Shown: positions 1 to 64,000 of the stretch, piece after piece | Layout: every line of letters starts with the position of its first letter | Numbering within the stretch: position 1 is the first letter of the stretch | Origin: Bacteroidota bacterium | GTDB lineage: Bacteria; Bacteroidota; Bacteroidia; B-17B0; Aurantibacillaceae | Length of the DNA: 64,000 nt | Direction of reading: 5' to 3' | Assembly: GCA_021156365.1 (NCBI GenBank) | Contig: JAJNDK010000004.1 | Coordinates: 255,137-319,136, forward strand | Notes under the pieces: model-generated | Database searches by the model: none | What the model was told of the DNA's origin: nothing | What the model saw: the letters and a program-made list of their open reading frames with translations, nothing else | Made by a program: the position numbers and the translations under genes

Positions 1-12
1 ATTTCGCAGGTA

Positions 13-852
13 TTAATTTTTTACATTAGCCGTGAACCTGCTTTGTTTCTTCTCAAGCGGATTAGCCGGAGCTGCTTTTACAAACACCGTGATCATATCC
101 GAATTCTTACAACCGTTTACATCCGTGCCCGTCACGATATATGTTTCTGTTGTGGAAGGAACGAATGCTTTTGCATTCTCCACATTTCCCGACCAGGTAT
201 AAACATCCGCACCGCTTCCCGAAAGTAATACGGAAGCGCCGCTTTCCACCACATTTTCAGTTGTATGCGCAACAACATCCGGGAGCTTATGCACATGGAC
301 CCGGATCACATCCGTATCCCTGCATCCCTTTGCATTTGTTCCCGTTACGGTATAGGTGGCAGTAGCTGTTGGATTAAAAGAAGTGGCATTCACTACACCC
401 CCGGTCCATTTATAGGAAACAGCGCCGCTTCCCCAAAGACTGAAGGATGAAGCGTTGCAGACCGAAGGTGCAGTGCCGTGGGCAATAACAAAGGGCAGCT
501 CATTTACGGTCACAACCGTTTCGCCGGACAAAACAGTTGGATCATATGGAGTATTCCTGACAGCTAATACATAATAATACGTGCCTGCATCAAGCGGCTG
601 AGAAGTATAGGAAACGCTGTTTGCCCCCTTGCCTCCTGTTACATCCAGGTAAGGTCCACCGGAAACACGGGCTACTTTCCATTGGAACAATGCACCGGGA
701 TGGAAGGACCCGGAGGCGGAGACAGAAAGCGGCTGCCCGGCACAAATGGTTTGGGTGGAGGGTACAAATATCACCTGTGCCGGGAGATCCGCTGTCATAA
801 AGAATAAAAAAAGAGCGGAGATCTTTTTCAATAAGCTGTAAGGGAGTTTCAT
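13..852 (-). CDS. secreted Ig-like/PKD-like repeat protein
   Basis: N-terminal signal peptide (MKLPYSLLKKISALFLFFMTA) followed by repeated Thr/Gly/Val-rich beta-sandwich-like segments; complete 279-aa ORF. Confidence 0.5.
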   Translation of the reverse strand: MKLPYSLLKKISALFLFFMTADLPAQVIFVPSTQTICAGQPLSVSASGSFHPGALFQWKVARVSGGPYLDVTGGKGANSVSYTSQPLDAGTYYYVLAVRNTPYDPTVLSGETVVTVNELPFVIAHGTAPSVCNASSFSLWGSGAVSYKWTGGVVNATSFNPTATATYTVTGTNAKGCRDTDVIRVHVHKLPDVVAHTTENVVESGASVLLSGSGADVYTWSGNVENAKAFVPSTTETYIVTGTDVNGCKNSDMITVFVKAAPANPLEKKQSRFTANVKN

Positions 853-1459
853 ATGTTTAAAAATGAAAAGGGTTAATACTGATCTGATGTTTCTGTATCA
901 AAAATAGTCCGGCAACAGGAGCAATAGAACCTGGTTTTCGCTTGTCCACTACATATGTAAGAAAACAAAGGATTATGTTCTTTCCGGAGAGTGTTTACAT
1001 TATTCTACACATCACACACATCTGCGGTGTAAAATCCCGATTTCCGCGGGAAAAATGCAGGCATAAAGTTTACACTACTGTTGCATCTGATCTTCTTTAG
1101 GTTTGTTCATCGGAGGGTTTATCCCTTCAACGAACGTATAATCTACAGATCATCAACGAAACGAAAAGGCCTTCCGTCAAAAGAAGGCCTTTAGTTTTTT
1201 ATGGCCATTTGATGCCGCATAAATACCAGACACAGATTCCGCAGATTGCACGGATTTATTTGCCGACGAACAATCAATAGAAATTACACAAAAGTATCTG
1301 TGCCATCGGCGATCCCGTCGCGAAGCCTCGCGAGCTATCGGGACCGTGTCTGGCCAGCTAAAGCGGAGTTCTTTTAAAAAAGAAACCCGCAGGAAATATC
1401 CCGCGGGTTTGTTGTTGGGTACGGGACGCCACCTGTTAGTAGGCTCCATCCCTCACCAA

Positions 1460-1615
1460 TTATTTTTTCGGTTTTTTCGCTCCGCTGTCTTTTTGGTTTT
1501 CAGGACTTTTTTCTTTCGTATGCCTGCTGTCCATATCATCGCGGATCTCCGGGCGTGGCTTTTTCGACATGCCTTGTTTGCTCTGTTTGTTGGTGGTGCT
1601 TCTTGACGTTTTCAT
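1460..1615 (-). CDS. small basic hypothetical protein (51 aa, MKTSRSTTNKQSKQG...KKPKK)
   Basis: short Lys-rich ORF not in the >=60 aa track; a hairpin plus T-run terminator follows on the minus strand at ~1368-1400. Confidence 0.2.
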   Translation of the reverse strand: MKTSRSTTNKQSKQGMSKKPRPEIRDDMDSRHTKEKSPENQKDSGAKKPKK

Positions 1616-1679
1616 AAAATAAGTTTTAAACTGTTATACTGAACACGGGAATCCGATGCCAGTAACAGCGAGGCAAGGA

Positions 1680-2042
1680 TCAAACCTTCTCCAGGATCTT
1701 TTTCCGGTGATCTACGCCCCACTTGTGCATAGCTTCCAGCACCGTGTTTGCCGATTTCCCGTAAGGAGTGATCGTATACTCCACGGTAGGCGGAACGGTA
1801 TCGTACACCGCCCTGACCACCACCTTGTTCATCTCGAGGTCGCGCAGTTCTTTCGAAAGCATCCGGGGCGTGATCTTCGGGATCATCCGCTCCAGCTCAT
1901 TGAAGCGCCGGCTGCCATGCATCAGCGCCCCTAAGATCGGAAGCTTCCACTTGCCGTTAAAAAAATCAATGGTATCACGAATGGCCCTTGTGAACTCTTC
2001 GGGATTGTCGGGGCAGGCTGCTATTGCTTTGTTTGGTTTCAT
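1680..2042 (-). CDS. HxlR-family winged-helix transcriptional regulator
   Basis: HxlR signature region (FNGKWKLPILGALMHGSRRFNELERMIP...MLSKELRDLE); divergent from the DoxX gene. Confidence 0.8.
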   Translation of the reverse strand: MKPNKAIAACPDNPEEFTRAIRDTIDFFNGKWKLPILGALMHGSRRFNELERMIPKITPRMLSKELRDLEMNKVVVRAVYDTVPPTVEYTITPYGKSANTVLEAMHKWGVDHRKKILEKV

Positions 2043-2146
2043 GGATGATTCTTTTAACTATACCGGAGTATAGTACTATCCTTTGGTATAGTACTTACTT
2101 TAGTATAGCAAAGCTACTTACTTTTGCTCCCACAAAAAAATAAAAC

Positions 2147-2524
2147 ATGAAAAAAGATAAAATTATTTACTGGATAGCGACTAGTATTGTCGGATTGATG
2201 GGAGCGATGGCAGGCATTATGTATTTTGCCAACCCAATGGTAGCGGAAGGATTTAAACTATTAGGATTTCCTGACTATTTCCGGGTAGAGTTAGGTATTG
2301 CAAAGCTGATCGGCGTGCTGGTGCTGCTGATCCCTGCGATCGCTTTGCGTTTTAAGGAATGGGCTTATGCCGGCTTTGGTATTGTATTCATTTCGGCAGC
2401 CATTGCACATGGTGTAGTGGAAGGACCTGCAAATGCAGTGAGTCCCCTGGTGTCGCTTTTGTTCCTGGTGGTTTCTTATGTTTATTTCACGAAAGTGAAT
2501 AAGTATAAGGAAGTAAGGGTTTAA
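2147..2524 (+). CDS. DoxX-family membrane protein
   Basis: 125 aa with 3-4 transmembrane segments and DoxX-like composition; classic HxlR-DoxX divergent pair. Confidence 0.75.
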   Translation: MKKDKIIYWIATSIVGLMGAMAGIMYFANPMVAEGFKLLGFPDYFRVELGIAKLIGVLVLLIPAIALRFKEWAYAGFGIVFISAAIAHGVVEGPANAVSPLVSLLFLVVSYVYFTKVNKYKEVRV

Positions 2525-2739
2525 TGCGCAGAAACAAAAGTATCCTCCTGGATAGCTGACCAGACACAGATTTCACAGATTCCGCAGAGAATTAGTTGTG
2601 AATTAAATTGGCGGATAACTGCTTGCCAGCATGGTAAGTACTATATCTTATCTGCGCTAATTTCTAACCACAATTATGATCTGTACGAAATTAAATCCGT
2701 GCAATCTGCGTAATCTGTGTCTGCATTTTAAACTGATAG

Positions 2740-3342
2740 TTACCGCAATAAATGAACACACTTGTACTTCCTTAATATACGCTTGAATTGTTTCATCCCA
2801 CCGGAAGTCATAAACCATTGCTCACTGAGCATAGCTTCCGTGTATTTGTTCAGGATGTCTGCTATACATGATTCCCGCAGGAGCCGGAGCTCGAATTTGA
2901 GCTCATAGGGAATATTCAGAAAACCAAGCGGCGAATGCAAAAAACGGTATTGCGCGGATTCGTAGCGGATCACACCATGTTCTTCTAACAGGCGCTCCGT
3001 AAGCCATTTCCGGAACAGGTGCTGATTCCGGTGCAGGCGCGAAACACTCAGCTGCATGATGAACTCAATGGTAGGCAGTGAAAGTTTTAGCTCCGTATGG
3101 GACACATCATGTGTGCCATGCTGCAGGTAATTCTGAAGAATGAGGATTTCGGACGGGCTCAGAAAGGAAGCGCCGCTGCCGGTCCATTCTCTCCAGTGCG
3201 GTGCATAGGGTTCGATAACAGCAATGAGCTCTTTTACTTTTTTGATCGCATCGGGCGGGTGGTGAAATTCCATGAGGTATTGGCTTATGAAAAATAGTGC
3301 ATCGCACAACACAAAAATACAAAAAACATCTAATAATGACAA
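2740..3342 (-). CDS. hypothetical protein
   Basis: 200-aa ORF with coding-like composition and no recognisable motif. Confidence 0.35.
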   Translation of the reverse strand: MSLLDVFCIFVLCDALFFISQYLMEFHHPPDAIKKVKELIAVIEPYAPHWREWTGSGASFLSPSEILILQNYLQHGTHDVSHTELKLSLPTIEFIMQLSVSRLHRNQHLFRKWLTERLLEEHGVIRYESAQYRFLHSPLGFLNIPYELKFELRLLRESCIADILNKYTEAMLSEQWFMTSGGMKQFKRILRKYKCVHLLR

Positions 3343-3356
3343 ATAAATAGCATTTA

Positions 3357-3764
3357 TTGATTATTAATTTAGGTTTGTGCTGTGGAAATTTGGGTGTGAG
3401 CAAAAAAGTAGGAGATAGGATCCGGAAATACCGCCAACTGGCAGGTCTGAACCAGGAATACGTAGCGGAGGAGATCGGGATGAGCGGGGGCAACTTTGGT
3501 AAGATCGAACGAGGGGAGATCGATATCAATACAGATTACCTGTACAAATTATCCAAATTATTTAAAATACCTGTGAGCGAGTTTTTCGAAGAGAAACCTG
3601 TGAGCATTGTACATGATAAAAATGTCCCTTATGGGTATGCAACCAAAGCTGACCTGGAAACGCTTACAGATATTGTAAAAAAACTGGCTACTGAAGTAGA
3701 GAAACTGCGGGAAGCTATTCCGAAAAGAAAAACAACAAAGACTGCAGGCAGAAAGAAAAATTGA
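3357..3764 (+). CDS. XRE-family helix-turn-helix regulator (start uncertain, possibly GTG near 3396)
   Basis: HTH_XRE motif (YRQLAGLNQEYVAEEIGMSGGNFGKIERGEIDINTDYLYKLSKLF). Confidence 0.6.
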   Translation: MIINLGLCCGNLGVSKKVGDRIRKYRQLAGLNQEYVAEEIGMSGGNFGKIERGEIDINTDYLYKLSKLFKIPVSEFFEEKPVSIVHDKNVPYGYATKADLETLTDIVKKLATEVEKLREAIPKRKTTKTAGRKKN

Positions 3765-3791
3765 TGCGTTCCTGTATCAGATAACAATAAA

Positions 3792-5702
3792 ATGAAAAAG
3801 ACATTGTTTTTTTTAGGGATCCTTTTTTCGGGAATTCTCTGTTCCCAGGATAAAGTGATCGATAGCCTGCAGGCATTGCTGAAGGTTGCTCCGAAAGATA
3901 CTTCGAAAGTAAATTTACTGAACCAGCTTAGCAACCGATACACAGATGCGACAAATTACGATCAGGCAGTGAGCTCCGCGCAACAAGCTCTTGATCTTTC
4001 CTCCAAACTACCTTTCCGCCCGGGAATGGCTCGTTCGAATGTTATGCTTGGCAGGGCATTCTGGAAGAAGGGAAATATAGATGCGGGGCTTCCTTATTAT
4101 TTTAAAGCTGAGAAGCTGTATGCAGATATGGCCGATAAACCCGGCCTGGCAAAAACGGATGCCGCGATCGGGCTTATATATGCGTATCACGACAGGTTCC
4201 CGCAATCCCTGCAATACCTGTATAAAGCATTACGCATGTATGAAGTACTCGGGGATTCGGAAGGTATTGCAAAGATCCACCTGAACCTGGGCTTTAGCTA
4301 TCTCGGCCAGCAGAATGGCCCAAAAGCTAAAAAATATTTACTTCTTGCAAGTAAAGAATTAAAAAAAGCGGGCAACATTGGCGGGCAGGCCACCGCACTC
4401 ATAAACCTGGGTAATCTGTACCTGGGAAGGGTTCCTAAAAGTTTGCCTGATAGTGCCATGTTTATGTATCAGCAGGGACTTAAACTGGCTTCAGCCATCG
4501 GGGATATCAAGAACCAGGGGATAGCGCTGGTGAATATGGGGATCATCTATCGGGATTGGGGTGATACAACAAAAGCCCTTGAAACTTTTTTTAAATCGAT
4601 GGAGATCCATAAGAAGCTGAATGATAAAGGAGGAGTGGCAGCGGTCCTGATGGATATTGGTATTATATACAAGCTTCAGTACAAAAACAAAAAAGCCATT
4701 GTTTATTTTGAGGATGCGGCGGCTCTTGCAAAAGAAGTGAATTCCTGGGAATATACCTTTTATTCCCAAAATCACCTGAGTGAATTGTATGCACGCCAGC
4801 ACGACTATAAAAAGGCATTTGCTGCACATGTACTGAGATCCAATGCATATGACAGCCTCTTCAATGAAAAGAACACCAAAAAGATCGTGCAGGCCGAAAT
4901 GGATTTTAATTTCGAAAAAAAAGAGCTTGCCTTTAAGGCAGAGGCTGAAAAGCGGGAGGCTGTATATAAAGAAGAGAACAGGCGACAGAAGACTATTATC
5001 ATTGCTGCGATTGCTGTTTTGGGATTGATGATCTGTATTACGTTCCTGATCATCCGCCAGATAAAATTCAGGAACGAACAGCGCGAAATCCAATTAGAGC
5101 ATCAGCTGTTGCGTACACAAATGAACCCGCATTTTATATTCAATTCATTGCAGGCCATCCAAAATTACATATTAACGAACAAGACCATGGATGCCGCAAA
5201 ATATCTGAGCTCCTTTGCGAGGATCACCCGCTCAGTACTGGAGGGCTCCAGGATGGAACTGATCTCCGTGGAAAAAGAAGTGGAGCTGCTGAACAATTAC
5301 CTGCAATTGCAGAAGCTGCGTTTCGGTGATCGTTTCGATTACAGGATCGATGTGCAACCCGGGCTGGATACGAATATGCTCATACCACCCATGCTTTCAC
5401 AGCCTTTTATCGAGAATGCACTGGAACATGGCATGCGGGATATTGAGAGCGGCGGACTTATTCTTGTGAATATGGCTGTTAAAGAAGATCGTTTGGTGCT
5501 TGAAATAAAAGACAACGGGCAAGGACTTTCACAAACCCCGGAACCGAAAAGGATCCACCAATCATTAGCAACAGCGATTACCCGGGAGCGCATTAAACTG
5601 ATGAACCGTAAACAATCTGCAAAGATCATTTTCACGATCGAAGATGCCTACCCGGACCAGGTACACAAAGGAGTGAAAGTGAGCTTTTCTATCCCTATAT
5701 GA
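3792..5702 (+). CDS. TPR-repeat sensor histidine kinase, LytS/YehU type
   Basis: signal peptide, multiple TPR-like repeats, one transmembrane helix, His-kinase LytS motif (NPHFIFNSLQAIQNYIL), HATPase_c (IENALEHG...DNGQG). Confidence 0.8.
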   Translation: MKKTLFFLGILFSGILCSQDKVIDSLQALLKVAPKDTSKVNLLNQLSNRYTDATNYDQAVSSAQQALDLSSKLPFRPGMARSNVMLGRAFWKKGNIDAGLPYYFKAEKLYADMADKPGLAKTDAAIGLIYAYHDRFPQSLQYLYKALRMYEVLGDSEGIAKIHLNLGFSYLGQQNGPKAKKYLLLASKELKKAGNIGGQATALINLGNLYLGRVPKSLPDSAMFMYQQGLKLASAIGDIKNQGIALVNMGIIYRDWGDTTKALETFFKSMEIHKKLNDKGGVAAVLMDIGIIYKLQYKNKKAIVYFEDAAALAKEVNSWEYTFYSQNHLSELYARQHDYKKAFAAHVLRSNAYDSLFNEKNTKKIVQAEMDFNFEKKELAFKAEAEKREAVYKEENRRQKTIIIAAIAVLGLMICITFLIIRQIKFRNEQREIQLEHQLLRTQMNPHFIFNSLQAIQNYILTNKTMDAAKYLSSFARITRSVLEGSRMELISVEKEVELLNNYLQLQKLRFGDRFDYRIDVQPGLDTNMLIPPMLSQPFIENALEHGMRDIESGGLILVNMAVKEDRLVLEIKDNGQGLSQTPEPKRIHQSLATAITRERIKLMNRKQSAKIIFTIEDAYPDQVHKGVKVSFSIPI

Positions 5703-5946
5703 GCTGAAAACGAAGCGATATCAACACTTTATTAACCGTTTAGTTTTTCTAAGTACCTAAAAAACAGTGTTTTCAAAAACAAACCAGGTTTGTTCCAAAT
5801 ATATGACGTATATTTGGACTCTTCATTAGAAGATTGTATCACAATCTGTTTGTAGTGCCTCCCAATACAATTCGGTAAATTTTACACTCTTCTTGATGAA
5901 GGGCAGCACATGTTGTGCAAGGCCAAATAGTATATAAAAACAGTTA

Positions 5947-7218
5947 ATGACATTTAAGGATTTAAAATTAATACAGCCACTTTTAACGGCGTTGGATAAA
6001 ATAGGTTACACAGAGCCCACTCCCATTCAAAAGCAATCGATCCCACCTTTATTAGAAGGGAGAGATATTTTCGGTTGCGCACAAACAGGTACCGGTAAAA
6101 CGGCCGCTTTTGCGCTTCCTATCTTACAATTGCTCGATTCGAAAAAAGGCCAGCAACCCGGACGCAGGACCATCAAAACATTGGTACTGGCACCAACACG
6201 TGAGCTTGCTTTGCAGATAGCAGAGAATTTCAAGGAATACAGCCTTCACCTCGATATTAGTTTTACTACTATTTTCGGTGGTGTATCGCAGGTAAACCAG
6301 GTAAAAGACCTTCAGCGGGGTGTGGATATCCTCATCGCTACACCAGGGCGTTTGCTCGACCTGATGCAGCAGGGCTACATCAAACTGAACGATATAAAGA
6401 TCTTTGTATTGGACGAAGCGGATCGTATGCTGGATATGGGTTTTATCCACGATATCAAAAAGGTGATCGCCAAGCTTCCTGCACAGCGCCAAACGATGTT
6501 CTTCTCTGCCACGGCAGCTCCGGACATTATGAAGCTGGCAAATACCCTTCTGAAAGATCCGGTTCGCGTAGCAGTTACGCCCGTATCTACAACAGCTGAG
6601 CTGGTAGGACAAAAAGTATATTACGTTTCCAAGAACAATAAAAAACACCTGTTGAAACAAGTGTTGGAGACTGAAAAGATCGACCACGTACTGGTATTTA
6701 CACGTACCAAGCACGGTGCTGATAAGGTAGCGAAAGACCTGAGCAAAGCCGGGATCAAAGCAGAAGCTATTCACGGGAACAAATCACAGGGCGCAAGAGA
6801 GCGTGCACTGAAAGGATTCAAGGATCGCACGATACATGTGCTGGTAGCTACGGATATTGCTTCGCGCGGTATCGATGTAGACAAATTATCACACGTGATC
6901 AATTTTGAGATCCCGGAAGTAGCCGAAACTTATGTTCACCGCATTGGTCGTACAGGAAGAGCCGGTAGCACAGGGATTGCCATTTCCTTTTGCATGGAAG
7001 AAGAGCTTCCATACTGGAAAGGTATTCTGAAGCTGACGCAACAGGATATCGAAGTAGTAAAAGATCATGCATATGCGGAAAATATTTCTGCAGACCGGCC
7101 GATGGCAAGCGCCCCTAAAAACGGGGAAGCAAAAAAATCGCAGGGAAAAAGTAACAACGGCTGGAGGGGCGGCAGAAAGTCCTTCCACAAACCAAAAAGT
7201 TTTCAAAGTAAAGCCTGA
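5947..7218 (+). CDS. rhlE: DEAD-box ATP-dependent RNA helicase (RhlE-like)
   Basis: Q motif, Walker A AQTGTGKT, DEAD box VLDEADRMLDMGF, SAT, HRIGRTGRAG; basic C-terminal tail. Confidence 0.9.
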   Translation: MTFKDLKLIQPLLTALDKIGYTEPTPIQKQSIPPLLEGRDIFGCAQTGTGKTAAFALPILQLLDSKKGQQPGRRTIKTLVLAPTRELALQIAENFKEYSLHLDISFTTIFGGVSQVNQVKDLQRGVDILIATPGRLLDLMQQGYIKLNDIKIFVLDEADRMLDMGFIHDIKKVIAKLPAQRQTMFFSATAAPDIMKLANTLLKDPVRVAVTPVSTTAELVGQKVYYVSKNNKKHLLKQVLETEKIDHVLVFTRTKHGADKVAKDLSKAGIKAEAIHGNKSQGARERALKGFKDRTIHVLVATDIASRGIDVDKLSHVINFEIPEVAETYVHRIGRTGRAGSTGIAISFCMEEELPYWKGILKLTQQDIEVVKDHAYAENISADRPMASAPKNGEAKKSQGKSNNGWRGGRKSFHKPKSFQSKA

Positions 7219-7296
7219 GAAACAGGGCTGAAACCAGAAATAGAGTGAGAGTAATAATAACCGTTCGCCTATAAGCGGACACAAAACAACAACAAA

Positions 7297-7488
7297 ATGA
7301 AAAAAGGAACAGTAAAATTCTTCAACGAAACCAAAGGCTTTGGATTTATTAAAGAAGACGGCGGAGAAGAAGTATTTGTACACGTATCGGGATTGAAAGA
7401 TGAGATCCGCGAAAACGATGTAGTAGTATTCGAATTACAACAAGGTAAAAAAGGCCTTAATGCTGTGAACGTAAGTTTAGCAGAATAA
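7297..7488 (+). CDS. cspA: cold-shock protein (CspA family)
   Basis: GTVKFFNETKGFGFI RNP1 motif; 63 aa; terminator hairpin at ~7500-7540. Confidence 0.9.
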   Translation: MKKGTVKFFNETKGFGFIKEDGGEEVFVHVSGLKDEIRENDVVVFELQQGKKGLNAVNVSLAE

Positions 7489-7672
7489 TCTGAAAAACAA
7501 TGAAGAGCAAGCCCACACCGGCTTGCTCTTTGTTTTTTTAAACAACCGGTGTAGGGGATCTATGGATCGATCGTACATCTCCGCAAATTTCGAAAAGTAC
7601 CCGAATCAAAACGATTCCCGCGGAAACCAGGAATGTGTCACGCGTGAATGAGTTTAAGCTAAAATCATCACC

Positions 7673-8788
7673 ATGAGCAATCCATCCATTCGTTTCATTG
7701 AGAAAGACAAAAACAGGGCACAGTTTTTTGCCATACTACGTCAACGGGTCGATAATCATTTCAAAGAAAACAAGATCTCCAAGCACGGCAACAGGAAAAT
7801 GGTGGTAAAAACCATTGTGATGCTGGGCGCATATATTATCCCTTTTTGCATATTACTGATCTTCCAGCCCGGAACCTTTGTTGGCTACGGCCTCTGGCTC
7901 CTGATGGGAATTGCATTATCGGGTGTGGGCATGAGCGTGATGCACGATGCCAACCACGGGGCTTACTCCTCGAACGGAAAAGTAAATTTCTGGGCAGGAC
8001 ATACATTGAATCTAACAGGCGGTTCCGTTTTCAACTGGAAACTGCAGCACAATATGTTACATCACACGTATACCAACGTAGTGCATGTGGACGATGATAT
8101 CGACGATAAACTGGTTATGCGTTTTTCTCCGCACACCGATGTAAAATGGTATCACCGCTTCCAGTTCATCTACGCGTTTTTCTTTTACGGGATCCTCACA
8201 CTTTATTGGGCGGTATTAAAAGATTTTATACAATTCGGTAACTACACTAAAGAAGGTGTGAATAAAGAAAGTAAAGAAAAGAACAGGATCACGCTCGCTA
8301 AGATCATCGCGATCAAGATCGTTTATTTTTCCGTGTTCATGTTCATTCCGATCTTTGTATTAGGCATTCCGGCCGGCCCTCATATCCTTGGTTACCTGCT
8401 CATGCAGTTCGTTTCGGGTATTATCCTTACAGTGATCTTTCAATTGGCACACACCGTGGAAGAAACCAGCCATCCTATCCCGGATGCGGATGGGACTATC
8501 GAGAACAACTGGGCCATTCACCAGCTCAACACGACAGTTAATTTTTCGAGAAAAAACAAATGGATCTCCTGGTATGTAGGCGGATTGAATTTCCAGGTGG
8601 AGCATCATTTGTTCCCTACGATCTGTCATGTGCATTATCCGCATATTGCACCTATCGTAAAAGCAACGGCAGAAGAATTCGGTGTTCCGTATCTTGAAAA
8701 CGAAACCTTCGGACTGGCACTTCGCTCACACATACGTACACTGAAACGTTTCGGAAGTCTGCCTTCTCTTAACGAAGCGATCGCGTAG
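7673..8788 (+). CDS. membrane fatty acid desaturase
   Basis: three His boxes (HDANHG, HNMLHHTYTN, QVEHHLFP) and multiple transmembrane segments. Confidence 0.85.
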   Translation: MSNPSIRFIEKDKNRAQFFAILRQRVDNHFKENKISKHGNRKMVVKTIVMLGAYIIPFCILLIFQPGTFVGYGLWLLMGIALSGVGMSVMHDANHGAYSSNGKVNFWAGHTLNLTGGSVFNWKLQHNMLHHTYTNVVHVDDDIDDKLVMRFSPHTDVKWYHRFQFIYAFFFYGILTLYWAVLKDFIQFGNYTKEGVNKESKEKNRITLAKIIAIKIVYFSVFMFIPIFVLGIPAGPHILGYLLMQFVSGIILTVIFQLAHTVEETSHPIPDADGTIENNWAIHQLNTTVNFSRKNKWISWYVGGLNFQVEHHLFPTICHVHYPHIAPIVKATAEEFGVPYLENETFGLALRSHIRTLKRFGSLPSLNEAIA

Positions 8789-8803
8789 CTTTCTTTTTAC
8801 AAG

Positions 8804-9760
8804 TCAATAGAACAAACTGGCATCCGAATACAGATTGAGGAACAGTCTTGGCTTTCGTATCTTTTGATTCTCACCATATAAATAAGGCTGATCATTTGAA
8901 TCGAGCATAGGAATATGACAGTTCTTTGCCTTGTTCCATTTTTTCGGAATGAACCGCAGATCGTGTATGAATTTATTCTGAACCGCATTACGCACCTGCT
9001 CTGCATCGATGCCGGCATTGAGCTGGAGATTCTGACAATACCCGATGTTGTATTTGATCTGCGCACTCAGCAAACCGTGTGAAGTATTGGCATATACGCC
9101 TCCGGTAGTATCCATATAACATTCGTAATGAAACTCCGGGCGCCTGATCTCCCGTCGCTGTCCCATGCTGCCCGTCCACATACTGCAGCTGACAGCCGCC
9201 TGTAGTATATCTTTATATTGATATTGGAGCAGGCAGGCAGCTGTCCGGAAGCGGTCAAGCAGCGGCCGTGCAAAAATATCGTTTTCGGTGATAAGGCTGA
9301 AATCACCGGCCTGAAAAGCGATCACACCTGTTTGCTGTGTGGTTCTTTGTTTATTGAACCAGGCATTGTAGGAATAAGCGACGCAGTTCCTATAACCCGT
9401 TTGATTGGATACGGATGATAAGAAGGGATTAAAAAGATCCTGCTGTTTACCAAAACCAAACGTGAGGCCCTGCGCTAAAAGCAATTCCGGGTAGCTGCGT
9501 TTCGGCCCTAAACTTTTTAAATTATAGTAAGCACGCAGTTCGGAATTGAGCTGAAAAAAATCGCGGGTATAATAGAAATGAAGATTTATTCCGAATCGCT
9601 GGAAGTGTGTACCCACAGCAAAGTTAACCCCGACGTTAAAGCCCATTCCTGAATTGTGTACAAGCAGTTCCTGTGCAGAGACCGGATAGGAAAGAAAAAG
9701 AAAGACCGGAATGATCTTAACCAGCATTTTTCTCAGGGAAGTCACTTGTCTTTTCTTCAT
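8804..9760 (-). CDS. hypothetical secreted protein (start taken at MKKRQV)
   Basis: signal peptide then beta-rich sequence; the ORF upstream extension would overlap hrpB, so the internal Met is taken as the start. Confidence 0.4.
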   Translation of the reverse strand: MKKRQVTSLRKMLVKIIPVFLFLSYPVSAQELLVHNSGMGFNVGVNFAVGTHFQRFGINLHFYYTRDFFQLNSELRAYYNLKSLGPKRSYPELLLAQGLTFGFGKQQDLFNPFLSSVSNQTGYRNCVAYSYNAWFNKQRTTQQTGVIAFQAGDFSLITENDIFARPLLDRFRTAACLLQYQYKDILQAAVSCSMWTGSMGQRREIRRPEFHYECYMDTTGGVYANTSHGLLSAQIKYNIGYCQNLQLNAGIDAEQVRNAVQNKFIHDLRFIPKKWNKAKNCHIPMLDSNDQPYLYGENQKIRKPRLFLNLYSDASLFY

Positions 9761-9779
9761 TGTATCATCGAAAGGCGAT

Positions 9780-12263
9780 TTACTTCCAGCTCTTACCTTT
9801 AGCCACAGCTTCCGCCGTCCAGGGGTCATCGGGCCAGGCATGTTTGGGATAACGACGCTGCAATTCTTTTTTCACTTCGTGGTAGAGGTTGTTCCAGAAA
9901 CTTTTCAGATCGGTGGTTACCTGCACAGGTTTGTACCCCGGAGAGAGCAAATGCATCACTACTTTTATTTTTCCATTATTGACGGTGGGTGTATCACTTA
10001 ACCCGAACACTTCCTGCAACCTTACCGAAAGTACAGGGGTAGCACCGTTTGCAAAATAAGTGATCGGGATCTTCGAACCGCTTGGTACTTCCAGTTTTGC
10101 CGGCGCCAGTGTATTCAACTGATTTTGTTTTTCCCAGTCGAGCGAATGGAACAAGGCTTCTCCGAGATCAATACGTTTCAGGTCATCTGCTTTTTTTACC
10201 GTACGCAGATAAGGTCCCAGCCAGTCACGGGTGTTTTTCATCAGGCTCTCCGTGCTCACATCCGGCCAGTTTTCATCACTGTTCCATGCCCGCAGACTTA
10301 AGATCCGGTATTGCAATTGTTTTACCTTGTCATCAAAATCCAGCAGATTTTCTCCTTCTTTCTCCAGGGCTTTGCAAATAGCCTGGATCACTAACTCTTC
10401 ATCGGGTGTGGCCAGTGGCTTCGATTGCAGAACGATACTGCCGATCTTCAATTCTTTGCTTGCGATCAAACCTCCTTTTCGTGTATCCCATAGAATAACC
10501 GATTGCTCTTTCACCATAGAGATGAGGTCTGTAGGATTTAAAGGAGCCGCAAGGAATATTTTTCCGAGCCCTTCTCTCAGGTCCATATTGGCAACTGCCA
10601 GCCAGGCTTCGTGTGCAAGGTCATCTTTGTGGCCGGCTGCTACGATCTTTCCGTTGGCTAACTGGAACTGTGCATTATTCCCCGGTTTGGCAGAAGCAAT
10701 TCGCTCCGGATAGGCATAGGCCAGCAGTAGTCCTGTACTGTATGCATCATAAGCGCTGTTGTCTGCTTCGAGGTCCAGCAACCTGCGATAGGATGCTGCA
10801 TTTTTTTCGATGCGTGAAAATTTGTTACCGGTACTTTTATTTCCTCTCGATCTCCGTAAGGCTTCAATGCGCAGGTTGATATCGATACCAGTGTCGCGCG
10901 GCAGAGGGTCTCTTTCTTCGAGCACAGCTGCAATGTCGGTGGCGAGCTGCTTCATTTTCACATCTTCTGCCATCAGCAGCATGTGTGCAATACGCGGATG
11001 ACAGGCCAGCTGATGGATCTGTTTTCCGTGTTCGCTGATGCGCCCATTCTCCAGTGCATTGATCTGGTGAAGGGTTTCGGAAGCCTGGCTTAGTGAATTG
11101 GCAGGAGGTGGAGTAAGCCAGGTGAGCTGCGAAATATCACTCACACCCCATTTGGCCATATCCAGCATCAGGGAGGAAAGGTCCGCTTCCATAATTTCGG
11201 GAATGCGGTGTTCGGCCAAACGTCCATGTGTTGCCAGTGTCCAGATGCGGTAACAAACACCTTTGCTCAATCGCCCTGCACGCCCGGCCCGTTGATCGGC
11301 TGCATCTTTGGAGATCCGCTGGGTTTCCAGTTTCGACAAACCGGATTTAATATCGAATTTAGAGCTACGGCCAAAACCACAATCTACAACGATCTTCACA
11401 CCTTCTATTGTTAAGCTGGTTTCGGCAATGGAAGTGGCTAGTACAATTTTTCGCTTACCAAATTTATTCGGAACAATAGCAAGAAATTGTTCATGCTGCG
11501 GGAGCATACCATACAAAGGATGAATGCAAAAATCCGGGAGGGCTCCGCTCAGGATGTCTTCACATTTTTTTATTTCCGCTTCACCGGGCAGGAACACCAA
11601 TACATCACCGGGATTTTCTACAACTGCTTTGCAAACAACACGTGCGGTTAATTCTGGCAGGAGCGTTTCATCCGCTTCGCCGCTGTATATTATTTCAACA
11701 GGATATTGCCTGCCCTTGCTTTCAATGACAGGAGCATTCAATAAAGATTTGAGCTGCGGCATATTTAAAGTGGCCGACATGATCAGGATCCGCAGGTCCG
11801 GTCTCAGTACCTGCTGGGCTTCCCTGCAAAGAGCCAGTGCGAGGTCGGCATGTAGGCTGCGTTCGTGGAATTCATCAAAGATAACGAGCGCTACATTTTC
11901 CAGTGCATTGTCCTGGTGAAGCATGCGGGTGAGGATCCCTTCGGTAACGACTTCTATCTTTGTGTTAGTGCTTATACGGCTTTCGAAACGGATCCGGTAA
12001 CCGATCGTTTGTCCTACTGCTTCGCCAAGCAGATCTGCCATCCGCGCTGCAATTGTTTTGGCAGCGAGGCGGCGCGGTTCCAGCATGATGATCTTTTTGC
12101 CTTTCAACCAGTTCTCTTCAAATAAAGCAAGCGGGAGCAAGGTACTCTTCCCTGCACCCGGTGGGGCATTCACAATAAGCGTGTTGGATGCAGCAAGCTG
12201 TTCCCGTACTTCCGGAATGATCTCGGTAACCGGTAATTCTATTTGAAAAGGATCGAAACGCAC
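9780..12263 (-). CDS. hrpB: ATP-dependent RNA helicase HrpB (DEAH box)
   Basis: Walker A GAGKST, DEFHER (DEAH) motif, HA2/OB and HrpB C-terminal regions; 827 aa. Confidence 0.9.
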   Translation of the reverse strand: MRFDPFQIELPVTEIIPEVREQLAASNTLIVNAPPGAGKSTLLPLALFEENWLKGKKIIMLEPRRLAAKTIAARMADLLGEAVGQTIGYRIRFESRISTNTKIEVVTEGILTRMLHQDNALENVALVIFDEFHERSLHADLALALCREAQQVLRPDLRILIMSATLNMPQLKSLLNAPVIESKGRQYPVEIIYSGEADETLLPELTARVVCKAVVENPGDVLVFLPGEAEIKKCEDILSGALPDFCIHPLYGMLPQHEQFLAIVPNKFGKRKIVLATSIAETSLTIEGVKIVVDCGFGRSSKFDIKSGLSKLETQRISKDAADQRAGRAGRLSKGVCYRIWTLATHGRLAEHRIPEIMEADLSSLMLDMAKWGVSDISQLTWLTPPPANSLSQASETLHQINALENGRISEHGKQIHQLACHPRIAHMLLMAEDVKMKQLATDIAAVLEERDPLPRDTGIDINLRIEALRRSRGNKSTGNKFSRIEKNAASYRRLLDLEADNSAYDAYSTGLLLAYAYPERIASAKPGNNAQFQLANGKIVAAGHKDDLAHEAWLAVANMDLREGLGKIFLAAPLNPTDLISMVKEQSVILWDTRKGGLIASKELKIGSIVLQSKPLATPDEELVIQAICKALEKEGENLLDFDDKVKQLQYRILSLRAWNSDENWPDVSTESLMKNTRDWLGPYLRTVKKADDLKRIDLGEALFHSLDWEKQNQLNTLAPAKLEVPSGSKIPITYFANGATPVLSVRLQEVFGLSDTPTVNNGKIKVVMHLLSPGYKPVQVTTDLKSFWNNLYHEVKKELQRRYPKHAWPDDPWTAEAVAKGKSWK

Positions 12264-12296
12264 TGGTGAAAATTAGTTCCCCAAAGGTACCAAAAC

Positions 12297-12851
12297 TTAT
12301 TTCAATGCATAGGTCAGCAATACGTTTCCGGATGTAAAAGTCCGTGTACTTTTCAGTTCCATGCCTGTGCGGTCACTGATCCCTTCGAATAAGGTGTGTC
12401 CGGAGCCAAGGAATACAGGACTGACAATGACCCGGTACTCATCGATCAGCCGGTGTTCCATGCAGGTAAGCGCCAGATTGGGGCTTCCGAAGATCACCAT
12501 GTATTCGCCCCGTTCTTCTTTCAGCTTCAGGATCTCAGCGGCGGCATTTTCTTTAATGAGCTGTGTATGGTGCCAGTCCGCGTGTTTCATTGTTCGCGAA
12601 AAAACGAATTTTTGCAGAGAATTCATTTTTCCGGCTACAATCGGATCATTTTTCAAAGCTTCTGCTGTGGGCCACCATGCCACCATAACCTCATATGTTT
12701 TCCGTCCGAACAAAAGTATGTCGCTGTTGTTGAGCAGATCGACAGCATAGTCATTGAACTCTTCATCTACAGTGTGCCAGTCGATCTGCCCGGATGGACC
12801 TTCGAAATATCCATCCAGGCTGATCATTATCTGGAAAATAAGTTTTCTCAT
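12297..12851 (-). CDS. dihydrofolate reductase-like (RibD C-terminal domain) protein
   Basis: MISLDGYFEGP...LLFGRKTYE pattern typical of the RibD_C/DHFR-like family. Confidence 0.7.
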   Translation of the reverse strand: MRKLIFQIMISLDGYFEGPSGQIDWHTVDEEFNDYAVDLLNNSDILLFGRKTYEVMVAWWPTAEALKNDPIVAGKMNSLQKFVFSRTMKHADWHHTQLIKENAAAEILKLKEERGEYMVIFGSPNLALTCMEHRLIDEYRVIVSPVFLGSGHTLFEGISDRTGMELKSTRTFTSGNVLLTYALK

Positions 12852-12855
12852 ACAC

Positions 12856-13335
12856 TTAATTTGTTACAGAGGGCAGCACGGTTTTTTCTAACAGGTCGAA
12901 CATGAGCAGCCAGCTTTGATAAGCTCCGGTACGTTTGGCCACTTCCACATCGGCAGTCTGGTGCAAATGCATGGTGGTTTTTCCATCCTTCCCGGTAAAG
13001 GTGATGCTGACAGTTGTTTCCATTGGCCATTCAGGATCTTTGCCTACAGGAGAATCGGCCACTGCATTCCCAGTCTCGTCGGAAAAGCCAATTGTAAAAA
13101 CGATCTTTTGGTTCACAACGATCTCCTTGTAGACACCTTTGCACCAGCAATCGCCCATAGGTGTGGAAACACAGTGATGGAATGCGCCGCCTTCACGAAA
13201 GTCGACGGTGCAGAAAGAAAGATCGCAACCAGGTGGCGCATACCACTGTTTCAACATATCGGCCTTGCTCCAAGCTGCAAATACGAGTTCAGGCGGAGCG
13301 TTGAGTATGCGGGTTATATTTATTTCGTTGTTCAT
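12856..13335 (-). CDS. SRPBCC (AHSA1/Aha1-like) domain protein
   Basis: N-terminal motif ITRILNAPPELVFAAWSKADMLKQWYAP; paralog of the next three genes. Confidence 0.75.
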   Translation of the reverse strand: MNNEINITRILNAPPELVFAAWSKADMLKQWYAPPGCDLSFCTVDFREGGAFHHCVSTPMGDCWCKGVYKEIVVNQKIVFTIGFSDETGNAVADSPVGKDPEWPMETTVSITFTGKDGKTTMHLHQTADVEVAKRTGAYQSWLLMFDLLEKTVLPSVTN

Positions 13336-13356
13336 ACTTTGACGAATAGTTGTGTT

Positions 13357-13851
13357 TTATTTTCCTGCTAATACTTCATCCAGATTGTTGTGCGCCATCG
13401 CAAATCCTTCTTTGAAGCCCATCTCTACAATGGTTTCCAGGTCTTTCACCGACTCAAAAGTAAGTTTAATTTCCAGCTTCGTACCTTTGTCAGTAGAAAT
13501 GAACTGTGTAACCCAGTGCATGTTCGGGAGCTCTTTGCTTTTAGTTCCCTGCGCGTCTGTAAAGAAGTCGCGACCTTCAATCGTTTTGTCTTTGTCGATA
13601 CGAACGAATTCAAAACCTGCCCAGTGTTTTTCTCCATTCGGTCCCACCATGGCATAGGCCCATGCTCCGCCTTCACGGAAATCCATTGTTTTGGTCTCCG
13701 CTTTCCAGGGTTTCGGAGCCCACCATTTTTCCAGCACAGCTGCTGTTGTCCAGGCGTTCCACACATCGCTCACCGGCGCGTTGAATTCTCTTGTAACGTT
13801 AATGGTTTTGTTTTCCTTATCAACTACGTAATTTGTTTTTTCAAGTGTCAT
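13357..13851 (-). CDS. SRPBCC (AHSA1-like) domain protein
   Basis: REFNAPVSDVWNAWTTAAVLEKWWAPKPW; tandem paralog. Confidence 0.75.
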   Translation of the reverse strand: MTLEKTNYVVDKENKTINVTREFNAPVSDVWNAWTTAAVLEKWWAPKPWKAETKTMDFREGGAWAYAMVGPNGEKHWAGFEFVRIDKDKTIEGRDFFTDAQGTKSKELPNMHWVTQFISTDKGTKLEIKLTFESVKDLETIVEMGFKEGFAMAHNNLDEVLAGK

Positions 13852-13915
13852 GATTTTATGTTTTTATTGGTTTATAAAATGGATCATCCGATTGATCCGG
13901 ATTTATTATTTATAC

Positions 13916-14428
13916 TTATGTGTTCTTTAAATCAGGTGCGGAAGCTATGAGCTCATCCAGGTTGTCATAGGCCATAGCAGTTCCTTCGGCGAATCCAAGC
14001 TCAATGATCTTTTCGAGGTCAGCTTCCGAATCGAACTCCACCCGGACTTCAACCCTGGTGCCGGTTGCAGTGGGAATAAAATTCGTTGTCCAGTTCATAT
14101 TCGGGAATTCGGCATGACGATTCCCGTTCTCATCACAGAAATAATCACGGGCAGTAAAGCGTTTATTTGGGTCGATATTTTTATAATCGAAGCCTACCCA
14201 GCTCTTTTCTCCCTCGGGGCCCACCATGCAATACAGCCAGCAGCCTCCCTCACGGAAATCCATTTTTTCGGTCTGAGCCTTCCAGGGTTTGGGCGCCCAC
14301 CATTGTTCCAGAGCATCGCTGGTAGTCCACGCTTTCCATACCTCTTCTACAGGAGCTTTGAACTCGCGGATAATGTTGATCGCTTTTTTGTCTTTATTGA
14401 CTTCGTAATTTGTTTTACCTACCATCAT
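13916..14428 (-). CDS. SRPBCC (AHSA1-like) domain protein
   Basis: REFKAPVEEVWKAWTTSDALEQWWAPKPW; about 60 percent identical to the previous gene (tandem duplication). Confidence 0.75.
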   Translation of the reverse strand: MMVGKTNYEVNKDKKAINIIREFKAPVEEVWKAWTTSDALEQWWAPKPWKAQTEKMDFREGGCWLYCMVGPEGEKSWVGFDYKNIDPNKRFTARDYFCDENGNRHAEFPNMNWTTNFIPTATGTRVEVRVEFDSEADLEKIIELGFAEGTAMAYDNLDELIASAPDLKNT

Positions 14429-14439
14429 GTTATATCTGT

Positions 14440-15360
14440 TTAGTTTTTTGTATAATTGATCATCCAGTTGATCCCGAATTTATCCGTAAAAGATCCGAAG
14501 TAAGCGCCCCAGAACATATCCTGCAAAGGCATGGTCACATTTCCGCCCGCACTCAGTTCATCAAAAAGTCGTTTGGTTTCTTCTTTGCTTTCCGGCTCCA
14601 GGTTGATGTGCATATTGTTTCCGTGTTGCATTTGAAAACCCATGCTTTCCGGAGAATCCGTTGCCATCAGTACGTGGCCGCCCAAAATAGTGAGCTCGGC
14701 ATGGATGATAAGCTTTTTGGTGGCTTCATCGAGCGGCGGCATTTCGGCTGGCATTTCAATATCACCAAATCTCCTCAGGCCTACACCGGTAAATTCACCT
14801 TTAAAAACAGCTCTGTAAAAATTAAATGCCTCTTCGGTTTTTCCCGGAAAATTCAGGTAGCTTGTTACTCTTGCCATAGTGCATGTTTTATTTTGTTTGT
14901 ATAATCCGATCCGTGTTTTAAGATAAACATCCAGCTTCTCGATGTTCTGTTTGAGTCCTTCATCTGCTTTGAATGTTTTCACTACCTGGATGAATTGTTC
15001 TTTGGATTCGAACAACATATGCCAGTTCAGCAGCGTTTGATCTCCTTGTTTTTCAAAAAGAATGGTTGCGAGATATTTTGGGGAGATATGTTCGTAAACG
15101 ATTTTTTTGTGCAGGACTACTTCTTTGAATACGCTTTTATTCTTGTAGTCAGTTCCATCAGGCCCGTGCATCACCAGGTCCCATTCGCCTTCGGGTTTCA
15201 CATCCATTTTACTGATCGTGTTTGAAAAACCTGTCGGGCCCCACCAGTTTTTGATGTGTTCCGGATCTGTCCATACTTCCCATACCAATTCGATCGGCGC
15301 ATTGAACAGCCGGTTTAGTTTTAGTTCCCTGTCGGCTGTACTATTTTTTGTGAGTTCCAT
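14440..15360 (-). CDS. SRPBCC domain fused to a VOC/glyoxalase (PhnB-like) domain
   Basis: N-terminal SRPBCC motif (LFNAPIELVWEVWTDPEHIKNWWGP) plus C-terminal VOC-like region (TSYLNFPGKTEEAFNFYRAVF...HAELTILGGHVLMATD...PLQDMFWGAYFGSFTDKFGINW). Confidence 0.7.
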   Translation of the reverse strand: MELTKNSTADRELKLNRLFNAPIELVWEVWTDPEHIKNWWGPTGFSNTISKMDVKPEGEWDLVMHGPDGTDYKNKSVFKEVVLHKKIVYEHISPKYLATILFEKQGDQTLLNWHMLFESKEQFIQVVKTFKADEGLKQNIEKLDVYLKTRIGLYKQNKTCTMARVTSYLNFPGKTEEAFNFYRAVFKGEFTGVGLRRFGDIEMPAEMPPLDEATKKLIIHAELTILGGHVLMATDSPESMGFQMQHGNNMHINLEPESKEETKRLFDELSAGGNVTMPLQDMFWGAYFGSFTDKFGINWMINYTKN

Positions 15361-15685
15361 TTTTTTTGTCTTTTTGAATTTTGGCTAAATATTCTTCCAG
15401 GGCATCCAGCTTGCTCTCCCAGAACCGGCGGTATTGTTCTACCCATTCGGAGACTTCATTCAGCTTGTCCAGCTTTGCTTCGCAATAGCGTTCCCTGCCT
15501 TGCTGATTGATCTCGATGAGTCCGCATTCCGTCAACACTTTTACATGTTTGGATACAGCAGGCCGGCTGATATTAAAATTTTCTGCCACTGCATTCAGTG
15601 TTAAGCTTTGTATAGCGAGCAAACCAAGTATGGCCCGACGGGTAGGATCGGCAATGGCCTGAAATACATCTCTTCTTGTTTCCAT
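15341..15685 (-). CDS. ArsR/SmtB-family transcriptional regulator
   Basis: METRRDVFQAIADPTRRAILGLL...ISRPAVSKHVKVLTECGLI HTH; first gene of the ArsR-SRPBCC operon. Confidence 0.8.
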   Translation of the reverse strand: METRRDVFQAIADPTRRAILGLLAIQSLTLNAVAENFNISRPAVSKHVKVLTECGLIEINQQGRERYCEAKLDKLNEVSEWVEQYRRFWESKLDALEEYLAKIQKDKKNGTHKK

Positions 15686-15832
15686 AATGTGTAACTTAAT
15701 GGTTACAAATATATGTGTAACAATTTGGTTACGCAAAATTTAATTTATTTCAGTCACATAAATAACTGGTAATCAATCAATAAAAAAACATGTTACCGGA
15801 TTTTGTTAGTATAGGAAAGAAACGATCCGGAA

Positions 15833-16774
15833 TTGATGTCTATGCAAATGCGATACCTGTTTATGCTCCTGTACTGTTTACTGATGTTGATTCGATCGAA
15901 TGCACAGGTGTACAATTATGATCCGATCCGGTATACAAATTTTGAGACCAACCCCTCTTATCTTTCATCGGATAAATACAGAAGAACAGCAACATATCTC
16001 CATCAGGGGCACCTTGTTTCTTCCGGAAAATTCTCCTGCGATGAGCTGAAGATCTCCGCATACAGCAGAAGGCTTTTTACCGGGGCGGGCCTTGTGCTGA
16101 ATCATACGGTTGTGAATGACAGTACACAGTATAGCTACATCGGTGCAGGCCTGGCATACCGCACTACTTTATTCGATAAAATAAGAGCAAGAGCCGGGAT
16201 CTTTTATAAGCTCAATAGTATCCGTTCCTCTGCCGGAAGCTTTGAGTATTATGGATTCAGATCTTCTGCCGAAGGAATAAGCAGCGGAAATAAATTACAG
16301 AATGCAAATCTTTCTCTTTCTTTTTCCAGTCCGCGCGACCGGTATTTTTTATCGCTGGCCATGCTGAATGTTTTTTTAGTTAAACAAGCTGTAGCAGACA
16401 AAATCCTTTTCCCTGCTTATTATACCATCAGTATAGGCGACCTCGCGAAAGTATTCGACCGCCAAAACGCAGAGCTGTATTATACCGGTTTTGCAACGCA
16501 GTATGCAGGCCGGAAAAAGATGCTCTTTTCGCATTATATAAACGTGCTTAATGTACTCAACTTTACGCGATACAGTTCAGTACGATACGGTCTTCGCGCA
16601 GGATATGCAGAGGAGAGCTATGCTCATTGCACCCCGGTGCTTTCGTATTATATGCGGACGGAAAAGAAAAACTTCTGGAATTATCAATTGCTATACGACT
16701 TTGCGATCCCTTTGAAAAACAAGCAACGCATATTTAAGCCGAGTTTACAAATAAGTTTAACCTGTATGTTTTAA
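15833..16774 (+). CDS. possible PorP/SprF-family type IX secretion membrane protein
   Basis: signal peptide, then AQVYNYDPIRYTNFETNPSYL resembling the QQDPQFSQY...NPA PorP/SprF N-terminus; about 300 aa beta-rich. Confidence 0.4.
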   Translation: MMSMQMRYLFMLLYCLLMLIRSNAQVYNYDPIRYTNFETNPSYLSSDKYRRTATYLHQGHLVSSGKFSCDELKISAYSRRLFTGAGLVLNHTVVNDSTQYSYIGAGLAYRTTLFDKIRARAGIFYKLNSIRSSAGSFEYYGFRSSAEGISSGNKLQNANLSLSFSSPRDRYFLSLAMLNVFLVKQAVADKILFPAYYTISIGDLAKVFDRQNAELYYTGFATQYAGRKKMLFSHYINVLNVLNFTRYSSVRYGLRAGYAEESYAHCTPVLSYYMRTEKKNFWNYQLLYDFAIPLKNKQRIFKPSLQISLTCMF

Positions 16775-16778
16775 GTAT

Positions 16779-18335
16779 ATGAAAATAATAAATCTGTTGG
16801 TACTGGCACTGCCGGTGTTAGCCTTCGCACAAAAAAAGGAAACGGAAGTTACCGCAAAGATCAAAGAGGTGCTTGTGTATACTTCTTCTGCGGAAGTGTA
16901 TTATGAAAAAAAAATCCTGGTACCGAAAGGGCAAAGTGTGGTCATGTTTACGGAGCTCACCCCGTATATTGCGGAGAACACCGTAAATGTATCGTTGTCC
17001 GATCCCGGTGTAAACATCGTGACCGTAACGGAATTGATCAATTACACAAAGGAAAAAAGAAATTCAAGTGACCAGGTCATTTCGCTGCAGGACAGTATCC
17101 GCCGTATCCGGAAAGAGAGCGGGCTGATCGCTTGCAAGCGGGAGGCAGTGGAGAAGGAAAAGGAATTGCTCTTCAAGGGTGAAGCGATAGGAGGCTTGTC
17201 TACACAAGGTGTCCTGGTAGCAGAGATAGAAAAGGCATCTTCTTTTTTCAGCAAACGGTATTACGAGCTGACGAAAGAACTCTATGAACTGAAAGACAGA
17301 GGGGCAGAGTTGGACGAACGTGAAAAGCGATATCAAAACCAGATCAAAGAACTAACGACCGTGACACAGCAAACCACTTCAGAGATCAAAATCCTGGTAA
17401 AATCTCCTGCTGAGAAGGAAGTAACATTCAATCTGAAATTCCTCACGACAAGGGCAGGCTGGGCCCCCATGTATGATTTTAAATACGAGGGACCGACCGC
17501 GCCTATCGGTTTTGTTTTCAGGGCCAATGTGTTCAATGCAAGCGGCACGAATTGGGAAGATGTGAAGATCCGGCTTTCGACAGCCGATCCGGGTAAAGGA
17601 TTTAAGCTGCCCAGCCTGAATGATAAAGGCGCAGCTGCTGCTTCCGTTTCGGGAGTTGCTTTTAAGCAGGTAGAGATCATCAACGCGATCACCGAATACA
17701 ACATTCAGCATCAGTATACGATCCCGTCGGATGCCAAGCCTTATCTCGTGGAAGTGGATGCCTATGATATGCCGGCCAGCTTTAATTACCTGCTCATTCC
17801 GAAGCTGGATCCTTTCGGGTTCCTGATGGCGAAAGTGCCGGGCTGGAACAGGTACAACCTGATCCCAGGTACCGCCAATATCTATAATTCCGGAATGTAC
17901 ATGGGAAAAACCTTCCTGGATACCTACGCGCAAAACGACACCCTGAGCCTGTTCTTAGGTAAAGACAAACGGATCCAATCGAACAGGAAGGAGAATTCCA
18001 CTATCCGGAAAAATTTCATTGCGGGCAATTATTCTGTGGAGGAAACAGAGATCGAAATGACTGTGAAGAACACGTCAGCTGATATGCTACCGGTAGATAT
18101 CATCGACCAGGTCCCTTATTTTGATAAGGAAGATGATGAAAAAATAAGTATGTATGGATTGACCGGCGCTTTGTACGACAAAACAGATGGTATGATCAGG
18201 TGGAGCTTTAAGATAAAACCCGAAGAAACCATAAGCCTGAAATATAAATACGAGATAAAATCTCCTAAGAACATCGGAGACGGGTACAGAGCTAAAAAGC
18301 GAAAATTCAGAACTATTGCTTGTCCATCGTTTTAA
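16779..18335 (+). CDS. DUF4139/DUF4140-like (MuiA-like) secreted protein
   Basis: signal peptide, N-terminal beta region, central coiled coil, C-terminal beta domain typical of the TIGR02231 family. Confidence 0.4.
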   Translation: MKIINLLVLALPVLAFAQKKETEVTAKIKEVLVYTSSAEVYYEKKILVPKGQSVVMFTELTPYIAENTVNVSLSDPGVNIVTVTELINYTKEKRNSSDQVISLQDSIRRIRKESGLIACKREAVEKEKELLFKGEAIGGLSTQGVLVAEIEKASSFFSKRYYELTKELYELKDRGAELDEREKRYQNQIKELTTVTQQTTSEIKILVKSPAEKEVTFNLKFLTTRAGWAPMYDFKYEGPTAPIGFVFRANVFNASGTNWEDVKIRLSTADPGKGFKLPSLNDKGAAAASVSGVAFKQVEIINAITEYNIQHQYTIPSDAKPYLVEVDAYDMPASFNYLLIPKLDPFGFLMAKVPGWNRYNLIPGTANIYNSGMYMGKTFLDTYAQNDTLSLFLGKDKRIQSNRKENSTIRKNFIAGNYSVEETEIEMTVKNTSADMLPVDIIDQVPYFDKEDDEKISMYGLTGALYDKTDGMIRWSFKIKPEETISLKYKYEIKSPKNIGDGYRAKKRKFRTIACPSF

Positions 18336-18382
18336 GAATGAAAAAAGATTATGTGTATATTTAAAAAGGCATCCGCCTTCCT

Positions 18383-18946
18383 ATGACAACGCTTTTAAAA
18401 GAAATACGAAAAAAGGACAAGAAAGCACTGCAGCTCATTTACGACTGTTATGGGAAAAAACTGTACGGGTATGCCGTGAGCAAATGGAAGCTGGAGGAAG
18501 ACGAAGCCTGGGACGTCATCTACCAAACCCTGTACCGGACGATCGATGTGATCGACAAATATACTTTTGCGGACGAAAAAAAATTTGCTGGATTTATTTT
18601 CACGGTTTTCACCAACAACCTGCGGAACCATTACAACAAGAAAAAGAACACCAATACCCAAACGGTGGAACTATTGGATGGTCATGGCAGTATTGCGCAG
18701 GATCCACCCGCAACGGAAACGGAGACTGACAAGGAATCCATTCATATGCACTGCCTGCAGAAAGGACTGGCAGATATGGACGACTGGAAGCGTATTGTAC
18801 TGTTGATGCGCGCACAGGACCATTCCTATGAGGAAATAGCGAACTACGTAAAAAAACCGGTGGAACAATTGAAAGTATATTACATGCGCCTGAAAAAAAT
18901 ACTGACGGAGAAGATAAATGAATGCCTTAGCAAGAACAGCGAATGA
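18383..18946 (+). CDS. ECF-type RNA polymerase sigma-70 factor
   Basis: region 2 (LQLIYDCYGKKLYGYA) and region 4 HTH (HSYEEIANYVKKPVEQLKVYYMRLKK); 4-nt overlap with the downstream gene. Confidence 0.8.
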   Translation: MTTLLKEIRKKDKKALQLIYDCYGKKLYGYAVSKWKLEEDEAWDVIYQTLYRTIDVIDKYTFADEKKFAGFIFTVFTNNLRNHYNKKKNTNTQTVELLDGHGSIAQDPPATETETDKESIHMHCLQKGLADMDDWKRIVLLMRAQDHSYEEIANYVKKPVEQLKVYYMRLKKILTEKINECLSKNSE

Positions 18947-20376
18947 GAGATAAAGATCCTATAGACGAAAACAAGCTCGACGAATTATTGCGGGCCCATT
19001 CGCTGGACAAAGGTGCGGATGAGTCGCTGGCAGAGGCAGTGCTGTCGCAGGAATACAATGTGCCTGTGAACGCTGCAAAAGAAACGGCCATGCTGAACAA
19101 GCTTGACCAAAACATAAACCGTGGAAATAAGAACTGGCCTTTTATATATGGTGGAATCGTCGTGATCATTGTGGCAGCGCTGGCCATTTATGCCGCCACT
19201 TCCAAACGAATGAAGCCGAACGAAAGTTATGCAATTGCCGAACCGGATAAAGTGACGCAGACTTCAGATAAAAGGGAAGAAGTACAGACGAATACAAACG
19301 ATCAGCAGAAACCTGCAGTAAAAACCGACACATTCGAAAAGACTGTGCGCTTGTATCCTGTGGTATACAAAGATTCTACTCAGCCGGCTGCTCAATCTGT
19401 TATCACACGTACTGTCGTGCCAAAACCAGGCGTGTTGCCTTATTTTAAGCTATCGGATAACTACCTCTATACAAAAATAAAACAGCAGATGCTGGAAAAA
19501 TTATACAATGCCGACAAAGGTTTGTATACGCATGTGGCGGCCAATAAAATGGAGTATGCAGGAAAACCAGCAGTAATAGATGGGTTTACGATCCGCAACG
19601 TAGCGGTAACCAACTTAGAATATAAGACCTTCATGGCTGATCTGCTTGCACGGAACAGGGCAGCAGACTATTTCAAAGTGGAGGTACTTGCCTTGAAATG
19701 GAAGCAAGACGGCTACAGCAAAATGTCCGATATGTATTTCCAGGATCATGCCTACAACGATTTCCCGGTAGTGAATATCAGTGCAGAAGGAGCGCGTCTT
19801 TTTTGCAAATGGATAGAGGAGGAATTGAAACTATATATTCAGACGAACAAATTGAAAAGTAAAAACATAACGATCCGCCTTCCCACCGATAGGGAATGGA
19901 TCCTGGCAGCGCGCGATGGTATAGCAAAGATCTCCTTCGAAACCGGCTACAATACGATCTATGAGCCTCGTGAAGGCTTAGTGGATTTTTCGTTTGTGAA
20001 ACGTATGCACCAGATCCGTAAAAAATCGATGGCTAAAGATACACTGTATCCTTTGTATATAAGCAACCGGTATGGCTGGGAAGAAGAAAGACTGATCGGC
20101 TTCCTGGTGAAGGGCTTTAATGTATACAATGATGCACCAATGGACACGATCTACCCGGATCGGATGAAAGTACGTGGAAAAATAGGACACGTATCTGAAA
20201 TGGTACCGCAGTTTGGTGCTTCACGTGTGTGGCTGAGCGGGCTTACCTGGAAATCGAAAGAGGAATACGATGCTTTTGAATCTGCCTTCAAAACATCCGG
20301 GGTTTCTCCTTTTGTTACGTTCCGTTTTGTGATGATCGATGCGGAAGAACCGGCGTACAAAGCTCCGTTCTGGTAA
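18943..20376 (+). CDS. anti-sigma factor with C-terminal FGE-sulfatase (SUMF1-like) domain
   Basis: translationally coupled to the sigma factor; single transmembrane helix (IYGGIVVIIVAALAIYAA); C-terminal FGE core motifs (FPVVNISAEGARLFCKW...RLPTDREWILAARDG). Confidence 0.6.
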   Translation: MRDKDPIDENKLDELLRAHSLDKGADESLAEAVLSQEYNVPVNAAKETAMLNKLDQNINRGNKNWPFIYGGIVVIIVAALAIYAATSKRMKPNESYAIAEPDKVTQTSDKREEVQTNTNDQQKPAVKTDTFEKTVRLYPVVYKDSTQPAAQSVITRTVVPKPGVLPYFKLSDNYLYTKIKQQMLEKLYNADKGLYTHVAANKMEYAGKPAVIDGFTIRNVAVTNLEYKTFMADLLARNRAADYFKVEVLALKWKQDGYSKMSDMYFQDHAYNDFPVVNISAEGARLFCKWIEEELKLYIQTNKLKSKNITIRLPTDREWILAARDGIAKISFETGYNTIYEPREGLVDFSFVKRMHQIRKKSMAKDTLYPLYISNRYGWEEERLIGFLVKGFNVYNDAPMDTIYPDRMKVRGKIGHVSEMVPQFGASRVWLSGLTWKSKEEYDAFESAFKTSGVSPFVTFRFVMIDAEEPAYKAPFW

Positions 20377-20429
20377 AACAAAAACAGCCCTTACGATCGG
20401 TAAGGACTGTTTTTCGGGTTTTCAGTTGT

Positions 20430-21674
20430 TTAGTATTTTGCTTTTCCTTTCAGGTTCACTTTCTTTTTAGCGGCTTGTTTTTTTACATTTTCGTATACCT
20501 GGTTCTCAAAAGAAGTTTCCACTTCCGCTTTGCTCTTTTTACTCAGCTCTTTGTCAATATAGGATTTGCGTTTTTCCACCAGCACTTTCATTTCTTTGTT
20601 GATGCTGTCGCGGCGTACCACCATTTTATCCAGGTATATTTTTTTCTGTTTCTCATCCATTTTGGCTACTTCCGCGGGGAGCTGTGCCGGCTTTATATCA
20701 GCGATCTTTACTTTACCTGCTTTGTAATCGTTTACCAGCTCATTTGTTCCGTAATAGGCCGTATTCCCGGAAGTGGTGGTGATGTTGTATTCAGCACGGC
20801 GTGCGGCAGTGGAAACGGATGTGCCTCCTTTCAGCTTGGTGCTTTGAACCTGCTTGCTCACGTTTTTTTGCGTGTATTCTGCTGTTCCGTAATACATCCG
20901 CGTTTGGTCCATTTGGTCGGATAGCTTTGCAATACTGTCATCATAGGGAGTAGCCACCACAAGGTTGTTGGCATTCATATTCACCTGCATAAATTCTCCC
21001 TGCGAGCAGTTAGCTATTTCGTGCCAGACCTTTTTGGCTACTAAATCATTTCCCATCAAAATGGTATTAAGCACGATGTCCTTTCCTTTTGCGATCTCGC
21101 AGGTTTTCGGATATTTTACATCATCCTGGTAATCCATGTGCGGAGGACAATCACCTACTAGGAAAACAGTTTTATAGGTAGTGGTGTCGTTGTTCCAGCC
21201 CATTTTGGTAACGGCTTCATACAATCCCTGGTTCACACTTTCCGGCGAATCACCCCCGCCGTCTGCCGTGATGCTCATCAGATGTTCATATACATTATCC
21301 ATGTCGTTCGATAGCTGTACCTGTTTTGTAATGAATTTGTCGCCTTTGTCGCGGTAAAAGATCAGTCCCATTTCTACGATGGTATTAGTATCGGACTGGG
21401 TGAAGCTGCTGGCAATGGACCAGATCTTTTCTTTGGCGGTGCCGATCAACCCGCTCATGCTTCCGGTGGCATCGAGTGCAAAAACCACCTGTACTTTTTT
21501 CTCCGGTGCAAGGGTAGCAGTGCCACTACCGAGCGTGTCGGGCCCGGCATTCAGACTGGGTTTTTTCATCCCGGGTTCGGGCAGGGCCGGATTGGTTGCA
21601 TACATTCCGGCAAGTGTGAAGCCGGCAAATAGAATGGCCGCGAACACGGCATGTTTTGGCTGGATTTGCATGGT
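20430..21674 (-). CDS. von Willebrand factor type A domain protein with C-terminal coiled coil
   Basis: signal/transmembrane segment, vWA MIDAS motif VVFALDATGSMSG, Lys-rich coiled-coil tail. Confidence 0.65.
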   Translation of the reverse strand, partial: TMQIQPKHAVFAAILFAGFTLAGMYATNPALPEPGMKKPSLNAGPDTLGSGTATLAPEKKVQVVFALDATGSMSGLIGTAKEKIWSIASSFTQSDTNTIVEMGLIFYRDKGDKFITKQVQLSNDMDNVYEHLMSITADGGGDSPESVNQGLYEAVTKMGWNNDTTTYKTVFLVGDCPPHMDYQDDVKYPKTCEIAKGKDIVLNTILMGNDLVAKKVWHEIANCSQGEFMQVNMNANNLVVATPYDDSIAKLSDQMDQTRMYYGTAEYTQKNVSKQVQSTKLKGGTSVSTAARRAEYNITTTSGNTAYYGTNELVNDYKAGKVKIADIKPAQLPAEVAKMDEKQKKIYLDKMVVRRDSINKEMKVLVEKRKSYIDKELSKKSKAEVETSFENQVYENVKKQAAKKKVNLKGKAKY

Positions 21675-22046
21675 GGTTATTTTGGAACAAGTATAGAGCT
21701 CCGAACTCCTTTTTAGAACCTGCACTTAGCCAAACAGCGTTTTGACTTAGTGAAAGAGATGAATGGGTTGTGTATCAGTTTGAGCTAAAGAGTTTAGACA
21801 CAGATTGCACGGATGGCTCAGATATTAGTTATGAGTGTAATTTTCACGGATTATCTGTTTTAATTTTAACAATTGCATATCTGTCTGTGCAATCAGCGAA
21901 ATCTGTGTCTGTATTCAAACTGATACACTACCGATAAACGGAAAGGTTTTCAAATATTGATCCCATTGCGTACCTTTATATAAAATGGAGAGCTACCCTC
22001 CTGGAACGAAATTTTCAGGGGGCTTTTTTATGCAGTACATTGAAAT

Positions 22047-23888
22047 ATGAGCAGAAGAAGAAAGAGTGTTGTAATGTGTTTGTTTTTCTGTTTCCTGTGT
22101 TTTTTTTCGCAGGCACAGGAACCTGCTGATTCTTTGGCCAATTGTACGGTAAAGGATTCGCTGCAGATGTACAAAAAGATCAAGTCCTTTATGTATAAAC
22201 GGAAATTTACACGCCTCGTGTATGATGCCGTATTCAGGGATCCGGAACCCAAAGAATATCCGAAAGCCCCGGAGACTGCTGAAAAAAACGTAAACCCTTA
22301 CCTTGTGTATAATGGATTTGTGATCCAGAAGATCCAGATCACTGTTTACGATCCTTTCGGGTTTTCACTTACCGATACCTCGCAAAAAGATATAAAGCGA
22401 ATAGAACGCTGGGGAAACAAAACGCATATCCGCACCCGCAAATGGGTGATCAACAACAAACTCCTGTTCAAGGAAAGTGATACCATCAATGCCCTTGTGA
22501 TAAGTGAGACCGAACGTTTGTTACGTGCAGCTCCCTATGTGAATGATGCAAAGATCACCATGTTTGAGCAGGGCTGCGACAGTGTGATCGTGAATGTGGT
22601 GGTGCACGATAAATGGGCCATCACGATCCCTGCTGAGCTAACGGATGTAACGGCGAACGCCCGTTTCAGGAATTACAATATGATGGGACTGGGGCAGCAG
22701 TTCGAGCAATATGCCCGTTTCAAAAGACCGGACGACTGGTATTTCAGCGGATTCTATACGATCGCCAATCTCGACAATACCTATATTTCTTCTACGCTGG
22801 CCTATAGCAGGGGCAGGGATGGAACGGCCGTGAGCCTGAATTTCGACCGGCCTTTCTTTTCTCCACTGGCAAAGTGGGCAGGAGGCCTGACCGTTGGAAA
22901 AAACTGGAACTATTATTTTTATACGGATCCGGCTACTTCGGAAGAAAAAAAGACACCTGCCGACAATGCCTATTATGATGCATGGTTAGGAAAGAGCTTT
23001 AAGCTGAGTAAGGAACGGACTTTATTTAATCAGAGTACGAATATCATTGCCTCGGTCCGGTATTATAACTCCCTGTTCCAGCGGGTACCGGATGTGAGCG
23101 TTGCCCCGGCCTATTCGTACCGCAACAGCTGGGGTGTTCTGGCAAATGTAGGCCTGGCCGTGCAGCAGTATTACAAGGATCAGTATGTTTATCGCTTCGG
23201 TTCGAATGAAGATGTTCCCGAAGGCTTTATCGGGCAATTGGTATACGGCATCCAGGAAGTGGAACCATTAAGGCTCCGGCATTACATTGGTTTTGAAATA
23301 GCGAGGGCCAAACATTTTAATTTCGGATATCTTACCGGGACCTATGCGCAGGGTGTATTCTTCAACAGGAATATCTCCAACGATGCCACCTACAATGCGA
23401 AGCTGTATTATTTCAGCAACCTGCTCCGGAGCGGCAGATGGTATTTCAGGCAGTTTGTGAATTACAATTTCCTGCACGGGGAGAATAAGCAGTTCGGCGC
23501 AAAGATCACTTTGTCAGGGGATGAGCTGTATGGTTTTACCAGTGGCTCACTTAACGGGAATACAAAAATGCTCATGAACCTGGAAACGATCGCCTATGCA
23601 CCTTACAAATTAATAGGATTCAAATTTGCACCGGCCTTTCTTGCCGGTTATGGAATTATGGGTGATCCGCAAAACAAACTGACCAAGAGCAGGCTGTACC
23701 AGGGTTATTCCATTGCACTGATGATACGGAATGAAAATCTGTTGAACAGCACCTTCCAGGTTTCGGTGGGTTTGTATCCGTTTCTGCCCGATCACAAAGA
23801 TCCGGTACTCAAATACAATCCCGTGACGAGCTTTACTTTGCGTGTGCGTCCTTTTGTAATGGGGAGGCCGGAGTTTGTGGGGTATTGA
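22047..23888 (+). CDS. outer-membrane beta-barrel protein (Omp85/BamA-like?)
   Basis: signal peptide, POTRA-like N-terminal region, alternating-hydrophobic beta strands, C-terminal aromatic residue (..FVGY). Confidence 0.45.
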   Translation: MSRRRKSVVMCLFFCFLCFFSQAQEPADSLANCTVKDSLQMYKKIKSFMYKRKFTRLVYDAVFRDPEPKEYPKAPETAEKNVNPYLVYNGFVIQKIQITVYDPFGFSLTDTSQKDIKRIERWGNKTHIRTRKWVINNKLLFKESDTINALVISETERLLRAAPYVNDAKITMFEQGCDSVIVNVVVHDKWAITIPAELTDVTANARFRNYNMMGLGQQFEQYARFKRPDDWYFSGFYTIANLDNTYISSTLAYSRGRDGTAVSLNFDRPFFSPLAKWAGGLTVGKNWNYYFYTDPATSEEKKTPADNAYYDAWLGKSFKLSKERTLFNQSTNIIASVRYYNSLFQRVPDVSVAPAYSYRNSWGVLANVGLAVQQYYKDQYVYRFGSNEDVPEGFIGQLVYGIQEVEPLRLRHYIGFEIARAKHFNFGYLTGTYAQGVFFNRNISNDATYNAKLYYFSNLLRSGRWYFRQFVNYNFLHGENKQFGAKITLSGDELYGFTSGSLNGNTKMLMNLETIAYAPYKLIGFKFAPAFLAGYGIMGDPQNKLTKSRLYQGYSIALMIRNENLLNSTFQVSVGLYPFLPDHKDPVLKYNPVTSFTLRVRPFVMGRPEFVGY

Positions 23889-24009
23889 TTTAAAAATACA
23901 CTGTCACGTCGAGTGCCCTCCCGATAGCTCGCGAGGCTTCGCGACGGGACCGCGGTGTTCGCGAAGCCTCGCGAGAGACGCTTACGAGTTTATTTTAGAG
24001 TGTAAAAAA

Positions 24010-25074
24010 TTATATAGAATAAAATTCCTCTCTCAATTCTATCAATAACTCTTCCGCTACTTTCACATCGGGCTCTTCCGGCAGTGAGCTTTTTTCATAG
24101 AGCGCATCTATGTTATATACTTTCTCATTGGCCAGTGCTACCAGCTCTTCGTATTGAAAAGCACCGGAGCGGATCTTCAGCAGGAATTCACGATCAGTAC
24201 GCCGTACGTTGATAGTATTTTCCTTTGCGATCTCTTCGGCCATATTCAGCAGGCGGAAGGTATGCATCATGTTTTTGGCATCGTAATTTTTTCCGTGATC
24301 CACTGTGTTCTCGTAACGCGCTTCGTTCCGTTTGTCTACCCATTCCCAGTAAGACTTGTAATCTTTGCAGTATTTGGAATAACCGTCTTTGTTGAAGCTC
24401 ATCGTAGCAAGCGAATCCACGTTTTTCGGAACGGAGCTCAGGGAAATATCATTCGCTTCCGGCCCGGAAGAAATACCTTTCAGGTATCCTTCTTCTATCT
24501 GTGAATTGTGGAAGACTGTATATACATCGTGCATATGCGGCACGTTCACCAATCCGCAATCCTCCTGTTTGAATCCGTTTTTTCGCAGCCAGGAAGAAAG
24601 AATTATAGCGCCCTGCCCGGAAACCACGTAACAAAAATCAAGAATGGATTTGCGTTCCTTCTCCACCGGGTTAACGATCTTTTTATTGAGGCCTTTCGCT
24701 TTTTTGATCTGCGATTGTGCATAACCGGCAAAGGTTTGTTTGCAGAGCTTCGACAGGAACAATTCCGGTTTGATCCGTTCCATCAGTTTATGTTTGTGAA
24801 GCACACAGTCTGCCGGTGTTGCCAGCAATTCCAGGATATTCGGATTGTTTTTCGTCAACAGATCGATAAAACGTTTCAGCTCATAATATACAATGTCGTT
24901 GCTTTCGTTGTTTACCTGTTCAGTATATTCTAAACCATAGAAGGTTCGTTTCGGAAGTACGAACACTCCTTTAATATCTGTATCGGAAGTGGGCGTGGCA
25001 AGTCCGTATGCCCGGCTGCCGCTGATGCATTTCAGGAGAAGGGAATTGTTGGTGTCTATATCTTTAAGGTTCAT
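24010..25074 (-). CDS. Pol-beta superfamily nucleotidyltransferase (RNA 3'-end repair or CD-NTase-like; start taken at MNLKDID)
   Basis: GS...D.D catalytic motif (CISGSRAYGLATPTSDTDIKGVFV); last gene of the Rnl1-Pnkp operon. Confidence 0.55.
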   Translation of the reverse strand: MNLKDIDTNNSLLLKCISGSRAYGLATPTSDTDIKGVFVLPKRTFYGLEYTEQVNNESNDIVYYELKRFIDLLTKNNPNILELLATPADCVLHKHKLMERIKPELFLSKLCKQTFAGYAQSQIKKAKGLNKKIVNPVEKERKSILDFCYVVSGQGAIILSSWLRKNGFKQEDCGLVNVPHMHDVYTVFHNSQIEEGYLKGISSGPEANDISLSSVPKNVDSLATMSFNKDGYSKYCKDYKSYWEWVDKRNEARYENTVDHGKNYDAKNMMHTFRLLNMAEEIAKENTINVRRTDREFLLKIRSGAFQYEELVALANEKVYNIDALYEKSSLPEEPDVKVAEELLIELREEFYSI

Positions 25075-25124
25075 ACTACTAAATGTATAGAAATAAGTCC
25101 GGAAAATATCCGGGCTTATTTCTT

Positions 25125-26000
25125 TTAAAAATCTCCATAAAACACCTGGAAACATGGCAGACCAAGGTCGTTACGCCACATATCCACTACCTGGTTACGG
25201 TCGTCCAGGCAGAACTCGATGAAGTACTTGTTCGCGATCTCCTTATCGAAGATCTCGCGTTTGATGATGGAATCCTTACGCATGTCCTTAAAACGACGCA
25301 TCAGGAGCAGATCGAATTCCACCTCGTGGTTCTTCAGCCAGTTCAGTGTCTGCGGTTTATGCACATCCTGGCGTCCCGATAAAAGGATGATCGTATATCC
25401 TAACTTTTTATAGTTCTTCAATACATTCAACACCGGGTTGTTCGGCAGATCTTTCTCACAGGTAGCGGCATCGAATGGATTTCGTCCGTTCATGATACAG
25501 AGGGTTCCGTCAAGGTCGCAGAGGATCGCTTTCGGTAAAGATGCATCCTGCTCTGCATATTTCAGCTCTTTACGATAAAATTGTTTTTCCATATTCTTAA
25601 TTACTTTTTCACCTACCGGTTTCGAACGAGCAGCATCGCGCTTTATACACTCTTCCACCGTCGTGTCCATTTCTTTTACTTCCACTTCTATTTGTTCATC
25701 ATTGTTGTTTTTGCTGAACTCACGCACTAACTGGCGGATGCGTGTTTCATTCGTGGAACTCAGGTTGGTATCGTCCACGATCACGCTTTTTCCTTCTTCA
25801 AGGGCTTTCATGATCAGGAGGTCGCGTACTTTTTTTACAAACTTTTCATTTTTGTCAGATGTAAAGCCGTTGTCGAACATCATACGCAGGTCGTCGCGGT
25901 TGATGCGTTTGTACATTTCAGGATTATCCGCTACCAGTTTTTTCGCATAAGTGGATTTACCGCTTCCGGGCAAACCACGCATTAATATCACTTTTTTCAT
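25125..26000 (-). CDS. pnkp: polynucleotide 5'-kinase/3'-phosphatase (T4 Pnkp-like)
   Basis: N-terminal P-loop kinase MKKVILMRGLPGSGKST (near-identical to the T4 Pnkp N-terminus), C-terminal HAD/DxDGT phosphatase motif ILCDLDGTL. Confidence 0.8.
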   Translation of the reverse strand: MKKVILMRGLPGSGKSTYAKKLVADNPEMYKRINRDDLRMMFDNGFTSDKNEKFVKKVRDLLIMKALEEGKSVIVDDTNLSSTNETRIRQLVREFSKNNNDEQIEVEVKEMDTTVEECIKRDAARSKPVGEKVIKNMEKQFYRKELKYAEQDASLPKAILCDLDGTLCIMNGRNPFDAATCEKDLPNNPVLNVLKNYKKLGYTIILLSGRQDVHKPQTLNWLKNHEVEFDLLLMRRFKDMRKDSIIKREIFDKEIANKYFIEFCLDDRNQVVDMWRNDLGLPCFQVFYGDF

Positions 26001-26022
26001 ATTCAAATTCTTTATTTCTTTT

Positions 26023-27045
26023 TTAATTTTCTTCCGCATTGTTCTGGAACGGGCGCTCATACTCTGGTTTCAGCATTTTCCAGATCACACGTGAATGGTC
26101 TTTTTTATCTAACATCGCAAACAATACCTGTGGGTATTTGCAGGTTTGGAAGTATATGGCAGTTTCTTTACGGTCTTCCAGCTCTTTGTACTCTGCTTTT
26201 GCCACTGCTTCAATTTCTGCAAAGTTCGCATGCATACGGTCCACTGTTTCACGCACCCAGTTAAAGAATTCATCCGGCACACGTTCCAGCACTTCGTTCA
26301 ATGGCTTGTTCTCTTTCAGGTATTCCCAGATGTTGAGGGAAGAAACCTGTGTAACAACACGGTGGATACGTACATAATCATCAAATTTCACTTTGTAACG
26401 GATACCACCTTCGAATTTGATCACAAAACCTTCCTTGTTCTCTTCTTCCAGCTCTTTTAAGGCCTGCAGGCTGTTGATCCCGTCATAACGCTTCACCAAA
26501 GTGAACCCGATATCCGAAAGCGGAACATCCTTGCCTGTTGCATTGTCGGTGATCGCCAGTAATACCAGGTCTTCCTGTTCGCCGTAGTTTACCACGATAC
26601 GGTTCTCCGGATAAATGATCTCGAACAGGTAGGTTTTGGTTTTATCCAGCAATGAAAAGGTATGCGCATATTTTTCATGCAGCATTTCTGTTGCCTTTAC
26701 CGATTGTTTGCTGGTGAAGGAACCACGGGTTGCAATGGCAGGTTTATCATCGTTCCAGTACAGGATACCTAATGAACCATCCATTTTCTCATAGACCTCG
26801 AATTTTTCGTTCGGGATCTCCTGGTTCTCGTGCTCACCCAGGTTGAAGAATTTGGTAAAAGGGCGGGCTACTACTGAAAAATTTTCATCCATGATCAGGC
26901 CACGGCACTGCAAAGTAACTTCATTCCATACACGCTCGAACTGTGCCGATTGTGTATAATTGTAAATGAAGAGTTTTTCGTTCGGGTGCTTTTGTGTTAC
27001 CACGTACCCTTCGGCCATCATTTTGTTCAGTAGTTCTGTGTTCAT
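26023..27045 (-). CDS. ATP-dependent RNA ligase, T4 Rnl1-like
   Basis: nucleotidyltransferase motif I KxDG (YEKMDGSLGILY), similar length to T4 Rnl1; start taken at MNTELLNK. Confidence 0.75.
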   Translation of the reverse strand: MNTELLNKMMAEGYVVTQKHPNEKLFIYNYTQSAQFERVWNEVTLQCRGLIMDENFSVVARPFTKFFNLGEHENQEIPNEKFEVYEKMDGSLGILYWNDDKPAIATRGSFTSKQSVKATEMLHEKYAHTFSLLDKTKTYLFEIIYPENRIVVNYGEQEDLVLLAITDNATGKDVPLSDIGFTLVKRYDGINSLQALKELEEENKEGFVIKFEGGIRYKVKFDDYVRIHRVVTQVSSLNIWEYLKENKPLNEVLERVPDEFFNWVRETVDRMHANFAEIEAVAKAEYKELEDRKETAIYFQTCKYPQVLFAMLDKKDHSRVIWKMLKPEYERPFQNNAEEN

Positions 27046-27099
27046 TTTCGTAGTTTTAAATATACTTGTTATTTCCAACGATACAAAGGTGAAATGGAA

Positions 27100-27120
27100 C
27101 TGCGCAATCGAACTGCGTAG
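27100..27120. promoter_or_regulatory. palindromic operator CTGCGCAA-N5-(C)TGCGTAG upstream of the Rnl1-Pnkp-NTase operon
   Basis: ctgcgcaatcgaactgcgtag, 55-75 bp upstream of the Rnl1 start; same motif at 33156, 33257, 37392 and 37504. Confidence 0.6.
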
Positions 27121-27274
27121 ATAAAAATAATTTGTTAAAAAAATCACGAATCACTCAAAAAAGCCTGTTTCTGAGTAATTTAAACAGCAGGCCCGGATCG
27201 GAATTAAGAATTAATTTTTGTATTTTTATGTATATACCACCGTTATAGCATCAAAACACAGCAATTCAAAACCT

Positions 27275-30200
27275 ATGAACAAAAATCTATCCTCCTTGTT
27301 ATTGCTGGCTGGTGTCGCTGCAATGACCTATGCACTCTTTTCCAAAAGTGACCCAGCGTCCGAGACTGACCTGGTGAGCGAAACACCGGATACAACAATG
27401 GTATTGCCTGCCGATCCTTCTACTTTTCCGGCTTTACTGGTCCACCGGATTGAAGGAGACAGTACTTCTGTGCCACTGCACATGAGCGGCCTGAAGCTGG
27501 ATGTAAAAGTAGTAGGGAATATTGCGCTTAGCACGATGGAGATGACTTTTTACAATGATCTCGATCGCGTGCTGGAAGGGGACCTGTGTTTTCCCTTAGG
27601 TGAGGGGCAGACCGTATCCGGATTCGGGATGGAAACGGATGGAGTAATGCGGGATGGCGTAGTGGTGGAAAAGGCAAAAGCACGGCAGGTTTTTGAATCT
27701 GTTGTGAGAAGAAGGATCGACCCGGGATTACTGGAATGGACGAAAGGGAATAATTTCAAAACACGTGTGTACCCTATTCCTGCACATGGAAGCAAACGTG
27801 TTCGCATCAGCTTCGAGCAGGAGCTGATCTCTACGGTCAGTGGTTTTGTTTACCTGCAACCGATGCTGTTTAAAGACAAGATCGAGAAATTCGATCTTCG
27901 CGCAGAGGTGATTCAGCAATCGGTAAAACCAAGGTCTTCGAAAAATGCAGTGTCCATAGAATTCGACGAGTGGAACAACTCTTGGGTGGCAGAAAAGCGC
28001 CTGGAGAATTTCACAGGTAATAAAGCCCTTTCATTTGAGATACCAAAGGCAGAAGATATGCAACGTATTTTTGTAGAGAACACCGGCTATTTTTATCTCA
28101 CACTTGATCCGGTTAAATACATCCGCCCTAAAAAACTGCCTTCTTCTGTGTGCCTGCTTTGGGATGTTTCGGGATCAGGGCTGAACCGCGACATTCAAAA
28201 GGAGGAAGCCTTGCTGGACGTTTATTTCAAGAAGCTACAAAATGCAGGTATTCATCTGGTGACCTTTAGTAATACTATTCATACGGAATCGGATTTTATT
28301 CTCAGCAAAGGAAACTGGCAGGCACTGAAGGAAGAGCTGGACAGACAGGTGTTTGATGGAGGCACACAGTTAGGTGCGATCGATCTGAAAAAATACAAAG
28401 CTGAGGAGATTCTCCTGTGCTCGGACGGGCTCAGCACTTTCGGCGATGCAGACATGAAGCTCTCAAAAATCCCGGTTAATGCTATTTGTTCCTCGCAGTC
28501 GGCCGATCATTCCATGTTGAAATACATTACGCAGGCAACGGGCGGACATTATATAAATGCGCTTTCTACTACAAACGAAGAAGCGATGAAGCTCATCGGT
28601 ACAGAATCGTATCGGTTCTTAGGAGCAAGCCCGGGTGTGGGAAGGGTTTCCCAATTGTATCCTTCCATTCCTACGGATTTCAACAGAACAATTGCTGTAG
28701 CAGGAAAGATAGAAAGCTCTTCAGCGGAAGTCACATTGAATTTCGGTTTCGGGGATGAGATCGTCTATTCGAAAAAAGTGCTTGTACATGCTGCAACGCA
28801 GATCAAAGACGGTTTTGTGAAAAAGCTGTGGGCGCAAAAAAAGATCAGCGAACTCGATATGCGCTACGAAAAAAACAAGAAGGAAATAACTGCATTGGGA
28901 AAAGAATGCTCGATCGTTACACGCAACACTTCTTTGCTGGTGCTCGACAGGCTGGAAGACTATATTCAGCATCATGTAGTTCCTCCACAAAAAGAATGGC
29001 AGGAACAATATTATACAGCTATAAATGAACAGGTCGAAAATGTTGCTGCCGACAAGAACGCTCATCTCGAAGAAGTGGTGCAGGCCTTTCAGCAACGGAT
29101 CGATTGGTGGAACACCAGCTTTAAGTACAGGAATTATAAGAAGGAGCAGAAACCAAAGGTTGCACCAACGGTGCGTTTTTCTAATCCTGTTGTAACAGAT
29201 GATGCAACGGAGACTGAAACGGCAGCTTCTGACACATTCCGGGCTTTCAGAGGAAATGGGTTTGCGACTGCAGACTCCGTTTCATTTACACCAGGACGTG
29301 TCAATGAAACTTCGAATAATCTTGTTAACGCCGAAACCCAGAACTCACCCGTTACCGGCTGGTCATACAATGATCCGCAGAACGGAGGATTTGACCATGT
29401 TCCTTACGAAGAACAGGAAACAACTGCCGGAACAGCTTACACCTGGAGCTTTAATGGAACATCGGACGGGACAGTCGCGAATCAGTCGGGAGCATATGCC
29501 ACAACGTTAAATACCACCAGTTATAATGTAACAGTAACGGATGCCAATGGAGCTACAATGGCTACAAGGTCGGCCAACTTTCGCATGGAAGCCGGAGTAG
29601 TATCGAAGATCAACCTGAAGGCCTGGGATCCGAAAACACCTTATATGGAAAAGCTCAAAAAAGCAAAAGAACAAAACAGGTATGCGACTTATCTGGATTT
29701 ACGGAAAACCTATAAGGATCAGCCCGCTTTCTTTCTCGATGCCGGAAACTACTTTATCGAAAAGGGAGATAAGACAAATGGTCTTCGGGTACTTTCCAAT
29801 CTTGCCGAGTTTAATACAGAAGATCATAAGGCACTTCGTGTGTTGGCACATAAGCTGCAACAGGCGGGTTTCACCGATCTTGCTATTGCAATGTTTAAAG
29901 AAGTATTGAAGATCCGGGAAGAAGAACCACAGTCTTATCGCGACCTTGGTCTTGCACTGGCTGATAAAAAAGAGTACCAGGGCGCAGTGGATATGCTCTG
30001 CAAAGTCGCGAATAAACGATGGGACAGCCGTTTTCCCGGGATCGAAGTACTTGCAGCCAATGAGATCAATTCCCTGATCGCCAGCAGCGGAGCGAAAGTA
30101 AAATTAGATTCTCTCGATAAACGCCTGATCAAACCAATGCCGGTGGATGTGCGGATCGTGATCAACTGGGAGTCGGACAATTGTGATATGGATCTATGGG

Positions 30201-30511
30201 TGACGGATCCTGTAGGAGAGCAATGCATGTACAACCACAATGAAACACAGAACGGCGGCAGGATCTCGCAGGATTTTACAGGAGGTTACGGTCCGGAGGA
30301 ATTCATTGTAAAAAAAGCGCTGAACGGAAAATACCTCGTTCAGGTCAATTATTACGGCACGCGCGAGCAAACACTTTTAGGACCAACAACAGTTCAGGCG
30401 GAGCTATATACCAATTACGGAAAACCGAATCAGAAAAAACAGGAAGTCACACTCCGGCTGAAAGAGGATAAGGAAGTAATTGATATCGGCGCATTGGCTT
30501 TTGGGAAATAG
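27275..30511 (+). CDS. VIT-vWA-TPR-DUF2135 large protein (YfaP-like C-terminus)
   Basis: transmembrane/signal segment, VIT domain (LKLDVKVVGNIALSTMEMTF...RVYPIPAHGSKRVRISFEQ), vWA (LLWDVSGSG), TPR-like helices, C-terminal DUF2135-like beta domain (VRIVINWESDNCDMDLWVTDP...YGPEEF). Confidence 0.7.
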   Translation: MNKNLSSLLLLAGVAAMTYALFSKSDPASETDLVSETPDTTMVLPADPSTFPALLVHRIEGDSTSVPLHMSGLKLDVKVVGNIALSTMEMTFYNDLDRVLEGDLCFPLGEGQTVSGFGMETDGVMRDGVVVEKAKARQVFESVVRRRIDPGLLEWTKGNNFKTRVYPIPAHGSKRVRISFEQELISTVSGFVYLQPMLFKDKIEKFDLRAEVIQQSVKPRSSKNAVSIEFDEWNNSWVAEKRLENFTGNKALSFEIPKAEDMQRIFVENTGYFYLTLDPVKYIRPKKLPSSVCLLWDVSGSGLNRDIQKEEALLDVYFKKLQNAGIHLVTFSNTIHTESDFILSKGNWQALKEELDRQVFDGGTQLGAIDLKKYKAEEILLCSDGLSTFGDADMKLSKIPVNAICSSQSADHSMLKYITQATGGHYINALSTTNEEAMKLIGTESYRFLGASPGVGRVSQLYPSIPTDFNRTIAVAGKIESSSAEVTLNFGFGDEIVYSKKVLVHAATQIKDGFVKKLWAQKKISELDMRYEKNKKEITALGKECSIVTRNTSLLVLDRLEDYIQHHVVPPQKEWQEQYYTAINEQVENVAADKNAHLEEVVQAFQQRIDWWNTSFKYRNYKKEQKPKVAPTVRFSNPVVTDDATETETAASDTFRAFRGNGFATADSVSFTPGRVNETSNNLVNAETQNSPVTGWSYNDPQNGGFDHVPYEEQETTAGTAYTWSFNGTSDGTVANQSGAYATTLNTTSYNVTVTDANGATMATRSANFRMEAGVVSKINLKAWDPKTPYMEKLKKAKEQNRYATYLDLRKTYKDQPAFFLDAGNYFIEKGDKTNGLRVLSNLAEFNTEDHKALRVLAHKLQQAGFTDLAIAMFKEVLKIREEEPQSYRDLGLALADKKEYQGAVDMLCKVANKRWDSRFPGIEVLAANEINSLIASSGAKVKLDSLDKRLIKPMPVDVRIVINWESDNCDMDLWVTDPVGEQCMYNHNETQNGGRISQDFTGGYGPEEFIVKKALNGKYLVQVNYYGTREQTLLGPTTVQAELYTNYGKPNQKKQEVTLRLKEDKEVIDIGALAFGK

Positions 30512-30519
30512 TCCGGGGC

Positions 30520-31065
30520 TTATTTCCGGACCGTATCCCATTTCCCAAAATGCTGCAGGAAGATCTTCGCAATATTCCGTGCATCATCGATCCCGCGGTG
30601 GTGTGTGCCCTCAAGTTCGATCTTTTCCATCCACAGTGCGCCTGCCATTCCGGTATGTTTTTTCAGGCCTTTGATCCCGGTGTACTGATGTTTGAGACTG
30701 ATATGCTTTTCGAGCCAGGAGGTTTCCAGTTCGTGGAGCTCGCAATCGTTCTTCAGCTGCACGCGGTCATAATGGCCCCAGCTGCAGAGCAGGTAATCTT
30801 CTGTACCAATCCAGTTTCTGAATTTTTTCAGCACTTCCGGGAATGTTTCCGCAGCATCTACCTGCTCCTGGGTGATAGTTGTGAGTTTGATGCAGAAAGG
30901 CGAAAGCTGTGTATCCAGTTTGGGTTTCACAAATGCACAGAATTCGCTTTCAATAATTTTGTTTTCGTTGATGCAAAGCGCACCGATCTCAATGATCTCG
31001 TTTTTCTTTGATGGATCCCTCGGCTCCCAACAGGAGGCTTCGAGATCGAGTATAATGTATTTCAT
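30520..31065 (-). CDS. DEDDh 3'-5' exonuclease (ERI-1/KapD-like)
   Basis: Exo I DLEAS, Exo II, Exo III H-x4-D (HHRGIDDARN); 181 aa. Confidence 0.75.
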   Translation of the reverse strand: MKYIILDLEASCWEPRDPSKKNEIIEIGALCINENKIIESEFCAFVKPKLDTQLSPFCIKLTTITQEQVDAAETFPEVLKKFRNWIGTEDYLLCSWGHYDRVQLKNDCELHELETSWLEKHISLKHQYTGIKGLKKHTGMAGALWMEKIELEGTHHRGIDDARNIAKIFLQHFGKWDTVRK

Positions 31066-31080
31066 AATTTTCTTTTTTTG

Positions 31081-31398
31081 TTATAATTCTTTTTCTTCTT
31101 GTTTGTATTCACAGCGAATAGCTTTGCCATAAATGATCTTCGTCCAGCCATTCTCGAATCCATGATTGTTGGCGATCAGGAAGCCTTTATTCGTGTCTGT
31201 TTGAACGATCTTATGTGCATCTATGAAACGTCCTCTCACCTTGCAAAATACAATATCACCAATTTCATAGTGTTCAGCCTTTGTAAAGGTAAGCAGCGAA
31301 CCGCTTTTTAAAATGGGTAACATAGAATTGCCGAAGCATTTCATGGAACCTGTTCCTGTATTTTCTAATTCTTCTTTTAATCGTAAATATTTATTCAT
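31081..31398 (-). CDS. stand-alone S24-family (LexA/UmuD-like) peptidase domain protein
   Basis: GNSMLP Ser motif plus downstream Lys; 105 aa. Confidence 0.5.
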   Translation of the reverse strand: MNKYLRLKEELENTGTGSMKCFGNSMLPILKSGSLLTFTKAEHYEIGDIVFCKVRGRFIDAHKIVQTDTNKGFLIANNHGFENGWTKIIYGKAIRCEYKQEEKEL

Positions 31399-31453
31399 TT
31401 GTTTTTTTAATTGTAAAAAGCCCTGCTTCTATGGAAGCAGGGTCGGGTTTTAG

Positions 31454-32548
31454 TTATGGGCCGAACAGCGTTCGCAGCTGCGATGAAACGGGGCTCTCAC
31501 CGGAGATCGTAATACCATTGATCTTCGCTGTGATCTTTTCCACAAACTCCATCTCTTTGAGCTTGAACAGCATTGCATTGTCCTCCATCAGCTTCGCAGT
31601 GTTCAGAAGGCTACGTGTAGCTGCTGTTTCCTCACGACGCATGATGGTGTTGGCCTGTGCTTTTTTCTCCGCAATCAGTACCTGGTTCAGGATCTCTTTC
31701 ATATCACCTGGCAGGATGATGTCGCGGATACCACCACCGCGCAGTGCTACACCCAGTTCTTTGATACGTTCGGCAGCAGCTTCCAGGATGAAAGCGGAAA
31801 TGCTTTCTTTTTTATCCAGCAGTTCATCCAGGCTCAGCGCACCCACATACTCGCGCAGGACCAGCTGCATGATCACATAGAGTTGTTTTTCGTACTCTTT
31901 GTTATTCACCACTGCTTTCACAATGTCTTCAATGTGATACTGCACATAGAAATTGATACGCAGGCCCGCTTTGTCTTTGCTCAGGATCTCCTGGCCCGCG
32001 ATCTCCAGCTGCATCGTACGCATATCGGCACGCGTGATCACAATAGATGTGTTATTTTTCCAGAAGTAATACGAACCCGGTTCCATGATCTTCACGTATT
32101 TACCATCCATGTACATCACGGCTTTTTCACACGGCTCTACTGTATAAAAACGGATGTACTGGATCAGCTCTTTACGCATGTACAGGGATGGATCGATATC
32201 CGCACCGATCTCCGTTTTATTCAGATCCACGATTTTGAATTCCTGTATGATCAGACCTTTCCAGTATATATAAGTGCCGGGACCCAGCACTTCCATGAAC
32301 AGACCTTTTTCGTAACGCAGGGCAATCTCGTTATTTTTCACTTCAACGATATCGATAGCAGCTATGAAAGCCGGATCACGCATCAGGATATTGATGTTGC
32401 GGGGCGCAATGAATGGTTTCGCCATATCATATTCCACCAGCTCATCGAAGTAGGAAATACGATGTGCGCCTTCGGTCAGCACTGTTTTGTATTCGCCATC
32501 GGAAAATACCATGCCGATCTTACCGGCCTTTATTTTTATCTTTTTCAT
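31454..32548 (-). CDS. SPFH/band-7 (stomatin/flotillin-like) domain protein
   Basis: C-terminal SPFH core (LSLDELLDKKESIS...IKELGVALRGGGIRDIILPGDMKEILNQVLIAEKKAQA); start taken at MKKIKIKAGK. Confidence 0.65.
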   Translation of the reverse strand: MKKIKIKAGKIGMVFSDGEYKTVLTEGAHRISYFDELVEYDMAKPFIAPRNINILMRDPAFIAAIDIVEVKNNEIALRYEKGLFMEVLGPGTYIYWKGLIIQEFKIVDLNKTEIGADIDPSLYMRKELIQYIRFYTVEPCEKAVMYMDGKYVKIMEPGSYYFWKNNTSIVITRADMRTMQLEIAGQEILSKDKAGLRINFYVQYHIEDIVKAVVNNKEYEKQLYVIMQLVLREYVGALSLDELLDKKESISAFILEAAAERIKELGVALRGGGIRDIILPGDMKEILNQVLIAEKKAQANTIMRREETAATRSLLNTAKLMEDNAMLFKLKEMEFVEKITAKINGITISGESPVSSQLRTLFGP

Positions 32549-32872
32549 ATGTTTGTTTTTTCTTGTTTTTAAATTTAAAAGAAGGAATTGTTTCATTCAC
32601 CCGTGAATAGCGGAATCCTGTTTCAGTAAGCCGCTTTCGAATGGTTTTTATACAATTACAAGAAAGTCCATTGTATAAAAAGCAAAAGCTGTTGGCATAA
32701 CGGTATCCACATTCATCTGGCTTTCCACCGGTTGTTCCGTACCGCTTCCGGCGCGGAGCTGAATCAAACCATTCCTTTCTTTTTGAGCGCCATTTTTATA
32801 GAAGTCGGCATCTTCTCTTTTGAGGATCTGGAATCCTTTGCGTTTACCAGTTTCGCCACCCTGATTGCAACA

Positions 32873-32996
32873 TCAGGGGCAGGATTCGAACCTGCATGTT
32901 TGGTGTCACACTCTAACCACTGAGTTACCTGCATTGCTGCAGAACCGGATTCGAACCGGTGACCTTGACGTCATTCGTTCGTTAATCAACCGCAGC
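32873..32996 (-). pseudogene. two tandem degenerate tRNA-like fragments (D-arm plus T-arm, no anticodon arm)
   Basis: GTAACTCAGTGGTTAGAGT D-arm and GCAGGTTCGAATCCTGC / ACCGGTTCGAATCCGGT T-arms on the minus strand with incomplete acceptor stems. Confidence 0.3.
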
Positions 32997-33155
32997 ATAT
33001 AAATAACCAGTGGCCATTTACACTATGGGGCCTTTTGAAACCCTCATCACGGGCGTATTGCTAACGAAACGCTCTTTATCCTGCTTTCGCAGAAAATGAT
33101 TTTATATATTCAAAGAACTATTTTACTCTATCAACACTGCAAAGGTGAAACGCGA

Positions 33156-33176
33156 CTACGTAACCGAATTGCGCAG
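33156..33176. promoter_or_regulatory. palindromic operator copy (CTACGTAA-N5-TTGCGCAG)
   Basis: ctacgtaaccgaattgcgcag, preceded by caaaggtgaaa as at 27086. Confidence 0.5.
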
Positions 33177-33256
33177 GAACTATTTTTACTTCCTTTTTTT
33201 CTAAGCAACTGGAACAGAGCCGGAATACTTTTTTATCCCTTCCTGTTTTTGCTCAT

Positions 33257-33277
33257 CCGCGCAAATAGATTGCGTAG
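33257..33277. promoter_or_regulatory. palindromic operator copy (CCGCGCAA-N5-TTGCGTAG)
   Basis: ccgcgcaaatagattgcgtag. Confidence 0.5.
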
Positions 33278-33284
33278 ATCACTG

Positions 33285-33355
33285 TTCTCTTAACCGGAAT
33301 CGAACCAATATCTTATCCTTAGAAGGGATGTGTTTTTCCTTTAAACTATAAGAGA
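33285..33355 (-). tRNA. tRNA-Arg(UCU), AT-rich non-canonical
   Basis: hand fold: acceptor TCTCTTA/TAAGAGA, D-stem GTTT/AAAC, anticodon loop CTTCTAA, T-arm ATTGG-TTCGATT-CCGGT. Confidence 0.55.
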
Positions 33356-33358
33356 ATG

Positions 33359-33441
33359 TTCCTCCGAACCCCGATAGTTATCGGGGCGAACTTTTGTTTC
33401 GCGGTTAAAAGCCGCGAGCTCTGCCACTGAGCTACGAAGGA
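33359..33441 (-). ncRNA. tRNA-Lys(UUU)-like gene with T-arm replaced by palindromic hairpin CCCCGATAACTATCGGGG
   Basis: acceptor TCCTTCG/CGGAGGA, D-arm GCTC-AGTGGCA-GAGC, anticodon arm CGCGG-CTTTTAA-CCGCG; the T-arm position holds GTTCG[CCCCGATAACTATCGGGG]TTCGG. Confidence 0.45.
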
Positions 33442-33455
33442 ATTTATATTTTTAC

Positions 33456-33529
33456 TGGTAGCTCCTGATTGAATCGAACAATCACTTTATGGATGTAAGC
33501 CATACATTCTGCCTTTAAATTAAGGAGCT
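33456..33529 (-). tRNA. tRNA-Val(UAC), CCA encoded
   Basis: acceptor AGCTCCT/AGGAGCT, anticodon arm TATGG-CTTACAT-CCATA, T-arm GATTG-TTCGATT-CAATC, 3' ACCA encoded. Confidence 0.6.
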
Positions 33530-33535
33530 GTTTTG

Positions 33536-33607
33536 TTGCCTTAGAAAGAATCGAACCTTCACCCTCCGGTTTATGAGACCGGTGCTCCACCCTTGAGCTA
33601 TAAGGCA
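33536..33607 (-). tRNA. tRNA-Met/Ile2(CAU)
   Basis: acceptor TGCCTTA/TAAGGCA, D-arm GCTC-AAGGGTG-GAGC, anticodon arm CCGGT-CTCATAA-ACCGG, T-arm GAAGG-TTCGATT-CTTTC. Confidence 0.65.
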
Positions 33608-33613
33608 TTTTTG

Positions 33614-33685
33614 TTGTCTTAACAGGATTTGAACCTGTAGCCTCCGACGTATCAGGTCGTTGCTCCACCTGTTGAGCTATAAGAC
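33614..33685 (-). tRNA. tRNA-Ile(GAU)
   Basis: acceptor TGTCTTA/TAAGACA, D-arm GCTC..GAGC, anticodon loop CTGATAC, T-arm ACAGG-TTCAAAT-CCTGT. Confidence 0.6.
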
Positions 33686-33691
33686 AATGTG

Positions 33692-33762
33692 AGCAGAATA
33701 TCGGATTCGAACCGCGTCCCCTGGGTGGAAACCAGGTGCTTTACCACTAAGCTATATTCTGC
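33692..33762 (-). tRNA. tRNA-Gly(UCC)
   Basis: acceptor GCAGAAT/ATTCTGC (extendable to 9 bp), anticodon arm CCTGG-TTTCCAC-CCAGG, T-loop TTCGAAT with a weak 3-bp T-stem. Confidence 0.5.
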
Positions 33763-33906
33763 ATAGTATTCCCACGGTCCCGATAGCTATCGCGAGAACC
33801 CGTGTCTGGTCATTGAAAGTGACCGATCCTAACCATTAGAAGATGGGAACATAGTTCCTCTTCTTCATTCCTTTTGTTCTTCATTTTATTAATTATTAAT
33901 CGTTTG

Positions 33907-33975
33907 CACATTCACAGGGAATCGAACCTTGTCCTGCAGTTTTGGAGGCTGCGTGGCTACCATAGCCTTGAATGT
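33907..33975 (-). ncRNA. tRNA-like gene with 9-nt anticodon loop
   Basis: acceptor ACATTCA/TGAATGT, D-like hairpin GGCTA-TGG-TAGCC, stem GCAG-CCTCCAAAA-CTGC, T-arm ACAAGG-TTCGATT-CCCTGT. Confidence 0.35.
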
Positions 33976-33981
33976 AGTGGC

Positions 33982-34018
33982 GGTTCATAAGGGTCCCGAT
34001 AGCTGTCGGGACGGACCC
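33982..34018. repeat. extended palindromic element GGGTCCCGATAGCTGTCGGGACGGACCC
   Basis: member of the CCCGATAGCTATCGGG palindrome family (copies near 33369, 33779, 34265, 34974, 35372, 41201). Confidence 0.6.
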
Positions 34019-34232
34019 TTGTCTTCCGAGCGACAGTCGGAGATAATGGCCTTTATACCAATGAACCTGGTGCTTCGATAGATGCCGATGTGATGTACAA
34101 GGCTTTTGCAAACTTCGCCTTCATTGTCATCGGGCCGCGGACTTTAACCGCTCCTTGTACACTGCGCTTTGACAAGAGCACAGCTACATTTTTCGCATCT
34201 ATCCGGCGCGCCTTTGCATGGCTTACCGTTTG

Positions 34233-34318
34233 CGGACAAAGCAGGATTCGAACCTACTGCCTGATGCCCCGATAGCTATCGGGGCAGTCAACTGCTCATC
34301 CATATGAGCTTTTTGTCC
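34233..34318 (-). ncRNA. tRNA-like gene with anticodon arm replaced by a 22-bp perfect palindrome TGCCCCGATAGCTATCGGGGCA
   Basis: acceptor GGACAAA/TTTGTCC, D-arm GCTC-ATATGGAT-GAGC, T-arm GTAGG-TTCGAAT-CCTGC; the region between D- and T-arms is the palindromic hairpin with short flanks and no anticodon stem. Confidence 0.45.
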
Positions 34319-34328
34319 AATTTTTTTG

Positions 34329-34401
34329 AGCCAGTAGCAAGCCTCGAACTTGCGACCTTCTGCTTACAAGGCAGTTGCTCTTCCCGCTGAGCTATACCGG
34401 C
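34329..34401 (-). tRNA. tRNA-Thr(UGU), GC-rich canonical-looking
   Basis: acceptor GCCGGTA/TACTGGC, D-arm GCTC-AGCGGGAA-GAGC, anticodon arm ACTGC-CTTGTAA-GCAGA, T-arm GCAAG-TTCGAGG-CTTGC. Confidence 0.65.
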
Positions 34402-34462
34402 ATTTGAAGGTGAAAACGCAGTAAGCCAGGTTTTTCCTGATAGCTACACTCAATCACCTTTG

Positions 34463-34605
34463 TTGACCCGGATGGATTCGAACCATCGCAACCCGTGTTA
34501 ATCACTGACGAAAAATCTTAATCGATTTTTATCAGAATTAACCTTGATAAAACTTGTTTCGTCAAGGTTACAAGCACGGTACTCTACTTGCTGAGCTACA
34601 GATCA
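34463..34605 (-). ncRNA. tRNA-Thr(UGU)-like gene with ~70-nt structured insertion in the anticodon loop
   Basis: acceptor TGATCTG/CGGGTCA (2 GU pairs), D-arm GCTC-AGCAAGTA-GAGT, 5' anticodon stem CCGTG plus loop CTTGTAA, then insertion 34497-34566 with internal inverted repeats (CCTTGA..TCAAGG; AAAAATC..GATTTTT), then 3' stem CACGG, T-arm GATGG-TTCGAAT-CCATC. Confidence 0.4.
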
Positions 34606-34626
34606 ATAATTCAAGGAATACAATTT

Positions 34627-34772
34627 TTTAAAAGGGCAATGAACGAACATAGTTTTGGGTTTTCGTTAACAGCGAAGTAACTATGTTCTACGGCACCTTA
34701 TTTTAAAAGGCAATAAACGGGTATAGTTTTATTTTGCGTGACAGGCGAAGTAACTATACTCTACGGCACTTT
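34627..34772. repeat. two tandem ~73-nt paralogous hairpin units (candidate small structured RNAs)
   Basis: unit 1 has inverted repeat GAACATAGTT...AACTATGTTC; unit 2 has GTATAGTT...AACTATAC; the units share aaaggcaat..catagtttt..cgaagtaactat..ctacggcac. Confidence 0.45.
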
Positions 34773-34774
34773 TG

Positions 34775-34847
34775 TCGATCTACCTGGATTCGAACCAGGG
34801 ACTTCAGTCTTAAAAGGACTGAGCTCTGCCAACTGAGCTATAGACCG
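34775..34847 (-). tRNA. tRNA-Lys(UUU)
   Basis: acceptor CGGTCTA/TAGATCG, D-arm GCTC-AGTTGGC-AGAGC, anticodon arm CAGTC-CTTTTAA-GACTG, T-arm CCTGG-TTCGAAT-CCAGG. Confidence 0.65.
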
Positions 34848-34849
34848 AA

Positions 34850-35400
34850 ATTTGAATGGGTAAAAATCGAAAGAGAACGTTTTGGCGCTCTATCCGCTGA
34901 GCTATAAGGCAATGAAATGAATATTGGTTGCCTCAATGGGATTCGAACCCATGACCTCCCGATTAAGAGTCGATCCCGATAGCTATCGGGACTTTTCTAC
35001 GACACCATTCAATGGTTTTGATGAGGAAAAAAACGTTCAGTGCTTTTGTTAACTGAGCTACTCTTCATTGCTGAAAGATTGGACTTGAACCAATGGCCTT
35101 CCCGACATTTATCGTCGGGGCGCTCTACCGAAGTATCACTTTACTACGTCACTCATCAATGTTTTTAAACAGGTAAAAAGCTGTAAAAGTTTTTTGTCTT
35201 GTGCTCTAACCAACTGAGCTATCTGCCTTTCGACAAAACCGGACTCGAACCGGTGCCCCCAAGGTTAACGATGTATCTCTTACATACGACACTGTTTAAT
35301 TTTGAAGAAAGAGCGATGGTTGCGGGAGCGTGTCTTAGAGGATTCGAACCTCTGACCTTTCGGCCTCACCATCCCGATAGCTATCGGGAGAAGTATCTCT
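34850..35400 (-). pseudogene. run of degenerate or rearranged tRNA-like fragments with palindrome insertions
   Basis: 5' half TGCCTTATAGCTCAGCGGATAGAGC (34850-34913); 3' half ..ATGGGTTCGAATCCCATTGAGGCAACCA with palindrome (34925-35012); Leu(UAA)-like anticodon hairpin CCCGAC-GATAAAT-GTCGGG plus T-arm ATTGG-TTCAAGT-CCAAT (~35060-35110); 5' half GGCAGATAGCTCAGTTGGTTAGAGCAC (~35200); T-arm ACCGG-TTCGAGT-CCGGT (~35235); element 35320-35400 with palindrome, GAAA-tetraloop hairpin and T-arm AGAGG-TTCGAAT-CCTCT. None folds into a complete cloverleaf by hand. Confidence 0.3.
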
Positions 35401-35447
35401 CCGCGAACGGCATCTTTCAATAGGTTTGTCAGGAGCAATTGCGATCC

Positions 35448-35520
35448 GCAGTGATGGAGACCTGCCGGCGGGGATTTGCACCCCGTTCCGTTTCTGCACC
35501 GGAACCCTCTCTCCTATGGA
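35448..35520 (-). ncRNA. D-armless tRNA-like hairpin RNA with TGCAAAT T-loop (candidate Y-RNA-like)
   Basis: GGAGAGA..TCTCC closing stem, stem GTTCCG/CGGAAC, T-like arm GGGG-TGCAAAT-CCCC; located ~290 bp downstream of the rsr stop. Confidence 0.35.
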
Positions 35521-35589
35521 TGGTATGCTCACCGCGATCTACGGCAACCTGACAATGTGTTTAATTATATGCTGTCAAAAGCGAAATGC

Positions 35590-35660
35590 GATGAGGGCAG
35601 GGGATACGCAATGAGGATTTGCACCTCTTCCTGATTGTAATGTCAGGACCCTTCCCCTTC
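35590..35660 (-). ncRNA. D-armless tRNA-like RNA with TGCAAAT T-loop (candidate Y-RNA-like)
   Basis: closing stem GGGGAAG/..TATCCCC, anticodon-like arm TCCTGA-CATTACAA-TCAGGA, T-like arm GAGG-TGCAAAT-CCTC; paralog of 35448-35520; ~150 bp downstream of rsr. Confidence 0.35.
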
Positions 35661-35744
35661 AATGGCGCGAAGTAGCCCTTTTCTGCGGCATTCTGGCAGC
35701 AATGTTTTTTTGTCTTTGAATAATATGTCAATGAACGAATTTCT

Positions 35745-35797
35745 TTTAAAACCTCCCTGTCTCCTTCGACAAGCTCAGGATGACGGGGGAGGAGTTT
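35745..35797 (-). terminator. rho-independent terminator of rsr
   Basis: minus strand CCTCCCCCGTCATCCTGAGCTTGTCGAAGGAGACAGGGAGG followed by TTTT; loop sequence resembles the terminator at 63065-63110. Confidence 0.6.
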
Positions 35798-35803
35798 TTT
35801 ATT

Positions 35804-37321
35804 TTATAATTCAATTTGTTTGATTTTTTCTACTGCACCCACACCATTTTCGATAGCGTGCAATACATCAAACACTTTGTCCGACCAACCTGCGATCAGG
35901 TGTACATCGTTTTTCTGAACGTTCAGCGGCGTGTTTCCATGGCCCGCAAGATCGAACAGGTACAATTTTGCTTTTGGCGCGATCGCTTTGTAGGCATTCC
36001 AGGATTTCTCCAGGGAAGAACCCGCATGACGGCTATCCCACAGCTGGCAGTCGGTGAACAGCATCACTTTATCCATCACCACGTTTCGTGCGATCAGGTC
36101 ATCGATCACTTTGTAACCATTGGTCGAGTAACCCACTTCACCTTCACGTTTGTAGTATTGGTCCACATTGGCCAGTACTCCGCGGTTTGGCAGGTTGATC
36201 ACTTTCCAGGTATCACCGAACATACCTGATACCACACGCTTACATTTCGACTGCATCAGCATACCCAGCATCAGGCCGATGTCGTAAAACATCACTTTGC
36301 TTTTAGCCGATACGGCTTGCTGCATCGAACCGGATACGTCACATGCTACCAGCACGGCAGTGTTCTCGTCGAAACCTTTCAGGTTCTTAACGCTTGCCAC
36401 CACTGCATCTTCCAGCGCATTCAATACCATGGTCACGAACTCCGAGTTCATCACTTTGATCTCACGGTGCGCTGCGAGGAAACGGAATGGCAACTGTTTC
36501 GAGTTTGCCACCGCAGTCTCATTCGACAGGTAAGCGCATACTTTTTTCACATGCGAAGCAGATACTTTTGCTTCCAGTATGTTACGCAGGTTACGCATCA
36601 AAGCCATATAACCAACTTTACCGCTGTCGATCAGTTCTTCCCATTTAGCACGGAAAGCTGCAGCCTTTTCTTTATCGTTGGCATATTTTGTCTGACCCAA
36701 TGCCGACAGCTCAGTTTCCCAGGTGTATGGAACAGCCAGTTCGTTCGCAGCTATTTTATTGAACACCACTTGCTGGTTCTCGTCTTTCGCTTTTGGATGC
36801 ACTATGAACAGGGCGTCACGCAATTTCACTTCCGCATCCCGATTGTATTTTGCGAACTGGTATTCATCGAAACGGTTGAAAGATACTGCCAGCCCTTTCT
36901 GGATCTGCTTCGACAGCTTATTCAGCTTTTTAGTACCGTTACGTTTGTTGGCCAGCTGGTAATATGCCAGGAGCTCGGTGATCTCATCGGCACGTTTTAC
37001 CACGCCCGATACGGTTTTACCTACCACCGCATCACCGGAGTTCAGTTTGGCCAGTTCTACCGCCAGTACCATTGGGATCGAACGCATATACATTTCGTTA
37101 CGTGCATACACTGCCAGTTTCGCTACGTATTGTGCATCGTTTTTCAACATCAGCTCACGGATACGTGTCAAACGGGTATCTGCTTTCTCATAGAAGCTGT
37201 CGTTTAGGCCCGCAGTTACTACCGCTGAGTATAGCTCCAGCTCAGGAGTCAGTTGGAATGCTTTTGCACCTTCATAGTTTGTAACTACGTTTTCTGTTTT
37301 TTTGAAGATGTTGAATTTCAT
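35804..37321 (-). CDS. rsr: Ro60-like (TROVE domain plus vWA/MIDAS) ribonucleoprotein Rsr
   Basis: 505 aa; N-terminal TROVE-like helical repeats (NYEGAKAFQLTPELELYSAVVTAGL...MRSIPMVLAVELA); C-terminal vWA MIDAS (VLVACDVSGSMQ). Confidence 0.8.
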   Translation of the reverse strand: MKFNIFKKTENVVTNYEGAKAFQLTPELELYSAVVTAGLNDSFYEKADTRLTRIRELMLKNDAQYVAKLAVYARNEMYMRSIPMVLAVELAKLNSGDAVVGKTVSGVVKRADEITELLAYYQLANKRNGTKKLNKLSKQIQKGLAVSFNRFDEYQFAKYNRDAEVKLRDALFIVHPKAKDENQQVVFNKIAANELAVPYTWETELSALGQTKYANDKEKAAAFRAKWEELIDSGKVGYMALMRNLRNILEAKVSASHVKKVCAYLSNETAVANSKQLPFRFLAAHREIKVMNSEFVTMVLNALEDAVVASVKNLKGFDENTAVLVACDVSGSMQQAVSAKSKVMFYDIGLMLGMLMQSKCKRVVSGMFGDTWKVINLPNRGVLANVDQYYKREGEVGYSTNGYKVIDDLIARNVVMDKVMLFTDCQLWDSRHAGSSLEKSWNAYKAIAPKAKLYLFDLAGHGNTPLNVQKNDVHLIAGWSDKVFDVLHAIENGVGAVEKIKQIEL

Positions 37322-37391
37322 TTTGTTTAGTTTTTAAATTTCTTGTTTATCAATTGTTGTTCTTAATCAGCACTGCAAAGATTCTATACTC

Positions 37392-37412
37392 CTGCGCAAC
37401 AGAATTGCGCAG
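37392..37412. promoter_or_regulatory. perfect palindromic operator CTGCGCAA-cagaa-TTGCGCAG upstream of rsr
   Basis: 71-91 bp upstream of the rsr start; 8-bp arms are exact reverse complements. Confidence 0.65.
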
Positions 37413-37503
37413 TAAAAAAATAATTCGCGGAACGATCAAATAAATCTGTAATGTGTTGATTTTCATTTGAGATAATTTCAAAAGAAAATTCATCTCTTTC
37501 CTA

Positions 37504-37524
37504 TTGCGCAAATAGATTGCGCAG
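37504..37524. promoter_or_regulatory. palindromic operator TTGCGCAA-ataga-TTGCGCAG upstream of the WYL regulator gene
   Basis: 51-71 bp upstream of the WYL gene start; likely autoregulatory site. Confidence 0.65.
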
Positions 37525-37574
37525 ATAAATGAAATGTTTATCTTTGATACAACCTGTTTTTAAATAAAAACGTT

Positions 37575-38588
37575 ATGCCCATTAATAAATTAGCCCTTGT
37601 TCGCTACAAAACCATCGACAATTGTTTACAGAACCGTTTTCGCAAATGGACGCTGGACGACCTGATGGAGGCGGTTTCCGAAGCTTTGTATGAATACGAA
37701 GGTATCACCAAAGGCATCAGCCGGAGAACCATACAGCTTGATCTGCAAAACATGCGCAGTGAGAAACTTGGTTACAATGCACCGATCGTAGTAACGGATA
37801 AAAAGTTCTACAGTTACGAAGACAAGCAGTACAGCATCACCAGTATTCCTTTAACAGAACAGGATATGGGCACGTTGAACGAAGTGTTGGGTGTTCTGAA
37901 ACAATTCAAAGGCTTTGGTTATTTCCAGGAACTTACCGGGATGGTAACCAAGCTCGAGGACAAGCTTTATAAGCAACAGCATAAAGGCAAATCATATATC
38001 GATTTTGAAAAAAACGAATTGCTCAAAGGTTTAGAGTTTATTGATCCTTTGCACAAAGCGATCATCAATCGTAAAACGATCGAGATCACTTATCAATCCT
38101 TTAAAGCGAATCAATCACAGCAGATCGTTTTTTATCCTTATCTACTGAAAGAATACCGCAATCGCTGGTTCCTCTTCGGTATGAACAGAAAAGGCAGCTC
38201 AGCGATGATCCTTGCACTGGACCGCATTGAGAAGTTCAAAGAGCTCTCCGAAAAATATGTGAAAGCACCTTTCGATGCGCACATGTTTTTCGATGATGTG
38301 ATCGGTGTAAGTAAAGCGCCCGGACAAAAACCATCAACCATTGTGATGAAGATCGACAAAGAAAATGCACCTTATGTGATCACCAAGCCGATCCATCCTT
38401 CGCAAAAGATCCTGAAGGAAGAACCCGACGGGATCTTATTCAGCATTGATGTTGTCTGGAACTTTGAGCTGGAACGTGAATTGCTTGGCTTCGGTGAGAA
38501 GCTGCACATACTTTCTCCGCGTAGGCTTGCCGGAAAAATACAATCGCGTTTGAAACACACATTACAAAAATATCAAAGAACGGAATAA
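37575..38588 (+). CDS. HTH-WYL-WCX domain transcriptional regulator
   Basis: N-terminal wHTH (LALVRYKTIDNCLQ), WYL signature (IVFYPYLLKEYRNRWFLFGMN), C-terminal WCX-like region. Confidence 0.8.
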   Translation: MPINKLALVRYKTIDNCLQNRFRKWTLDDLMEAVSEALYEYEGITKGISRRTIQLDLQNMRSEKLGYNAPIVVTDKKFYSYEDKQYSITSIPLTEQDMGTLNEVLGVLKQFKGFGYFQELTGMVTKLEDKLYKQQHKGKSYIDFEKNELLKGLEFIDPLHKAIINRKTIEITYQSFKANQSQQIVFYPYLLKEYRNRWFLFGMNRKGSSAMILALDRIEKFKELSEKYVKAPFDAHMFFDDVIGVSKAPGQKPSTIVMKIDKENAPYVITKPIHPSQKILKEEPDGILFSIDVVWNFELERELLGFGEKLHILSPRRLAGKIQSRLKHTLQKYQRTE

Positions 38589-38594
38589 TACGTG

Positions 38595-38670
38595 TCGGGA
38601 AAGCAGGATTTGAACCTGCGAACTCTCGCTTCCAGGGCGAGCGGGGACGGCCTGACTCCCCCATTTCCCG
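38595..38670 (-). tRNA. tRNA-Pro(UGG)-like, C at position 33
   Basis: acceptor CGGGAAA/TTTCCCG (C1:G72 as in bacterial tRNA-Pro), D-arm GGGG-AGTCAGGCCGT-CCCC (11-nt loop), anticodon arm CTCGC-CCTGGAA-GCGAG, T-arm GCAGG-TTCAAAT-CCTGC. Confidence 0.5.
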
Positions 38671-38681
38671 TTTTATCTTTG

Positions 38682-38755
38682 TCGATCAATGAGGACTCGA
38701 ACCTCAAACCTTCTGATTCGTAATCAGGTGCTCTATCCAATTGAGCTATTGATCG
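38682..38755 (-). tRNA. tRNA-Arg(ACG)
   Basis: acceptor CGATCAA/TTGATCG all Watson-Crick, D-arm GCTC..GAGC, anticodon loop TTACGAA, T-arm TGAGG-TTCGAGT-CCTCA. Confidence 0.7.
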
Positions 38756-38756
38756 G

Positions 38757-38832
38757 TGGTGGACAAGGGTGGGATCGAACCACCTTCTCCGGATTTTCAG
38801 TCCGGCGCATAGACCAACTCTGCTACTTGTCC
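38757..38832 (-). tRNA. tRNA-Phe(GAA), CCA encoded
   Basis: acceptor GGACAAG/CTTGTCC, anticodon arm CCGGA-CTGAAAA-TCCGG, T-arm GGTGG-TTCGATC-CCACC, ACCA 3' end; only 1 nt from the preceding gene. Confidence 0.6.
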
Positions 38833-38956
38833 ATTTCATCAACACTTTATGCAAGCCACCTTCCGGATTTTAAAGTGGCTGCTTTTGCCACTTTGAGGTC
38901 GCTATTCGCTCGGTTCAATCCGCTGCATTGACCATCTTTGCTACATTTCCATTTTG

Positions 38957-39029
38957 GGTGAGATAGGGGAATTGAACCCGTATCTGCGGCATCACAAGCC
39001 GATGTGTTGACCATTACACCAATCTCACC
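38957..39029 (-). tRNA. tRNA-His(GUG) with encoded G-1 and C73
   Basis: G-1 plus acceptor GTGAGAT/ATCTCAC, D-arm GTGT-AATGGTCA-ACAC, anticodon arm TCGGC-TTGTGAT-GCCGC, T-loop TTCAATT. Confidence 0.55.
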
Positions 39030-39067
39030 ATGTTTCAATTGTAGCAAAACGTTCGCTGCAATTGTAG

Positions 39068-39143
39068 TCGGGAAGGCTGGATTCGAACCAGCGAACTCCT
39101 GCGTCCAAGGCAGGCGGGGACGACCTGACTCCCCTACTTCCCG
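39068..39143 (-). tRNA. tRNA-Pro(UGG), paralog of 38595-38670
   Basis: acceptor CGGGAAG/CTTCCCG, D-arm GGGG-AGTCAGGTCGT-CCCC, anticodon arm CCTGC-CTTGGAC-GCAGG, T-arm GCTGG-TTCGAAT-CCAGC. Confidence 0.55.
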
Positions 39144-39172
39144 TAGTTTTTTTATCGGTCTACAAACCGAAG

Positions 39173-39267
39173 TGGGAAAGACAGTCACGCTATAGCGTGA
39201 GAACCTGCTAAGCCTTGCGGCGACGGAGTTACAGTCCGTCTCAACTCACCATCGTTGACGCTTTCCC
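39173..39267 (-). ncRNA. tRNA-Tyr(GUA)-like gene with T-arm replaced by a 6-bp/TATA-tetraloop palindromic hairpin
   Basis: acceptor GGGAAAG/CTTTCCC, class-II D-arm TCAA-CGATGGTGAG-TTGA, anticodon arm ACGGA-CTGTAAC-TCCGT, variable arm GCC-GCAA-GGC, then TCACGC-TATA-GCGTGA where the T-arm should be. Confidence 0.4.
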
Positions 39268-39274
39268 ATTTTTG

Positions 39275-39348
39275 TACCCTCTACAGGATTCGAACCTGCA
39301 CTCTCTTGTTTCTAAGACAAGCGCCTTTGCCTGTTTGGCTAAGAGGGC
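39275..39348 (-). tRNA. tRNA-Leu(UAG)-like lacking the long variable arm
   Basis: acceptor GCCCTCT/AGAGGGT, 3-bp D-stem with long D-loop GCC-AAACAGGCAAA-GGC, anticodon arm CTTGT-CTTAGAA-ACAAG, 5-nt variable AGAGT, T-arm GCAGG-TTCGAAT-CCTGT. Confidence 0.45.
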
Positions 39349-39356
39349 ATATTTTG

Positions 39357-39439
39357 CGGAAGGTATAGGAATCGAACCCTGCCCTTGTGGACCGCCCAAG
39401 ATTTCAAGTCTTGTTGTACACCATTGTACGCTACCTTCC
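39357..39439 (-). tRNA. tRNA-Ser(UGA)-like (class II length)
   Basis: acceptor GGAAGGT/ACCTTCC, D-stem GTAC/GTAC, anticodon arm CAAGA-CTTGAAA-TCTTG, long variable region, weak T-stem around TTCGATT. Confidence 0.45.
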
Positions 39440-39440
39440 G

Positions 39441-39535
39441 TTGCGGAGAATTGAGTTCCCGACACTCATCCCGACGATACTGTCAGGACACCATGCTTAG
39501 CAGGCAGGTCCGGGCCCCGCCCGGTTAATTCTCCA
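39441..39535 (-). ncRNA. structured RNA with tRNA-like closing stem (GGAGAAT/ATTCTCC) and no T-loop
   Basis: internal hairpins CCGGGC-GGGG-CCCGG and direct repeat TCGGGA..TCGGGA. Confidence 0.2.
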
Positions 39536-39542
39536 TATGTTG

Positions 39543-39615
39543 TACCCCCTGCAGGATTCGAACCTGCATGCTCTTGTGTCTGAGACAAGCGCCTTTACCG
39601 TTTGGCCAAGAGGGC
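39543..39615 (-). tRNA. tRNA-Leu(CAG)-like lacking the long variable arm (paralog of 39275-39348)
   Basis: acceptor GCCCTCT/AGGGGGT, D-arm GCC-AAACGGTAAA-GGC, anticodon arm CTTGT-CTCAGAC-ACAAG, T-arm GCAGG-TTCGAAT-CCTGC. Confidence 0.45.
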
Positions 39616-39616
39616 G

Positions 39617-39725
39617 TTGGTGGGAGGCAGGATCTTTAACTGTCAGGCGACAGAGTATCCTGCAGACAGACGGTTCTTCCACGCCCATCCGGATCTCCCA
39701 AGTGTTTCGGAAGATCTGCTCCCCG
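39617..39725 (-). ncRNA. ~105-nt structured RNA closed by a 12-bp stem (GGGGAGCAGATC/GATCCTGCCTCCC)
   Basis: internal hairpin CTGTC-AGGC-GACAG; no tRNA motifs. Confidence 0.2.
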
Positions 39726-39735
39726 TATTTTTTTG

Positions 39736-39807
39736 TTGTCAGGGATGGATTCGAACCACCGCTTTCAGAGCCAAATTCTGACGTCCTGCCAATTAGACGA
39801 CCTGACA
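39736..39807 (-). tRNA. tRNA-Gln(UUG)
   Basis: acceptor TGTCAGG/CCTGACA, D-arm GTCT-AATTGGCA-GGAC, anticodon arm TCAGA-ATTTGGC-TCTGA, T-arm GGTGG-TTCGAAT-CCATC. Confidence 0.6.
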
Positions 39808-39817
39808 GTATTTCTTT

Positions 39818-39852
39818 AAAACAAAAAGGCCCGATCTTTTTTAAGGATCGGG
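39818..39852 (-). terminator. rho-independent terminator downstream of the Rnl5-type ligase gene
   Basis: GGCCCGATC..GATCGGGCC 9-bp stem followed by TTTTTGTTTT on the minus strand. Confidence 0.6.
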
Positions 39853-39958
39853 CCTGCGCATATTTATGCACACCAATCCTGGTCAATCATCGTATAGTGA
39901 TTGAAAACTAAACCGAATACTATACGGTCGTTGTCCTGTTTTTATATTTCCGTCTTTT

Positions 39959-40960
39959 TTATTCATCGTATTTGATCAAAAAATCCGGATTGATCGCTTT
40001 GAAGGATACACGACCCTGCAAACTGTATTTGTCTGTCATTTCCTCAACAGGCCTGATAACAATACCTTCGGCGATAGTATCTGCGTGAAGCACCGATCTC
40101 ATTTTGGATTTAGCGATTAGTTTTTCGATATCGCTTTCCAGCATGTAACCTTCCTCCAATACAGGAACCATTTTCAGCTCTAGGTCGTTCAGCAGTTGCT
40201 TTGCTTCCTTCAGTGACAAATAGCTGTAGCTATCGATCGCAAACACGTTGAAGAAATGCACATGCTGACCTTTCAGTTTGTATTTATTCTTCTGAATGCC
40301 TTCACCTATGATCTCGCCCTGCAATGCAATGTTCGAACCCAGTTGTTTCAGCTTTTCTTCCAGCTTATTTTCTACTGCAAACTTCCACATGGAATTGCTT
40401 TCGTCAAACAGCAGATCCAGGTTCCTGGAGCAAACACCGAACTCACCATCTTTGAAGTAGAAAGTAGCTGAACTACCATCTAATTTTTCGGTTACGTAGC
40501 ATGCGATCCCTTCATATTTGTCCAATACCTTCTGCAATACCTGCACCCTGGTCTCATCTGTTTTAGGGATGAAAGAAGGGAACATACCTTTTACCTCGCC
40601 TGCTAAATTCGCAGGAATTGGCGGCTCGAACTTCGTTACGCCTAAGATGTCGGTTACGTCCAGGTCTTCTTCCACCTGTATTCCTTCCGGAAGTACATTT
40701 AATGGAAAGCAGATACCCTGTGAGATCTGGCCACGCAGCCTGATGGTTTTGATCCTGTTGCTTTTTGCACGAACAAATTCAAACTCCGGCTTATCAGGCA
40801 TCACGCTATCGATCTCGCAATACACACAGAGATCATCGATGGCAAAATCACCTTTACGGATCACTAACTGCCAACCCAACACGCTTGCTTTTTCAATGGC
40901 ATCGGCGCCTTCTATCGGCTCTATATTTTTTATCCTTTGTATGGATGCTAATTTTCTCAT
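39959..40960 (-). CDS. ATP-dependent RNA ligase, Rnl5/DraRnl (DRB0094) type: N-terminal OB fold plus nucleotidyltransferase
   Basis: N-terminal OB-like region (MRKLASIQRIKNIEPIEGADAIEKASVLGWQLVIRKGDF), motif I KxDG (TEKLDGSSATFYF); start taken at MRKLAS. Confidence 0.7.
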   Translation of the reverse strand: MRKLASIQRIKNIEPIEGADAIEKASVLGWQLVIRKGDFAIDDLCVYCEIDSVMPDKPEFEFVRAKSNRIKTIRLRGQISQGICFPLNVLPEGIQVEEDLDVTDILGVTKFEPPIPANLAGEVKGMFPSFIPKTDETRVQVLQKVLDKYEGIACYVTEKLDGSSATFYFKDGEFGVCSRNLDLLFDESNSMWKFAVENKLEEKLKQLGSNIALQGEIIGEGIQKNKYKLKGQHVHFFNVFAIDSYSYLSLKEAKQLLNDLELKMVPVLEEGYMLESDIEKLIAKSKMRSVLHADTIAEGIVIRPVEEMTDKYSLQGRVSFKAINPDFLIKYDE

Positions 40961-41097
40961 ATTTACCTCCCTTGTCCTGACATTATCGTCAGGGTTTACC
41001 CCGACACTTGTCGTCGTTAATTTTGTTTTAATTTTCTTTCGCACGGGCTGCACCACCTCTCCCTCTACAGTGCAGCCCCGATCAGCTTTCGATGATA

Positions 41098-41859
41098 CTA
41101 ATTGTTATTTAAGATCCTGTGGCTCAGGAAAGCTCTGTCCTTTGTGAAGATGGGAACTTCTTTACTTACCCATCTGCTCCGGATCGCACCTTCTCTTTCG
41201 TCCCGATAGCTATCGGGATCTTTTTCGATGATCCTCCCTCTTTTGTATTTCGGTGCATAGTCGTTCCAGTTAATACCTTTCTGAAAGATCAGCTCCTGTT
41301 GCTCGTCACTGCTTTTGCCACTCAACTCTTTGTGGCTATACAGAGACTGTGCTACGGAAGCGATACTGTTCCGGGTGGTATCCTGTTGTCTCCAGATGAA
41401 GTAGTTTTCTACTTCTGCTTTGGACGGGATCTGGAACACCCTGCTGTCGAACAATGCTACCTTCTCCGGTCGCAGTTGATTGAACCTTACAGTTGCAAGG
41501 CTTGCAGACACGCTGCAGATCTTCTGGATATTTCCTTCGAACCATGCACTGGTATTGATGTCGTCAAAGTCAGTCAAAAGGATAGAGATCTCATCGGACT
41601 GTACGAAGGCAAACTTTGCACCCTGGATATTCTGGCAGAGATAAGCGGCAGTTTCATCCATGTCGTTTATCAGCTTATCATCGAAGGGTTTTTCCAAACC
41701 CCTGGTATACGTGTGAAAGGCTTTACCATCTACCCGGATCAATGTGTATGTTCTCCGCGGAATGAAGTACCGTGTCCGGTCTTCATAAAACGCTTTCATC
41801 CTGTCACCTAATGTATCTTTCATTTCTTTTTTGTTAACTGTTAGTATTTTCTGAGCCAT
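41098..41859 (-). CDS. Thg1-like protein (tRNA 3'-5' nucleotidyl polymerase)
   Basis: Thg1 catalytic region LIRVDGKAFHTYTRGL...FVQSDEISILL; start uncertain (MAQKIL or MKDTLG); contains an in-frame copy of the palindrome TCCCGATAGCTATCGGGA encoding DPDSYRD. Confidence 0.75.
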   Translation of the reverse strand: MAQKILTVNKKEMKDTLGDRMKAFYEDRTRYFIPRRTYTLIRVDGKAFHTYTRGLEKPFDDKLINDMDETAAYLCQNIQGAKFAFVQSDEISILLTDFDDINTSAWFEGNIQKICSVSASLATVRFNQLRPEKVALFDSRVFQIPSKAEVENYFIWRQQDTTRNSIASVAQSLYSHKELSGKSSDEQQELIFQKGINWNDYAPKYKRGRIIEKDPDSYRDEREGAIRSRWVSKEVPIFTKDRAFLSHRILNNN

Positions 41860-41861
41860 AA

Positions 41862-41895
41862 AAAAACCCGGGCATTTTGCGTGCCCGGGTTTTTC
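41862..41895 (-). terminator. hairpin terminator (CCCGGGCA..TGCCCGGG plus T-run) immediately upstream of the Thg1-like start
   Basis: seen in sequence. Confidence 0.5.
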
Positions 41896-42521
41896 TTGTT
41901 CAAGTGTGTTCACTTAAACCGGGACGCGATGATGCGCAAATAGTCTACTCCCGTTGGCGGGCACTGTTCCGATCTTGTCTGCCTGCCGGCAGATGGATAT
42001 CGAAAGAATGGATCGTGTATATCGTTTTTCGTTCATTTTGTTGTAAAATAAAAAAGGTCCCGAAAATTTTCGGGACCTTTCTGTAATTATTCTGTATTTA
42101 ATAATTACTCCCCGAGCGTGTACAACATGCCTGAAAACCCTTTCGGATCTAGACTGTTATGGCGGTATGTAATTACTAAATTTTGCATTTCTATTGTTTT
42201 GATGATGCAAATATAAACACAAAAAATTACTGAATGCAAATTATTTTGAAAATATTTTTTCCAAATCAAAAAATAAAACAAAGTGCTACCTCCGGATCCA
42301 TTGATAATAAAGGGAAGCATCGTCTTGTTTAAAATGAGTATAAATTTCTGACACTACCGGATTAAATTTTAAGCAAATCCATTTCAGTGATTTGATTTTT
42401 AATGATCGAATCAAAGTGAAAATAATTTCCTTTTTTCATGAAGGTATCGGGTAAAAGGATTAAGAATAGCCTGTAATCAGAAGGCTCCACACACCTGAAT
42501 ATTTTTCAGTACCTTTGAAAT

Positions 42522-42776
42522 ATGGAATTAAAACGCCCCAACAAAAAACTGGAAACGCAAATAAAGCTTGTAGTGAAAGACATGTATTGTCCTGTTCATT
42601 CCAAACAGGCTGTGATAAAAATGGAAAATGAGGAAGAGCCTGTTTCGGTGGAAGCCTGTTGTCCTTTTTTCAAAAAGGATGTGGAGCTTGTTGGCGAGCG
42701 TCTCCGAAAAGATTTTCTTTATAAGGCTGAAAAAACAAGAGAACGATTGGAGCGGGAAAGAAAGCGTGATCTATAA
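42522..42776 (+). CDS. small Cys-containing hypothetical protein
   Basis: 84-aa ORF with CPVH...CCPF; convergent with the retron RT. Confidence 0.25.
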   Translation: MELKRPNKKLETQIKLVVKDMYCPVHSKQAVIKMENEEEPVSVEACCPFFKKDVELVGERLRKDFLYKAEKTRERLERERKRDL

Positions 42777-42784
42777 GACAGTGC

Positions 42785-44296
42785 TTACCAGATTTTCCAC
42801 CAGGGTTTTTTTGTATCTGAGGTGGTTTTCGTTGAAGCACCGATTCCCGCCTGCTTTTTCGGAGCCTCTTTTTCTTTCTGCGCTTTTGATTTGTGAACGA
42901 TTATATGTTTGAAGGCGTTCGCAACAAGGATCTTATTCACACGCTCCAGCATGGGTTTTCCTTTCACCGGATCTACCTGGTAAATAAAGCTTGCGTATCC
43001 TTTGATGGATGCGAGAAGAGTGGTAGAACCATTCCAGTGTTTTCCTGCGATCCCGTCTTTTTCTATCTGGAACAGCAAAGCCCGGAATTTTTTCACCTTA
43101 TCCGATGATACGGATAATTTCTGGTTGACCACAATTCCTGTCACTTCACGTCTTGCTCCTTTTCTCAACACTTTGAATTTGTCCGGGTGCAGCGTGAAAT
43201 TTTCCGCCTTGATGGTCTTTTTCACAAAGCCAATGAATTTCTTGAATTCTTCTTTCTTTTCTTCCGGCGCCGAAAAACTCAGATCATCCGCATAACGTGT
43301 ATATACGAAACCGTATTTTTTGGCAAGACCTGCAAAACGTGCATCCAGTCTCCGGCACAGCAGGTTTGTTATAGCAGGACTTGTAGGCGCACCCTGCGGT
43401 AAAGAGCGATCGCCGCTTTTTACGTAGTATGTTTTTTTATCGAGCTCGATCTCATCTACTTCGGATTCCGTGCAGATCAATGCAAAAATAGTCGCCACCT
43501 GTTCACTGTAACCGATCGCTTTGAAAAAACCTTTTACGCGCGGGTAGTGAATAGATGGAAAAAAATCTTTCAGATCGATATTGATCAGCAGGTTGTTCTG
43601 TAAATGTTCTTTCGCATTACTTACGATCGATCTTTTGGTTACAAAACCGTGAGCAGCAGCATGTACCGGTAGTTTATTTAATATTTCCTGCAGGATCCAG
43701 TGCTGGGCGCTTTTTAGCCTCGGTAACGGAGCGGAGATAGTACGGAAGCCTCCTGTTTTTTTCGGGAGTTGGAATTTTTTGTAATGTGTGATCTCGCTCA
43801 CGACCCTGTTGTAGGCAACGAAACGTAATTCGGAGATACTGATCTGCATGAGTGCAGCCAGTTTTTCTGCACTTTCAATAAGAGGCAGTCCGGATTTTTG
43901 GAGTTTTTCGGTATTAGCTTCGGCGTTGTTTAATCCTGTGGAAACAGCTTCGCCGAGATAGGTAATGTCTTTTTGTTTTTTCTCTTTCCAGGCGGCTGCT
44001 TTTTTCTCGGCTTTTTCTTTGCGCAGGAGTTTGTTCTCCGCCTGTTTTTTTCGTGAGGCTTCCATGCGCGCGGCACGCATGTCTTTCAGTGCAAGGTCCC
44101 TGTTCTGGTAATTGCGCTGTTTCTGCAAAAGCTCATTCAGATCCTTGCGTAAGGAAGCTTCCCGCAGAATGAGTTGTTCCGGCACGGACGCAGCTGCCCC
44201 GTCTTCTTTCCAGAAGCCCAGCTTTTTCATCTCTTCCAGGATCACAGCATCCTTGGTCGAGTTTTTTATCCGGTCGTATATTTCTTGTCTGGTCAC
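42785..44296 (-). CDS. retron-type reverse transcriptase with 170-aa coiled-coil N-terminal extension (GTG start)
   Basis: RT motifs KKTGGFRTISAP, NAKEH (NAxxH), PQGAPTSP, YADD, thumb REVTGIVVN (VTG); Lys/Glu-rich N-terminal coiled coil. Confidence 0.75.
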   Translation of the reverse strand: MTRQEIYDRIKNSTKDAVILEEMKKLGFWKEDGAAASVPEQLILREASLRKDLNELLQKQRNYQNRDLALKDMRAARMEASRKKQAENKLLRKEKAEKKAAAWKEKKQKDITYLGEAVSTGLNNAEANTEKLQKSGLPLIESAEKLAALMQISISELRFVAYNRVVSEITHYKKFQLPKKTGGFRTISAPLPRLKSAQHWILQEILNKLPVHAAAHGFVTKRSIVSNAKEHLQNNLLINIDLKDFFPSIHYPRVKGFFKAIGYSEQVATIFALICTESEVDEIELDKKTYYVKSGDRSLPQGAPTSPAITNLLCRRLDARFAGLAKKYGFVYTRYADDLSFSAPEEKKEEFKKFIGFVKKTIKAENFTLHPDKFKVLRKGARREVTGIVVNQKLSVSSDKVKKFRALLFQIEKDGIAGKHWNGSTTLLASIKGYASFIYQVDPVKGKPMLERVNKILVANAFKHIIVHKSKAQKEKEAPKKQAGIGASTKTTSDTKKPWWKIW

Positions 44297-44304
44297 GTTT
44301 TTTT

Positions 44305-44535
44305 AAAAAATTGGAAGGGCAGGGCTTTCTTCGTTCACTTTGAGGACTGGGTTGGTCAACTCAAGCGGTACGCATCCAGTACGCTATTTCACTTCCGGGA
44401 AGTCTCACCGGAAATGGCGTACTGGATGCAGTACCGCACAGTAAAGAACAGACCAGTGATGCATTACTAATCTGTTGGCATGAACAGCGATCCACTGTTC
44501 GGGTTGCAAGATGTTTGCCTGCGCCTTCCAAAATG
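44305..44535 (-). ncRNA. candidate retron msr/msd non-coding RNA
   Basis: inverted repeats a1 TTGGAAGGCGCAGGCAAAC (44512-44530) and a2 GAAAGCCCTGCCCTTCCAATT (44308-44328) flank a long hairpin GCGGTACTGCATCCAGTACGC...GCGTACTGGATGCGTACCGC (44364-44436); immediately 5' of the RT on the same strand. Confidence 0.5.
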
Positions 44536-44554
44536 TTTTTGTTTTGTAAGTATA

Positions 44555-46228
44555 CTAAATAATTAAATCTAAAATTCCTTTTTTTATTGTTTGTTTTTCC
44601 CGGTACGTAATGTTCAATGCCACGATATGCTCGCAGGGGCCTTTGAACAATTTATTCTGCATATAATAATTGCATTCGCATCGTGCAGACACCACTGTTT
44701 CATCCCTGCTCAATACGATCTCCGGCTTGTATGTTTTTCCTTTGTCGGTAACACTGCCTGCCACTCTCAGCCCGCCTTTATCAGCTTCGGTAATGGCGTT
44801 GAGCTTCACAGCATCCGTATCGCTGAAGATCCGCGCAGCTTCTTCCCGCGCATTGGCAAAACGTAATTTTTTTCCATCGATCGGATCGCGGCTCAGTTCG
44901 CGGATACGATACACTCTTTTATTGATATCATAGATCGCACGTCCCGATTGGGCAAAAGCAAGCAGTGAGCTCATGACAGTTGTTTTATCCAGCTGTACTT
45001 TGGAAGCAAGAGCATCTGTTTTACTGAACCAGGTTTCCCGAAGTGCGGTGTAAATTTTTTGCATCGCCATTACGTCCGTTTCCCGGCGCGGAGCCAGCAG
45101 GTCGAAATTTCCTTGTCCTGACCAGTCATTGGCAGTCCAGCCCGAAAGACCAAGCGTGAAGCTCATATCGCCCATGTCGGCAATAAAGAACGAAGGAAGC
45201 CCCGTTCCCATTAACACGACATTAAATTTTTTGGTAACGGGGATCAGGCGTTCCAGTAACAACAATCTTCTTCTGCCCCAGATGCGGATCTCTGTTTCTG
45301 CTGAACCTTTGTACAAGGAGCGTGGGCAGTCCAGCACAAAACCCCAGGGTTCGAACAGGATCTTCACTGGTTCACCCGGTTTCAATATAAAACGTAAAGA
45401 GCGTGGACCTTCTTTTTCTTTTTTCCGTTTCAGGTGGAAACAAATATTGTACACATCCATCGGATGCAATTCTATTTCCGCTCCACCCAATGTCATGGCA
45501 GAATTCACCTGCAGAAAGCCCCGTACCCAACTATCAGGCACGTCGATCTTGGTTTCTTTAAAACTTTCCTGCTCGCCGGTTGTTACTTCAAAGCCTGAAG
45601 GATCGATGACGAATTTGGTTTCTTTGTAATCCCGGATCTTCTGGAATTCATCGTACAGCGCCGAAGAATAATCGATGTTGGTCGTGCCGCATTTGAAGTC
45701 GTTGATCTTTGTGAATACCTCGTAGCTGCAGCTCAGTCTTCCATACGAAGATTCGTCTTTGCTGAAACATTCGAAAAACAACTCATCCGGATGCACGGTG
45801 ATCACGGGATCGAGTACGATCCACATATCACGGTCGGAAGTATAGATGTAATTGAAATATTTTGATTTGGCCGTATTGAAGGGACCAAGTATTTTATTTT
45901 TTTGATCGTAAATATCCGAAAGCTCTTTCCGTAGCAGTCCTGCTTTTTGTGTGAGCTCTTCGGAGGTTTTCATGAATTCTGCCAGCCATATCGACTCCTG
46001 TTCTGCTGCCCAGGCTTTGTAATCACTTTTATCTTTGGGCTTGAAACGGAAATCGGAAACCACAATATCATGCAGGGCAGAGATCGCTTCGCGGAAGGGC
46101 AAATGTTTGTTCAGTATCCCGTTGAAGAAAGTAGGATCACGCATTACATCAGGCGAAAACGACATCTCCGTGGAAGAGCCGCTATTCGTCACTTTTGTAT
46201 CTCCGTTGAATTTATAATTGAACTGCAT
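44555..46228 (-). CDS. SWIM zinc-finger domain protein
   Basis: C-terminal SWIM CxCxnCxH (CECNYYMQNKLFKGPCEH); 557 aa; stop is 20 nt from the retron a1 repeat. Confidence 0.7.
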   Translation of the reverse strand: MQFNYKFNGDTKVTNSGSSTEMSFSPDVMRDPTFFNGILNKHLPFREAISALHDIVVSDFRFKPKDKSDYKAWAAEQESIWLAEFMKTSEELTQKAGLLRKELSDIYDQKNKILGPFNTAKSKYFNYIYTSDRDMWIVLDPVITVHPDELFFECFSKDESSYGRLSCSYEVFTKINDFKCGTTNIDYSSALYDEFQKIRDYKETKFVIDPSGFEVTTGEQESFKETKIDVPDSWVRGFLQVNSAMTLGGAEIELHPMDVYNICFHLKRKKEKEGPRSLRFILKPGEPVKILFEPWGFVLDCPRSLYKGSAETEIRIWGRRRLLLLERLIPVTKKFNVVLMGTGLPSFFIADMGDMSFTLGLSGWTANDWSGQGNFDLLAPRRETDVMAMQKIYTALRETWFSKTDALASKVQLDKTTVMSSLLAFAQSGRAIYDINKRVYRIRELSRDPIDGKKLRFANAREEAARIFSDTDAVKLNAITEADKGGLRVAGSVTDKGKTYKPEIVLSRDETVVSARCECNYYMQNKLFKGPCEHIVALNITYREKQTIKKGILDLII

Positions 46229-49200
46229 GTGCTTTTTCTTTTTGATAGACCGGCGTATCTTTAATATGAAGTACGGCGTCTACCGAAGGATATTTTTTAC
46301 GGATGTCTGTAAGCGCTTTTATATACAATGCTTTGTCAGTGATGGCAGCCGAGGCCGACATGCGATTGAATATACTTACGATCAGCAAGGCATTCTTTTC
46401 GTTTTCCAGGGCTTCGGTATGCAGAAGGTTAATGGCCCGCACTTTTGCCGTATGTCCTTTATTTATCTGAGATAACAAGGTTACAAAGAAGCCGCCCAGT
46501 TTTTCCAGCATTTCATAATTGCTTTTTGCATAGTTGTCGAGGAACCCGGAAGCAAAGAGCTGCATACGGCTATCCGGGTGCTGGCTCAACTTCATCAGGT
46601 ATTCGAATCCGTTATCTTTTTCGAACCATTTGCTGATCATTTCTCTCCCGAAAGCTTGTACATCTTCCTTGATACTGTCGCAAAGCGAAACAAACATATT
46701 TACATCCCATTCGTTGGCCGTAAAATTATTCCGGAACAGGTCGAAAGCAAATCTCCGTGTATCTTCCCAGGTAGCGTCTGCCAGCAGTATGGCATTTTTC
46801 CGGTCATTTTTGATCAGGGCAATATTTCCTGTGTAATGAGCGCGGATGAGCTCTCTTAGTTTCAACAGTGGCGAATCAGCGAGGGTATTCAGTTCGCTAA
46901 CAGACAATCCACTTAAAGGAACATATTTTTGGAGCAGAAGCAAACCTAATTCCTGTGCGGCTGAATAACGGGATGCGCAAAGTGAGAGTGTTTTCTTTTT
47001 TTCGATGTACTGTAAAAAGGCTTCCAGCTTCTGAGTGAGCAGGTTGAAAATGTCCTTGTGTAATTCCTCGTGTTTCTCTTTTACCGTGAGCACCGGCAGG
47101 AAGAGGTGAACCAGTTCCGCTCCGGAAGAAGGCTCGGCTTGTAACAAGCGTTCGATCAGCTTTTGAGCGGATTGACGCAGATCAGCAAGCGGGGATAAAC
47201 ACAAGCTCAGGATCAGGTTTTTCTTTTCCAGTAATTGTGCGCTTCCTAAATTATTCAACAGATCGACAGCTGCGGCCCTTGCTATTATACTTTCGGACTG
47301 GAGCAGGGTAAATATTATTTTCTCCGGAACCTGTTCGGCCGGAAGTTTTTTAAGAGCAAGCAGTTTTCCGCCCAGTCCCTGGATCAATATATTCGGGTGC
47401 AGGAGCAGATCAAAAACCATTTCATTGCTAAGCAGTCCTATTGCCGGATTGTAAAAATCCGTAATAAAGGAGCTGATAGCCTGTATGTATGCCTCATCGA
47501 GCTTGTAATCCTTTACACAAATAACATCCAGTATTTTCTGAATGACCTCTGCACCGGTGGATGCTTTTGGTAAATGACTTTTAAGGAAGTTCTCCAACCA
47601 ATCGTGCAGTTCTTTGTCCATCGACAGGATCAGCATGGTCTGGAACACTGCATCATCGGCAAAGGCAGCCGGATTGGAACGAATGAATTGTTGTCCTAAC
47701 TCACGTGCTTCTTTTATTGTGCTCATAAAAAGAGCTACGATGATCTCCGCGTCAGGTATTGTATTCGCAAATTTTTCTTTCACTACATCAAGCCCCAATT
47801 GCTGCACTTTCACGGATTTGTTACGTAAGAGGTCAGCAAGGTGATGGGTTTGAATATAATCTGAAAAGGAAGCATTATTTCTAAATACGGTCAATGCAAA
47901 ATCGGTGACACGCTCGCAATTGCTTTTGGTAAGCAGGCGGACAATGTCTTCCGGCGCTTTATTCCAGAGGCGGGCAAATGCTTCTTCACGGCTCGGCTCA
48001 AACACTTTACCAGGTTCGTATGGAGCCACACATTCCCAAACCTGTTTTGCCTTGTTGAAGCGATAGCGTGTGCTATTGGCATACAGGATATAGTACATGG
48101 AAATATACGAGGAATGCGTATCGAACCAGTTGTTGATCACTTCCGTGGAATAAGTACGTGTGGCGCTGTTGTAGTTGTAATTGATCTTCGATTCTTTCGC
48201 CGGTTTTTCTCCGTCGCCTTCATCATCATAACGAAGCAAAATAGAGGTAGCGAATTTTGTATAGGAAAGTGATTCATCTTCTCCGAGCTTACGCAAGGTC
48301 CGCAAAGTCCTTCTGCCGAAATATTGTTTTGTTTTTTTGGAAAATGCCTTGGTACTGTTTTCTTTTTGCAGCTCATTCCGTATCGGCCCCCAGTTTTTGT
48401 CAATGTATTCGTAGGAGTCGGCGCTGCTGAATGTGCCCTGTGCTTTCTCGATCTTTTTTACGAATACTGCGTAGGTGTCCGCATCGTCCAGCATTTCTGC
48501 GATTTTATACAATTGCCGGATAGCCCTGAAATAACCGGCTTTTACCGGGATCACATCCAGTGCTTTGGTGAAAGCCGTTTTTAGCTGCTCGTTGGAACGG
48601 GATAATAAATAGAGCGGAACGGCAAATTCATTTACACCGGTTCCGAAACGGCTGAAAACGTCCTTGAGGTATACTTCCGGAATTCCATTTTCCAGTGTGA
48701 ATACCATATTGATGCTTTCCGGGAGCTTTCCACGCAGCTCTTTTAAAAAGGCTTCCTGTTCCTTTCCTTCCAGGATGTTGGAAAGCGCAGCCAAAGCCAG
48801 ATTTCGGATATAAGAAGGAAAATTACCCGCCGCTATTTCCTGTAAAAAAGTCGTGGATTTCTGGTCGCCGATCCTGCCGATCGTGCGAATACAGGAATAG
48901 AGCAGGAGCAGGTCTGTTTTGTCAATGAGCTTTAGAACAAGTGGCGCAGCTTCTTTTAAATTCAGCTCTCCTGCTCTCCAAACAATTCTTGACAAAGGCC
49001 AGGTTTCGTTCTCCTCTTCGTTAATGGCTGCTTTCAGGTCTTTGATAACAGCTTTATCTCTTTTATTGCCGGTAGTTTTAGGTGCGGCAATTTCCGCTTG
49101 AAATGCTGGGTTTTCTCCTGTGGCCGCATAGCCTTTTTTTCTTTTCTCGTCTTCCAGTACGGCAAAGATCTTTTCGGCTTCGGTTTTACTTACGGGGAAA

Positions 49201-49256
49201 ACGGTTTTACTTCCTTCCTTCAGTGCCGCACCTCTCCGGCCATAGCGGAAATTCAC
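46212..49256 (-). CDS. large alpha-helical HEAT/ARM-repeat-like protein (DUF4132/MolR-like?)
   Basis: 1014 aa, all-helical repeat composition (ALAALSNI, AAAVDLLNNLG); 17-nt overlap with the SWIM gene. Confidence 0.5.
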   Translation of the reverse strand: MNFRYGRRGAALKEGSKTVFPVSKTEAEKIFAVLEDEKRKKGYAATGENPAFQAEIAAPKTTGNKRDKAVIKDLKAAINEEENETWPLSRIVWRAGELNLKEAAPLVLKLIDKTDLLLLYSCIRTIGRIGDQKSTTFLQEIAAGNFPSYIRNLALAALSNILEGKEQEAFLKELRGKLPESINMVFTLENGIPEVYLKDVFSRFGTGVNEFAVPLYLLSRSNEQLKTAFTKALDVIPVKAGYFRAIRQLYKIAEMLDDADTYAVFVKKIEKAQGTFSSADSYEYIDKNWGPIRNELQKENSTKAFSKKTKQYFGRRTLRTLRKLGEDESLSYTKFATSILLRYDDEGDGEKPAKESKINYNYNSATRTYSTEVINNWFDTHSSYISMYYILYANSTRYRFNKAKQVWECVAPYEPGKVFEPSREEAFARLWNKAPEDIVRLLTKSNCERVTDFALTVFRNNASFSDYIQTHHLADLLRNKSVKVQQLGLDVVKEKFANTIPDAEIIVALFMSTIKEARELGQQFIRSNPAAFADDAVFQTMLILSMDKELHDWLENFLKSHLPKASTGAEVIQKILDVICVKDYKLDEAYIQAISSFITDFYNPAIGLLSNEMVFDLLLHPNILIQGLGGKLLALKKLPAEQVPEKIIFTLLQSESIIARAAAVDLLNNLGSAQLLEKKNLILSLCLSPLADLRQSAQKLIERLLQAEPSSGAELVHLFLPVLTVKEKHEELHKDIFNLLTQKLEAFLQYIEKKKTLSLCASRYSAAQELGLLLLQKYVPLSGLSVSELNTLADSPLLKLRELIRAHYTGNIALIKNDRKNAILLADATWEDTRRFAFDLFRNNFTANEWDVNMFVSLCDSIKEDVQAFGREMISKWFEKDNGFEYLMKLSQHPDSRMQLFASGFLDNYAKSNYEMLEKLGGFFVTLLSQINKGHTAKVRAINLLHTEALENEKNALLIVSIFNRMSASAAITDKALYIKALTDIRKKYPSVDAVLHIKDTPVYQKEKAHAVQL

Positions 49257-49444
49257 TACAAAAGCATCATCACCCGATTCGAGCAGGTCGATCTCATATA
49301 CTTTATCGGAATTTCCTTCCTGGAAAAAAAGCTGTATGGATTTGATGAGTTTCAGAGTAGCTACAAATAGGTTTGTACGAAAATACTAATAAAACTATAT
49401 GCGATACTGCTTGTTAATAAAATGTAGAATAATGAGAAAGATCT

Positions 49445-50092
49445 TTAGGCGTGATCTACGATATCAACGTCGTCGCTGAAATAAACAGGATGTTCATTGT
49501 CGCGCCTGATCAGTAATACCCGTTCGCAGGGAAGATCCATGCGTACCTCTTTTCTGTGTACCCATTCGGCTTTGCCCACTACAGCAATCACTTCGCCCTC
49601 TTCCAATATCCCTTCTTTATAATCAAGCGTTTTATTAAGACCAAGCCAGTCTTCACTTTTTTCCCCGTGTTTTTGCAGGTATTTCTCCAGCCGGGGAGTA
49701 GCGTTGTTTAAGAAACCTGAATTGTATGATTTGTCCGGGTGGATATATGTTTTGACAATATCCGTAGTAATTATGGCAAAGTGTTTCCCGTTTTGAATGA
49801 TCACATCACCCGCCTTTTCTTCATTTATCCATTCATGCCGGTTTTTTCCCTGGCCATGTGTTATGATGACATGATAATAAGCACATTTTCTTCCGGAAAG
49901 CGGTGCAATAAGCGTTTTGCCTCTGAAGACAACGCTTCCTTTGATTTTTACAACTTCTCCTTCCTGTACTTCCCCGATATTCTTCCCTTCTGTTTTCCGG
50001 ATCTTTCTTTTTATAATACTTTTTCTATCGGTATAAATAGTATAGAGAATGGCAAGAGTGAAAATGATCGCAACTGGAAGAATAAAATCCAT
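49445..50092 (-). CDS. membrane-anchored hypothetical protein
   Basis: N-terminal transmembrane helix, 215 aa. Confidence 0.4.
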   Translation of the reverse strand: MDFILPVAIIFTLAILYTIYTDRKSIIKRKIRKTEGKNIGEVQEGEVVKIKGSVVFRGKTLIAPLSGRKCAYYHVIITHGQGKNRHEWINEEKAGDVIIQNGKHFAIITTDIVKTYIHPDKSYNSGFLNNATPRLEKYLQKHGEKSEDWLGLNKTLDYKEGILEEGEVIAVVGKAEWVHRKEVRMDLPCERVLLIRRDNEHPVYFSDDVDIVDHA

Positions 50093-50208
50093 GTAGTATT
50101 AATTAATGGATAAATATAATTAATTCATGGCAAATAAAAGAATTCCTCTTTGCCGGATGCACCCGGAAACATCCAGCTTCACAGGCTTTTATTCTCAGAA
50201 ATATGGGT

Positions 50209-51000
50209 TCAATTTTTAATCTCGAATGTAGCTTCGATCTCATACCGCAGTTTGATGGAACGGAAATCACTTTCACTATTAGCTCCTCCTCCGCTGGCAA
50301 CGTAACTGGAACTATTGCTCAGCATATTCGACTGGTTGGAATACCATGAAGAATAATACCTGTTGTTTTCTCCAAGCTCGCGGATGGCGATCACCTCTCC
50401 TGTTTTTTTTCCGATCCCGTCCAGCAGATAACCGGCTTTTTCTTTTGCTGCTTTCAGCGCATCTGTTTTAACAGTCTTGCGGTATTCCAGGATCTTTTTG
50501 CTGGATAATTCACCAACGTTCATATACTCCACACCTTTAACGGCAAGCTCTGCCACGATCTTATCAATAAGGGAAAAATCCTGGACCTTAAATTTAAGCT
50601 GCTTGCTCATCTGGATATTCCGGCCTTCGTATCTCCAGTAACCGCCTACACATTCGGTAGTGATATCTTCTTTGGCAACTCCCAGCGCGGTCAGTTTTGA
50701 ACGGACTTCCTGTTCTATTTTATCCAGCTTTATCTTTGTTTTGTACTCCAGGTAGCTTTTGCTTGTAAATTCTTCTGCATAGTACTCGCGCATGCCGATG
50801 ACAAATTCTATATCGTCGGGTTTGATGCACATTTCGCTGCTACCGGTTACTTCTATGCTTCTTTCGGAAAACGGTACTTCGGGATGTTGTGTACGCGAAG
50901 TGTATGCAGAGAATACAACCAGCGTAAGAACAATAAAGCCAGTTCCTATCACAATTTTATTTTTGAGTAAAGACTCCAATTCATTAAAAAGATTTTTCAT
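50209..51000 (-). CDS. SIMPL/DUF541-like periplasmic protein
   Basis: signal/transmembrane segment; size and composition fit the SIMPL family. Confidence 0.4.
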   Translation of the reverse strand: MKNLFNELESLLKNKIVIGTGFIVLTLVVFSAYTSRTQHPEVPFSERSIEVTGSSEMCIKPDDIEFVIGMREYYAEEFTSKSYLEYKTKIKLDKIEQEVRSKLTALGVAKEDITTECVGGYWRYEGRNIQMSKQLKFKVQDFSLIDKIVAELAVKGVEYMNVGELSSKKILEYRKTVKTDALKAAKEKAGYLLDGIGKKTGEVIAIRELGENNRYYSSWYSNQSNMLSNSSSYVASGGGANSESDFRSIKLRYEIEATFEIKN

Positions 51001-51020
51001 GCCATTTTATTTTACACCGT

Positions 51021-51611
51021 TTATTTGCCTTTACGTACAGAAGTTCCTTCGAACTCTATCCTCGGATCGAATACACTGATCAGCTCCGACAGCTCATATA
51101 CGTTTTTATAACCATAACCATACAGGTTGATATAAGTAGGGATATTGAGGGCGAGAGTTAATTCTTTTTGCCCGGCTTTAGGCTTTGCAGGAATATACGC
51201 CTTGCTGGCAAAATTGAGATCATCGTTATCGAAGTTATTATTGCAATAGATCAGGATGCGGTAATCGGAGGAAGGAATGATCTTTGCCAGGTTACTTTGT
51301 GTAAAATCAGAAAAATTTAAATGGATCGCTCCTTTTACGTGTTTGCTTTTGTACATCGCATCGGAGCGTGTATCCAGGATGATCGTTTTGGCTTCTCCGC
51401 TCATTTTGAAAAACTCTTCAAGACCGACCAGTCTTGTTTTACGATGGGCCTTTACTTCCGACACCAGTTTTTCGTAGGCATCAAAATCCACTTTTGCAAT
51501 AAGAGAAACACGAGCTGCTGCAGATTTGGTTTGAGCTTTTGCAATGGAGAAGGAAAAGAGGCCGATCAGCAGGAATGCGGCGATTGTGAACTTGTTTCCG
51601 GAGGTTTTCAT
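51021..51611 (-). CDS. rhodanese-like domain protein
   Basis: signal peptide; rhodanese-homology segment (IILDTRSDAMYKSKHVKGAIHLNF...YCNNN). Confidence 0.5.
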   Translation of the reverse strand: MKTSGNKFTIAAFLLIGLFSFSIAKAQTKSAAARVSLIAKVDFDAYEKLVSEVKAHRKTRLVGLEEFFKMSGEAKTIILDTRSDAMYKSKHVKGAIHLNFSDFTQSNLAKIIPSSDYRILIYCNNNFDNDDLNFASKAYIPAKPKAGQKELTLALNIPTYINLYGYGYKNVYELSELISVFDPRIEFEGTSVRKGK

Positions 51612-51755
51612 GATTTCTTTTTTTAAATGATTTTATGTAAAACTACGCCCTGAAAACCGGCTATTTAAGTGCTACTTAGTGAAACGGATGCCTGACTTGG
51701 TGAAACGGCAGCAAGGGATGGTAAAAAAGCCAAAAAGCCTGTAAACACTGATGTT

Positions 51756-53990
51756 TTGGCGAAAATAAAGTTTTTTAATTGCAAATTCCTTGCTAAGTTT
51801 ACATCGGAAATGAGAAAACCCGGATCCATACAGAACCTGCTACATACTTCTGCCTGCCTGCTTGTGTGGATGGGTCCGCCTGTTTTTTTGCAGGGCCAGG
51901 TGAGCCAGCAGAACTCTGTTCCCCCTATACAAAAGGAATATCAGCAAAATTCCACCAAACAGCAAAACTCAGTCTACCAGCCAAAAACAGTGCAAAACGG
52001 CAAAGGAGGTTTTTTTCAAACGACCTCTTTATTGGACGCGTATCTCGATTCGGCCCGTTATCTTTCCAACCGCTCACCAATGAAGGCCGTGGATTTTATC
52101 AATAAAGCCATCGAAGAAAGCATCAATACCAATAACAGGGAAAAGGAAGCGCAGGCATTCCTTATTCTTGGAGATATTCAACAGCACCTGGGACAACATG
52201 ACCTTGCAGTCGAAAACTACAAAAAAAGTATAGGTGCGCTCGACATTCAAAAAAAGAAAAAGATCAATTACAGTTCCGTAGCAAATCAGGTGACCCTGTT
52301 CAATGCGTATAAACAGATGGCCGTTTCGCTTACCGAACTTTCCGGGTATGATAAGGCATTGGAGACGATCAATTTCAGCCTGAGCAAATACGCATATGCT
52401 GTACCTGTAAAAGATCAGATGGAGGCGCAGCGCATTCTGGCGGATGTGTACCTGAAACAGGGAAAAACTCAATCCGCGCGAGAAGTGTTGACCGGGGTAC
52501 TTGAAAAAGAACAGGCTTCCAAAAATACAACAGGGGAGATCCAGACGCTTTTGGCTATCGGGAAAACCTGGCAGAAAGACGGGAACGAGAACACGGCTCT
52601 TGAGTATTATACAAAGGCTAAAGACCTGTCGGAAAAAACAAAGCAGTCTGCGCTGACCATACAGGCGAACGGATCAATGGCAAGTGTGTATCGTGCACAA
52701 AAAAATGTGGACAAAGAAGTACAGGCGCGAAACGATAACATTGCCCTGAACAACAGTACCAATAATCAGATCGCCAATACCAAGGAGAATGTTGAAATAG
52801 GAAATGCTTACCTGAATGTGAACCAGGTGAATCAGGCAGCGAACTATTATAACATCAGCACCCAGCAACAGTCAGTAAATACAGCAAATATGACAAGCAC
52901 GGGTGCAATCCAGGTGTTTTCTTTTCAGCCACAAAAAAAGGAACTGTTCAGTGTAAGTAATGACTTAGGAGAAAGTGCGGATGCATATAAAACACTGGGA
53001 GAGAAATACGCAAAACAAAATCAATTTGAAGAGGCGGCTCTTTATTTCGGGAAGTATGCACAGCTGCAGGACTCCATAAAAAAGATCAGGGACAAAGAGC
53101 TGGACGATGCCATCGCGATCAGTACCAATATAGGGAAGAACCAGCAGCGCATCGACCTCCTGGAAAAAGAAAGGGAGCTGAACGGAAAATCCATCGACAT
53201 CCTGAAGCAGGATAAAGTGCTGAAAGATGAACAGCTTGGTTTGAAGAACGGGATCATCATATCATTATCCGTGATCATGGCACTAATGCTCCTCGCCGTG
53301 TTTTTTATTATCCGGAGCTCGCGCGAGAAGAAAAAGATCCATCAGTTGCTGGCCCTGAAATCACTGAGAGGACAGATGAACCCGCATTTTATATTTAACG
53401 CACTCAACTCAGTGAATCATTATGTATCGCAGAATGATGAGCGCCAGGCAAACCGCTATCTGTCCGACTTTTCGCGGCTTATGCGTTTGGTGATGGACAG
53501 CTCCAAATATGATTTTATTGCCCTGAACGAAGAGCTGGAGATGCTACGCCTGTATCTGCAGCTGGAGCATGCACGATTCAAAGATAAATTTGAATACGAG
53601 ATCCGGGTGAGCGAACAGGTGGAAGATGCGGAATGGGAATTGCCACCGATGCTGGTCCAGCCGTATCTCGAAAATGCTGTCTGGCATGGCCTGCGCTATA
53701 TCGATGGCAAGGGCACACTGAAGCTGGAGCTGGAACAGGTCGGAGCTGAATTGCAGGTAACGATTACGGATAGCGGGATCGGAAGGAACCGTTCGCTTGA
53801 ATTAAAAACACAAAATCAAAAGAAACAAACCTCACTGGGAATGCAAAACATAAGTAACCGTGTGCAGATCATGAATGAGATCTTCCATACCAATATCCGC
53901 GTAGAGATCGGGGAGGCTTTTCCCGGGCAGGCGGATTGCGGCACACGTGTGAAACTAACGATCCCTAAAAAACCGAATACAAATGCTTAA
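51756..53990 (+). CDS. TPR-repeat sensor histidine kinase, LytS/YehU type (paralog of 3792-5702)
   Basis: TPR-like repeats, coiled coil, transmembrane helix, MNPHFIFNALNSVNHYV, HATPase_c; 8-nt overlap with the response regulator. Confidence 0.8.
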   Translation: MAKIKFFNCKFLAKFTSEMRKPGSIQNLLHTSACLLVWMGPPVFLQGQVSQQNSVPPIQKEYQQNSTKQQNSVYQPKTVQNGKGGFFQTTSLLDAYLDSARYLSNRSPMKAVDFINKAIEESINTNNREKEAQAFLILGDIQQHLGQHDLAVENYKKSIGALDIQKKKKINYSSVANQVTLFNAYKQMAVSLTELSGYDKALETINFSLSKYAYAVPVKDQMEAQRILADVYLKQGKTQSAREVLTGVLEKEQASKNTTGEIQTLLAIGKTWQKDGNENTALEYYTKAKDLSEKTKQSALTIQANGSMASVYRAQKNVDKEVQARNDNIALNNSTNNQIANTKENVEIGNAYLNVNQVNQAANYYNISTQQQSVNTANMTSTGAIQVFSFQPQKKELFSVSNDLGESADAYKTLGEKYAKQNQFEEAALYFGKYAQLQDSIKKIRDKELDDAIAISTNIGKNQQRIDLLEKERELNGKSIDILKQDKVLKDEQLGLKNGIIISLSVIMALMLLAVFFIIRSSREKKKIHQLLALKSLRGQMNPHFIFNALNSVNHYVSQNDERQANRYLSDFSRLMRLVMDSSKYDFIALNEELEMLRLYLQLEHARFKDKFEYEIRVSEQVEDAEWELPPMLVQPYLENAVWHGLRYIDGKGTLKLELEQVGAELQVTITDSGIGRNRSLELKTQNQKKQTSLGMQNISNRVQIMNEIFHTNIRVEIGEAFPGQADCGTRVKLTIPKKPNTNA

Positions 53991-54735
53991 AGCCATTATT
54001 GTAGACGACGAAAAGATCAGCCGGGAGATACTGAACGACTACCTGAACAAGTATTGTACGGATGTATCCGTGCTTGCACTGGCCGAATCTGCTGCGCAAG
54101 GCATAGAGTTCATAAAAAAATACAAACCGGACGTGGTGTTCCTGGATGTGGAAATGCCGAAAGGTAACGGCTTTGATTTGCTCGAACAATTGGATGAGAT
54201 CAATTTCGAAACGGTATTTGTGACGGCTTTCGACAATTATGCAATACAGGCACTTAACTATAGCGCGGCTTATTATATACTGAAACCGGTGAGTATCGAT
54301 GAGCTTATTGCAGCAGTAGAAAAAATAAAAACCCAGCGGCAGAAGAACCTGCCTGCATTACAAACGCGCATCCTGCTGGAAAACATCCATGCTTCGGGTG
54401 CTCAGCAGCAAAAGATCGTACTGCCCCTGCAGGATGGTTTTGAAGTGGTGAGCATTGCGGACATTGTACACTGCGAGGCACACGACAATTTCACGGATTT
54501 TTATTTTGTGTCCAAGCAAAAGATGATGATCTGCCGTACACTTAAATTCTACGAAGAGCTGCTGAAAGACTCGGGCTTCCTGCGTGTGCACAAATCGCAC
54601 CTCGTGAATCTGAACCATGTGGTGAAATACACACGTGGAAAGGGTGGACAGCTTACCATGTCGAACAACGCGGTAATTGATGTGTCTCCGAATAAGAAGG
54701 ATGACCTGATGGAGAAATTCGAGAGAGGAAAATAG
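53983..54735 (+). CDS. LytTR-family response regulator
   Basis: receiver domain (IIVDDE...VVFLDVEMP) plus C-terminal LytTR DNA-binding domain. Confidence 0.85.
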   Translation: MLKAIIVDDEKISREILNDYLNKYCTDVSVLALAESAAQGIEFIKKYKPDVVFLDVEMPKGNGFDLLEQLDEINFETVFVTAFDNYAIQALNYSAAYYILKPVSIDELIAAVEKIKTQRQKNLPALQTRILLENIHASGAQQQKIVLPLQDGFEVVSIADIVHCEAHDNFTDFYFVSKQKMMICRTLKFYEELLKDSGFLRVHKSHLVNLNHVVKYTRGKGGQLTMSNNAVIDVSPNKKDDLMEKFERGK

Positions 54736-54794
54736 AGATCATAAAAAAGCCCCCACAGATCTGCGGAGGTTTTTTTAATTTTTAACCGAAAGAA

Positions 54795-55277
54795 TTATTT
54801 CGCTTCAAATGTCCAGGTCTCTCCTGCAGGAGTAGTAAGAACCAGCGCTTTTTCTGTTGCTGAAGTAACAGTATATGCCTGCTCTTTTCCATCGAGGGTT
54901 ACTTTAAGATCTTTGTTATCCGGGCTGATGGTGAAAGTACCATTTTGTGTACCGAATAAAATAGACACTTCCACTTTTCCGTTGTCTTTGAACTCATATG
55001 TAGATCCTTTCAGGAAAGCGTTTGCCATTGCAGATCCAACATCTGTCATTGCATTGGCCATTGTTTCCATACCTTTGGTCATTTCTTTCATTGCTGTATC
55101 TACGCCTGTTACACCAGCCGAGTCGATATTAGTGTTCATTTCCGATGAAATGTCAACTTTCGGAAGACCGATATCCACCAGTTTCCATTTACCGATCACC
55201 GGGCTTGACATTTTGTCTCCGCAAGAGCTTAAGAAAACTACTGTTGCGATCGTAAGGGCATACATTACTTTTTTCAT
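54795..55277 (-). CDS. lipocalin-like lipoprotein
   Basis: lipobox LSSC, 160 aa beta-rich. Confidence 0.5.
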   Translation of the reverse strand: MKKVMYALTIATVVFLSSCGDKMSSPVIGKWKLVDIGLPKVDISSEMNTNIDSAGVTGVDTAMKEMTKGMETMANAMTDVGSAMANAFLKGSTYEFKDNGKVEVSILFGTQNGTFTISPDNKDLKVTLDGKEQAYTVTSATEKALVLTTPAGETWTFEAK

Positions 55278-55332
55278 TGTTTTTTGTTTTTAGGGTTGTT
55301 TTTAAATTGGATCGAAATTAAGAAAAAATTAT

Positions 55333-56043
55333 TTATTGGTTTACTGATTTACTCACATTATCCGAAACAGAGCCCAGCACATTCCAATCAAAGGGCGTCC
55401 AGAATCCTACACATATATCACTATTCTTCAGACATTGTCCTGTCCATACATTGCAGGTCTTCAAGAAGCTGTAAGTGCCTTCCGCCTCATAAAAATTATC
55501 GTTATCACCATATCCCGGAAGGGCAATGAGCTGTATCTTACTATCCGCACGCTTGAAAGAGGAAGAGATCTCTGTACACAATTTCTTATAGATTTCTTCG
55601 CTGATGAGCAGTTGCACACAATCCTCGTTTAGTTGGGGTTCTTTTTTTCTGTAGGTTACGTGCATGGCGGTATTGCTCATAAAGAACAGTGCTTTGAATG
55701 CGGTGGAAGCTTTCAGGTCGTCCCAGGTAGGAGTATCCAGGTAAAAACCTTTGTCGCCCCAGCCGAAGGAAAGGTATTGGAATGTACTGTCCACCTTTTC
55801 GAAAGTATTTACCGCAAAAGTGTCACGCCAGTTAACTATTGAATTGGTAGCGGGTACAACAATGTCGGTGTGCACACCATTACTTTTAATATAGATCGGA
55901 ATAGTGTTCTCTGCGCTTACATTTTGCGTGTTTACTTTTATTGCTGATAAACCCTGGGCACACAAAAAGTATACAATGATGAAGGCAACAAAGCCGAGCA
56001 GCAATTTCAACACAAATTTAAGTGACCGAAAAAGAAACGGCAT
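55333..56043 (-). CDS. hypothetical membrane-anchored protein
   Basis: N-terminal transmembrane helix; 236 aa. Confidence 0.4.
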   Translation of the reverse strand: MPFLFRSLKFVLKLLLGFVAFIIVYFLCAQGLSAIKVNTQNVSAENTIPIYIKSNGVHTDIVVPATNSIVNWRDTFAVNTFEKVDSTFQYLSFGWGDKGFYLDTPTWDDLKASTAFKALFFMSNTAMHVTYRKKEPQLNEDCVQLLISEEIYKKLCTEISSSFKRADSKIQLIALPGYGDNDNFYEAEGTYSFLKTCNVWTGQCLKNSDICVGFWTPFDWNVLGSVSDNVSKSVNQ

Positions 56044-56227
56044 TGCTTTGTTTTCCTTTAATGCAGGTTTTCGGAAAAAGTAACCCTTCGGTTAACCGGA
56101 GTGGTATTGATGTATTCCATTCAATCGGATGGGAAAGAATCGACAAAAGGAAGGTATTTTATTGATTTACAGAAGTGTAAACAAAAATGTCAAAAATACT
56201 TGACCAATCCGTTCTTTTCTTCGAATT

Positions 56228-56680
56228 ATGCAGATACACATGGGAGAAATACTGGAGAAGGCTATCCGGAAGAACAGGACGAACATAACTGCCCTGGCCA
56301 AACGTGTCAATTGTTCACGGCAGCACATCTATGATCTTTTTGAGGAAGACTATATCCCTGACCTTCAGCTGATCGAAAAGATCGGCAAGGTCATCAAACA
56401 CGATTTTTCGGAAGAGATTGCCGAGCTGAAAAATCCCTTGCACACCGCAGTAGAACCCAAAGAAGGATATGAGAACCTGACGGAAAAAGAACAGATCGTT
56501 CTGCTGGAACAGAAATATAAATTGCTGGAACAGAGATATGCCGGATTAATGGAACGATACCGTCTGCTGCAGGAAAAAACAGAAGCCGTGGAAGAAAATA
56601 ATCATCTGTTGAGAACAACGATCAAACTGATGAAGAAGCAACAACGGAAAAAATCGACAGAGAAGAAGAAACCCACCTAA
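56228..56680 (+). CDS. HTH plus coiled-coil protein
   Basis: N-terminal HTH-like (ITALAKRVNCSRQHIYDLF), C-terminal coiled coil; start may be the internal Met at 56240. Confidence 0.4.
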   Translation: MQIHMGEILEKAIRKNRTNITALAKRVNCSRQHIYDLFEEDYIPDLQLIEKIGKVIKHDFSEEIAELKNPLHTAVEPKEGYENLTEKEQIVLLEQKYKLLEQRYAGLMERYRLLQEKTEAVEENNHLLRTTIKLMKKQQRKKSTEKKKPT

Positions 56681-56777
56681 TACCGGAAAATAAGCAGAGA
56701 TATTTCACGCAGAGACGCTAAGAGCGCAAAGATCTTAATTGGTTTCTCTGCGGCCTTTGCGTCTCTGCGCGACCTGT

Positions 56778-59700
56778 TTATTTCATCACTTTCACCCGGA
56801 TACCTTCGCTGTGGCTGGTAAACTCTGGTGCATACATACACTGGATAGTTGTAATGCCATTGCTGAAATTCCCAAAATGCGTTACCACCACCGTGTATTC
56901 AAACACATAACTTCCTTTGCGGAGACTGGAGAAGAAGAAATTAGTGGAGGCATCTTTTGTGCTTTCATAATAACCCAATCCATCCTGCCATTTATACTGG
57001 CTGAATACATTCAAGGGCTCGAAACAGGAAGCGCGCATATCTTTCATATGCACATACTGCATATCCCTGTCCACTTTTAATTCGATACGAACCTTCACTT
57101 TGTCTCCGGGCTTCAAGGCAGTTTGATCGCTGATCGGAGTGATCACAGGTCCGCTCTTCGTGTTCTGCTGCAGGAATAATTTTTTTGTCAGCTTCAAGGG
57201 TGTTGCATGCGGTGTGATCTTATCCAGCTGCTCGAAATATTGCCAGTAGATAGCTCCCCAGCTCACGCCTTCGTCTTTCTTCGAAACCTTGACATTTCCC
57301 ATTTCCGGTTTGATCTCACTTCCGCTCCAGGTTTTTTTGAAATAGCCTGTGCCGGCTTCGGCTTTCAGTGTGGGATCGTTTTTCGGATCCAGTTTTTCGG
57401 ATCCAACGGTGATCTCTACATTCGGCTCCGTGCTCAACCAGTCGGTTCCGCGAAGCAGTAATGCATACACTGCTTCTGTGGTAGCTTTTGTAGTTCCCCA
57501 GTTCTGTGTCTGCTTGCTTTTCAATAACCATGTTTTTAATTCATCCACCGATTTCTGATCTCCATTGATCTCGTCAAATGCTTCAATTAACAGAGCCTGG
57601 CTTTCGATCGGTGCTTCGTACCAATAGAAGCCTTCGTAATTCTCTTTCCAGTACATACCCATTTCCTCGCTGTACAGTGCATTTTCTTTGAGCGATTTCA
57701 AAATGTCTTTCGGCGTTTTCAGATCTTTGTTACGGTGCAAAGCCAGAGCGATCATTCCCTGCATGTAGCGTGAGTTTTTCAGCCAGTGTTTTTTTGCTTG
57801 TGCTGTAAAGTAATCAACCGCTTTCTGGTTTCGTTTGCTCACTTTCACATCCGTGAAATAGCTTCGTGCATAGAGGTAATCGATCGCCATATAGCTCAGG
57901 TGATCGTTCTTCTCGAAATCCTTGTCGTATTTTTTGATCTCTTCGTATTCTTCACGGATCCTGTCATCACAATAAGCAGCAGCACGTTGTACCATGCTCC
58001 AGGTTTTGTAATCGCTGCGAACGCTTGTTACGCCTAATTTATCCAGGTGGCCCATACCCGACACAATGTGCTGGGTAATGTACCAGTCGTCCGGTCCGCC
58101 CTCGAACCACGGCCAGCCGCCATTGCTTACCTGCATTTTCTGCAGCTTGTTCATTGCCCGTGTCAGTTCGTTGCTCATGGTATTTAGGTCGAACAGGAGC
58201 GCAACACGTTTTTTGTTCTCGCTTTCACTTTTCGCCTGCAATACCCACGGCGTTTCTTCCAGCATCAGCGATTTTAGCTCCTGGTTTTTTTGCAGGTTGG
58301 AGAAGAATGCCTCCGGGCTGCTTTGTTTCCAGGATTCGAATATCTGTTTGATCTTCGGTTTTGAATTTACGATATGTGATGCGAGACTGTTTGCATAATA
58401 GCGGGAGAAGGTTTGCTCCGAGCACTCATATGGATATTCGATCAGGTAAGGAAGGGATTGAACCGCATACCAGGCAGGATTAGCAGTAAATTCCAATGTT
58501 ACTTTATGATTGCGCAGCGTGGTCGAATTGTTATTTTGACTGATCAGTTTCTGGAACGTGAAATCTTTTGTTTGTTTGCTGCGGATCGGCAAAGGCATGC
58601 TTTCCGTTACCAGCATACTGTTGGTAAGAACCGGCAAAGCCATTTCTTCTCCATCGGTAAAATTCCCTGCTTTCGCTACCACTTTGTATTTGATGGCACC
58701 AATACCTTCCGGTATACTGATGTTCCATTCGAGCAATGCACTCTGGCCTTTTTTTGAAGAGAAGGTACGCTCACCGATAGTTGAGAATTTACCATGCATA
58801 GCCTCGATCATTCTGGAGCTGATCTCTTTATCGGTAAGTGCATCATAGAACAGCAGATCGGCAGTTCCGCTCAGTTCTTTATCCGAGAGGTTCACTACTT
58901 TGGCAGTAAAGGTCATTTTATCATTCTCGCGCAGGAACCGGGGAGCATTAGGCTGCACCATCAGGTCTTTTTGTGTTTGCACTTCTTTTTCGATTTGACC
59001 GTATTTCAGATCTTTGGTATGTGCAAAGCCTTTGAACTTCCATTTGGTGAGGGATTCCGGAACCGTAAATTTCACTACGTATTCGCCTTTTTCATTGATC
59101 TGGACCTGCGGAAAGAAGAAAGCGGTTTCGCTGAAATTGGAACGTGCTTTTACTTCGCCACCAATTCCGTCTTTGCCGGTCCGATCGTCCATTTCCGAAT
59201 TTTTTGTTTTCGGTGAGGTAACCCCTGCCAATGCAGATGTTACAGGCATTGCTGTAGTCTCATCTCCGGCAAAGGCATCGCTTTTCGAATTTTCTTCGCG
59301 CTTAGCACCTTTTTTTGAAGGTTTGTTTTCAGTAACGGTCTGCGTGGCCACATTTCCTTCTTCGGTAGGTGGGGCTTCAGCCATATCCATTTCCGCATAT
59401 TCATAGTCGGGATTCAAATCATGGGAATAGCGATAGGAGTAGTAATACATTCCGAAATTGTTGAGGTGATCATAATTCCTGTATGGAACAGCATGATACA
59501 CGACAAGATCTTTAGAACATTCCCTGCTGGTTGTTGTAAGTCCGGCTTCTGAGCTCAGCGGCAATGTAGAATAGTAATAATCATAAATATTCATGTACCA
59601 GCTGGAGCTTCTGAATTCATCGAGGGAAGCATCGTACATAGCCGCCAGCAATTCGGCCGTTTCTTTTTCGCCTTTTTTATTCTTGATGATCATTTTCCAT

Positions 59701-62700
59701 TCCTCTTCCTGCCCCGGCAATAATTTATTCCGGAAGGTCTCGAAGCTGATGTCGAGCTCTTTGTTGGTATAGGGAACAGTCACCACCTGTGTATGTGAGT
59801 AGAACCGATTGTTTTTCAGGAAACTGATATAATACACAAAATTACCGCGGTATCCTTCTTCGATCGTTATCTCTACCGGTTTCATGGAAGCTTTCTGTGT
59901 GAGGGATGCAACAATCACTTCCCCATGTTCGATCTCAAGTTTGTAATTGAGGTCTTTTAAAGCGGATGCAAGTATATAGGATGCTTTTTCTCCGGGTTCT
60001 CCCTTGTCCTTCAAAACTTTGAGCCAATCGATCTCTTTTTCCGGAATGCTCTCGTTCCCGGTAGAGTAAAGTGTTACATAACGCACATCTTTTACTTCTT
60101 CCCCGAATTTGTCCTTACAAATAGCTTCCAGCACATACACGCCGGGTTTCATTTCTTTCAGCCGGCTTGCCCAGTCGATCTCTTTTTGCGTTTTGGTGTC
60201 GAAAGAAAATTCCGCTACCTGTTTTTCTTTCGTCCATTTATATTTATTGGTTTCGTCTTCGTATTTATCATATGGGAACAGCTTATAATATTCTTCTTTC
60301 GGAATGATCTTTTTGTCGGGTTCCTGCCACAAACGTTCTCTGAATGCCCGGTCGGGCTGATTAAGCGCATACATGGTGATCTTTCCCTGTGCAGCTTCAT
60401 CCACGCCATTCAGGTTGGTAGTAGATACACGCAGTTTTTCTGCATTGGCAATATCTGTCTCTTCCGGAATGCTGAGGCTCAGGTTGAGAGATTTGTAACC
60501 CACATTTATCCAGGTTTGTGCACTGTGCGTTTCGCCGTTGAGATCGGTTACATCTGCATAAACGGTATAGTTATAGGTCGGCTGTTCTTTTTTGCTTACG
60601 GATGGATCCGGGAATGCTTTGAACTTTATTTCAAAAGCGCCGGTATCATTACTTTTCATTACACCGTTCATTATTTCAACGGGCTCCGTGTTCCCATAGT
60701 AACCGCGGTACCAATACCACCAGCCCGGGTAACTTACATTTCGCACCACGCGGTAACTCACGTCTGCACCATCTATATTGTATCCTGCAAACGCTTTGGC
60801 TGTTCCGGTCACGGTCACTTCTTCATTCAGCTTGTAGCTTCCTTTTACCGGTTCAAATGTTGCCTCGAATTTCGGGCGCTTGTATTCTTCTACGGAAAAA
60901 TAAGTGCTTCCGTAATTGTCCATGATATTCATATTCCCGTTCAGTAAGCCCTGCGGGATAACAAAGCTTCCGCTCACCGTTCCATATTCATTGGTGGTTA
61001 GCGTTTGTGTGGTCACGGTTTGATAGTTCACATCACGTAACTGAATATACACTTGTGTATTCGGAAGTAATTTATTGCTGGTTCCATCACCGGATAAATG
61101 AATGGCTTTGAAATGAACGGTTTGACCCGGACGATAAATACCCCTGTCAGTAAAGAAGAAGGTCTTCGTACGGTTTTTATCATACTCATACGGCTTATAG
61201 GCATAAAAGGCCCTGTCGGAATAATAGTAGTCTTTGTCGCTGTTAAATTCAAGGTAAAAATTGCTGGAGTAATTATTGTCGCTGATAAATGGGATATTCA
61301 AAGAACCATTCTTGTCGGAAGTGTAAGATCCTTTGTTCTCCATTTTGTATTTGCGGTCCTTGTAGTCATAACGCTCCATCCACACGGTGGTTTTTACATT
61401 GGCCAGCGCTTCTCCGGTCTGGCGGTGAAGTATGCTGATGTCGAAGCTGGCATCTTTGTTTTTACGACTGGTGTAGGCAATATCGCTGTACCACAGATCG
61501 GTGTAGGTAACAATGTTCTTGTCGCAGGAAAAGGTTGGAGAAGTGGATGCAAGCAAAGTATAAAAGCCAACCGGCAGTTCAGGGATCTTTGCCTCTACGG
61601 TGTGTGAGTTGTAGTCTTTATCATCCGGCACATCATATTCGAATGAGGCTACCGGCTTCTCATCCGTGTATTTTTTTATCAGCTTGTCTCCATACACGTC
61701 GCGGGTGAGCTCCCTGTTCTTTTTGTAATCGGATTTTATGACGCGGAAATATACTTTGCTAACATTGTTGTAACGCAGGAGTGTGCGTGCAGGTTTACCC
61801 GGTTCGTTCACATCTTCGGCAGTAAGACTGAGGGCTTTCCGTTTGATGTTTTCGAGCATTGGTGCTGCGAGCTTTGCGCCATAACTTTCAGGGAACAGGG
61901 TTATGGCTTTTTCTCCATAAGCGATCGCTGTTTTATTGAACCATTTGTATTCGTCTCCCTTCAATGGGCTGTATTTTCCGGAGTTAGAAGCATACCATTG
62001 TCCGATCTTTACAAGCGCTTCGGCTGAGGAAGGGCTGCCCTTGTGTTTTTCAGCGATGTAATGAAGTGCCCGCAGGTAAAGTGAGTCTTTGCGCTCGTTT
62101 TTCGATTGACTGTTTATAAAGCTCAGCCTGTTCAGGTCTGCATCGATAAGTGCTTCTGGTTTCGCATCATTCAGGTGAAAAGCAAGCAGGTCCTGGTACA
62201 ATCGGAGTGCATAATATTTCAAATTGAGCGTGTCATCCGGATTTTTTACTTCAAGCGTACTGAATTCCTTTGCAGGCAGGTAATACACCGAGTCATTCAT
62301 GCTGAACCGGTTAGCCGGGCGCGATACATCCGCTTCACTGCTTTCGTAGAAATCGAGCGCACGGTTGGCAAGGAAATCATAAAGTGTAGGACGGAAGTCC
62401 CGTGCATCTGTTGTTCCTTTATTGAGTATTTCGTCGTAGATGTTTATTGGTGTCCTTTTTAAGCTGTCGGCGCTTTCAAGCGAAGCCCTGTAGTTCTTGA
62501 TGGTTTCCGAGAGCAATTGATTCAATGTCCAAGTGCTTACGTCATCGTTCTTAAAATTAACGGTAGTGGAGCGATTCAGGAATTTCCAGCGGTTATTCTG
62601 GTAATAGCTCCAGTAGGCATCAGCAAGGATGCTTTGAATAACAGGTTTCACCGGAAATTTACTGCCGGCGATCTCAGTGTTGAGTTTGTAGATCGATTTT

Positions 62701-63017
62701 TCCAGCGAAAATTCTTCCATTTGCGATTCCAGCTTCATTTTCTTCATGATGGCTTTTACAAACTGGGGCGCGTTGTTCTCTTTTTTTGCGAGGGTATAGA
62801 TGCCATTCACCACTTCGAGGGCAGATTTAGTAAGTCCTTTGTTGGTAAGGGAGTCCACCCGTTTCCATAATTTGGAATAATCGCTGCCTTTTTCAAAAAC
62901 CAGTGTTTGCATCGGTTTTGGTTTTGTGTACGCATTGCTCAGGAATCCAACCGAAATGAGGAGCGAGGAAACACAGATAAACAGGACTGAAAGGATCTTT
63001 TTAATAGTCATAAACAA
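56778..63017 (-). CDS. alpha-2-macroglobulin family protein (thioester region CSEQ variant)
   Basis: 2079 aa, signal peptide, MG-domain repeats, thioester-region motif YPYECSEQTFS. Confidence 0.8.
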   Translation of the reverse strand: MFMTIKKILSVLFICVSSLLISVGFLSNAYTKPKPMQTLVFEKGSDYSKLWKRVDSLTNKGLTKSALEVVNGIYTLAKKENNAPQFVKAIMKKMKLESQMEEFSLEKSIYKLNTEIAGSKFPVKPVIQSILADAYWSYYQNNRWKFLNRSTTVNFKNDDVSTWTLNQLLSETIKNYRASLESADSLKRTPINIYDEILNKGTTDARDFRPTLYDFLANRALDFYESSEADVSRPANRFSMNDSVYYLPAKEFSTLEVKNPDDTLNLKYYALRLYQDLLAFHLNDAKPEALIDADLNRLSFINSQSKNERKDSLYLRALHYIAEKHKGSPSSAEALVKIGQWYASNSGKYSPLKGDEYKWFNKTAIAYGEKAITLFPESYGAKLAAPMLENIKRKALSLTAEDVNEPGKPARTLLRYNNVSKVYFRVIKSDYKKNRELTRDVYGDKLIKKYTDEKPVASFEYDVPDDKDYNSHTVEAKIPELPVGFYTLLASTSPTFSCDKNIVTYTDLWYSDIAYTSRKNKDASFDISILHRQTGEALANVKTTVWMERYDYKDRKYKMENKGSYTSDKNGSLNIPFISDNNYSSNFYLEFNSDKDYYYSDRAFYAYKPYEYDKNRTKTFFFTDRGIYRPGQTVHFKAIHLSGDGTSNKLLPNTQVYIQLRDVNYQTVTTQTLTTNEYGTVSGSFVIPQGLLNGNMNIMDNYGSTYFSVEEYKRPKFEATFEPVKGSYKLNEEVTVTGTAKAFAGYNIDGADVSYRVVRNVSYPGWWYWYRGYYGNTEPVEIMNGVMKSNDTGAFEIKFKAFPDPSVSKKEQPTYNYTVYADVTDLNGETHSAQTWINVGYKSLNLSLSIPEETDIANAEKLRVSTTNLNGVDEAAQGKITMYALNQPDRAFRERLWQEPDKKIIPKEEYYKLFPYDKYEDETNKYKWTKEKQVAEFSFDTKTQKEIDWASRLKEMKPGVYVLEAICKDKFGEEVKDVRYVTLYSTGNESIPEKEIDWLKVLKDKGEPGEKASYILASALKDLNYKLEIEHGEVIVASLTQKASMKPVEITIEEGYRGNFVYYISFLKNNRFYSHTQVVTVPYTNKELDISFETFRNKLLPGQEEEWKMIIKNKKGEKETAELLAAMYDASLDEFRSSSWYMNIYDYYYSTLPLSSEAGLTTTSRECSKDLVVYHAVPYRNYDHLNNFGMYYYSYRYSHDLNPDYEYAEMDMAEAPPTEEGNVATQTVTENKPSKKGAKREENSKSDAFAGDETTAMPVTSALAGVTSPKTKNSEMDDRTGKDGIGGEVKARSNFSETAFFFPQVQINEKGEYVVKFTVPESLTKWKFKGFAHTKDLKYGQIEKEVQTQKDLMVQPNAPRFLRENDKMTFTAKVVNLSDKELSGTADLLFYDALTDKEISSRMIEAMHGKFSTIGERTFSSKKGQSALLEWNISIPEGIGAIKYKVVAKAGNFTDGEEMALPVLTNSMLVTESMPLPIRSKQTKDFTFQKLISQNNNSTTLRNHKVTLEFTANPAWYAVQSLPYLIEYPYECSEQTFSRYYANSLASHIVNSKPKIKQIFESWKQSSPEAFFSNLQKNQELKSLMLEETPWVLQAKSESENKKRVALLFDLNTMSNELTRAMNKLQKMQVSNGGWPWFEGGPDDWYITQHIVSGMGHLDKLGVTSVRSDYKTWSMVQRAAAYCDDRIREEYEEIKKYDKDFEKNDHLSYMAIDYLYARSYFTDVKVSKRNQKAVDYFTAQAKKHWLKNSRYMQGMIALALHRNKDLKTPKDILKSLKENALYSEEMGMYWKENYEGFYWYEAPIESQALLIEAFDEINGDQKSVDELKTWLLKSKQTQNWGTTKATTEAVYALLLRGTDWLSTEPNVEITVGSEKLDPKNDPTLKAEAGTGYFKKTWSGSEIKPEMGNVKVSKKDEGVSWGAIYWQYFEQLDKITPHATPLKLTKKLFLQQNTKSGPVITPISDQTALKPGDKVKVRIELKVDRDMQYVHMKDMRASCFEPLNVFSQYKWQDGLGYYESTKDASTNFFFSSLRKGSYVFEYTVVVTHFGNFSNGITTIQCMYAPEFTSHSEGIRVKVMK

Positions 63018-63064
63018 ATGTTTAATTATCAGATGAAATTAGGGCAAAAATTCCATAAAAGAAA

Positions 63065-63110
63065 AGGCTGCCCCCTTTTCGTCAAGCTCAGAATGACGAG
63101 GGGCAGCCTT
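63065..63110 (-). terminator. rho-independent terminator
   Basis: GGCTGCCCC..GGGGCAGCC hairpin followed by a T-run on the minus strand; loop TCGTCAAGCTCAGAATGACG resembles the 35745-35797 terminator. Confidence 0.55.
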
Positions 63111-63132
63111 TCGGATAAAGTGTATTGTTTTT

Positions 63133-63759
63133 CTATAAAGCGTCCAGGATCCGCAGTATAGCGATCACGATAGCTGCCAGACCTAACAGACCGAAAGGCC
63201 CGAGGAAAAACCAGCTAAAAAGGAGTAAGAACAGGATAAGATCCACAATGAACCATACATCCGTTTGTTTATCCCATAAATACATAGCCAAAGGTGGAAT
63301 AAACAAAGCGAGGATAATGCACAGGATCATTTTTACATCGCTGTCTCCGCCGCCTGTTGATTGTGATTCCTTTTGCTGAACGCGTGTTCCCTGTTTCAGC
63401 TGCTTGTTTTTAATAGTGGTTTGTTCAACATCGTTTTTTTCTGTTGCCGGTAAGCTTACTGTTGTTTTACTTGTTTTCTTCGTAAATCCGTTCAGGGACG
63501 TGTTTTCCTGTATGCCACCTTTGATCTGCGGGGCTGTTGCCTGGGACGCAGGCAGGGATTGAGCTACAGGCTCCATATCGGAAATTGGTTCTTTGGTGCT
63601 TTGTTTTGCCACACCTTCCTGCGGCGTTAAAGGGGATTTGTGCTTATCGAAATGATAACCTTTTGTATACCTGCGCTTGGTCACGTCCATGGTGTTTTTG
63701 CAGGAAGATACAAGGAACACAAGTCCCAGTGCTGCTAAAAGTAAATATGTTTTTTTCAT
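63133..63759 (-). CDS. lipoprotein with C-terminal YqaE/Pmp3-like membrane domain
   Basis: lipobox VSSC; C-terminal two-transmembrane Pmp3-like segment (ILCIILALFIPPLAMYLW...). Confidence 0.5.
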   Translation of the reverse strand: MKKTYLLLAALGLVFLVSSCKNTMDVTKRRYTKGYHFDKHKSPLTPQEGVAKQSTKEPISDMEPVAQSLPASQATAPQIKGGIQENTSLNGFTKKTSKTTVSLPATEKNDVEQTTIKNKQLKQGTRVQQKESQSTGGGDSDVKMILCIILALFIPPLAMYLWDKQTDVWFIVDLILFLLLFSWFFLGPFGLLGLAAIVIAILRILDAL

Positions 63760-64000
63760 ACGAATTGGGTTACTGGTTTATTCGTCTAAAGTATGGATTT
63801 GTTTGCCTGCCCTGAAAGAAATTTTACGTTTTTTATGAATAGCCGGCGGTTGGAAAAAATTCATTGTGCCGATAATAGTTATATTTGCAAACTATTTTGG
63901 AATTCAACTAATTTATGCAAGCTACCAAAACCGAACCGGATATTCCTGTAGGAACGCGGACACTCATCCTGTCCAAGCTGTATTACGGAGTATTATCGAA

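Follow-up and report, generated by a model that had tools for sequence, protein, structure and literature searches.

A Ro60 locus inside an RNA-repair island

The window, by which we mean the whole 64-kb stretch of DNA that was analysed, carries at 32.8-39.9 kb on its minus strand rsr (Ro60), about eight Y-RNA-like units and 17 intact tRNA genes, together with at least five tRNA-type genes in which a GC-rich palindrome takes the place of one loop or arm. Every RNA gene of the locus lies on the minus strand. At the centre is rsr (35804..37321, minus strand), a Ro60 orthologue with TROVE (E = 9e-29) and vWA domains, whose product has 556 relatives among Bacteroidota genomes. The Y-RNA-like cluster (Y1-Y8; 34623..35698, minus strand) lies downstream of rsr and is split by a tRNA-Lys gene at 34774-34847. 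The downstream tRNA array (33284..34847, minus strand) contains intact Lys, Thr, Trp, Gly, Ile, Met, Val and Arg(UCU) genes and four genes bearing a palindrome that we term P1; its Thr(UGU) gene has a 70-nt insert, which ARAGORN placed at the canonical 37/38 position. The upstream array (38594..39807, minus strand) contains intact Gln, Leu(CAG), Ser(UGA), Leu(UAG), Pro, His, Phe, Arg(ACG) and Pro genes, as well as a Tyr gene bearing a second palindrome (P2), a Ser(GCU)-like gene, a tRNA-shaped RNA and a decayed Phe duplicate.

An earlier note on this DNA had remarked on the clustering of unusual tRNA-like genes with RNA-repair enzymes, and repair genes do flank the arrays, in an island which spans 24-42 kb and is followed by a type XIII retron. 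Genes for RlaP, Pnkp (kinase-phosphatase) and an Rnl1-like ligase are found beside the arrays at 24010..32596, a segment that also encodes a VIT-vWA protein, RNase T, an S24 peptidase and SPFH. These are joined by a WYL-WCX regulator (37575-38588, plus strand), an RNA ligase with a PHA02142 OB fold (39959-41056, minus strand) and a Thg1-like enzyme (41098-41913, minus strand), and RtcB is encoded in syntenic loci. The rsr/WYL promoter region holds a conserved dyad, YTGCGCAA-N6-TTGCGCA, which is distinct from P1 and is present here and in the related loci L003 and L038. No transposase or RAYT was found within the 64-kb window.

Palindromes in tRNA genes, Y RNA units and an ORF

P1, TCCCGATAGCTATCGGGA, is a perfect palindrome of 18 nt that occurs, as such or with one mismatch, in four tRNA-type genes, two Y RNA units and the Thg1-like ORF. 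Chance is excluded as the origin of the matches in the window, where CCCGATAGCTATCGGG was found nine times at up to three mismatches against an expectation of 0.13 (at least nine matches in 0 of 100 shuffles). Perfect palindromes of at least 14 nt number seven in all 64 kb; four belong to the P1 family and one is the Tyr palindrome. Six of the seven P1 copies with at most one mismatch lie within 2.1 kb, a density that is known for this window alone.

The Lys(UUU)-type gene (33358..33442, minus strand) carries the P1 variant CCCCGATAACTATCGGGG (RNA strand, 33369-33386) in the place of its T arm, with GTTCG on both flanks. In its minimum free energy fold the acceptor stem has 7 bp, a D arm forms, the anticodon arm has 6 bp and the loop CUUUUAA, and the 8-bp hairpin CCCCGAUAACUAUCGGGG stands at the T-arm position (z = -4.3). 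The earlier description of this element (33359-33441) as a tRNA-Lys with a hairpin for a T arm is borne out by the fold. ARAGORN called it tRNA-Lys only at the 80% threshold, and against the Rfam tRNA model it scored 24.8 bits, below the 29-bit gathering score. Equally sound was the account of 34233-34318, a tRNA-Asn-derived gene (minus strand) with canonical acceptor, D and T arms and a perfect 22-nt palindrome with the P1 core (34265-34286) over the anticodon, which scored 37.4 bits with a 17-nt insertion (z = -5.1). The class-II Tyr(GUA)-type gene (39171..39268, minus strand; earlier given as 39173-39267) does carry a hairpin, but not in exchange for the whole T arm: the 16-nt P2 palindrome TCACGCTATAGCGTGA (39185-39200) follows AGGTTC and replaces the T loop only, and a 4-bp T stem is kept (z = -3.1). 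Two further palindrome-bearing genes came to light, both hit in the T loop: a Glu(UUC)-type gene (33766..33851, minus strand), in which a P1 variant with one stem mismatch (33778-33795) follows GGGTTC, and an Asp(GUC)-type gene with encoded CCA (33978..34067, minus strand), with a one-mismatch variant at 33994-34011.

Folding revealed no broken acceptor- or anticodon-stem pair in any of the hit tRNA-type genes, and the rest of the cloverleaf is intact. The events added 16-18 nt and removed about 0-7 nt of target, and they are better described as overwriting loop nucleotides than as replacing an arm, the wording of the earlier note. Nor are the palindromes perfect throughout, as had been claimed, since three of the four P1 copies in tRNA genes have one mismatch, which in two of them lies in the stem. 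By codon class, the hits in the window fall in five of the eight NAN-box tRNA genes (Lys, Glu, Asp, Asn, Tyr) and in 0 of the 16 others, a post hoc count that is not general because Leu, Pro, Ala, Met, Val and Phe genes are hit elsewhere.

Two more palindromic elements had been listed with the tRNA-like genes, at 34925-35012 and 35320-35400. The palindromes are there, but the tRNA cloverleaf is not, and the elements are parts of the YrlA-like Y RNA units Y6 and Y3. Y6 (34858..35006, minus strand; YrlA model 31.5 bits, E = 9e-4) has a Ro-type stem, a small hairpin, a T arm, a closed acceptor-like stem and a D arm, and compensatory changes are seen at 11 of 32 pairs. P1 (34974-34991) here takes the place of the conserved GAGATACT, abolishes an otherwise conserved GAUACU motif and disrupts two base pairs in the terminal stem; five Y6 orthologues are free of it. 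Y3 (35315..35414, minus strand), with a terminal stem, a GAAA-capped hairpin and a T arm, carries P1 at 35372-35389 after TACTTC, and its orthologues in five related loci (L001, L003, L060, L038 and L250) are likewise without P1. A further YrlA match in the cluster lies at 35180-35283 (38.4 bits). Every Y unit starts with G(U/C)CGU...UAC(U/A)UCG, a motif found in 75 of 79 Rsr loci at a mean of 4.0 per locus, against 0.014 in the control. YrlA-type Y RNAs are known companions of rsr (PMC4201824), and it is these already known RNAs that are the genuine tRNA mimics of the locus.

A P1 copy also lies, beyond the elements first listed, inside the Thg1-like ORF (41201-41218), where it is in frame and reads PDSYRD. 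The protein has EKDPDSYRDER where 11 homologues have EKxxYEK and lack the six P1-encoded codons, a net gain of four residues (12 nt) in a codon-level comparison made with L247.

Orthologous loci and the dispersal of P1

The Rsr of locus L003 is 80% identical to that of the window, and a colinear block with common non-coding spacer places intact tRNA genes at the orthologous positions: Asn(GUU) at 134-207, Asp(GUC) at 368-442 (BLAST block, window 34262-34012 to L003 177-423) and Glu(UUC) at 1740-1813. For the Lys(UUU)-type gene L003 offers no orthologue: the Val and Arg(UCU) genes there are separated by 4 nt. Intact Tyr(GUA) orthologues are present in L001, L192, L248 and L250. The converse case is Leu(UAG), intact in the window but with P1 in its T loop in L192. 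No hairpin-bearing gene was found at an orthologous position in a related genome; in each genome a different gene is hit. As judged from these alignments, the palindrome events were shown to be lineage-specific, and each was shown to add the palindrome and overwrite a few target nucleotides. The alignment of orthologous loci proposed in the earlier note therefore gave the outcome expected of insertion, and its suggestion that REP/MITE-like palindromes entered tRNA genes is supported by the intact orthologues, the P1-free Y RNAs, the ORF copy and the wide dispersal of P1.

The exact 16-mer core of P1 was found in metagenomes at no fewer than 135 sites in at least 120 loci, and the 18-mer in 46 IMG/VR viral stretches. 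At up to two mismatches there are 18 copies in 80 Rsr loci, Flavobacterium isolates included, mostly in repeat-rich intergenic DNA without tRNA context; a search of the closest Rsr loci (L001-L019) returned no copy. Across metagenomes, phage contigs and Flavobacterium isolates the settings are unrelated, tandem repeats among them. Among the matches listed, ORFs of 150 aa or more contain 28 of 132 sites, each read in one of the two stop-free frames (PDSYR or PIAIG); the outer pair, T-A, C-G or A-T, is complementary at 125 of 132 sites, the flanks beyond it are not complementary, and no target-site duplication was found at the 132 sites. A preference for tRNA targets, also foreseen in the earlier note, is evident as well: a canonical T arm lies within 130 nt at 10 of 135 P1 sites among the matches listed, compared with 0.3% of control positions, an enrichment of about 24-fold. 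Two junctions are seen repeatedly: GGTTC|P1 where a T loop is hit (window Glu, L192 Leu, L033 Pro, L139) and TAGCTC(N)|P1 where a D loop is hit (L144, L157, L174, L181).

P1 is not the only hairpin involved. The rarer P2 belongs to a TCACG...CGTGA family, and in the sister arrays L248 and L250 and the window Tyr gene the hairpins TCACGACGCGTCGTGA, TCACGCTTTGGCGTGA, TCACGACACGTCGTG and TCACGCTATAGCGTGA occupy the same T-loop/T-arm position. These variants keep perfect complementarity (UCACGC/GCGUGA versus UCACGACG/CGUCGUGA), the P3 copy in L250 is decaying, and exact searches of IMG/VR with the P2 and P3 hairpins gave 0 matches each. Since hairpins other than P1 share this position, and the two searched for are not dispersed in IMG/VR, one dispersed repeat does not explain everything. 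In the Ser(GCU)-like gene the D arm is a GC hairpin of 6 bp; the gene is conserved in the window, L248 and L250, and its variable arm covaries.

Origin of the palindromes

We consider it probable (about 0.6) that accessory tRNA and Y RNA genes have had loop nucleotides overwritten by a REP/SDR-like mini-palindrome. The region at 32.8-39.9 kb would be an accessory tRNA/Y RNA gene array around rsr, inside the RNA-repair island, and P1 a widely dispersed DNA repeat of very small size, shared by Bacteroidota and their phages, that appears to have struck an 8-kb part of the island at least seven times. The sites are two T loops (Glu and Asp), one T arm (a second Lys gene), one anticodon loop (Asn), two Y RNA units and an ORF. 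The rarer TCACG...CGTGA family struck the Tyr T loop in the same way. Because the palindrome is also widespread in Bacteroidota and phage DNA, the genes look repeat-struck rather than built for the purpose of mimicking tRNAs. We count the signs of decay in favour of this reading, namely the P1 mismatches in tRNA genes, the destroyed Y6 motif and the erased Asn anticodon, and likewise the outcome of in silico palindrome deletion given below. Against it we count the other hairpins at the shared T-loop/T-arm position, the unblemished cloverleaves, which exceed what simple pseudogene decay would leave, the post hoc NAN-box count, the varying loss of target nucleotides, the packing of P1 copies into 2.1 kb and the window's want of a transposase or RAYT; variant donor copies could also explain the P1 mismatches.

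The alternatives fare less well. First, the hairpin-substituted genes could be functional, as expressed decoys, sensors or preferred substrates which, lacking a T loop or anticodon, would be barred from translation while keeping an anticodon stem-loop or acceptor end. Their partners would be anticodon nucleases and Pnkp, Rnl1, RlaP, the RNA ligase, the Thg1-like enzyme and Rsr, and the hairpin a cassette recruited from the dispersed repeat. The design is indeed seen again in five or more related arrays, with two or more hairpin families, and the T-loop junction is the same each time; P2 and P3 are not dispersed in IMG/VR, complementarity is kept across the variants, the acceptor, D and anticodon arms are unblemished (Asp even with its CCA), the genes sit inside the RNA-repair island, and the Ser(GCU)-like gene with its GC-hairpin D arm is conserved in three arrays. 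The window hits are, moreover, exactly NAN-box tRNAs (the Q34 and xm5s2U34 families), which colicin E5, PrrC and zymocin classically target. However, the NAN-box pattern fails elsewhere, Asn has lost its anticodon rather than its T loop, the P1 copies in tRNA genes and the L250 P3 copy are decaying, and P1 also wrecks a conserved Y RNA motif and occurs in an ORF, tandem repeats and plain intergenic DNA. Relatives have intact tRNAs, and the hairpin versions are not conserved at orthologous positions. We therefore regard a function as unlikely, and the decoys or mimics envisaged in the earlier note are, on present sequence comparisons, not supported.

Second, a perfect 18-bp dyad with copies clustered around rsr operons in Flavobacterium loci could be the operator of a dimeric regulator such as the WYL protein, the array copies being regulatory sites. 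This is highly improbable given that the rsr/WYL promoter region holds a different dyad, that P1 lies inside RNA genes, ORFs, tandem repeats and phage contigs, and that the closest Rsr loci lack it. Third, an intron-like insert could be removed from the RNA, by an endonuclease and the ligases of the island for instance, to yield working tRNAs. Non-canonical archaeal tRNA introns do lie in loops, as these inserts do, RNA ligases, Pnkp and Thg1-like enzymes adjoin, RtcB is present in syntenic loci, and the array includes the Thr(UGU) gene with its insert at 37/38. Yet in silico deletion of 16, 18 or 20 nt gave back an ARAGORN tRNA at just one site out of 166, outside the window; T-loop or anticodon nucleotides were removed in the events, so that splicing could not rebuild a T loop of 7 nt or the GUU anticodon; no intron family matched in Rfam; and ORFs and intergenic DNA contain the sequence too, which together make splicing a very remote prospect. 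Finally, a hand-folding artefact or chance palindromes in ordinary tRNA genes might be suspected of a first reading made without tools, in which two of five elements were not tRNAs, but this was rejected on the match count and on thermodynamic folds that agree with the proposed structures (z -3 to -5); precisely at the palindromes, moreover, covariance models and ARAGORN break down or require insertions.

In summary, the original observation is partly confirmed and its interpretation partly supported. If a mini-palindrome was indeed responsible, it would have acted at the DNA level, favoured perhaps by single-stranded loops in genes that form strong hairpins and by short seeds similar to the centre of the palindrome (AGCT, GATA); the varying number of lost target nucleotides means that the mechanism is not a clean cut-and-paste insertion. 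The hit tRNA genes would then derive from normal accessory tRNAs and be crippled or, at best, neutral, and they may persist because the array is dispensable.

Palindrome-bearing tRNA-type genes

Five tRNA-type genes in the window carry a palindrome: a Lys(UUU)-type gene, here Lys2 (33358-33442), Glu(UUC) (33766-33851), Asp(GUC) (33978-34067), an Asn-derived gene (34233-34318) and Tyr(GUA) (39171-39268). The palindromes are genuine and well above chance, CCCGATAGCTATCGGG having nine matches at no more than three mismatches against 0.13 expected. Only seven perfect palindromes of at least 14 nt exist in the window; four belong to the family of P1, the 18-nt palindrome of the window's tRNA genes, Y RNA units and Thg1-like ORF, and a fifth is the Tyr palindrome, P2 (39185-39200). 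Thermodynamic folding reproduced the structures drawn in the earlier note (z-scores of -3.1 to -5.1), including a Lys(UUU)-type cloverleaf in which the hairpin occupies the T-arm position. The gene at 34233-34318, where a palindrome had been said to replace the anticodon arm, does fold as a cloverleaf, with the 22-nt palindrome lengthening the anticodon stem; Tyr likewise folds as the class-II cloverleaf proposed, except that the 6-bp hairpin is the T loop itself rather than a substitute for the T arm. Glu and Asp, both with the palindrome in the T loop, had been overlooked.

Against the Rfam tRNA model (RF00005, gathering score 29 bits), only 34233-34318 scores as a tRNA, at 37.4 bits with a 17-nt insertion; 33389-33441 reaches 24.8 bits, and the Glu, Asp and Tyr types have no match even at E <= 10. 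ARAGORN called none of the five at default settings and returned only noise at a 70% threshold with introns. The canonical 7-nt T loop on a 5-bp stem is absent from Glu, Asp, Tyr and Lys2, where a 16-18-nt palindrome stands instead, and these four have readable anticodons (UUC, GUC, GUA and UUU, respectively) in a 7-nt loop with U33. The Asn-derived gene is the only one of the five with an intact T loop, and its anticodon is overwritten and unreadable. The remainder of every hit cloverleaf in the window is undamaged, and the P1 copies within these genes show mismatches, two of which fall in the stem. The genes hit in the window's array are exclusively NAN-box tRNAs, that is, tRNAs reading NAN codons: five of eight such genes against none of the 16 others and, in the segment 34401-33284, all four against none of seven, both being post hoc counts. 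Outside the window, Leu, Pro, Ala, Met, Val and Phe tRNAs are hit, so the pattern is not general, and NAN-box restriction was rejected as a general rule.

Several neighboring genes on the minus strand are unusual in other ways. A second tRNA-Thr(UGU) (34462-34605; Rfam tRNA score 42.2 bits with a 72-nt insertion) has a 70-nt insert at the canonical 37/38 intron position, which contains two inverted repeats and is far below the size of a group I intron. At 38833-38955, directly upstream of an intact tRNA-Phe, lies a decayed duplicate whose T arm is gone and whose anticodon loop is apparently interrupted by about 42 nt of inserted sequence. A Ser(GCU)-type class-II cloverleaf (39440-39541), missed by both tRNA finders, forms its D arm from a 6-bp GC hairpin, CCGGGCGGGGCCCGG, and departs from the canonical T loop with GUCGGGA; since it is conserved in the sister arrays L248 and L250 and its variable arm covaries, it is probably a real gene. 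Finally, a tRNA-shaped RNA at 39616-39734 (z = -4.6) has an acceptor stem GGGAG/CUCCC followed by ACCA, with three long hairpins standing for the D, anticodon and T arms; another small hairpin is enclosed by the T-arm-like stem GCAGGAU/AUCCUGC, and the RNA is not conserved in L250 or in L192, a further comparison locus.

The Y RNA cluster and the RNA-repair island

All RNA genes of this region lie on the minus strand. ARAGORN called 17 tRNA genes in two blocks (33284-34847 and 38594-39807), and Rfam confirmed the same 17 and added three weak tRNA matches. Between the blocks are rsr, the Ro60 orthologue (TROVE and vWA domains; 35804-37321, minus strand), and a WYL-WCX regulator transcribed divergently from it. 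The island contains, on one side, RlaP, a Pnkp-type kinase-phosphatase, an Rnl1-like ligase, a VIT-vWA protein, RNase T, an S24 peptidase and an SPFH protein. Its other side holds an RNA ligase of the PHA02142 type together with a Thg1-like enzyme, and a type XIII retron comes next.

The two remaining palindrome-containing elements of the earlier note, which had been grouped with the tRNA-like genes, are not tRNAs. Downstream of rsr, Rfam gives matches to the Y RNA family YrlA at 35180-35283, 34861-34976 and 32884-32981, with scores that, in descending order, are 38.4, 35.9 and 31.5 bits (E = 3e-6 to 3e-4 in a 3-kb search) and stay below the gathering score of 69; matches at the same place in related Rsr loci reach 50.4 bits. 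The Y units (35698-34623) lie on the same minus strand as rsr and less than 4 kb from it, and every unit starts with G(U/C)CGUAG...UAC(U/A)UCG; of 79 Rsr loci, 75 have this motif in the 2 kb that follow rsr, at a mean of 4.0 copies against 0.014 in control stretches. The consensus of the Y6 family contains a terminal stem, a small hairpin, a T arm, a closed acceptor-like stem and a D arm, and the alignment of its six sequences has compensatory changes in 11 of 32 pairs, six of the 11 in the closed acceptor-like stem, so that covariation supports a YrlA-type tRNA-like domain within the terminal stem. The YrlA matches, the motif and this alignment together place 34925-35012 in unit Y6 and 35320-35400 in unit Y3, and both units are, as judged from sequence, Y-RNA-like, a known kind of tRNA mimic.

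As in the YrlA Y RNAs described beside rsr (RF02553; PMC4201824), the units lie on the rsr strand within 4 kb downstream in several copies per locus, show a T arm, then a closed acceptor-like stem and then a D arm, all enclosed by a terminal stem, and have RNA repair enzymes encoded in the neighborhood. They differ in their scores (31-38 bits in the window against a gathering score of 69), in the motif (G(U/C)CGUAG here, but GNCGAAN0-1G as described in YrlA by Chen et al., 2014; PMC4201824) and in number, with three to six units per locus across Bacteroidota and about eight in the window, interspersed with real tRNA genes. Moreover, two window units bear P1, which is absent from their orthologues. 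By its predicted structure and position, the cluster represents the rsr-YrlA module already known (PMC4201824) in a divergent, multi-copy version.

The nearest Rsr relatives are from Chitinophaga-like MAGs, and a Bacteroidetes MAG encodes a protein with 100% identity to the Thg1-like one. No Thg1 homologue was found in the Rsr loci by tblastn; close homologues occur on phage-like contigs (L251, L252) with many small ORFs and an integrase, one of which also has a TROVE (Ro60-like) gene. Accessory tRNA arrays occur in mobile elements and phages. The near-complete second tRNA set of the window similarly lies by Pnkp, an Rnl1-like ligase, RlaP, a Thg1-like enzyme, another RNA ligase and Ro60, but one-fifth of the genes in it are hairpin-substituted, and it is merged with a Y RNA cluster. 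The T4-type repair enzymes Pnkp and Rnl1 act against anticodon nucleases, and the island matches the repair toolkits of phages and cells (PMC7824862).

Further elements were seen around the island. A conserved dyad, YTGCGCAA-N6-TTGCGCA, sits in the rsr/WYL intergenic region (37392-37412 and 37504-37524) and upstream of the Rnl1-Pnkp-RlaP operon (27100-27119), with a variant near 33255-33275 and further copies in the comparison loci L003 and L038; the WYL regulator probably uses it as its operator, which would join both gene blocks in one regulon. A conserved, structured leader (39808-39958, minus strand; z = -6.2) separates the RNA ligase gene from the array's first tRNA, has counterparts at L248:2541-2800 and L250:8946-9200, and ends in a strong terminator-like hairpin. 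The adjoining retron (RT_XIII, SWIM_XIII and WGR_XIII; 42785-49256, minus strand) is near a 28-nt perfect palindrome, AAAGGTCCCGAAAATTTTCGGGACCTTT (42053-42080), which is followed by a T run and has the arms TCCCGA/TCGGGA in common with P1.

Filled and empty sites and the dispersal of P1

The alignment to orthologous loci that had been proposed as a check found intact tRNAs at the same positions for Asn, Asp, Glu and Tyr. In L003, whose Rsr is 80% identical, intact genes for tRNA-Asn(GUU), Asp(GUC) and Glu(UUC) in a colinear array occupy the places of the window's palindrome-bearing genes, and this array shares with the window the non-coding spacer between Asn and Asp. Intact Tyr(GUA) orthologues are present in L001, L192, L248 and L250. 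Orthology therefore establishes tRNA descent for these four; no orthologue of Lys2 was found. The spacer itself (34084-34232, minus strand; about 150 nt) is 75% identical in L003:205-360 and L012:15507-15609, has no Rfam match and folds no better than shuffled sequences (z = -1.0). Relative to the orthologues, 16-18 nt were added in the window copies and about 0-7 nt of loop removed, for a net change of +16 (Asn), +15 (Asp), +13 (Glu) and +11 (Tyr). Five orthologues of Y6 have GAGATACT where the window has TCCCGATAGCTATCGGGA, and the insert in Y3 is missing from four orthologues and also from L250. In the Thg1-like ORF, the P1 copy at 41201-41218 yields EKDPDSYRDER against EKxxYEK in 11 homologues, a net gain of four residues. 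Judged by these alignments, the palindrome gains are lineage-specific events at the DNA level. The near-identical contigs L247, L248 and L249 proved identical and thus carry no information on polymorphism.

P1, the 18-mer unit found at the Y6 site, is widely dispersed. The metagenome scan gave at least 135 sites in at least 120 loci, IMG/VR gave 46 stretches, and 80 Rsr loci gave 18 copies at no more than two mismatches, most of them from Flavobacterium isolates, where they lie in the repeat-rich intergenic stretches surrounding the rsr-Y RNA-rtcB operon. Among the matches listed, the outer pair is T...A in 102 of 132 sites and complementary in 125, and 28 of the 132 lie within ORFs of at least 150 aa, always in one of two stop-free frames. 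The contexts are mutually unrelated (tandem-repeat tracts, terminator-like stems, composite repeats and ORFs). No target-site duplication was found among the sites listed, a slight excess of 4-nt direct repeats at the flanks being due to copies within tandem repeats, and there is no strong target motif, with flank k-mers only modestly enriched (TCCCG 4-fold; TAGCTC 11-fold, from D arms). The idea that P1 generally caps pre-existing hairpins was rejected, as only about 5% of copies cap long stems and flank complementarity past the outer T-A pair is about 1.9 of 7 positions against 1.75 expected. P1 has no match in the literature searched. A Pfam scan of 50 window ORFs, which take in nearly every non-nested ORF of at least 150 aa, found no transposase domain; the set excludes the 2079-aa ORF at 56778-63017 and a few that are nested or smaller.

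Larger arrangements of P1 were also observed. Two mutually inverted copies of a composite hairpin, in which another small palindrome breaks the loop of P1 itself (TCGCGAGGCTTCGCGA), lie 22.6 kb apart at 1310-1350 and 23915-23960, the latter at the left boundary of the repair island. Many contigs from phages and metagenomes (L203, L213, L229, L244, L089, L096, L170 and others) have P1 inside CCTCACCCC[P1]CTCTCC..GGAGAGGGGA, and this larger recurrent unit suggests a composite repeat family.

A canonical T arm occurs within 130 nt of P1 at 10 of the 135 metagenome sites listed, against 0.3% of control positions in the same loci, and two junctions recur. In T loops, GGTTC is directly followed by P1 in the window Glu gene, in Leu(UAG) of L192, in a Pro-type gene of L033 (the isolate Flavobacterium panici PXU-55) and in L139; in D loops, TAGCTC(N) is followed by P1 in L144, L157, L174, L181 and L158, the last a class-II tRNA. 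In L157, the D loop CAGCUGG has become C[UCCCGAU]AGCU[AUCGGGA]GG, with seven nucleotides per side around a pre-existing AGCU, and in the Thg1 gene the net +12 nt fits 6 + 6 nt flanking an ancestral AGCTAT deduced from the xYEK consensus (SYEK in one homologue); L247, the sole Thg1 homologue compared at the DNA level, has GCT TTT at the putative seed. From these very few cases we infer that the palindrome could grow around a pre-existing seed. In six loci (L093, L144, L157, L158, L174 and L181), a partial 5' tRNA copy of 26-55 nt with P1 in place of 3-4 nt of its D loop precedes an intact copy of that tRNA (Ala, Phe, Leu, Met or Val) by 20-60 nt, and L158 has an additional full tRNA copy with palindromes in both the D loop and the T loop.

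Other hairpins occupy the same place in the sister arrays. In L248, one Leu(UAG)-type gene, the second of its kind there, bears a decayed P1 in the D loop and TCACGACGCGTCGTGA instead of the entire T arm, and a partial Ser copy bears TCACGCTTTGGCGTGA; L250 has a paralogous Leu-type gene with a decayed version of the TCACGACGCGTCGTGA hairpin and a Pro-type gene with TCACGACACGTCGTG after GGTTCG. The window Tyr palindrome and these hairpins make up one family, TCACG...CGTGA, with symmetrical variation in the arms. The two members searched in IMG/VR, P2 and the sister-array hairpin P3, had no match there, and both were rejected as dispersed repeats.

Readings of the palindromes

The most probable explanation, at roughly 60%, is that P1 is a mini-repeat that inserts into DNA and that the genes it hits decay. 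Several observations argue for it: the orthologues are intact and a different gene is hit in every genome; the tRNA-gene copies carry mismatches even in the stem; P1 wrecks a conserved Y RNA motif and an anticodon; and P1 is also found in ORFs and plain intergenic DNA, while excision restores no tRNA in the window.

Such a repeat would have several known counterparts, none of them exact. REP/REPIN elements, which are mobilized by RAYT transposases, are likewise short, GC-rich, hairpin-forming palindromes dispersed in high copy, with covarying stem positions (PMC3116915). P1 shares the status of a short, dispersed, multi-copy hairpin repeat, and it too lies in repeat-rich intergenic DNA and at times caps terminator-like hairpins. 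However, it is only 18 nt long, a perfect dyad and mostly a singlet rather than a doublet; its sequence is identical across Flavobacteriales, Cytophagales, a Chitinophagales-like MAG and phage contigs; about one-fifth of the listed copies lie in ORFs and so are not extragenic; it overwrites target nucleotides; and no RAYT was found among the 50 window ORFs scanned. The palindromic elements of Rickettsia, which are 100-150 bp long and confined to that genus, insert in frame into protein genes, and into RNA genes as well, and the host gene survives the insertion. P1 also occurs in frame in ORFs and in RNA genes, but differs in size and in its bacterial hosts, Bacteroidota. Cyanobacterial small dispersed repeats (SDR; reported by Elhai et al., 2008, as cited in PMC3116915) are 21-27 nt long; the octamer HIP1 is a very small dispersed repeat, and SDR mobility was inferred from filled versus empty sites. 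Like P1, these are smaller than any MITE and nested in other repeats and tandem-repeat tracts, but they are unrelated to it in sequence and phylum, and to our knowledge no tRNA-loop preference has been described for them. P1 thus differs from REP/REPIN, Rickettsia elements and SDR in size, perfect dyad, cross-order conservation, overwriting and tRNA-loop preference.

The other hairpins at the same position, the intact cloverleaves and the NAN-box count do not fit a single dispersed repeat well. It is conceivable, but unlikely, that the genes encode functional hairpin-bearing tRNA-like RNAs, as the recurrence of the design with more than one hairpin family, the intact cloverleaves and the location among repair enzymes would suggest; the intact orthologues and the different gene hit in each genome speak against it. 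In the T-armless and D-armless mitochondrial tRNAs of nematodes and mites, a short replacement loop stands for the arm and adapted factors allow them to work. The window genes similarly have no canonical T loop and keep the acceptor and anticodon arms, but they carry a longer perfect hairpin, have normal orthologues and are known here from sequence alone. A specific and rather doubtful form of this proposal is that the hairpin-substituted genes are deliberate T-loop-less tRNA-shaped RNAs serving as sacrificial substrates or damage sensors for the adjoining repair machinery. Such RNAs would keep the anticodon stem-loops of tRNAs targeted by anticodon nucleases, here the NAN-box Lys, Glu, Asp and Tyr, the capped T loop would bar them from translation, and the adjoining Ro60, Pnkp, RNA ligase and Thg1-like machinery would be their partners. 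The hairpins would then act as modular cassettes that a dedicated, structure-targeting mechanism writes into the loops of tRNAs, with a fast arms-race turnover that would explain why a different gene is hit in each genome. In a weaker version, P1 and its relatives would be the smallest known mobile elements with a structural preference for tRNA-like gene loops.

The remaining explanations have very little probability. Were the palindrome an intron-like insert taken out of the RNA, excision should restore the tRNA, but in silico it does so at 1 of 166 sites, none in the window; there is no Rfam intron match in the window, and target nucleotides are missing. P1 as a DNA operator, for instance of the WYL regulator, is at odds with promoters occupied by a different dyad, and an artefact is similarly improbable.

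If the mini-repeat explanation is correct, an 18-nt palindrome acts like the smallest class of dispersed bacterial repeats, with a sequence conserved across Bacteroidota orders and phage contigs and a measurable bias towards loops in tRNA and tRNA-like genes at precise, recurrent junctions. Since filled and empty sites fix the event to the nucleotide, P1 would offer a handle on the spread of sub-MITE repeats. Accessory tRNA arrays in RNA-repair and defence islands would hold many hairpin-disrupted genes that tRNA finders skip, and the rsr loci of Bacteroidota would hold three to six or more divergent Y RNAs below the Rfam YrlA threshold. Should decoys without a T loop be functional instead, they would represent a new type of RNA-based counter-defence.

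What the first reader, a model, noticed from the sequence alone, without database searches (positions are those of the whole stretch)
34463..34605. tRNA-Thr(UGU)-like gene interrupted by a ~70-nt structured element in the anticodon loop
The 5' anticodon stem CCGTG plus loop CTTGTAA is separated from the 3' stem CACGG by 34497-34566, which itself contains two inverted repeats. It is too short for a group I intron and resembles either a mini-intron or a small hairpin mobile element inserted at the anticodon loop. An intact canonical Thr(UGU) gene lies 60 nt away at 34329-34401.
Basis: seen in the sequence. Interest (0 to 1): 0.55.

Follow-up and report, generated by a model that had tools for sequence, protein, structure and literature searches.

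The report
Hairpin-interrupted tRNA in a Ro60 RNA array
A complete tRNA-shaped gene in a Bacteroidota genome carries a 70-base, two-hairpin insert at the spot in the anticodon loop where archaeal and eukaryotic tRNA introns sit; it lies in a cluster of Ro60-associated small RNAs and RNA-repair genes and fits no known bacterial intron type.

Summary
Window 34463-34605 (minus strand) is a full tRNA cloverleaf: Rfam tRNA 42.2 bits, and ARAGORN calls Thr(UGU) with a 70-nt intron. The insert is nt 38-107 of the gene (34499-34568). It sits between positions 37 and 38 and folds into two hairpins that use all 70 nt.

It is not a group I intron and has no bulge-helix-bulge motif or known ribozyme. No second copy was found in any sequence I could search.

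The context changes the reading. The gene lies 1.2 kb downstream of a Ro60/Rsr gene, in an array of at least 8 Y-RNA-like units, tRNAs and damaged tRNA look-alikes. This array sits inside an RNA-repair island (Pnkp, two RNA ligases, RlaP, Thg1-like).

- **Sister strain.** A 99.5%-identical strain keeps the insert, but its anticodon reads UUU instead of UGU.
- **Second lineage.** Another Bacteroidota lineage has an unrelated 49-nt insert at the same 37/38 site of a tRNA-Phe. It is kept across 82%-diverged genomes, with compensatory stem changes.

Best reading (about 0.4): a non-decoding tRNA mimic of the Ro60/Y-RNA repair system. Rivals are a pseudogene hit by a hairpin element (0.3) and an enzyme-spliced intron (0.2). 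No expression data exist.

The parts
34463..34605 (-). Whole interrupted tRNA-shaped gene (143 nt)
   Evidence: Rfam tRNA 42.2 bits over model 1-71; ARAGORN -i calls Thr(tgt) i(38,70)
34569..34605 (-). 5' part, nt 1-37: acceptor 5' strand, D arm (loop AGCAAGUA, only one G where G18G19 is expected), anticodon stem 5' strand CCGUG, loop CUUGUA
   Evidence: Read from the sequence; Rfam alignment
34570..34572 (-). Anticodon UGU. The middle base (window 34571) is U in the 99.5%-identical strain L193, giving UUU.
34499..34568 (-). 70-nt insert between tRNA positions 37 and 38
   Evidence: ARAGORN i(38,70); folds alone at -19.5 kcal/mol, z -3.5; no copy elsewhere
34541..34568 (-). Hairpin A (nt 38-65): ACCUUGA/UCAAGGU plus an inner GAAA/UUUU helix. 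It contains GACGAA (34558-34563), which matches the first six positions of the bacterial Y-RNA motif GNCGAA.
   Evidence: motif definition from PMC4201824
34499..34540 (-). Hairpin B (nt 66-107): 17 bp with two single-base bulges, loop GAUUAA. Its 3' strand UUUCGUCA can instead pair with UGACGAAA of hairpin A.
   Evidence: the alternative pairing is read from the sequence
34463..34498 (-). 3' part, nt 108-143: A38, anticodon stem 3' strand CACGG, variable loop GUUGC, T arm, acceptor 3' strand, A73. No CCA is encoded.
34329..34401 (-). Neighbouring intact tRNA-Thr(UGU) with the same loop CUUGUAA. It is only 64% identical to the spliced candidate, so it is not a recent duplicate.
34620..34773 (-). 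Two small Y-RNA-like units just upstream of the candidate (5' AGUGCCGUAG ... UACUUCG ... 3' UAUUGCC), conserved in relatives
34861..35283 (-). Three YrlA-type units (Rsr motif, T arm, closed acceptor hairpin, D arm). Two of them give weak Rfam YrlA hits (31.5 and 38.4 bits).
35804..37321 (-). Ro60/Rsr (TROVE) gene heading the RNA array
   Evidence: Pfam TROVE 9.4e-29
24010..41913 (.). RNA-repair island around the array: RlaP, Pnkp, Rnl1-like ligase, VIT/vWA, RNase T, Band-7, WYL regulator, a second tRNA array, DRB0094-type RNA ligase, Thg1-like protein

Best explanation
The locus is an accessory-array tRNA gene with a Thr(UGU)/Lys(UUU)-type body. It carries a self-contained 70-nt two-hairpin module exactly between positions 37 and 38.

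My preferred mechanism is as follows. The gene is transcribed with the rest of the minus-strand RNA array downstream of rsr. RNase P and RNase Z cut it out like its tRNA neighbours. It then persists as a roughly 143-nt L-shaped RNA whose anticodon arm ends in a three-way junction, so it cannot decode.

It would act as a tRNA mimic in the Ro60/Y-RNA RNA-repair system. The tRNA body would attract tRNA-recognising enzymes or anticodon nucleases, and the hairpin module would serve as a binding platform, possibly for Rsr. Topologically this is a circular permutation of YrlA: in YrlA the Rsr-binding stem also leaves the tRNA-like domain at the anticodon-stem position, but there the RNA ends lie in that stem and the acceptor is closed.

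**Shown:** gene anatomy, insert position and fold, genomic context, and maintenance of an analogous insert-bearing tRNA in another lineage.
**Inferred:** expression, processing, absence of splicing, and any binding to Rsr.
For: 1. **Full cloverleaf with a clean insert.** The insert sits at 37/38 and its two hairpins use all 70 nt.
2. **Genomic context.** It is on the same strand as rsr and 1.2 kb downstream, among at least 8 units with the motif GNCGUAG...ACUUCG. Five of the seven exact TGNCGTAG matches in the 64-kb window lie in 34688-35546. Three YrlA-type units are present. The array sits inside a Pnkp/Rnl/RlaP/Thg1 repair island.
3. **Not needed for decoding.** An intact tRNA-Thr(UGU) lies 61 nt away. 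The D loop lacks G18G19, and pairs 1-72 and 2-71 are U-A and G-C.
4. **Unstable anticodon.** In strain L193 (99.5% identical) the whole gene including the insert is identical except G35 to U, turning UGU into UUU. All 17 canonical tRNAs of the two arrays show no change.
5. **Tolerated loop changes nearby.** Orthologues of normal tRNA-Asn, Asp and Glu of L003 have loops replaced by a palindromic hairpin.
6. **A maintained analogue.** L010 and L194 (Ro60 82% identical) share a 49-nt insert at 37/38 of the array tRNA-Phe(GAA). Its first 21 nt are identical. Between the two, pairs 28-42 and 49-65 changed on both sides and stayed paired. Five intronless orthologues show a clean 49-nt gap. Insert-bearing tRNAs can therefore be kept under selection.
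7. **Open-acceptor precedents.** tRNA-shaped RNAs with the Rsr motif in the anticodon arm exist in other rsr loci (L082, L098).
8. **Partial motif match.** The insert contains GACGAA, matching GNCGAA, on one strand of a possible 8-bp helix UGACGAAA/UUUCGUCA (PMC4201824).
Against: - There are no expression or binding data.
- The insert lacks the local Rsr-type module (5' GUGNCGUAG plus 3' UAUUGCC) found in every Y unit of this array.
- GACGAA lacks the final G of the published motif. A five-base specified match is expected by chance in about 5-7% of 70-nt sequences.
- In the minimum-energy fold GACGAA lies inside hairpin A, not in a terminal stem.
- Rfam YrlA does not match the candidate.
- The gene is absent from relatives with 75-84% Ro60 identity, which do conserve the flanking Y RNAs up to window 34618. 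It is therefore young and lineage-specific, and its only sequence comparison is with a near-identical strain.
- Exact restoration of a canonical CUUGUAA loop on removing the insert fits an intron or a recent insertion equally well.
Confidence: 0.4

Rival explanations
1. It is an inactivated accessory tRNA gene. A small hairpin-forming DNA element (MITE- or REP-like) landed in the anticodon loop of a spare tRNA, and the gene is now drifting.
For: - **Active loop damage in this array.** An 18-bp palindrome TCCCGATAGCTATCGGGA occurs 7 times in the window against 0.08 expected. It replaces the T or anticodon loops of tRNA-Asn, Asp, Glu and Lys-like genes.
- **Polymorphism between close strains.** L193 has the palindrome in the T loop of tRNA-Met where the window's copy is intact, and L193 lacks the 83-nt Lys-like pseudo-tRNA.
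- **Lineage-specific candidate.** It is absent from all relatives with 84% or lower Ro60 identity.
- **Anticodon hit.** The only substitution in the candidate between the two strains falls on the anticodon.
- **Element-like ends.** The insert has an 8-bp subterminal inverted repeat (TGACGAAA/TTTCGTCA) and could be flanked by a TAA duplication (read from the sequence).
- **Redundancy.** An intact Thr(UGU) gene sits next door.
Against: - No second copy was found in the 64-kb window, in 2.9 Mb of related loci, in metagenome contigs as an exact match, or in phage and plasmid collections.
- The insert is unrelated to the palindrome family.
- The cloverleaf is fully intact: 5/5 anticodon-stem and 7/7 acceptor pairs.
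- The analogous tRNA-Phe insert in L010 and L194 has been maintained, with compensatory changes in the tRNA stems.
Confidence: 0.3
2. It is a true intron removed by proteins. An unidentified endonuclease cuts at the bases of the two hairpins, and one of the island's RNA ligases (Rnl1-like with Pnkp, or the DRB0094-type ligase) joins the halves to give a working tRNA-Thr(UGU), or tRNA-Lys(UUU) in the sister strain.
For: - **Position and clean removal.** The insert sits at the canonical 37/38 site. Removing it restores exactly the 7-nt loop CUUGUAA, identical to that of the neighbouring tRNA-Thr.
- **Discrete unit.** The insert boundaries coincide with the bases of the hairpins.
- **Sealing enzymes are present.** T4-type healing and sealing enzymes, which repair anticodon-loop breaks, are encoded 7-10 kb away.
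- **Intact analogue.** The L010/L194 tRNA-Phe insert keeps an intact CUGAAA|A loop and a compensated cloverleaf.
- **A73.** A73 together with a UUU anticodon would suit lysyl-tRNA synthetase (my own knowledge of E. coli identity rules).
Against: - There is no bulge-helix-bulge motif in the constrained fold, whereas the same test finds a perfect one in the L105 tRNA-Tyr control.
- No splicing endonuclease or RtcB was found among the 38 window ORFs scanned.
- No known ribozyme or group I fold was found at E up to 10.
- Protein-dependent tRNA splicing has never been reported in bacteria (my own knowledge).
- The D loop lacks G18G19.
- The anticodon differs between near-identical strains.
- The gene is redundant with an intact Thr(UGU) copy.
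Confidence: 0.2

Closest known systems
YrlA / bacterial Y RNAs (Rfam RF02553; Chen et al. 2014, PMC4201824)
   Same: It is encoded next to Ro60/Rsr. It has a tRNA-like domain with canonical T and D arms, and a non-tRNA stem module leaves the tRNA-like domain at the anticodon-stem position. Several such RNAs occur per locus.
   Different: Here the acceptor stem is open and 7 bp long, with the RNA ends there, and the extra module is closed. This is a circular permutation of the YrlA layout. The full GNCGAAN0-1G motif and the local GNCGUAG/UAUUGCC module are missing, and Rfam YrlA gives no hit.
Archaeal and eukaryotic tRNA introns (bulge-helix-bulge, cut by the splicing endonuclease EndA)
   Same: The position (37/38) and size range are the same, and the tRNA cloverleaf is otherwise complete. 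Ligases able to seal tRNA halves are encoded nearby.
   Different: There is no bulge-helix-bulge motif, the host is bacterial, and no EndA or RtcB was found in the window. A true example was seen for comparison: the L105 tRNA-Tyr, in a probably archaeal viral contig.
Bacterial group I introns in tRNA anticodon loops (e.g. tRNA-Leu(UAA) of cyanobacteria; Patescibacteria, PMC13011429)
   Same: It is an intervening sequence in the anticodon loop of a bacterial tRNA gene.
   Different: It is 70 nt rather than about 200 nt or more, has no P1-P9 core, and gives no Rfam group I hit.
REP / MITE-type palindromic insertions
   Same: It is a short, hairpin-forming, AT-rich insert with a subterminal inverted repeat. 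The same array shows ongoing hairpin insertions into tRNA loops.
   Different: It appears to be single-copy as far as I could search, and it is unrelated to the recurrent 18-bp palindrome.
The 49-nt insert in the array tRNA-Phe(GAA) of L010 and L194
   Same: It occurs in a Bacteroidota rsr-linked array, at the 37/38 site, and is AU-rich and structured. CUUG(N)CGAA lies 3-5 nt from the 5' junction and AUUAA lies at the 3' junction.
   Different: It interrupts a different tRNA, forms a single irregular hairpin rather than two, and has no overall sequence similarity. The shared short motifs were noticed after the fact and could be chance.

Membership tests
BHB (archaeal/eukaryal-type) tRNA intron | Intron in a tRNA, typically between positions 37 and 38 | tested here: met
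   ARAGORN i(38,70); Rfam alignment
BHB (archaeal/eukaryal-type) tRNA intron | Bulge-helix-bulge at the junctions: 3-nt bulge, 4-bp helix, 3-nt bulge | tested here: not met
   The constrained fold gives a three-way junction with no such motif. The same procedure recovers a perfect motif in the L105 tRNA-Tyr.
BHB (archaeal/eukaryal-type) tRNA intron | Host encodes the splicing endonuclease EndA (and usually RtcB) | tested here: inconclusive
   None among the 38 window ORFs scanned with Pfam. The rest of the genome was not available.
Group I intron | Conserved P1-P9 catalytic core, usually 200 nt or more | tested here: not met
   The insert is 70 nt. No Intron_gpI or other ribozyme hit at E up to 10.
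YrlA / bacterial Y RNA | Encoded within a few kb of Ro60/Rsr | tested here: met
   1.2 kb downstream of the TROVE gene 35804-37321, on the same strand
YrlA / bacterial Y RNA | tRNA-like domain with T and D arms | tested here: met
   Rfam tRNA 42.2 bits over the full model
YrlA / bacterial Y RNA | Rsr-binding motif GNCGAAN0-1G (locally GNCGUAG, paired with a 3' UAUUGCC) in a stem formed by the RNA ends | tested here: not met
   Only GACGAA is present, inside the insert, without the final G. The local module is absent.
YrlA / bacterial Y RNA | YrlA topology (closed acceptor hairpin, ends in the Rsr stem); match to RF02553 | tested here: not met
   No YrlA hit over 34463-34605. The acceptor stem is open.
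YrlA / bacterial Y RNA | Physical association with Rsr | not testable with these tools
   Needs co-immunoprecipitation
MITE / REP-like mobile insertion | Multiple dispersed copies | tested here: inconclusive
   No copy in the window, 2.9 Mb of related loci, metagenome contigs (exact match), phages or plasmids. The source genome outside the window was not searchable.
MITE / REP-like mobile insertion | Terminal inverted repeats and target-site duplication | tested here: inconclusive
   There is an 8-bp subterminal inverted repeat, TGACGAAA/TTTCGTCA. A TAA on both sides is possible, but it is indistinguishable from the loop sequence.
Functional elongator tRNA-Thr | 7-nt anticodon loop in the mature RNA; G18G19; a stable anticodon; G1-C72 and C2-G71 (E. 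coli threonyl-tRNA synthetase identity rules, from my own knowledge) | tested here: not met
   The loop is interrupted. The D loop is AGCAAGUA. Pairs 1-72 and 2-71 are U-A and G-C. The anticodon is UGU here and UUU in the 99.5%-identical strain.

The most novel reading that the evidence does not exclude
Bacteroidota Ro60/RNA-repair islands may maintain a previously undescribed class of tRNA genes with structured inserts at position 37/38. These inserts are neither group I nor bulge-helix-bulge introns. They would be one of two things:
- open-acceptor 'tRNA-Y RNA chimeras', or
- substrates of a bacterial, protein-dependent cut-and-ligate tRNA splicing pathway that uses the island's own healing and sealing enzymes.

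The L010/L194 tRNA-Phe case, with a conserved insert and compensated stems, and this Thr/Lys case would be its first two members.
Probability: 0.25. Interest if true: 0.85.

Novelty: new variant of a known kind. Interest (0 to 1): 0.6.

Why it matters
Bacteria are thought to have only self-splicing (group I) tRNA introns. A short, structured, non-group-I insert at the canonical 37/38 site is therefore unexpected, especially as a second lineage maintains one with compensatory changes.

If it is spliced, bacteria would have an enzyme-based tRNA splicing route tied to RNA-repair ligases.

If it is not spliced, it extends the Y RNA/YrlA idea to open-ended, tRNA-shaped RNAs with cargo in the anticodon arm. 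That would support a picture in which Ro60 loci hold a graded series from real tRNAs to tRNA decoys, possibly aimed at anticodon nucleases. Both possibilities can be tested directly with a Northern blot or RT-PCR.

Tried and rejected
- **Group I intron or known ribozyme.** Rejected: Rfam at E up to 10 over 34200-35450 found nothing but tRNA and YrlA hits, and the insert is only 70 nt.
- **Bulge-helix-bulge intron.** Rejected for the candidate and for L010.
- **L088 and L105 as bacterial comparators.** These IMG/VR contigs carry many intron-bearing tRNAs. I set them aside because L088 encodes PCNA and DUF7249 and L105 has a perfect bulge-helix-bulge motif. They are probably archaeal viruses with ordinary archaeal introns.
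- **ARAGORN 'intron' calls next to rsr.** Most of those with 30-130-nt introns are artefacts. They join the D arm of one YrlA unit to the T arm of the next, or they are a separate roughly 190-nt RNA.
- **Homologues of the insert or the spliced tRNA.** None were found in 190 related loci, metagenome contigs (exact match), phages or plasmids.
- **My own tRNA covariance model R1.** It found the palindrome-bearing tRNA look-alikes, but only the T arm of the candidate.
- **Promoter and terminator scan.** Nothing specific at the candidate.
- **Coding potential.** Only 30-37-aa ORFs overlap the region.
- **Shared motif CUUG(N)CGAA.** It is not enriched overall in the loci: 200 found against about 180 expected.
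- **Literature.** Searches found no report of the palindrome or of such inserts. Burroughs & Aravind 2016 and Sim et al. 2020 could not be opened.

Full report
**1. The observation**

The tRNA genes of this window are on the minus strand. Rfam's tRNA model matches 34463-34605 end to end at 42.2 bits (gathering score 29), skipping 72 nt inside the anticodon loop.

Read from the sequence, the parts are:
- acceptor UGAUCUG/CGGGUCA (7 bp)
- D arm GCUC-AGCAAGUA-GAGU
- anticodon stem CCGUG/CACGG
- loop CUUGUA|A
- variable loop GUUGC
- T arm GAUGG-UUCGAAU-CCAUC
- discriminator A73, with no encoded CCA

The insert is nt 38-107 (window 34499-34568). On its own it forms two adjacent hairpins of 28 and 42 nt that use all 70 bases (-19.5 kcal/mol, z = -3.5). 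Everything else in the description is right. The sequence is identical in two assemblies.

**2. What it is not**

- No group I intron or any known ribozyme is detected, even at E up to 10.
- With the anticodon stem constrained, the fold is a three-way junction. It lacks the 3-nt bulge, 4-bp helix, 3-nt bulge motif.
- The same procedure recovers a textbook motif in the tRNA-Tyr of locus L105. That control comes from a probably archaeal viral contig.
- No splicing endonuclease or RtcB was found among the 38 window ORFs scanned.
- The insert has no second copy in the window, in 190 related loci, in metagenome contigs as an exact match, or in phage and plasmid collections.

**3. Context**

The organism is a Bacteroidota MAG. 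The best Ro60 relatives are Chitinophaga-like at 83-84% identity.

The candidate lies 1.2 kb downstream of a Ro60/Rsr (TROVE) gene at 35804-37321, on the same strand. The surrounding genes form an RNA-repair island:
- RlaP, Pnkp and a T4 Rnl1-like ligase
- a VIT/vWA protein, RNase T and a Band-7 protein
- a WYL regulator
- a DRB0094-type RNA ligase and a Thg1-like protein

A type XIII retron sits next to the island.

Bacterial Y RNAs carry the motif GNCGAAN0-1G and mimic tRNA (PMC4201824). On the minus strand after rsr I find at least eight units with the variant GNCGUAG...ACUUCG. Five of the seven exact TGNCGTAG matches in the whole window lie in 34688-35546. Three of the units have the YrlA layout, and two of those give weak Rfam YrlA hits.

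The order downstream of rsr is:
1. three Y units
2. three YrlA-type units
3. tRNA-Lys
4. two small Y RNAs
5. the candidate
6. tRNA-Thr(UGU)
7. a series of tRNAs and damaged tRNA look-alikes

**4. Comparative evidence**

*Distant relatives.* Relatives with 75-84% Ro60 identity conserve the Y units, tRNA-Lys and the small Y RNAs up to window 34618. None has the candidate or its spliced form.

*Sister strain.* Strain L193 is 99.5% identical. It has the same gene with an identical insert, but G35 is U, so the anticodon is UUU rather than UGU. None of the 17 canonical tRNAs differs between the two strains, against 25 substitutions in 9.4 kb overall.

*An independent case.* L010, a groundwater Bacteroidetes MAG, has tRNA-Phe(GAA) with a 49-nt insert at 37/38.
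- Its spliced form is the clear orthologue of an intronless array tRNA-Phe in several relatives; five of them were aligned.
- L194, whose Ro60 is 82% identical to that of L010, carries the same insert.
- The alignment shows a clean 49-nt gap in the five intronless genes.
- The first 21 nt of the insert are identical in L010 and L194, and the terminal helix AAUGAG/CUCAUU is preserved.
- Pairs 28-42 and 49-65 changed on both sides between L010 and L194 and stayed paired.

Such an insert-bearing tRNA can therefore be maintained over substantial divergence.

The two inserts share CUUG(N)CGAA near the 5' junction and AUUAA at the 3' junction. I noticed this after the fact, and the motif is not enriched overall, so I treat it only as a lead.

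**5. Interpretation**

Three readings remain.

*(a) A non-decoding tRNA mimic of the Ro60/Y-RNA system (0.4).* It would be a circular permutation of YrlA, with the extra module in the anticodon arm. In favour:
- the context;
- the redundancy with the neighbouring tRNA-Thr;
- the deviant D loop;
- the unstable anticodon;
- the maintained L010/L194 analogue;
- open-acceptor tRNA-shaped RNAs that carry the Rsr motif in the anticodon arm in L082 and L098.

Its weak point is that the insert lacks the local Rsr-type module. It has only GACGAA.

*(b) A spare tRNA knocked out by a hairpin element (0.3).* The array clearly suffers such events (section 6). However, this insert is single-copy as far as I could search, and the cloverleaf is untouched.

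*(c) An intron removed by an unknown endonuclease and sealed by the island's ligases (0.2).* This reading is attractive because removal restores the exact loop CUUGUAA. It has no precedent in bacteria, and no recognisable cleavage motif is present.

**6. Other findings in the array**

*An 18-bp palindrome.* TCCCGATAGCTATCGGGA occurs 7 times in the window against 0.08 expected.
- It replaces the anticodon loop of the tRNA-Asn orthologue and the T loops of the Asp, Glu and a Lys-like tRNA.
- It sits in two Y units and inside the Thg1-like ORF.
- In L193 it is also in the T loop of tRNA-Met, which is intact in the window. It is therefore actively spreading or being exchanged.
- The same 14-mer core recurs in many Flavobacterium rsr loci.

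*Anticodon-loop-like hairpins in Y units.* The ACUUCG segment of many Y units is followed by a hairpin with a 7-nt loop. The anticodon-loop signature (U at loop position 2, purine at position 6) is present in 63 of 136 such loops, against about 12.5% expected. The commonest loops are CUUUUAA (Lys) and CUGUUAA (Asn). This suggests the array presents anticodon-loop mimics.

**7. Verdict**

The feature is real and structurally clean. It is a new variant among Ro60-linked tRNA mimics, or possibly something more novel. Its function is unresolved without RNA data. Interest 0.6.

Noticed in passing
window 33371-33384, 33780-33793, 33996-34009, 34269-34282, 34976-34989, 35374-35387, 41203-41216; L193 9774: An 18-bp perfect palindrome, TCCCGATAGCTATCGGGA, occurs 7 times against 0.08 expected. 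It replaces the T loop or anticodon loop of tRNA genes that are normal in relative L003 (Asn, Asp, Glu), and it also sits in two Y RNA units. In the 99.5%-identical strain L193 it is additionally inserted after G57 of tRNA-Met, which is intact in the window. The same core recurs in many Flavobacterium rsr loci, and L156/L157 carry a compensated variant, CCGAAAGCTTTCGG. No literature hit.
   Followed up: partly
window 41203-41216 (inside the Thg1-like ORF 41098-41913, minus strand): One copy of the same palindrome lies inside a protein-coding gene without breaking the reading frame. It is also present in L193.
   Followed up: no
window 33358-33441: A tRNA-Lys(UUU)-like gene whose T arm is replaced by the palindrome is present here but cleanly absent from strain L193 (an 83-nt indel).
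   Followed up: partly
window 34620-34773; alignment A2; all loci: The small Y RNAs look like stripped-down tRNAs. GNCG-UA-G resembles the acceptor end plus U8-A9-G10, and ACUUCG opens a hairpin whose 7-nt loop mimics an anticodon loop (CUGUCAC, Asp-like; CUGUUAA, Asn-like; CUUUUAA, Lys-like in relatives). Across the loci, 63 of 136 such loops have the U33/R37 signature.
   Followed up: partly
L113 2160-2350, L116 6606-6796, L012 11562-11756, L021 9696-9887 and more than 20 other loci: A conserved tRNA-like RNA of about 190 nt sits directly beside rsr in many Bacteroidota (gacccgAUAGCUUAAAAGGAAAAGC ... GUAGGGAAGCG ... GAGUUCGAAUCUC). It has no Rfam match. I did not notice it in this window, but I did not search for it there.
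   Followed up: partly
window 42785-49256: A type XIII retron (RT_XIII, SWIM_XIII and WGR/HEAT_XIII; PADLOC E-values from 1e-184 to 1e-280) sits directly next to the RNA-repair island and the second tRNA array.
   Followed up: no
window 39274-39348 and 39542-39615: Two array tRNAs with Leu anticodons (UAG, CAG) are only 74-75 nt long and have a short variable loop. Bacterial tRNA-Leu normally has a long variable arm, so these may not be ordinary Leu acceptors.
   Followed up: no
L082 11637-11764; L098 2927-3051 and 3057-3180: These are tRNA-shaped RNAs with an open 7-bp acceptor stem and the Rsr-type motif (GUGUCGUAG...UACUUCG) placed in the anticodon arm. This is a permuted YrlA layout that Rfam's YrlA model would not describe.
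   Followed up: partly
L194 4217-8911: The L010/L194 lineage pairs its rsr array with two RtcB genes and an RF-1-like (PrfH-type) gene, rather than the Pnkp/Rnl1 set seen in the window.
   Followed up: no

Follow-up and report, generated by a model that had tools for sequence, protein, structure and literature searches.

What is an ordinary tRNA-Lys gene doing a few nucleotides away from a small RNA that resembles part of a tRNA, in a bacterial locus rich in RNA-repair genes? The question is raised by a window of 64,000 nt (the whole stretch of DNA analysed, to which all coordinates refer) from a Bacteroidota genome. A sequence-only reading of this window had proposed that the isoacceptors of a tRNA array match the targets of anticodon nucleases, and that the array, with its altered gene copies and a phage T4-type ligase and kinase pair, is a countermeasure to tRNA-cleaving toxins. 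The gene at the centre of that proposal (34775-34847, minus strand) is indeed tRNA-Lys(UUU), called tRNA-Lys(ttt) by ARAGORN and scored at 65.9 bits by the Rfam tRNA model RF00005, for which the gathering score is 29 bits. Its 7-nt anticodon loop, CUUUUAA, has U33 and a purine at position 37 and is closed by a 5-bp stem (strands CAGTC/GACTG). It is an ordinary tRNA gene, and it begins 5 nt past the end of the preceding YrlA-like RNA.

This gene belongs to a set of 17 canonical tRNA genes (16 anticodons, 14 amino acids), all on the minus strand and arranged in two blocks on either side of a Ro60/Rsr gene and its divergent WYL regulator. Besides Lys, block 1 (33284-34401; ARAGORN, Rfam scores of 56-67 bits except for Trp) holds Thr(UGU) (34328-34401), Trp (33906-33975), Gly(UCC) (33691-33762), Ile(GAU) (33613-33686), Met(CAU) (33535-33607), Val(UAC) (33456-33529) and Arg(UCU) (33284-33355). 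Block 2 (38594-39807; ARAGORN, Rfam) comprises Gln(UUG), Leu(CAG, 74 nt), Ser(UGA, 84 nt), Leu(UAG, 75 nt), Pro(UGG), His(GUG), Phe(GAA), Arg(ACG) and a second Pro(UGG). Rfam scores of the array tRNAs range from 54 to 69 bits, with Trp and Ser lacking a Rfam tRNA match though ARAGORN calls both, and the anticodon loop has the canonical 7 nt in 17/17. Anticodons called by ARAGORN mostly carry U34 and amount to a minimal decoding set. Packing is dense and in a single orientation (8 genes in 1.56 kb and 9 genes in 1.21 kb). A tRNA array unit has been defined as at least 20 tRNA genes at a density of at least two per kb (PMC4758250); the density here lies above that value, and the number of genes falls below it with 17 canonical genes, or reaches about 26 when tRNA-derived elements are counted.

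Much of the inventory in the sequence-only reading stands. The two Pro genes, Arg (two genes), Gln and His are present, as are two Leu tRNAs without the class-II variable arm: Leu(UAG) and Leu(CAG) are 74-75 nt long, with a Leu-type D arm, A73 and a variable loop of just 5 nt. Unusual anticodon loops are found in Pro, Leu and Gln, with A37 in both Pro and both Leu of block 2 and C33 in one Pro; the Lys loop is not unusual. The Tyr gene of that inventory is a misassignment, as the window holds no canonical tRNA for Tyr, nor for Asn, Asp or Glu, and the sole candidate for Tyr is a derivative with a hairpin in place of its T loop.

The Ro60/Rsr orthologue (35804-37321, minus strand; TROVE and vWA domains, Pfam TROVE 9e-29) has 556 relatives, and the best 80 of these are nearly all labelled Bacteroidota. 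Downstream of it, between 34629 and 35697 on the minus strand, lie eight Y-like RNA units, 107-1175 nt past the Ro60 stop codon, i.e. on the same strand and within the 4 kb used as a positional criterion for Y RNAs (Chen et al., 2014). Because Rfam at its gathering score returned only tRNAs and no YrlA in seven relatives, we built our own alignment (A2) and a covariance-supported model (R1). Three units match R1 over its full length in the window, at 75-109 bits, one of them outside the training set. The unit next to tRNA-Lys (34853-35011, minus strand; R1 108.8 bits, in the training set; Rfam YrlA 31.5 bits; covariation in A2) comprises a terminal stem, the motif GUCGUAGA, a T arm, a closed acceptor-like stem and a D arm, with the palindrome TCCCGATAGCTATCGGGA inserted in its YUAY loop. 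Further YrlA-type units lie at 35019-35158 (minus strand; R1 75.1 bits, in the training set; fold) and 35166-35298 (minus strand; R1 90.4 bits, outside the training set; Rfam YrlA 38.4 bits).

Of the remaining five units, also on the minus strand, three have a terminal stem and the 5' motif or a variant of it. The unit at 35574-35697 carries a terminal stem, GCCGCAGA and a GAGGUGCAAAUCCUC hairpin (R1 25.8 bits), and its homologue in 10 relatives is the RNA that comes first past Ro60. Folds indicate a terminal stem with GCCGUAGA at 35420-35560, a terminal stem with GCCGUUCG and the palindrome TCCCGATAGCTATCGGGA at 35300-35425, and two mini Y RNAs at 34703-34775 and 34629-34702 (R1 30.8 and 34.4 bits), which consist of a stem with GCCGUAGA and have no tRNA-like module. 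An element at 32889-32974 on the minus strand has a T arm, an acceptor-like hairpin and a D arm and lacks a Y stem (R1 36.7 bits; Rfam YrlA 35.9 bits and tRNA 31.7 bits). In alignment A2, 19 of 25 pairs covary and 99% of cells are paired, with a covariation score of 0.683 against 0.199 for shuffles and 0.10-0.15 for slid controls; by stem, 4/5 pairs covary in the T stem and 7/7 in the acceptor-like stem, and the D stem is conserved. The order T stem-loop, closed acceptor-like stem, D stem-loop is present together with tRNA-like conserved bases. Rfam scores for YrlA (RF02553) within the window, 38.4, 35.9 and 31.5 bits, stay below the gathering score of 69 bits. On this comparative evidence, the YrlA-type units are predicted to be tRNA mimics, associated with Ro60 by position.

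A 5' motif, GNCGUAG[AU], occurs just downstream of Ro60 in nearly all relatives; across the phylum it is followed by GUUACUUCG, which holds YUAY, and it is akin, not identical, to the published GNCGAAN0-1G. The neighbourhood of Y RNA and tRNA-Lys is likewise shared. Orthologues of tRNA-Lys are placed after Y RNAs in four relatives (L003, L005, L006 and L013), the Y RNA-tRNA-Lys pair is syntenic in L005 and L006 at 76-80% identity, and Lys(UUU) is the commonest tRNA directly after Y RNAs in Ro60-linked arrays of relatives. This 5-nt spacing and its recurrence would fit tRNAs that serve mainly as RNase P and RNase Z processing signals, freeing Y RNAs from a polycistronic transcript. However, Y-like units without any tRNA are the rule among the 80 Ro60 loci, 17 tRNAs go far beyond a need for punctuation, and block 2 contains no Y RNAs, which makes a processing role extremely improbable as the main explanation.

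Control elements point to a closer connection between the components. A WYL-WCX transcription regulator (37575-38588, plus strand; Pfam) is divergent from Ro60, and a WYL gene is adjacent and divergent to Ro60 in 57 of 80 relatives. The intergenic region between the two holds a pair of putative operators, unstranded inverted repeats of the form CTGCGCAA-N5-TTGCGCAG (37504-37524 and 37392-37412). A second pair (33257-33277 and 33156-33176) immediately follows tRNA-Arg(UCU) and precedes the SPFH operon, with the 32889-32974 element between this pair and the SPFH gene. A fifth site (27100-27120) is found about 55 nt upstream of the called Rnl1 start (27045). Five sites in the window compare with 0.34 expected, and 0 of 100 shuffles reach five. 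The pre-Rnl1 site is at the same position in L019, L023, L026 and L038, and a site follows the tRNAs in L003, L006 and L013, as in the window; in the closest relatives, the tRNAs sit between the Y RNAs and the next inverted-repeat site. The presence of the repeat at all three promoter regions argues for one regulon of Ro60, the SPFH-S24-RNase T genes and the Rnl1-Pnkp-RlaP genes, and position and conservation suggest that the WYL protein may act at the repeat. A window scan found no full site at tRNA block 2 or at the Thg1-like/ligase gene pair. Because a terminator-like hairpin is predicted past Ro60 (about 35752-35793), a transcript that joins Ro60 to the Y RNAs and tRNAs is only putative. 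Sigma-70 promoter and terminator counts between 31 and 42 kb were at or near the shuffle level, the promoter model being ill-suited to Bacteroidota.

The genes around these RNAs include several for RNA-repair enzymes, all on the minus strand. The T4-type Rnl1/Pnkp pair reported in the sequence-only reading is present, as an Rnl1-family RNA ligase (26023-27045/27147; PF09511 5e-19; KMDG at residue 121) and a T4-type Pnkp (25125-26060; AAA_33 7e-20, HAD_PNKP 1e-51; GLPGSGKS, DLDGT), with an RlaP nucleotidyltransferase (24010-25155) as the third gene of an Rnl1-Pnkp-RlaP set (24010-27147). Rnl1 scores 84.5 bits against the T4 RnlA model TIGR02308 (cutoff 242.25) and covers profile positions 31-258 of 373 only, so that the match does not extend to the whole of T4 RnlA with its C-terminal tRNA-specificity domain. 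Among the best 80 of the 556 relatives, Rnl1 and Pnkp occur less than 10 kb downstream of Ro60 in seven and RlaP within the fetched flanks in eight. Beyond block 2 are a Thg1-like 3'-5' polymerase (41098-41913; Pfam, Thg1 homologues) and a DRB0094-type RNA ligase (39959-41056; Pfam; TIGR02306 210.7 bits, above the cutoff; KLDG). Catalytic motifs are intact in those enzymes checked, namely both ligases, Pnkp and RlaP. Between the tRNAs and the Rnl1 genes lie SPFH/Band 7 (31454-32596), S24 peptidase-like (31081-31398) and RNase T-type DEDDh exonuclease (30520-31065) genes, all assigned by Pfam, and this trio (30520-32596) is also found after Ro60 in L014. A type XIII retron, a defence system, adjoins the locus. 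The 613-aa protein at 22047-23888 had no match in Pfam, PADLOC, NCBIfam or PDB sequences, and RtcB, RtcA and RtcR were absent from the Pfam and NCBIfam matches of the main ORFs scanned in the window. The search for an anticodon nuclease gave no model match to PrrC, RloC, AriB or HEPN nucleases among the ORFs scanned in the window.

The altered gene copies on which the sequence-only reading relied are part of about nine non-canonical tRNA-derived elements in the locus, all those described here being on the minus strand. Two Lys(UUU) and two Thr(UGU) genes had been reported, one of each pair altered. The canonical members are confirmed (34775-34847 and 34328-34401), and the others are better described as derivatives. 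Lys' (33358-33442) keeps the acceptor, D and anticodon arms of Lys(UUU) and has the hairpin CCCCGATAACTATCGGGG in place of the T arm (Rfam tRNA 24.8 bits, no ARAGORN call). Thr' (34463-34605), which is Thr(UGU)-like, carries a structured insert of about 70 nt directly 3' of the anticodon loop (Rfam tRNA 42.2 bits), and no homologue was found in the relatives compared. A palindrome replaces the T loop in Glu' (33767-33850, from Glu(UUC)), which occupies the slot of an intact tRNA-Glu in L005, and in Asp' (33978-34067, from Asp(GUC), with 3' CCA encoded), whose intact orthologue is L005:368-442. In Asn' (34233-34318; Rfam tRNA 37.4 bits; aligned to L005:134-207), the palindrome takes the place of the anticodon loop. 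Tyr' (39173-39267), derived from Tyr(GUA) and 85% identical to the 5' part of an intact tRNA-Tyr (L003:4068-4152), has its T loop swapped for a different palindrome, CACGCTATAGCGTG. Phe' (38845-38950), from Phe(GAA), is a remnant with an intact 5' half, an insert of about 42 nt after the anticodon and a decayed 3' half. Finally, the sequence at 39444-39534 folds into a cloverleaf whose anticodon loop resembles that of Ser(GCU) and whose variable arm is long; its D and T loops are non-canonical, and neither ARAGORN nor Rfam calls it.

The palindrome TCCCGATAGCTATCGGGA (18 bp) is the loop replacement in four elements (Lys', Asp', Glu' and Asn'). It also sits in frame inside the Thg1-like protein gene, and at least 120 metagenome contigs carry it, for the most part at the tip of unrelated hairpins. 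The in-frame copy and these heterogeneous contexts suggest a DNA-level element rather than a designed RNA module, and they make a designed RNA motif or regulator site the less likely interpretation. Invasive palindromic repeats are known from other bacteria, such as the Rickettsia palindromic elements and the cyanobacterial HIP1. A description of this palindrome was not found in the literature searched, and an apparently undescribed invasive palindrome would here remodel tRNA loops. Judged by their sequences, the altered copies are not purpose-built resistant tRNAs; they are tRNA genes into which a palindrome or an insert has entered, and separate units are Y RNAs. A regular-expression scan of all loci for T loops interrupted by hairpins was too noisy to add to this (105 matches against about 74 in shuffled sequence), and the copies of the locus in L001, L002 and the window are identical and offer no polymorphism to read.

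These observations bear on the idea that the isoacceptors are tuned to anticodon-nuclease targets and that the altered Lys, Thr and other copies are nuclease-resistant substitutes or decoys. Several features are as this idea would have them. Tyr, Lys, Phe, Pro and Gln each recur in five of six other Ro60-linked arrays, Ala is in none, and tRNAs of the NAN codon box recur most (29 of 65 array tRNAs). The palindrome-bearing derivatives (Lys', Asn', Asp', Glu' and Tyr') are NAN-box in 5/5 cases (about 0.002 in a post hoc hypergeometric calculation by hand), all palindrome copies in tRNA-like genes are in loops and none in stems, and the A37 and C33 anticodon loops of Pro and Leu recur in other arrays. 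In addition, PARIS AriB cleaves Lys(UUU), Thr(UGU) and Asn(GUU) (PMC12409363), retron-Eco7 PtuAB depletes tRNA-Tyr and tRNA-Lys counters PrrC170 (PMC11555353). However, NAN-box tRNAs account for only 3 of the 17 canonical genes in the window, and the missing canonical Tyr, Asn, Asp and Glu are exactly those disrupted. Phe' is clearly a decayed remnant, the spread of TCCCGATAGCTATCGGGA through a protein gene and metagenomes speaks against design, and the window yielded no nuclease. Asn' would be unfit as an anticodon-nuclease decoy because its anticodon loop is lost. To our knowledge, nearly every isoacceptor is the target of some described toxin, and we therefore judge the match of this broad isoacceptor set to toxin targets to be non-discriminating. 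A specific match of the array to such targets is not established, and we regard a tuned array with resistant copies as distinctly unlikely. What survives of the proposed countermeasure to tRNA-cleaving toxins is its RNA-repair context, which recurs in relatives; target tuning and resistant copies do not.

The same derivatives could be taken as signs that the whole locus is a decaying remnant without present function, in which the intact tRNAs have simply so far escaped palindromes, inserts and deletions. Disruption affects at least seven derivatives and the palindrome is invasive, and the decay or invasion of several members (Phe', Asn' and others) does suggest that part of the array is under relaxed selection. 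Against decay of the whole stand the Rfam scores and canonical anticodon loops of the 17 tRNAs (Trp and Ser aside for the scores), the compensatory changes that derivative stems carry relative to their orthologues, the restriction of palindromes to loops and the retention of orthologous tRNA-Lys beside Y RNAs in several relatives. We consider a functionless remnant highly unlikely.

The framing of the locus by analogy with phage T4 is not borne out by its setting. The locus is on a 1.43-Mb bacterial contig with housekeeping genes, megablast against 50,697 phage records gave no match, a distant-mode phage search returned isolated single-tRNA similarities without synteny, and no phage genes were among the main ORFs annotated. 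A phage origin is rejected on the grounds of the contig, the megablast result and the lack of synteny with phage. Of 80 independent loci in relatives, about 15-20 have a tRNA array or a small tRNA set less than 10 kb from Ro60. The majority have Y-like units and lack tRNAs altogether, which makes the tRNAs an accessory and not a core part.

This patchiness recalls a supplementary array of the L-array type, acquired horizontally, which would raise translation or shift its balance during stress or for certain codons and whose proximity to Ro60 is incidental. L-arrays are known as supernumerary gene sets spread by horizontal transfer (PMC8421152). Among relatives, arrays occur sporadically and vary in position relative to Ro60 (upstream in L005, L066, L072 and L076, 9 kb downstream in L050), the mostly U34 anticodons in the window form a minimal decoding set, and the short Leu and A37 Pro tRNAs are common to arrays of different genera. 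However, the frequency of tRNAs within 10 kb of Ro60, the placement of the tRNAs of the closest relatives between Y RNAs and the next inverted-repeat site, and the syntenic Y RNA-tRNA-Lys pair all speak against an incidental association, and we consider it unlikely. The two explanations overlap, because the Anabaena array is itself co-regulated with an RNA ligase (PMC8421152).

The locus is a previously undescribed form of Ro60/Y RNA repair operon. With moderate confidence, we read it as a chromosomal RNA-damage-response locus, most likely inducible by tRNA damage, of which tRNA-Lys is a normal member; the bacterium probably belongs to the order Chitinophagales. A tRNA-damage response is plausible because tRNAs are found here among Y RNAs and RNA-repair enzymes with a probable common control site. 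The phylum-conserved core would consist of the WYL regulator divergent from Ro60 and the tandem Y RNAs downstream, some of them YrlA-type tRNA mimics. To this core, the present genome appears to have added 17 supernumerary tRNAs, about nine tRNA-derived elements, the SPFH/S24/DEDDh-exonuclease operon, the Rnl1-Pnkp-RlaP operon and the Thg1-like/DRB0094-ligase pair. In the proposed sequence of events, tRNA damage, such as anticodon-loop cleavage by a ribotoxin that comes from a competitor, from a phage or from defence systems of the cell itself, or another RNA stress would lift WYL control at the CTGCGCAA-N5-TTGCGCAG sites. Broken ends would then be healed by Pnkp, missing nucleotides restored by RlaP and the Thg1-like enzyme, and breaks sealed by the two ligases. 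Irreparable RNA may be disposed of by Ro60, the Y RNAs and an exonuclease, and the co-located tRNAs may refill the tRNA pool. Precedents exist for several of these steps. RNA repair by Pnkp and Rnl1 is the classic means by which T4 counters the anticodon nuclease PrrC, and RlaP supplies damaged tRNA with nucleotides ahead of ligation (PMC12776372). In Salmonella, tRNA halves induce the rsr-yrlBA-rtcBA operon (PMC7790460), and in Anabaena translational stress induces a tRNA array along with rtcB (PMC8421152).

A bolder proposal, to which we assign a slim probability, is that Ro60, its Y RNAs, genuine tRNAs and tRNA derivatives that lack the elbow make up one WYL-controlled module in Bacteroidota, in which mimics and derivatives are decoys or sentinels for anticodon nucleases and their cleavage products induce the locus. 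Mimics and loop-invaded tRNAs would keep acceptor and anticodon arms and be unable to enter translation, and Pnkp, Rnl1, RlaP and Thg1-like enzymes with the spare tRNAs would restore it. The palindromic loop UAGCUA might allow the tRNA derivatives to pair with the two Y RNAs that bear the same hairpin. If this proposal were true, bacterial Ro60 function would be tied directly to tRNA surveillance.

Under the favoured damage-response reading as well, the locus bears on the question of whether tRNAs are clients of the bacterial Ro60 system. The locus joins Ro60 and its tRNA-like Y RNAs physically to real tRNA genes, a linkage that relatives in several genera of Bacteroidota show on a smaller scale. 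Ro60 and Y RNAs appear to have a control site in common with classic tRNA healing and sealing enzymes. The locus also suggests that repair regulons of bacteria can include accessory tRNA arrays. It offers handles for tests in the inverted-repeat site, in a candidate regulator, and in relatives that can be cultured (Flavobacterium, Chryseobacterium, Pedobacter). Such relatives include Flavobacterium cheonanense JCM 17069 (L050) and Chryseobacterium defluvii DSM 14219 (L072), which have a comparable locus, and Flavobacterium spp. in which Ro60 occurs with Rnl1 and Pnkp.

Among known systems, the Salmonella rsr-yrlBA-rtcBA operon (Chen et al., 2014, PMC4201824; Hughes et al., 2020, PMC7790460) shares with the locus a Ro60 gene followed by same-strand Y RNAs, a tRNA-like module of T arm, closed acceptor-like stem, D arm and YUAY, RNA ligase and end-healing genes, and a divergent ligand-sensing regulator. 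It differs in having the sigma-54 CARF activator RtcR in place of WYL-WCX with an inverted-repeat site, RtcB/RtcA in place of ATP-dependent ligases (Rnl1-type with Pnkp, and DRB0094-type), two Y RNAs instead of eight Y-like RNAs, no interleaving with real tRNA genes, and GNCGAAN0-1G instead of the 5' motif GNCGUAGA. Phage T4 likewise has a kinase/HAD-phosphatase Pnkp, an Rnl1-family ligase and an RlaP-family nucleotidyltransferase, NrdC.11 (PMC12776372), whereas the genes here are chromosomal and apparently regulated, there is no PrrC-like nuclease nearby in the window, and the ligase fits only the nucleotidyltransferase part of the T4 RnlA model. L-arrays, represented by the Anabaena trn operon (PMC8421152) and tRNA array units (PMC4758250), are similarly dense, same-strand, supernumerary and patchy in distribution; by contrast, the 17 canonical genes here form two blocks interleaved with Ro60, Y RNAs and tRNA-derived elements, and they stand out by Leu tRNAs that lack a long variable arm and by Pro tRNAs with A37. 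Anti-defence tRNAs of the phage T5 type (PMC11464382, PMC12409363, PMC11555353) are comparable in the extra Lys(UUU), Thr(UGU) and Tyr-derived element beside defence and repair genes, but the present locus is not in a phage and no cognate nuclease was found in the window. The palindrome, in turn, resembles the Rickettsia palindromic elements and HIP1 in being short and in its presence both between genes and within them, in structured RNA genes and, in frame, in a gene for a protein. It is distinguished from them by its length of just 18 bp and by its replacement of loop nucleotides in tRNA-like genes.

The flagged gene (34775-34847, minus strand) is an ordinary tRNA gene in a locus that is out of the ordinary. 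It encodes a canonical tRNA-Lys(UUU) with the anticodon loop CUUUUAA (Rfam, 65.9 bits) and belongs to a set of 17 tRNA genes that ARAGORN calls in the window; every one lies on the minus strand, in one of two blocks (33284-34847 and 38594-39807). Rfam scores are 54-69 bits for 15 of the 17, while the Trp and Ser genes have no Rfam tRNA match. The sequence-only reading, in which the array served as a countermeasure to tRNA-cleaving toxins, had correctly noted two Pro(UGG) genes, a canonical Thr(UGU) gene (34328-34401) and two Leu-anticodon tRNAs lacking the long variable arm. The latter are 74-75 nt long with a variable loop of only 5 nt, retain the Leu-type D arm and A73, and have near kin in seven Ro60 loci fetched from relatives (L012, L029, L050, L066, L072, L075 and L076). 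Its second Lys (33358-33442) and second Thr (34463-34605) are present as elements, but not as normal tRNAs, and the window has no canonical copy of its Tyr tRNA.

An array composition tuned to nuclease targets is not supported. The canonical tRNAs span a broad set in which U34 anticodons predominate (Val UAC, Gly UCC, Thr UGU, Pro UGG, Leu UAG, Ser UGA, Lys UUU, Gln UUG, Arg UCU), with Ile, Phe, His, Met, Trp, Arg ACG and Leu CAG as the rest. Known nuclease targets include tRNA-Tyr and tRNA-Lys (PMC11555353), and those of AriB include tRNA-Lys, Thr and Asn (PMC12409363); in our judgement, the isoacceptor set of the window does not separate targets from non-targets. A modest bias was seen over six other Ro60-linked arrays, which are phylogenetically non-independent: Tyr, Lys, Phe, Pro and Gln each occur in five of the six, Asp, Glu, Arg(UCU) and Leu(UAG) each in four, Ala in none, and NAN-box tRNAs make up 29 of the 65 array tRNAs. 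The smallest tRNA sets downstream of Ro60 consist of Lys alone (L013), Lys and Phe (L006), Asp, Lys and Phe (L056, L073), Asp (L042) or Asp and Glu (L052).

In Pro and Leu tRNAs, G37 is expected (as m1G37). The two Pro(UGG) and the two Leu (UAG/CAG) tRNAs of the array all carry A37, one Pro(UGG) also has C33 (loop CCUGGAA), and the Gln tRNA has A32/G37 (the five genes lie at 38594-38670, 39067-39143, 39274-39348, 39542-39615 and 39735-39807). Pro tRNAs with A37 are also found in L050, L062, L066, L072, L075 and L076, and the Pro tRNAs of L003 and L020 have G37. The Ro60-linked arrays in which A37 Pro and short-arm Leu tRNAs recur, Leu-UAA among the latter, are those of Flavobacterium, Chryseobacterium and Cyclobacteriaceae.

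The non-canonical elements had been regarded as designed variants, which comparison with intact orthologues of relatives does not support. A 14-nt palindrome, CCGATAGCTATCGG, which forms the core of the 18-mer TCCCGATAGCTATCGGGA, has seven copies in the window when up to two mismatches are allowed, versus 0.08 expected, with six copies in the RNA cluster (33371, 33780, 33996, 34269, 34976 and 35374) and one in a Thg1-like ORF (41203-41216). In the tRNA-Asn derivative Asn' (34233-34318), it takes the place of the anticodon loop. The anticodon arms of Asp' (33978-34067, GUC) and Glu' (33767-33850, UUC) are kept and the T loop is replaced after GGUUC; in Lys', the second Lys element, the UUU anticodon arm is kept and the whole T arm is replaced. 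Tyr' (39173-39267) has a T loop lesion like that of Asp' and Glu', with another palindrome. Further copies lie in the YUAY loop of two Y RNAs, and the Thg1-like copy is an in-frame insertion of four residues (KDPDSYRDER versus K----AFEK in eight homologues). At least 120 metagenome contigs contain the palindrome, in widely differing contexts, and we found no description of it in the literature searched; among the matches listed, most copies cap unrelated longer hairpins, some appear to fall in coding DNA and some sit in a D, T or variable loop of another tRNA-like gene. The in-frame Thg1-like copy and these varied contexts show DNA-level spread of the palindrome, as of an invasive element. Thr', the second Thr element, is interrupted immediately 3' of the anticodon loop by a structured insert of about 70 nt and lacks homologues in the relatives' loci, and Phe' is a decayed duplicate. 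Given the invasive palindrome, the Thr' insert and the decay of Phe', the simplest account of the altered copies is that they are tRNA genes that have been invaded or are decaying. Nevertheless, because copies in tRNA-like genes occupy loops in every case and all five palindrome-invaded tRNAs of the window belong to NAN codon boxes, a functional reading of the derivatives stays alive.

The 1.2 kb after Ro60 is no mere spacer and holds eight Y RNAs. Sub-threshold Rfam YrlA matches (38.4 and 31.5 bits) cover a T arm, a closed acceptor-like stem and a D arm. The motif GNCGUAG[AU], followed by GUUACUUCG, has five minus-strand copies in this region and is found, in nearly all 80 relatives, just 3' of Ro60 on the Ro60 strand; the motif is related, though not identical, to the YrlA feature GNCGAAN0-1G, and the sequence after it contains the YUAY of YrlA (PMC4201824). 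An alignment of 28 Y RNA units from many genera gave 25 pairs in RNAalifold, 19 with compensatory changes and with 99% of cells paired. Its covariation score was 0.683 versus 0.199 for shuffles (none of 500 reached it) and 0.10-0.15 for slid controls, with helix 1 biased because terminal-stem ends were picked by pairing, and the T and acceptor-like helices free of this bias. A covariance model built from the alignment and run on the window identified full-length YrlA-type RNAs at 34853-35011, 35019-35158 and 35166-35298 (the last at 90.4 bits and outside the training set), mini Y RNAs at 34703-34775 and 34629-34702, and a Y RNA of a different class at 35574-35697 (minus strand). Two Y-like units (35420-35560, 35300-35425) combine the terminal stem with the 5' motif or a variant form of it.

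The distinct class is the first RNA after Ro60 in the closest relatives (L003, L005-L009, L012 and L015-L017), and contains a conserved T-arm-like hairpin, GAGGUGCAAAUCCUC, with G replacing U54. The model also matched a T/acceptor-like/D core with a second T arm after the D arm at 32889-32974 (minus strand), between a pair of inverted repeats and an SPFH gene, which may be a leader or processing element of the SPFH operon. Other structured candidates were observed. A minus-strand element of about 105 nt (39618-39723) has a 7-bp terminal stem and encoded 3' ACCA, cannot be recognised as a tRNA or as a Y RNA, and is without a homologue among the relatives' loci compared. Between Asn' and Asp', 34068-34232 (minus strand) folds strongly (-56.7 kcal/mol), has no Rfam match, and is 75% identical to the equivalent L005 spacer and to L014:15507-15609. 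In Chryseobacterium loci L065, L066, L068, L079 and L081 (about 12,000-14,000), an element repeated downstream of Ro60, UUUGG-UUC-UUUUGC-UUCAAG-GCAAAA-CGA-ACAAA, may be another T-loop-with-hairpin design.

Between the tRNA blocks lie Ro60/Rsr (35804-37321; TROVE, 9e-29) and, divergent from it, a WYL-WCX regulator (37575-38588). Beyond block 2 are a DRB0094-type RNA ligase (39959-41056; TIGR02306, 210.7 bits, above its cutoff), the Thg1-like 3'-5' polymerase (41098-41913) and, next to this pair, a type XIII retron (42785-49256, minus strand) with its full protein complement of RT, SWIM/DEDE and WGR-HEAT proteins (PADLOC, E 1e-184 to 1e-280), its ncRNA not being located. Beyond block 1 come genes for SPFH, an S24-like protein and a DEDDh RNase T-type exonuclease, then a VIT-vWA protein on the opposite strand and Rnl1-Pnkp-RlaP. 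The proposed Rnl1/Pnkp pair is real (PF09511 at 26023-27147; AAA_33 and HAD_PNKP at 25125-26060), RlaP lies at 24010-25155, and the motifs KMDG, GLPGSGKS, DLDGT and GS..DTD are intact. Of the anticodon nucleases expected by the sequence-only reading, no PrrC, RloC, AriB or HEPN nuclease was found among the window ORFs scanned. A 345-aa protein (8804-9841, minus strand), encoded 25 kb away from the tRNA cluster, contains an Ntox23 domain of the polymorphic-toxin type (7.5e-30). The gene at 22047-23888 (plus strand) is convergent with the Rnl1-Pnkp-RlaP operon, and its 613-aa product matched nothing in Pfam, NCBIfam, PADLOC or PDB sequences.

An inverted repeat, CTGCGCAA-N5-TTGCGCAG, has two conserved copies in the WYL-Ro60 intergenic region of relatives, with a conserved CTTTG after the copy nearer Ro60. 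The window contains five such sites versus 0.34 expected (none of 100 shuffles reached five): one pair in the WYL-Ro60 gap, another pair immediately past the final tRNA of block 1 and upstream of the SPFH operon, and a single site about 55 nt before the called Rnl1 start. The pre-Rnl1 site is at the same position in L019, L023, L026 and L038, a site likewise follows the tRNAs in L003, L006 and L013, and many Flavobacterium loci have an extra one between Ro60 and the first Y RNA. In the window scan, block 2 and the Thg1-like/ligase pair were without a full site. Among the best 80 of 556 relatives, WYL adjoins Ro60 in 57 loci, Rnl1-Pnkp lies within 10 kb downstream of Ro60 in seven, and RlaP is in the fetched flanks of eight. 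The motif, positions and conservation of the repeat are established; we infer that the WYL protein binds it, and the units that carry it are probably co-regulated.

The T4-like phage framing of the array is wrong. An identical Ro60 protein, residue for residue, is encoded on a 1.43-Mb JGI metagenome contig, and the gene content of the rest of the window is that of an ordinary bacterium, with HrpB and DEAD-box helicases, LytTR two-component systems and a fatty-acid desaturase among its products. A 12-kb query had no match among 50,697 phage records, and a sensitive phage search with tRNA block 2 returned isolated tRNA similarities and nothing more. Species genomes yielded the 556 Ro60 relatives; nearly all of the best 80 carry a Bacteroidota label, and the closest come from Chitinophaga/Chitinophagaceae-type MAGs (73-83% identity).

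Shorn of phage context, tuned composition and designed variants, the general link of the array to tRNA damage is plausible. The locus is best read as an inducible tRNA/RNA-damage response built on the Ro60/Y RNA repair theme, which is already known (PMC7790460; PMC7824862, citing Burroughs and Aravind, 2016). Here, that theme would be extended by spare tRNAs, by ATP-dependent healing and sealing enzymes and by a WYL-type control site.
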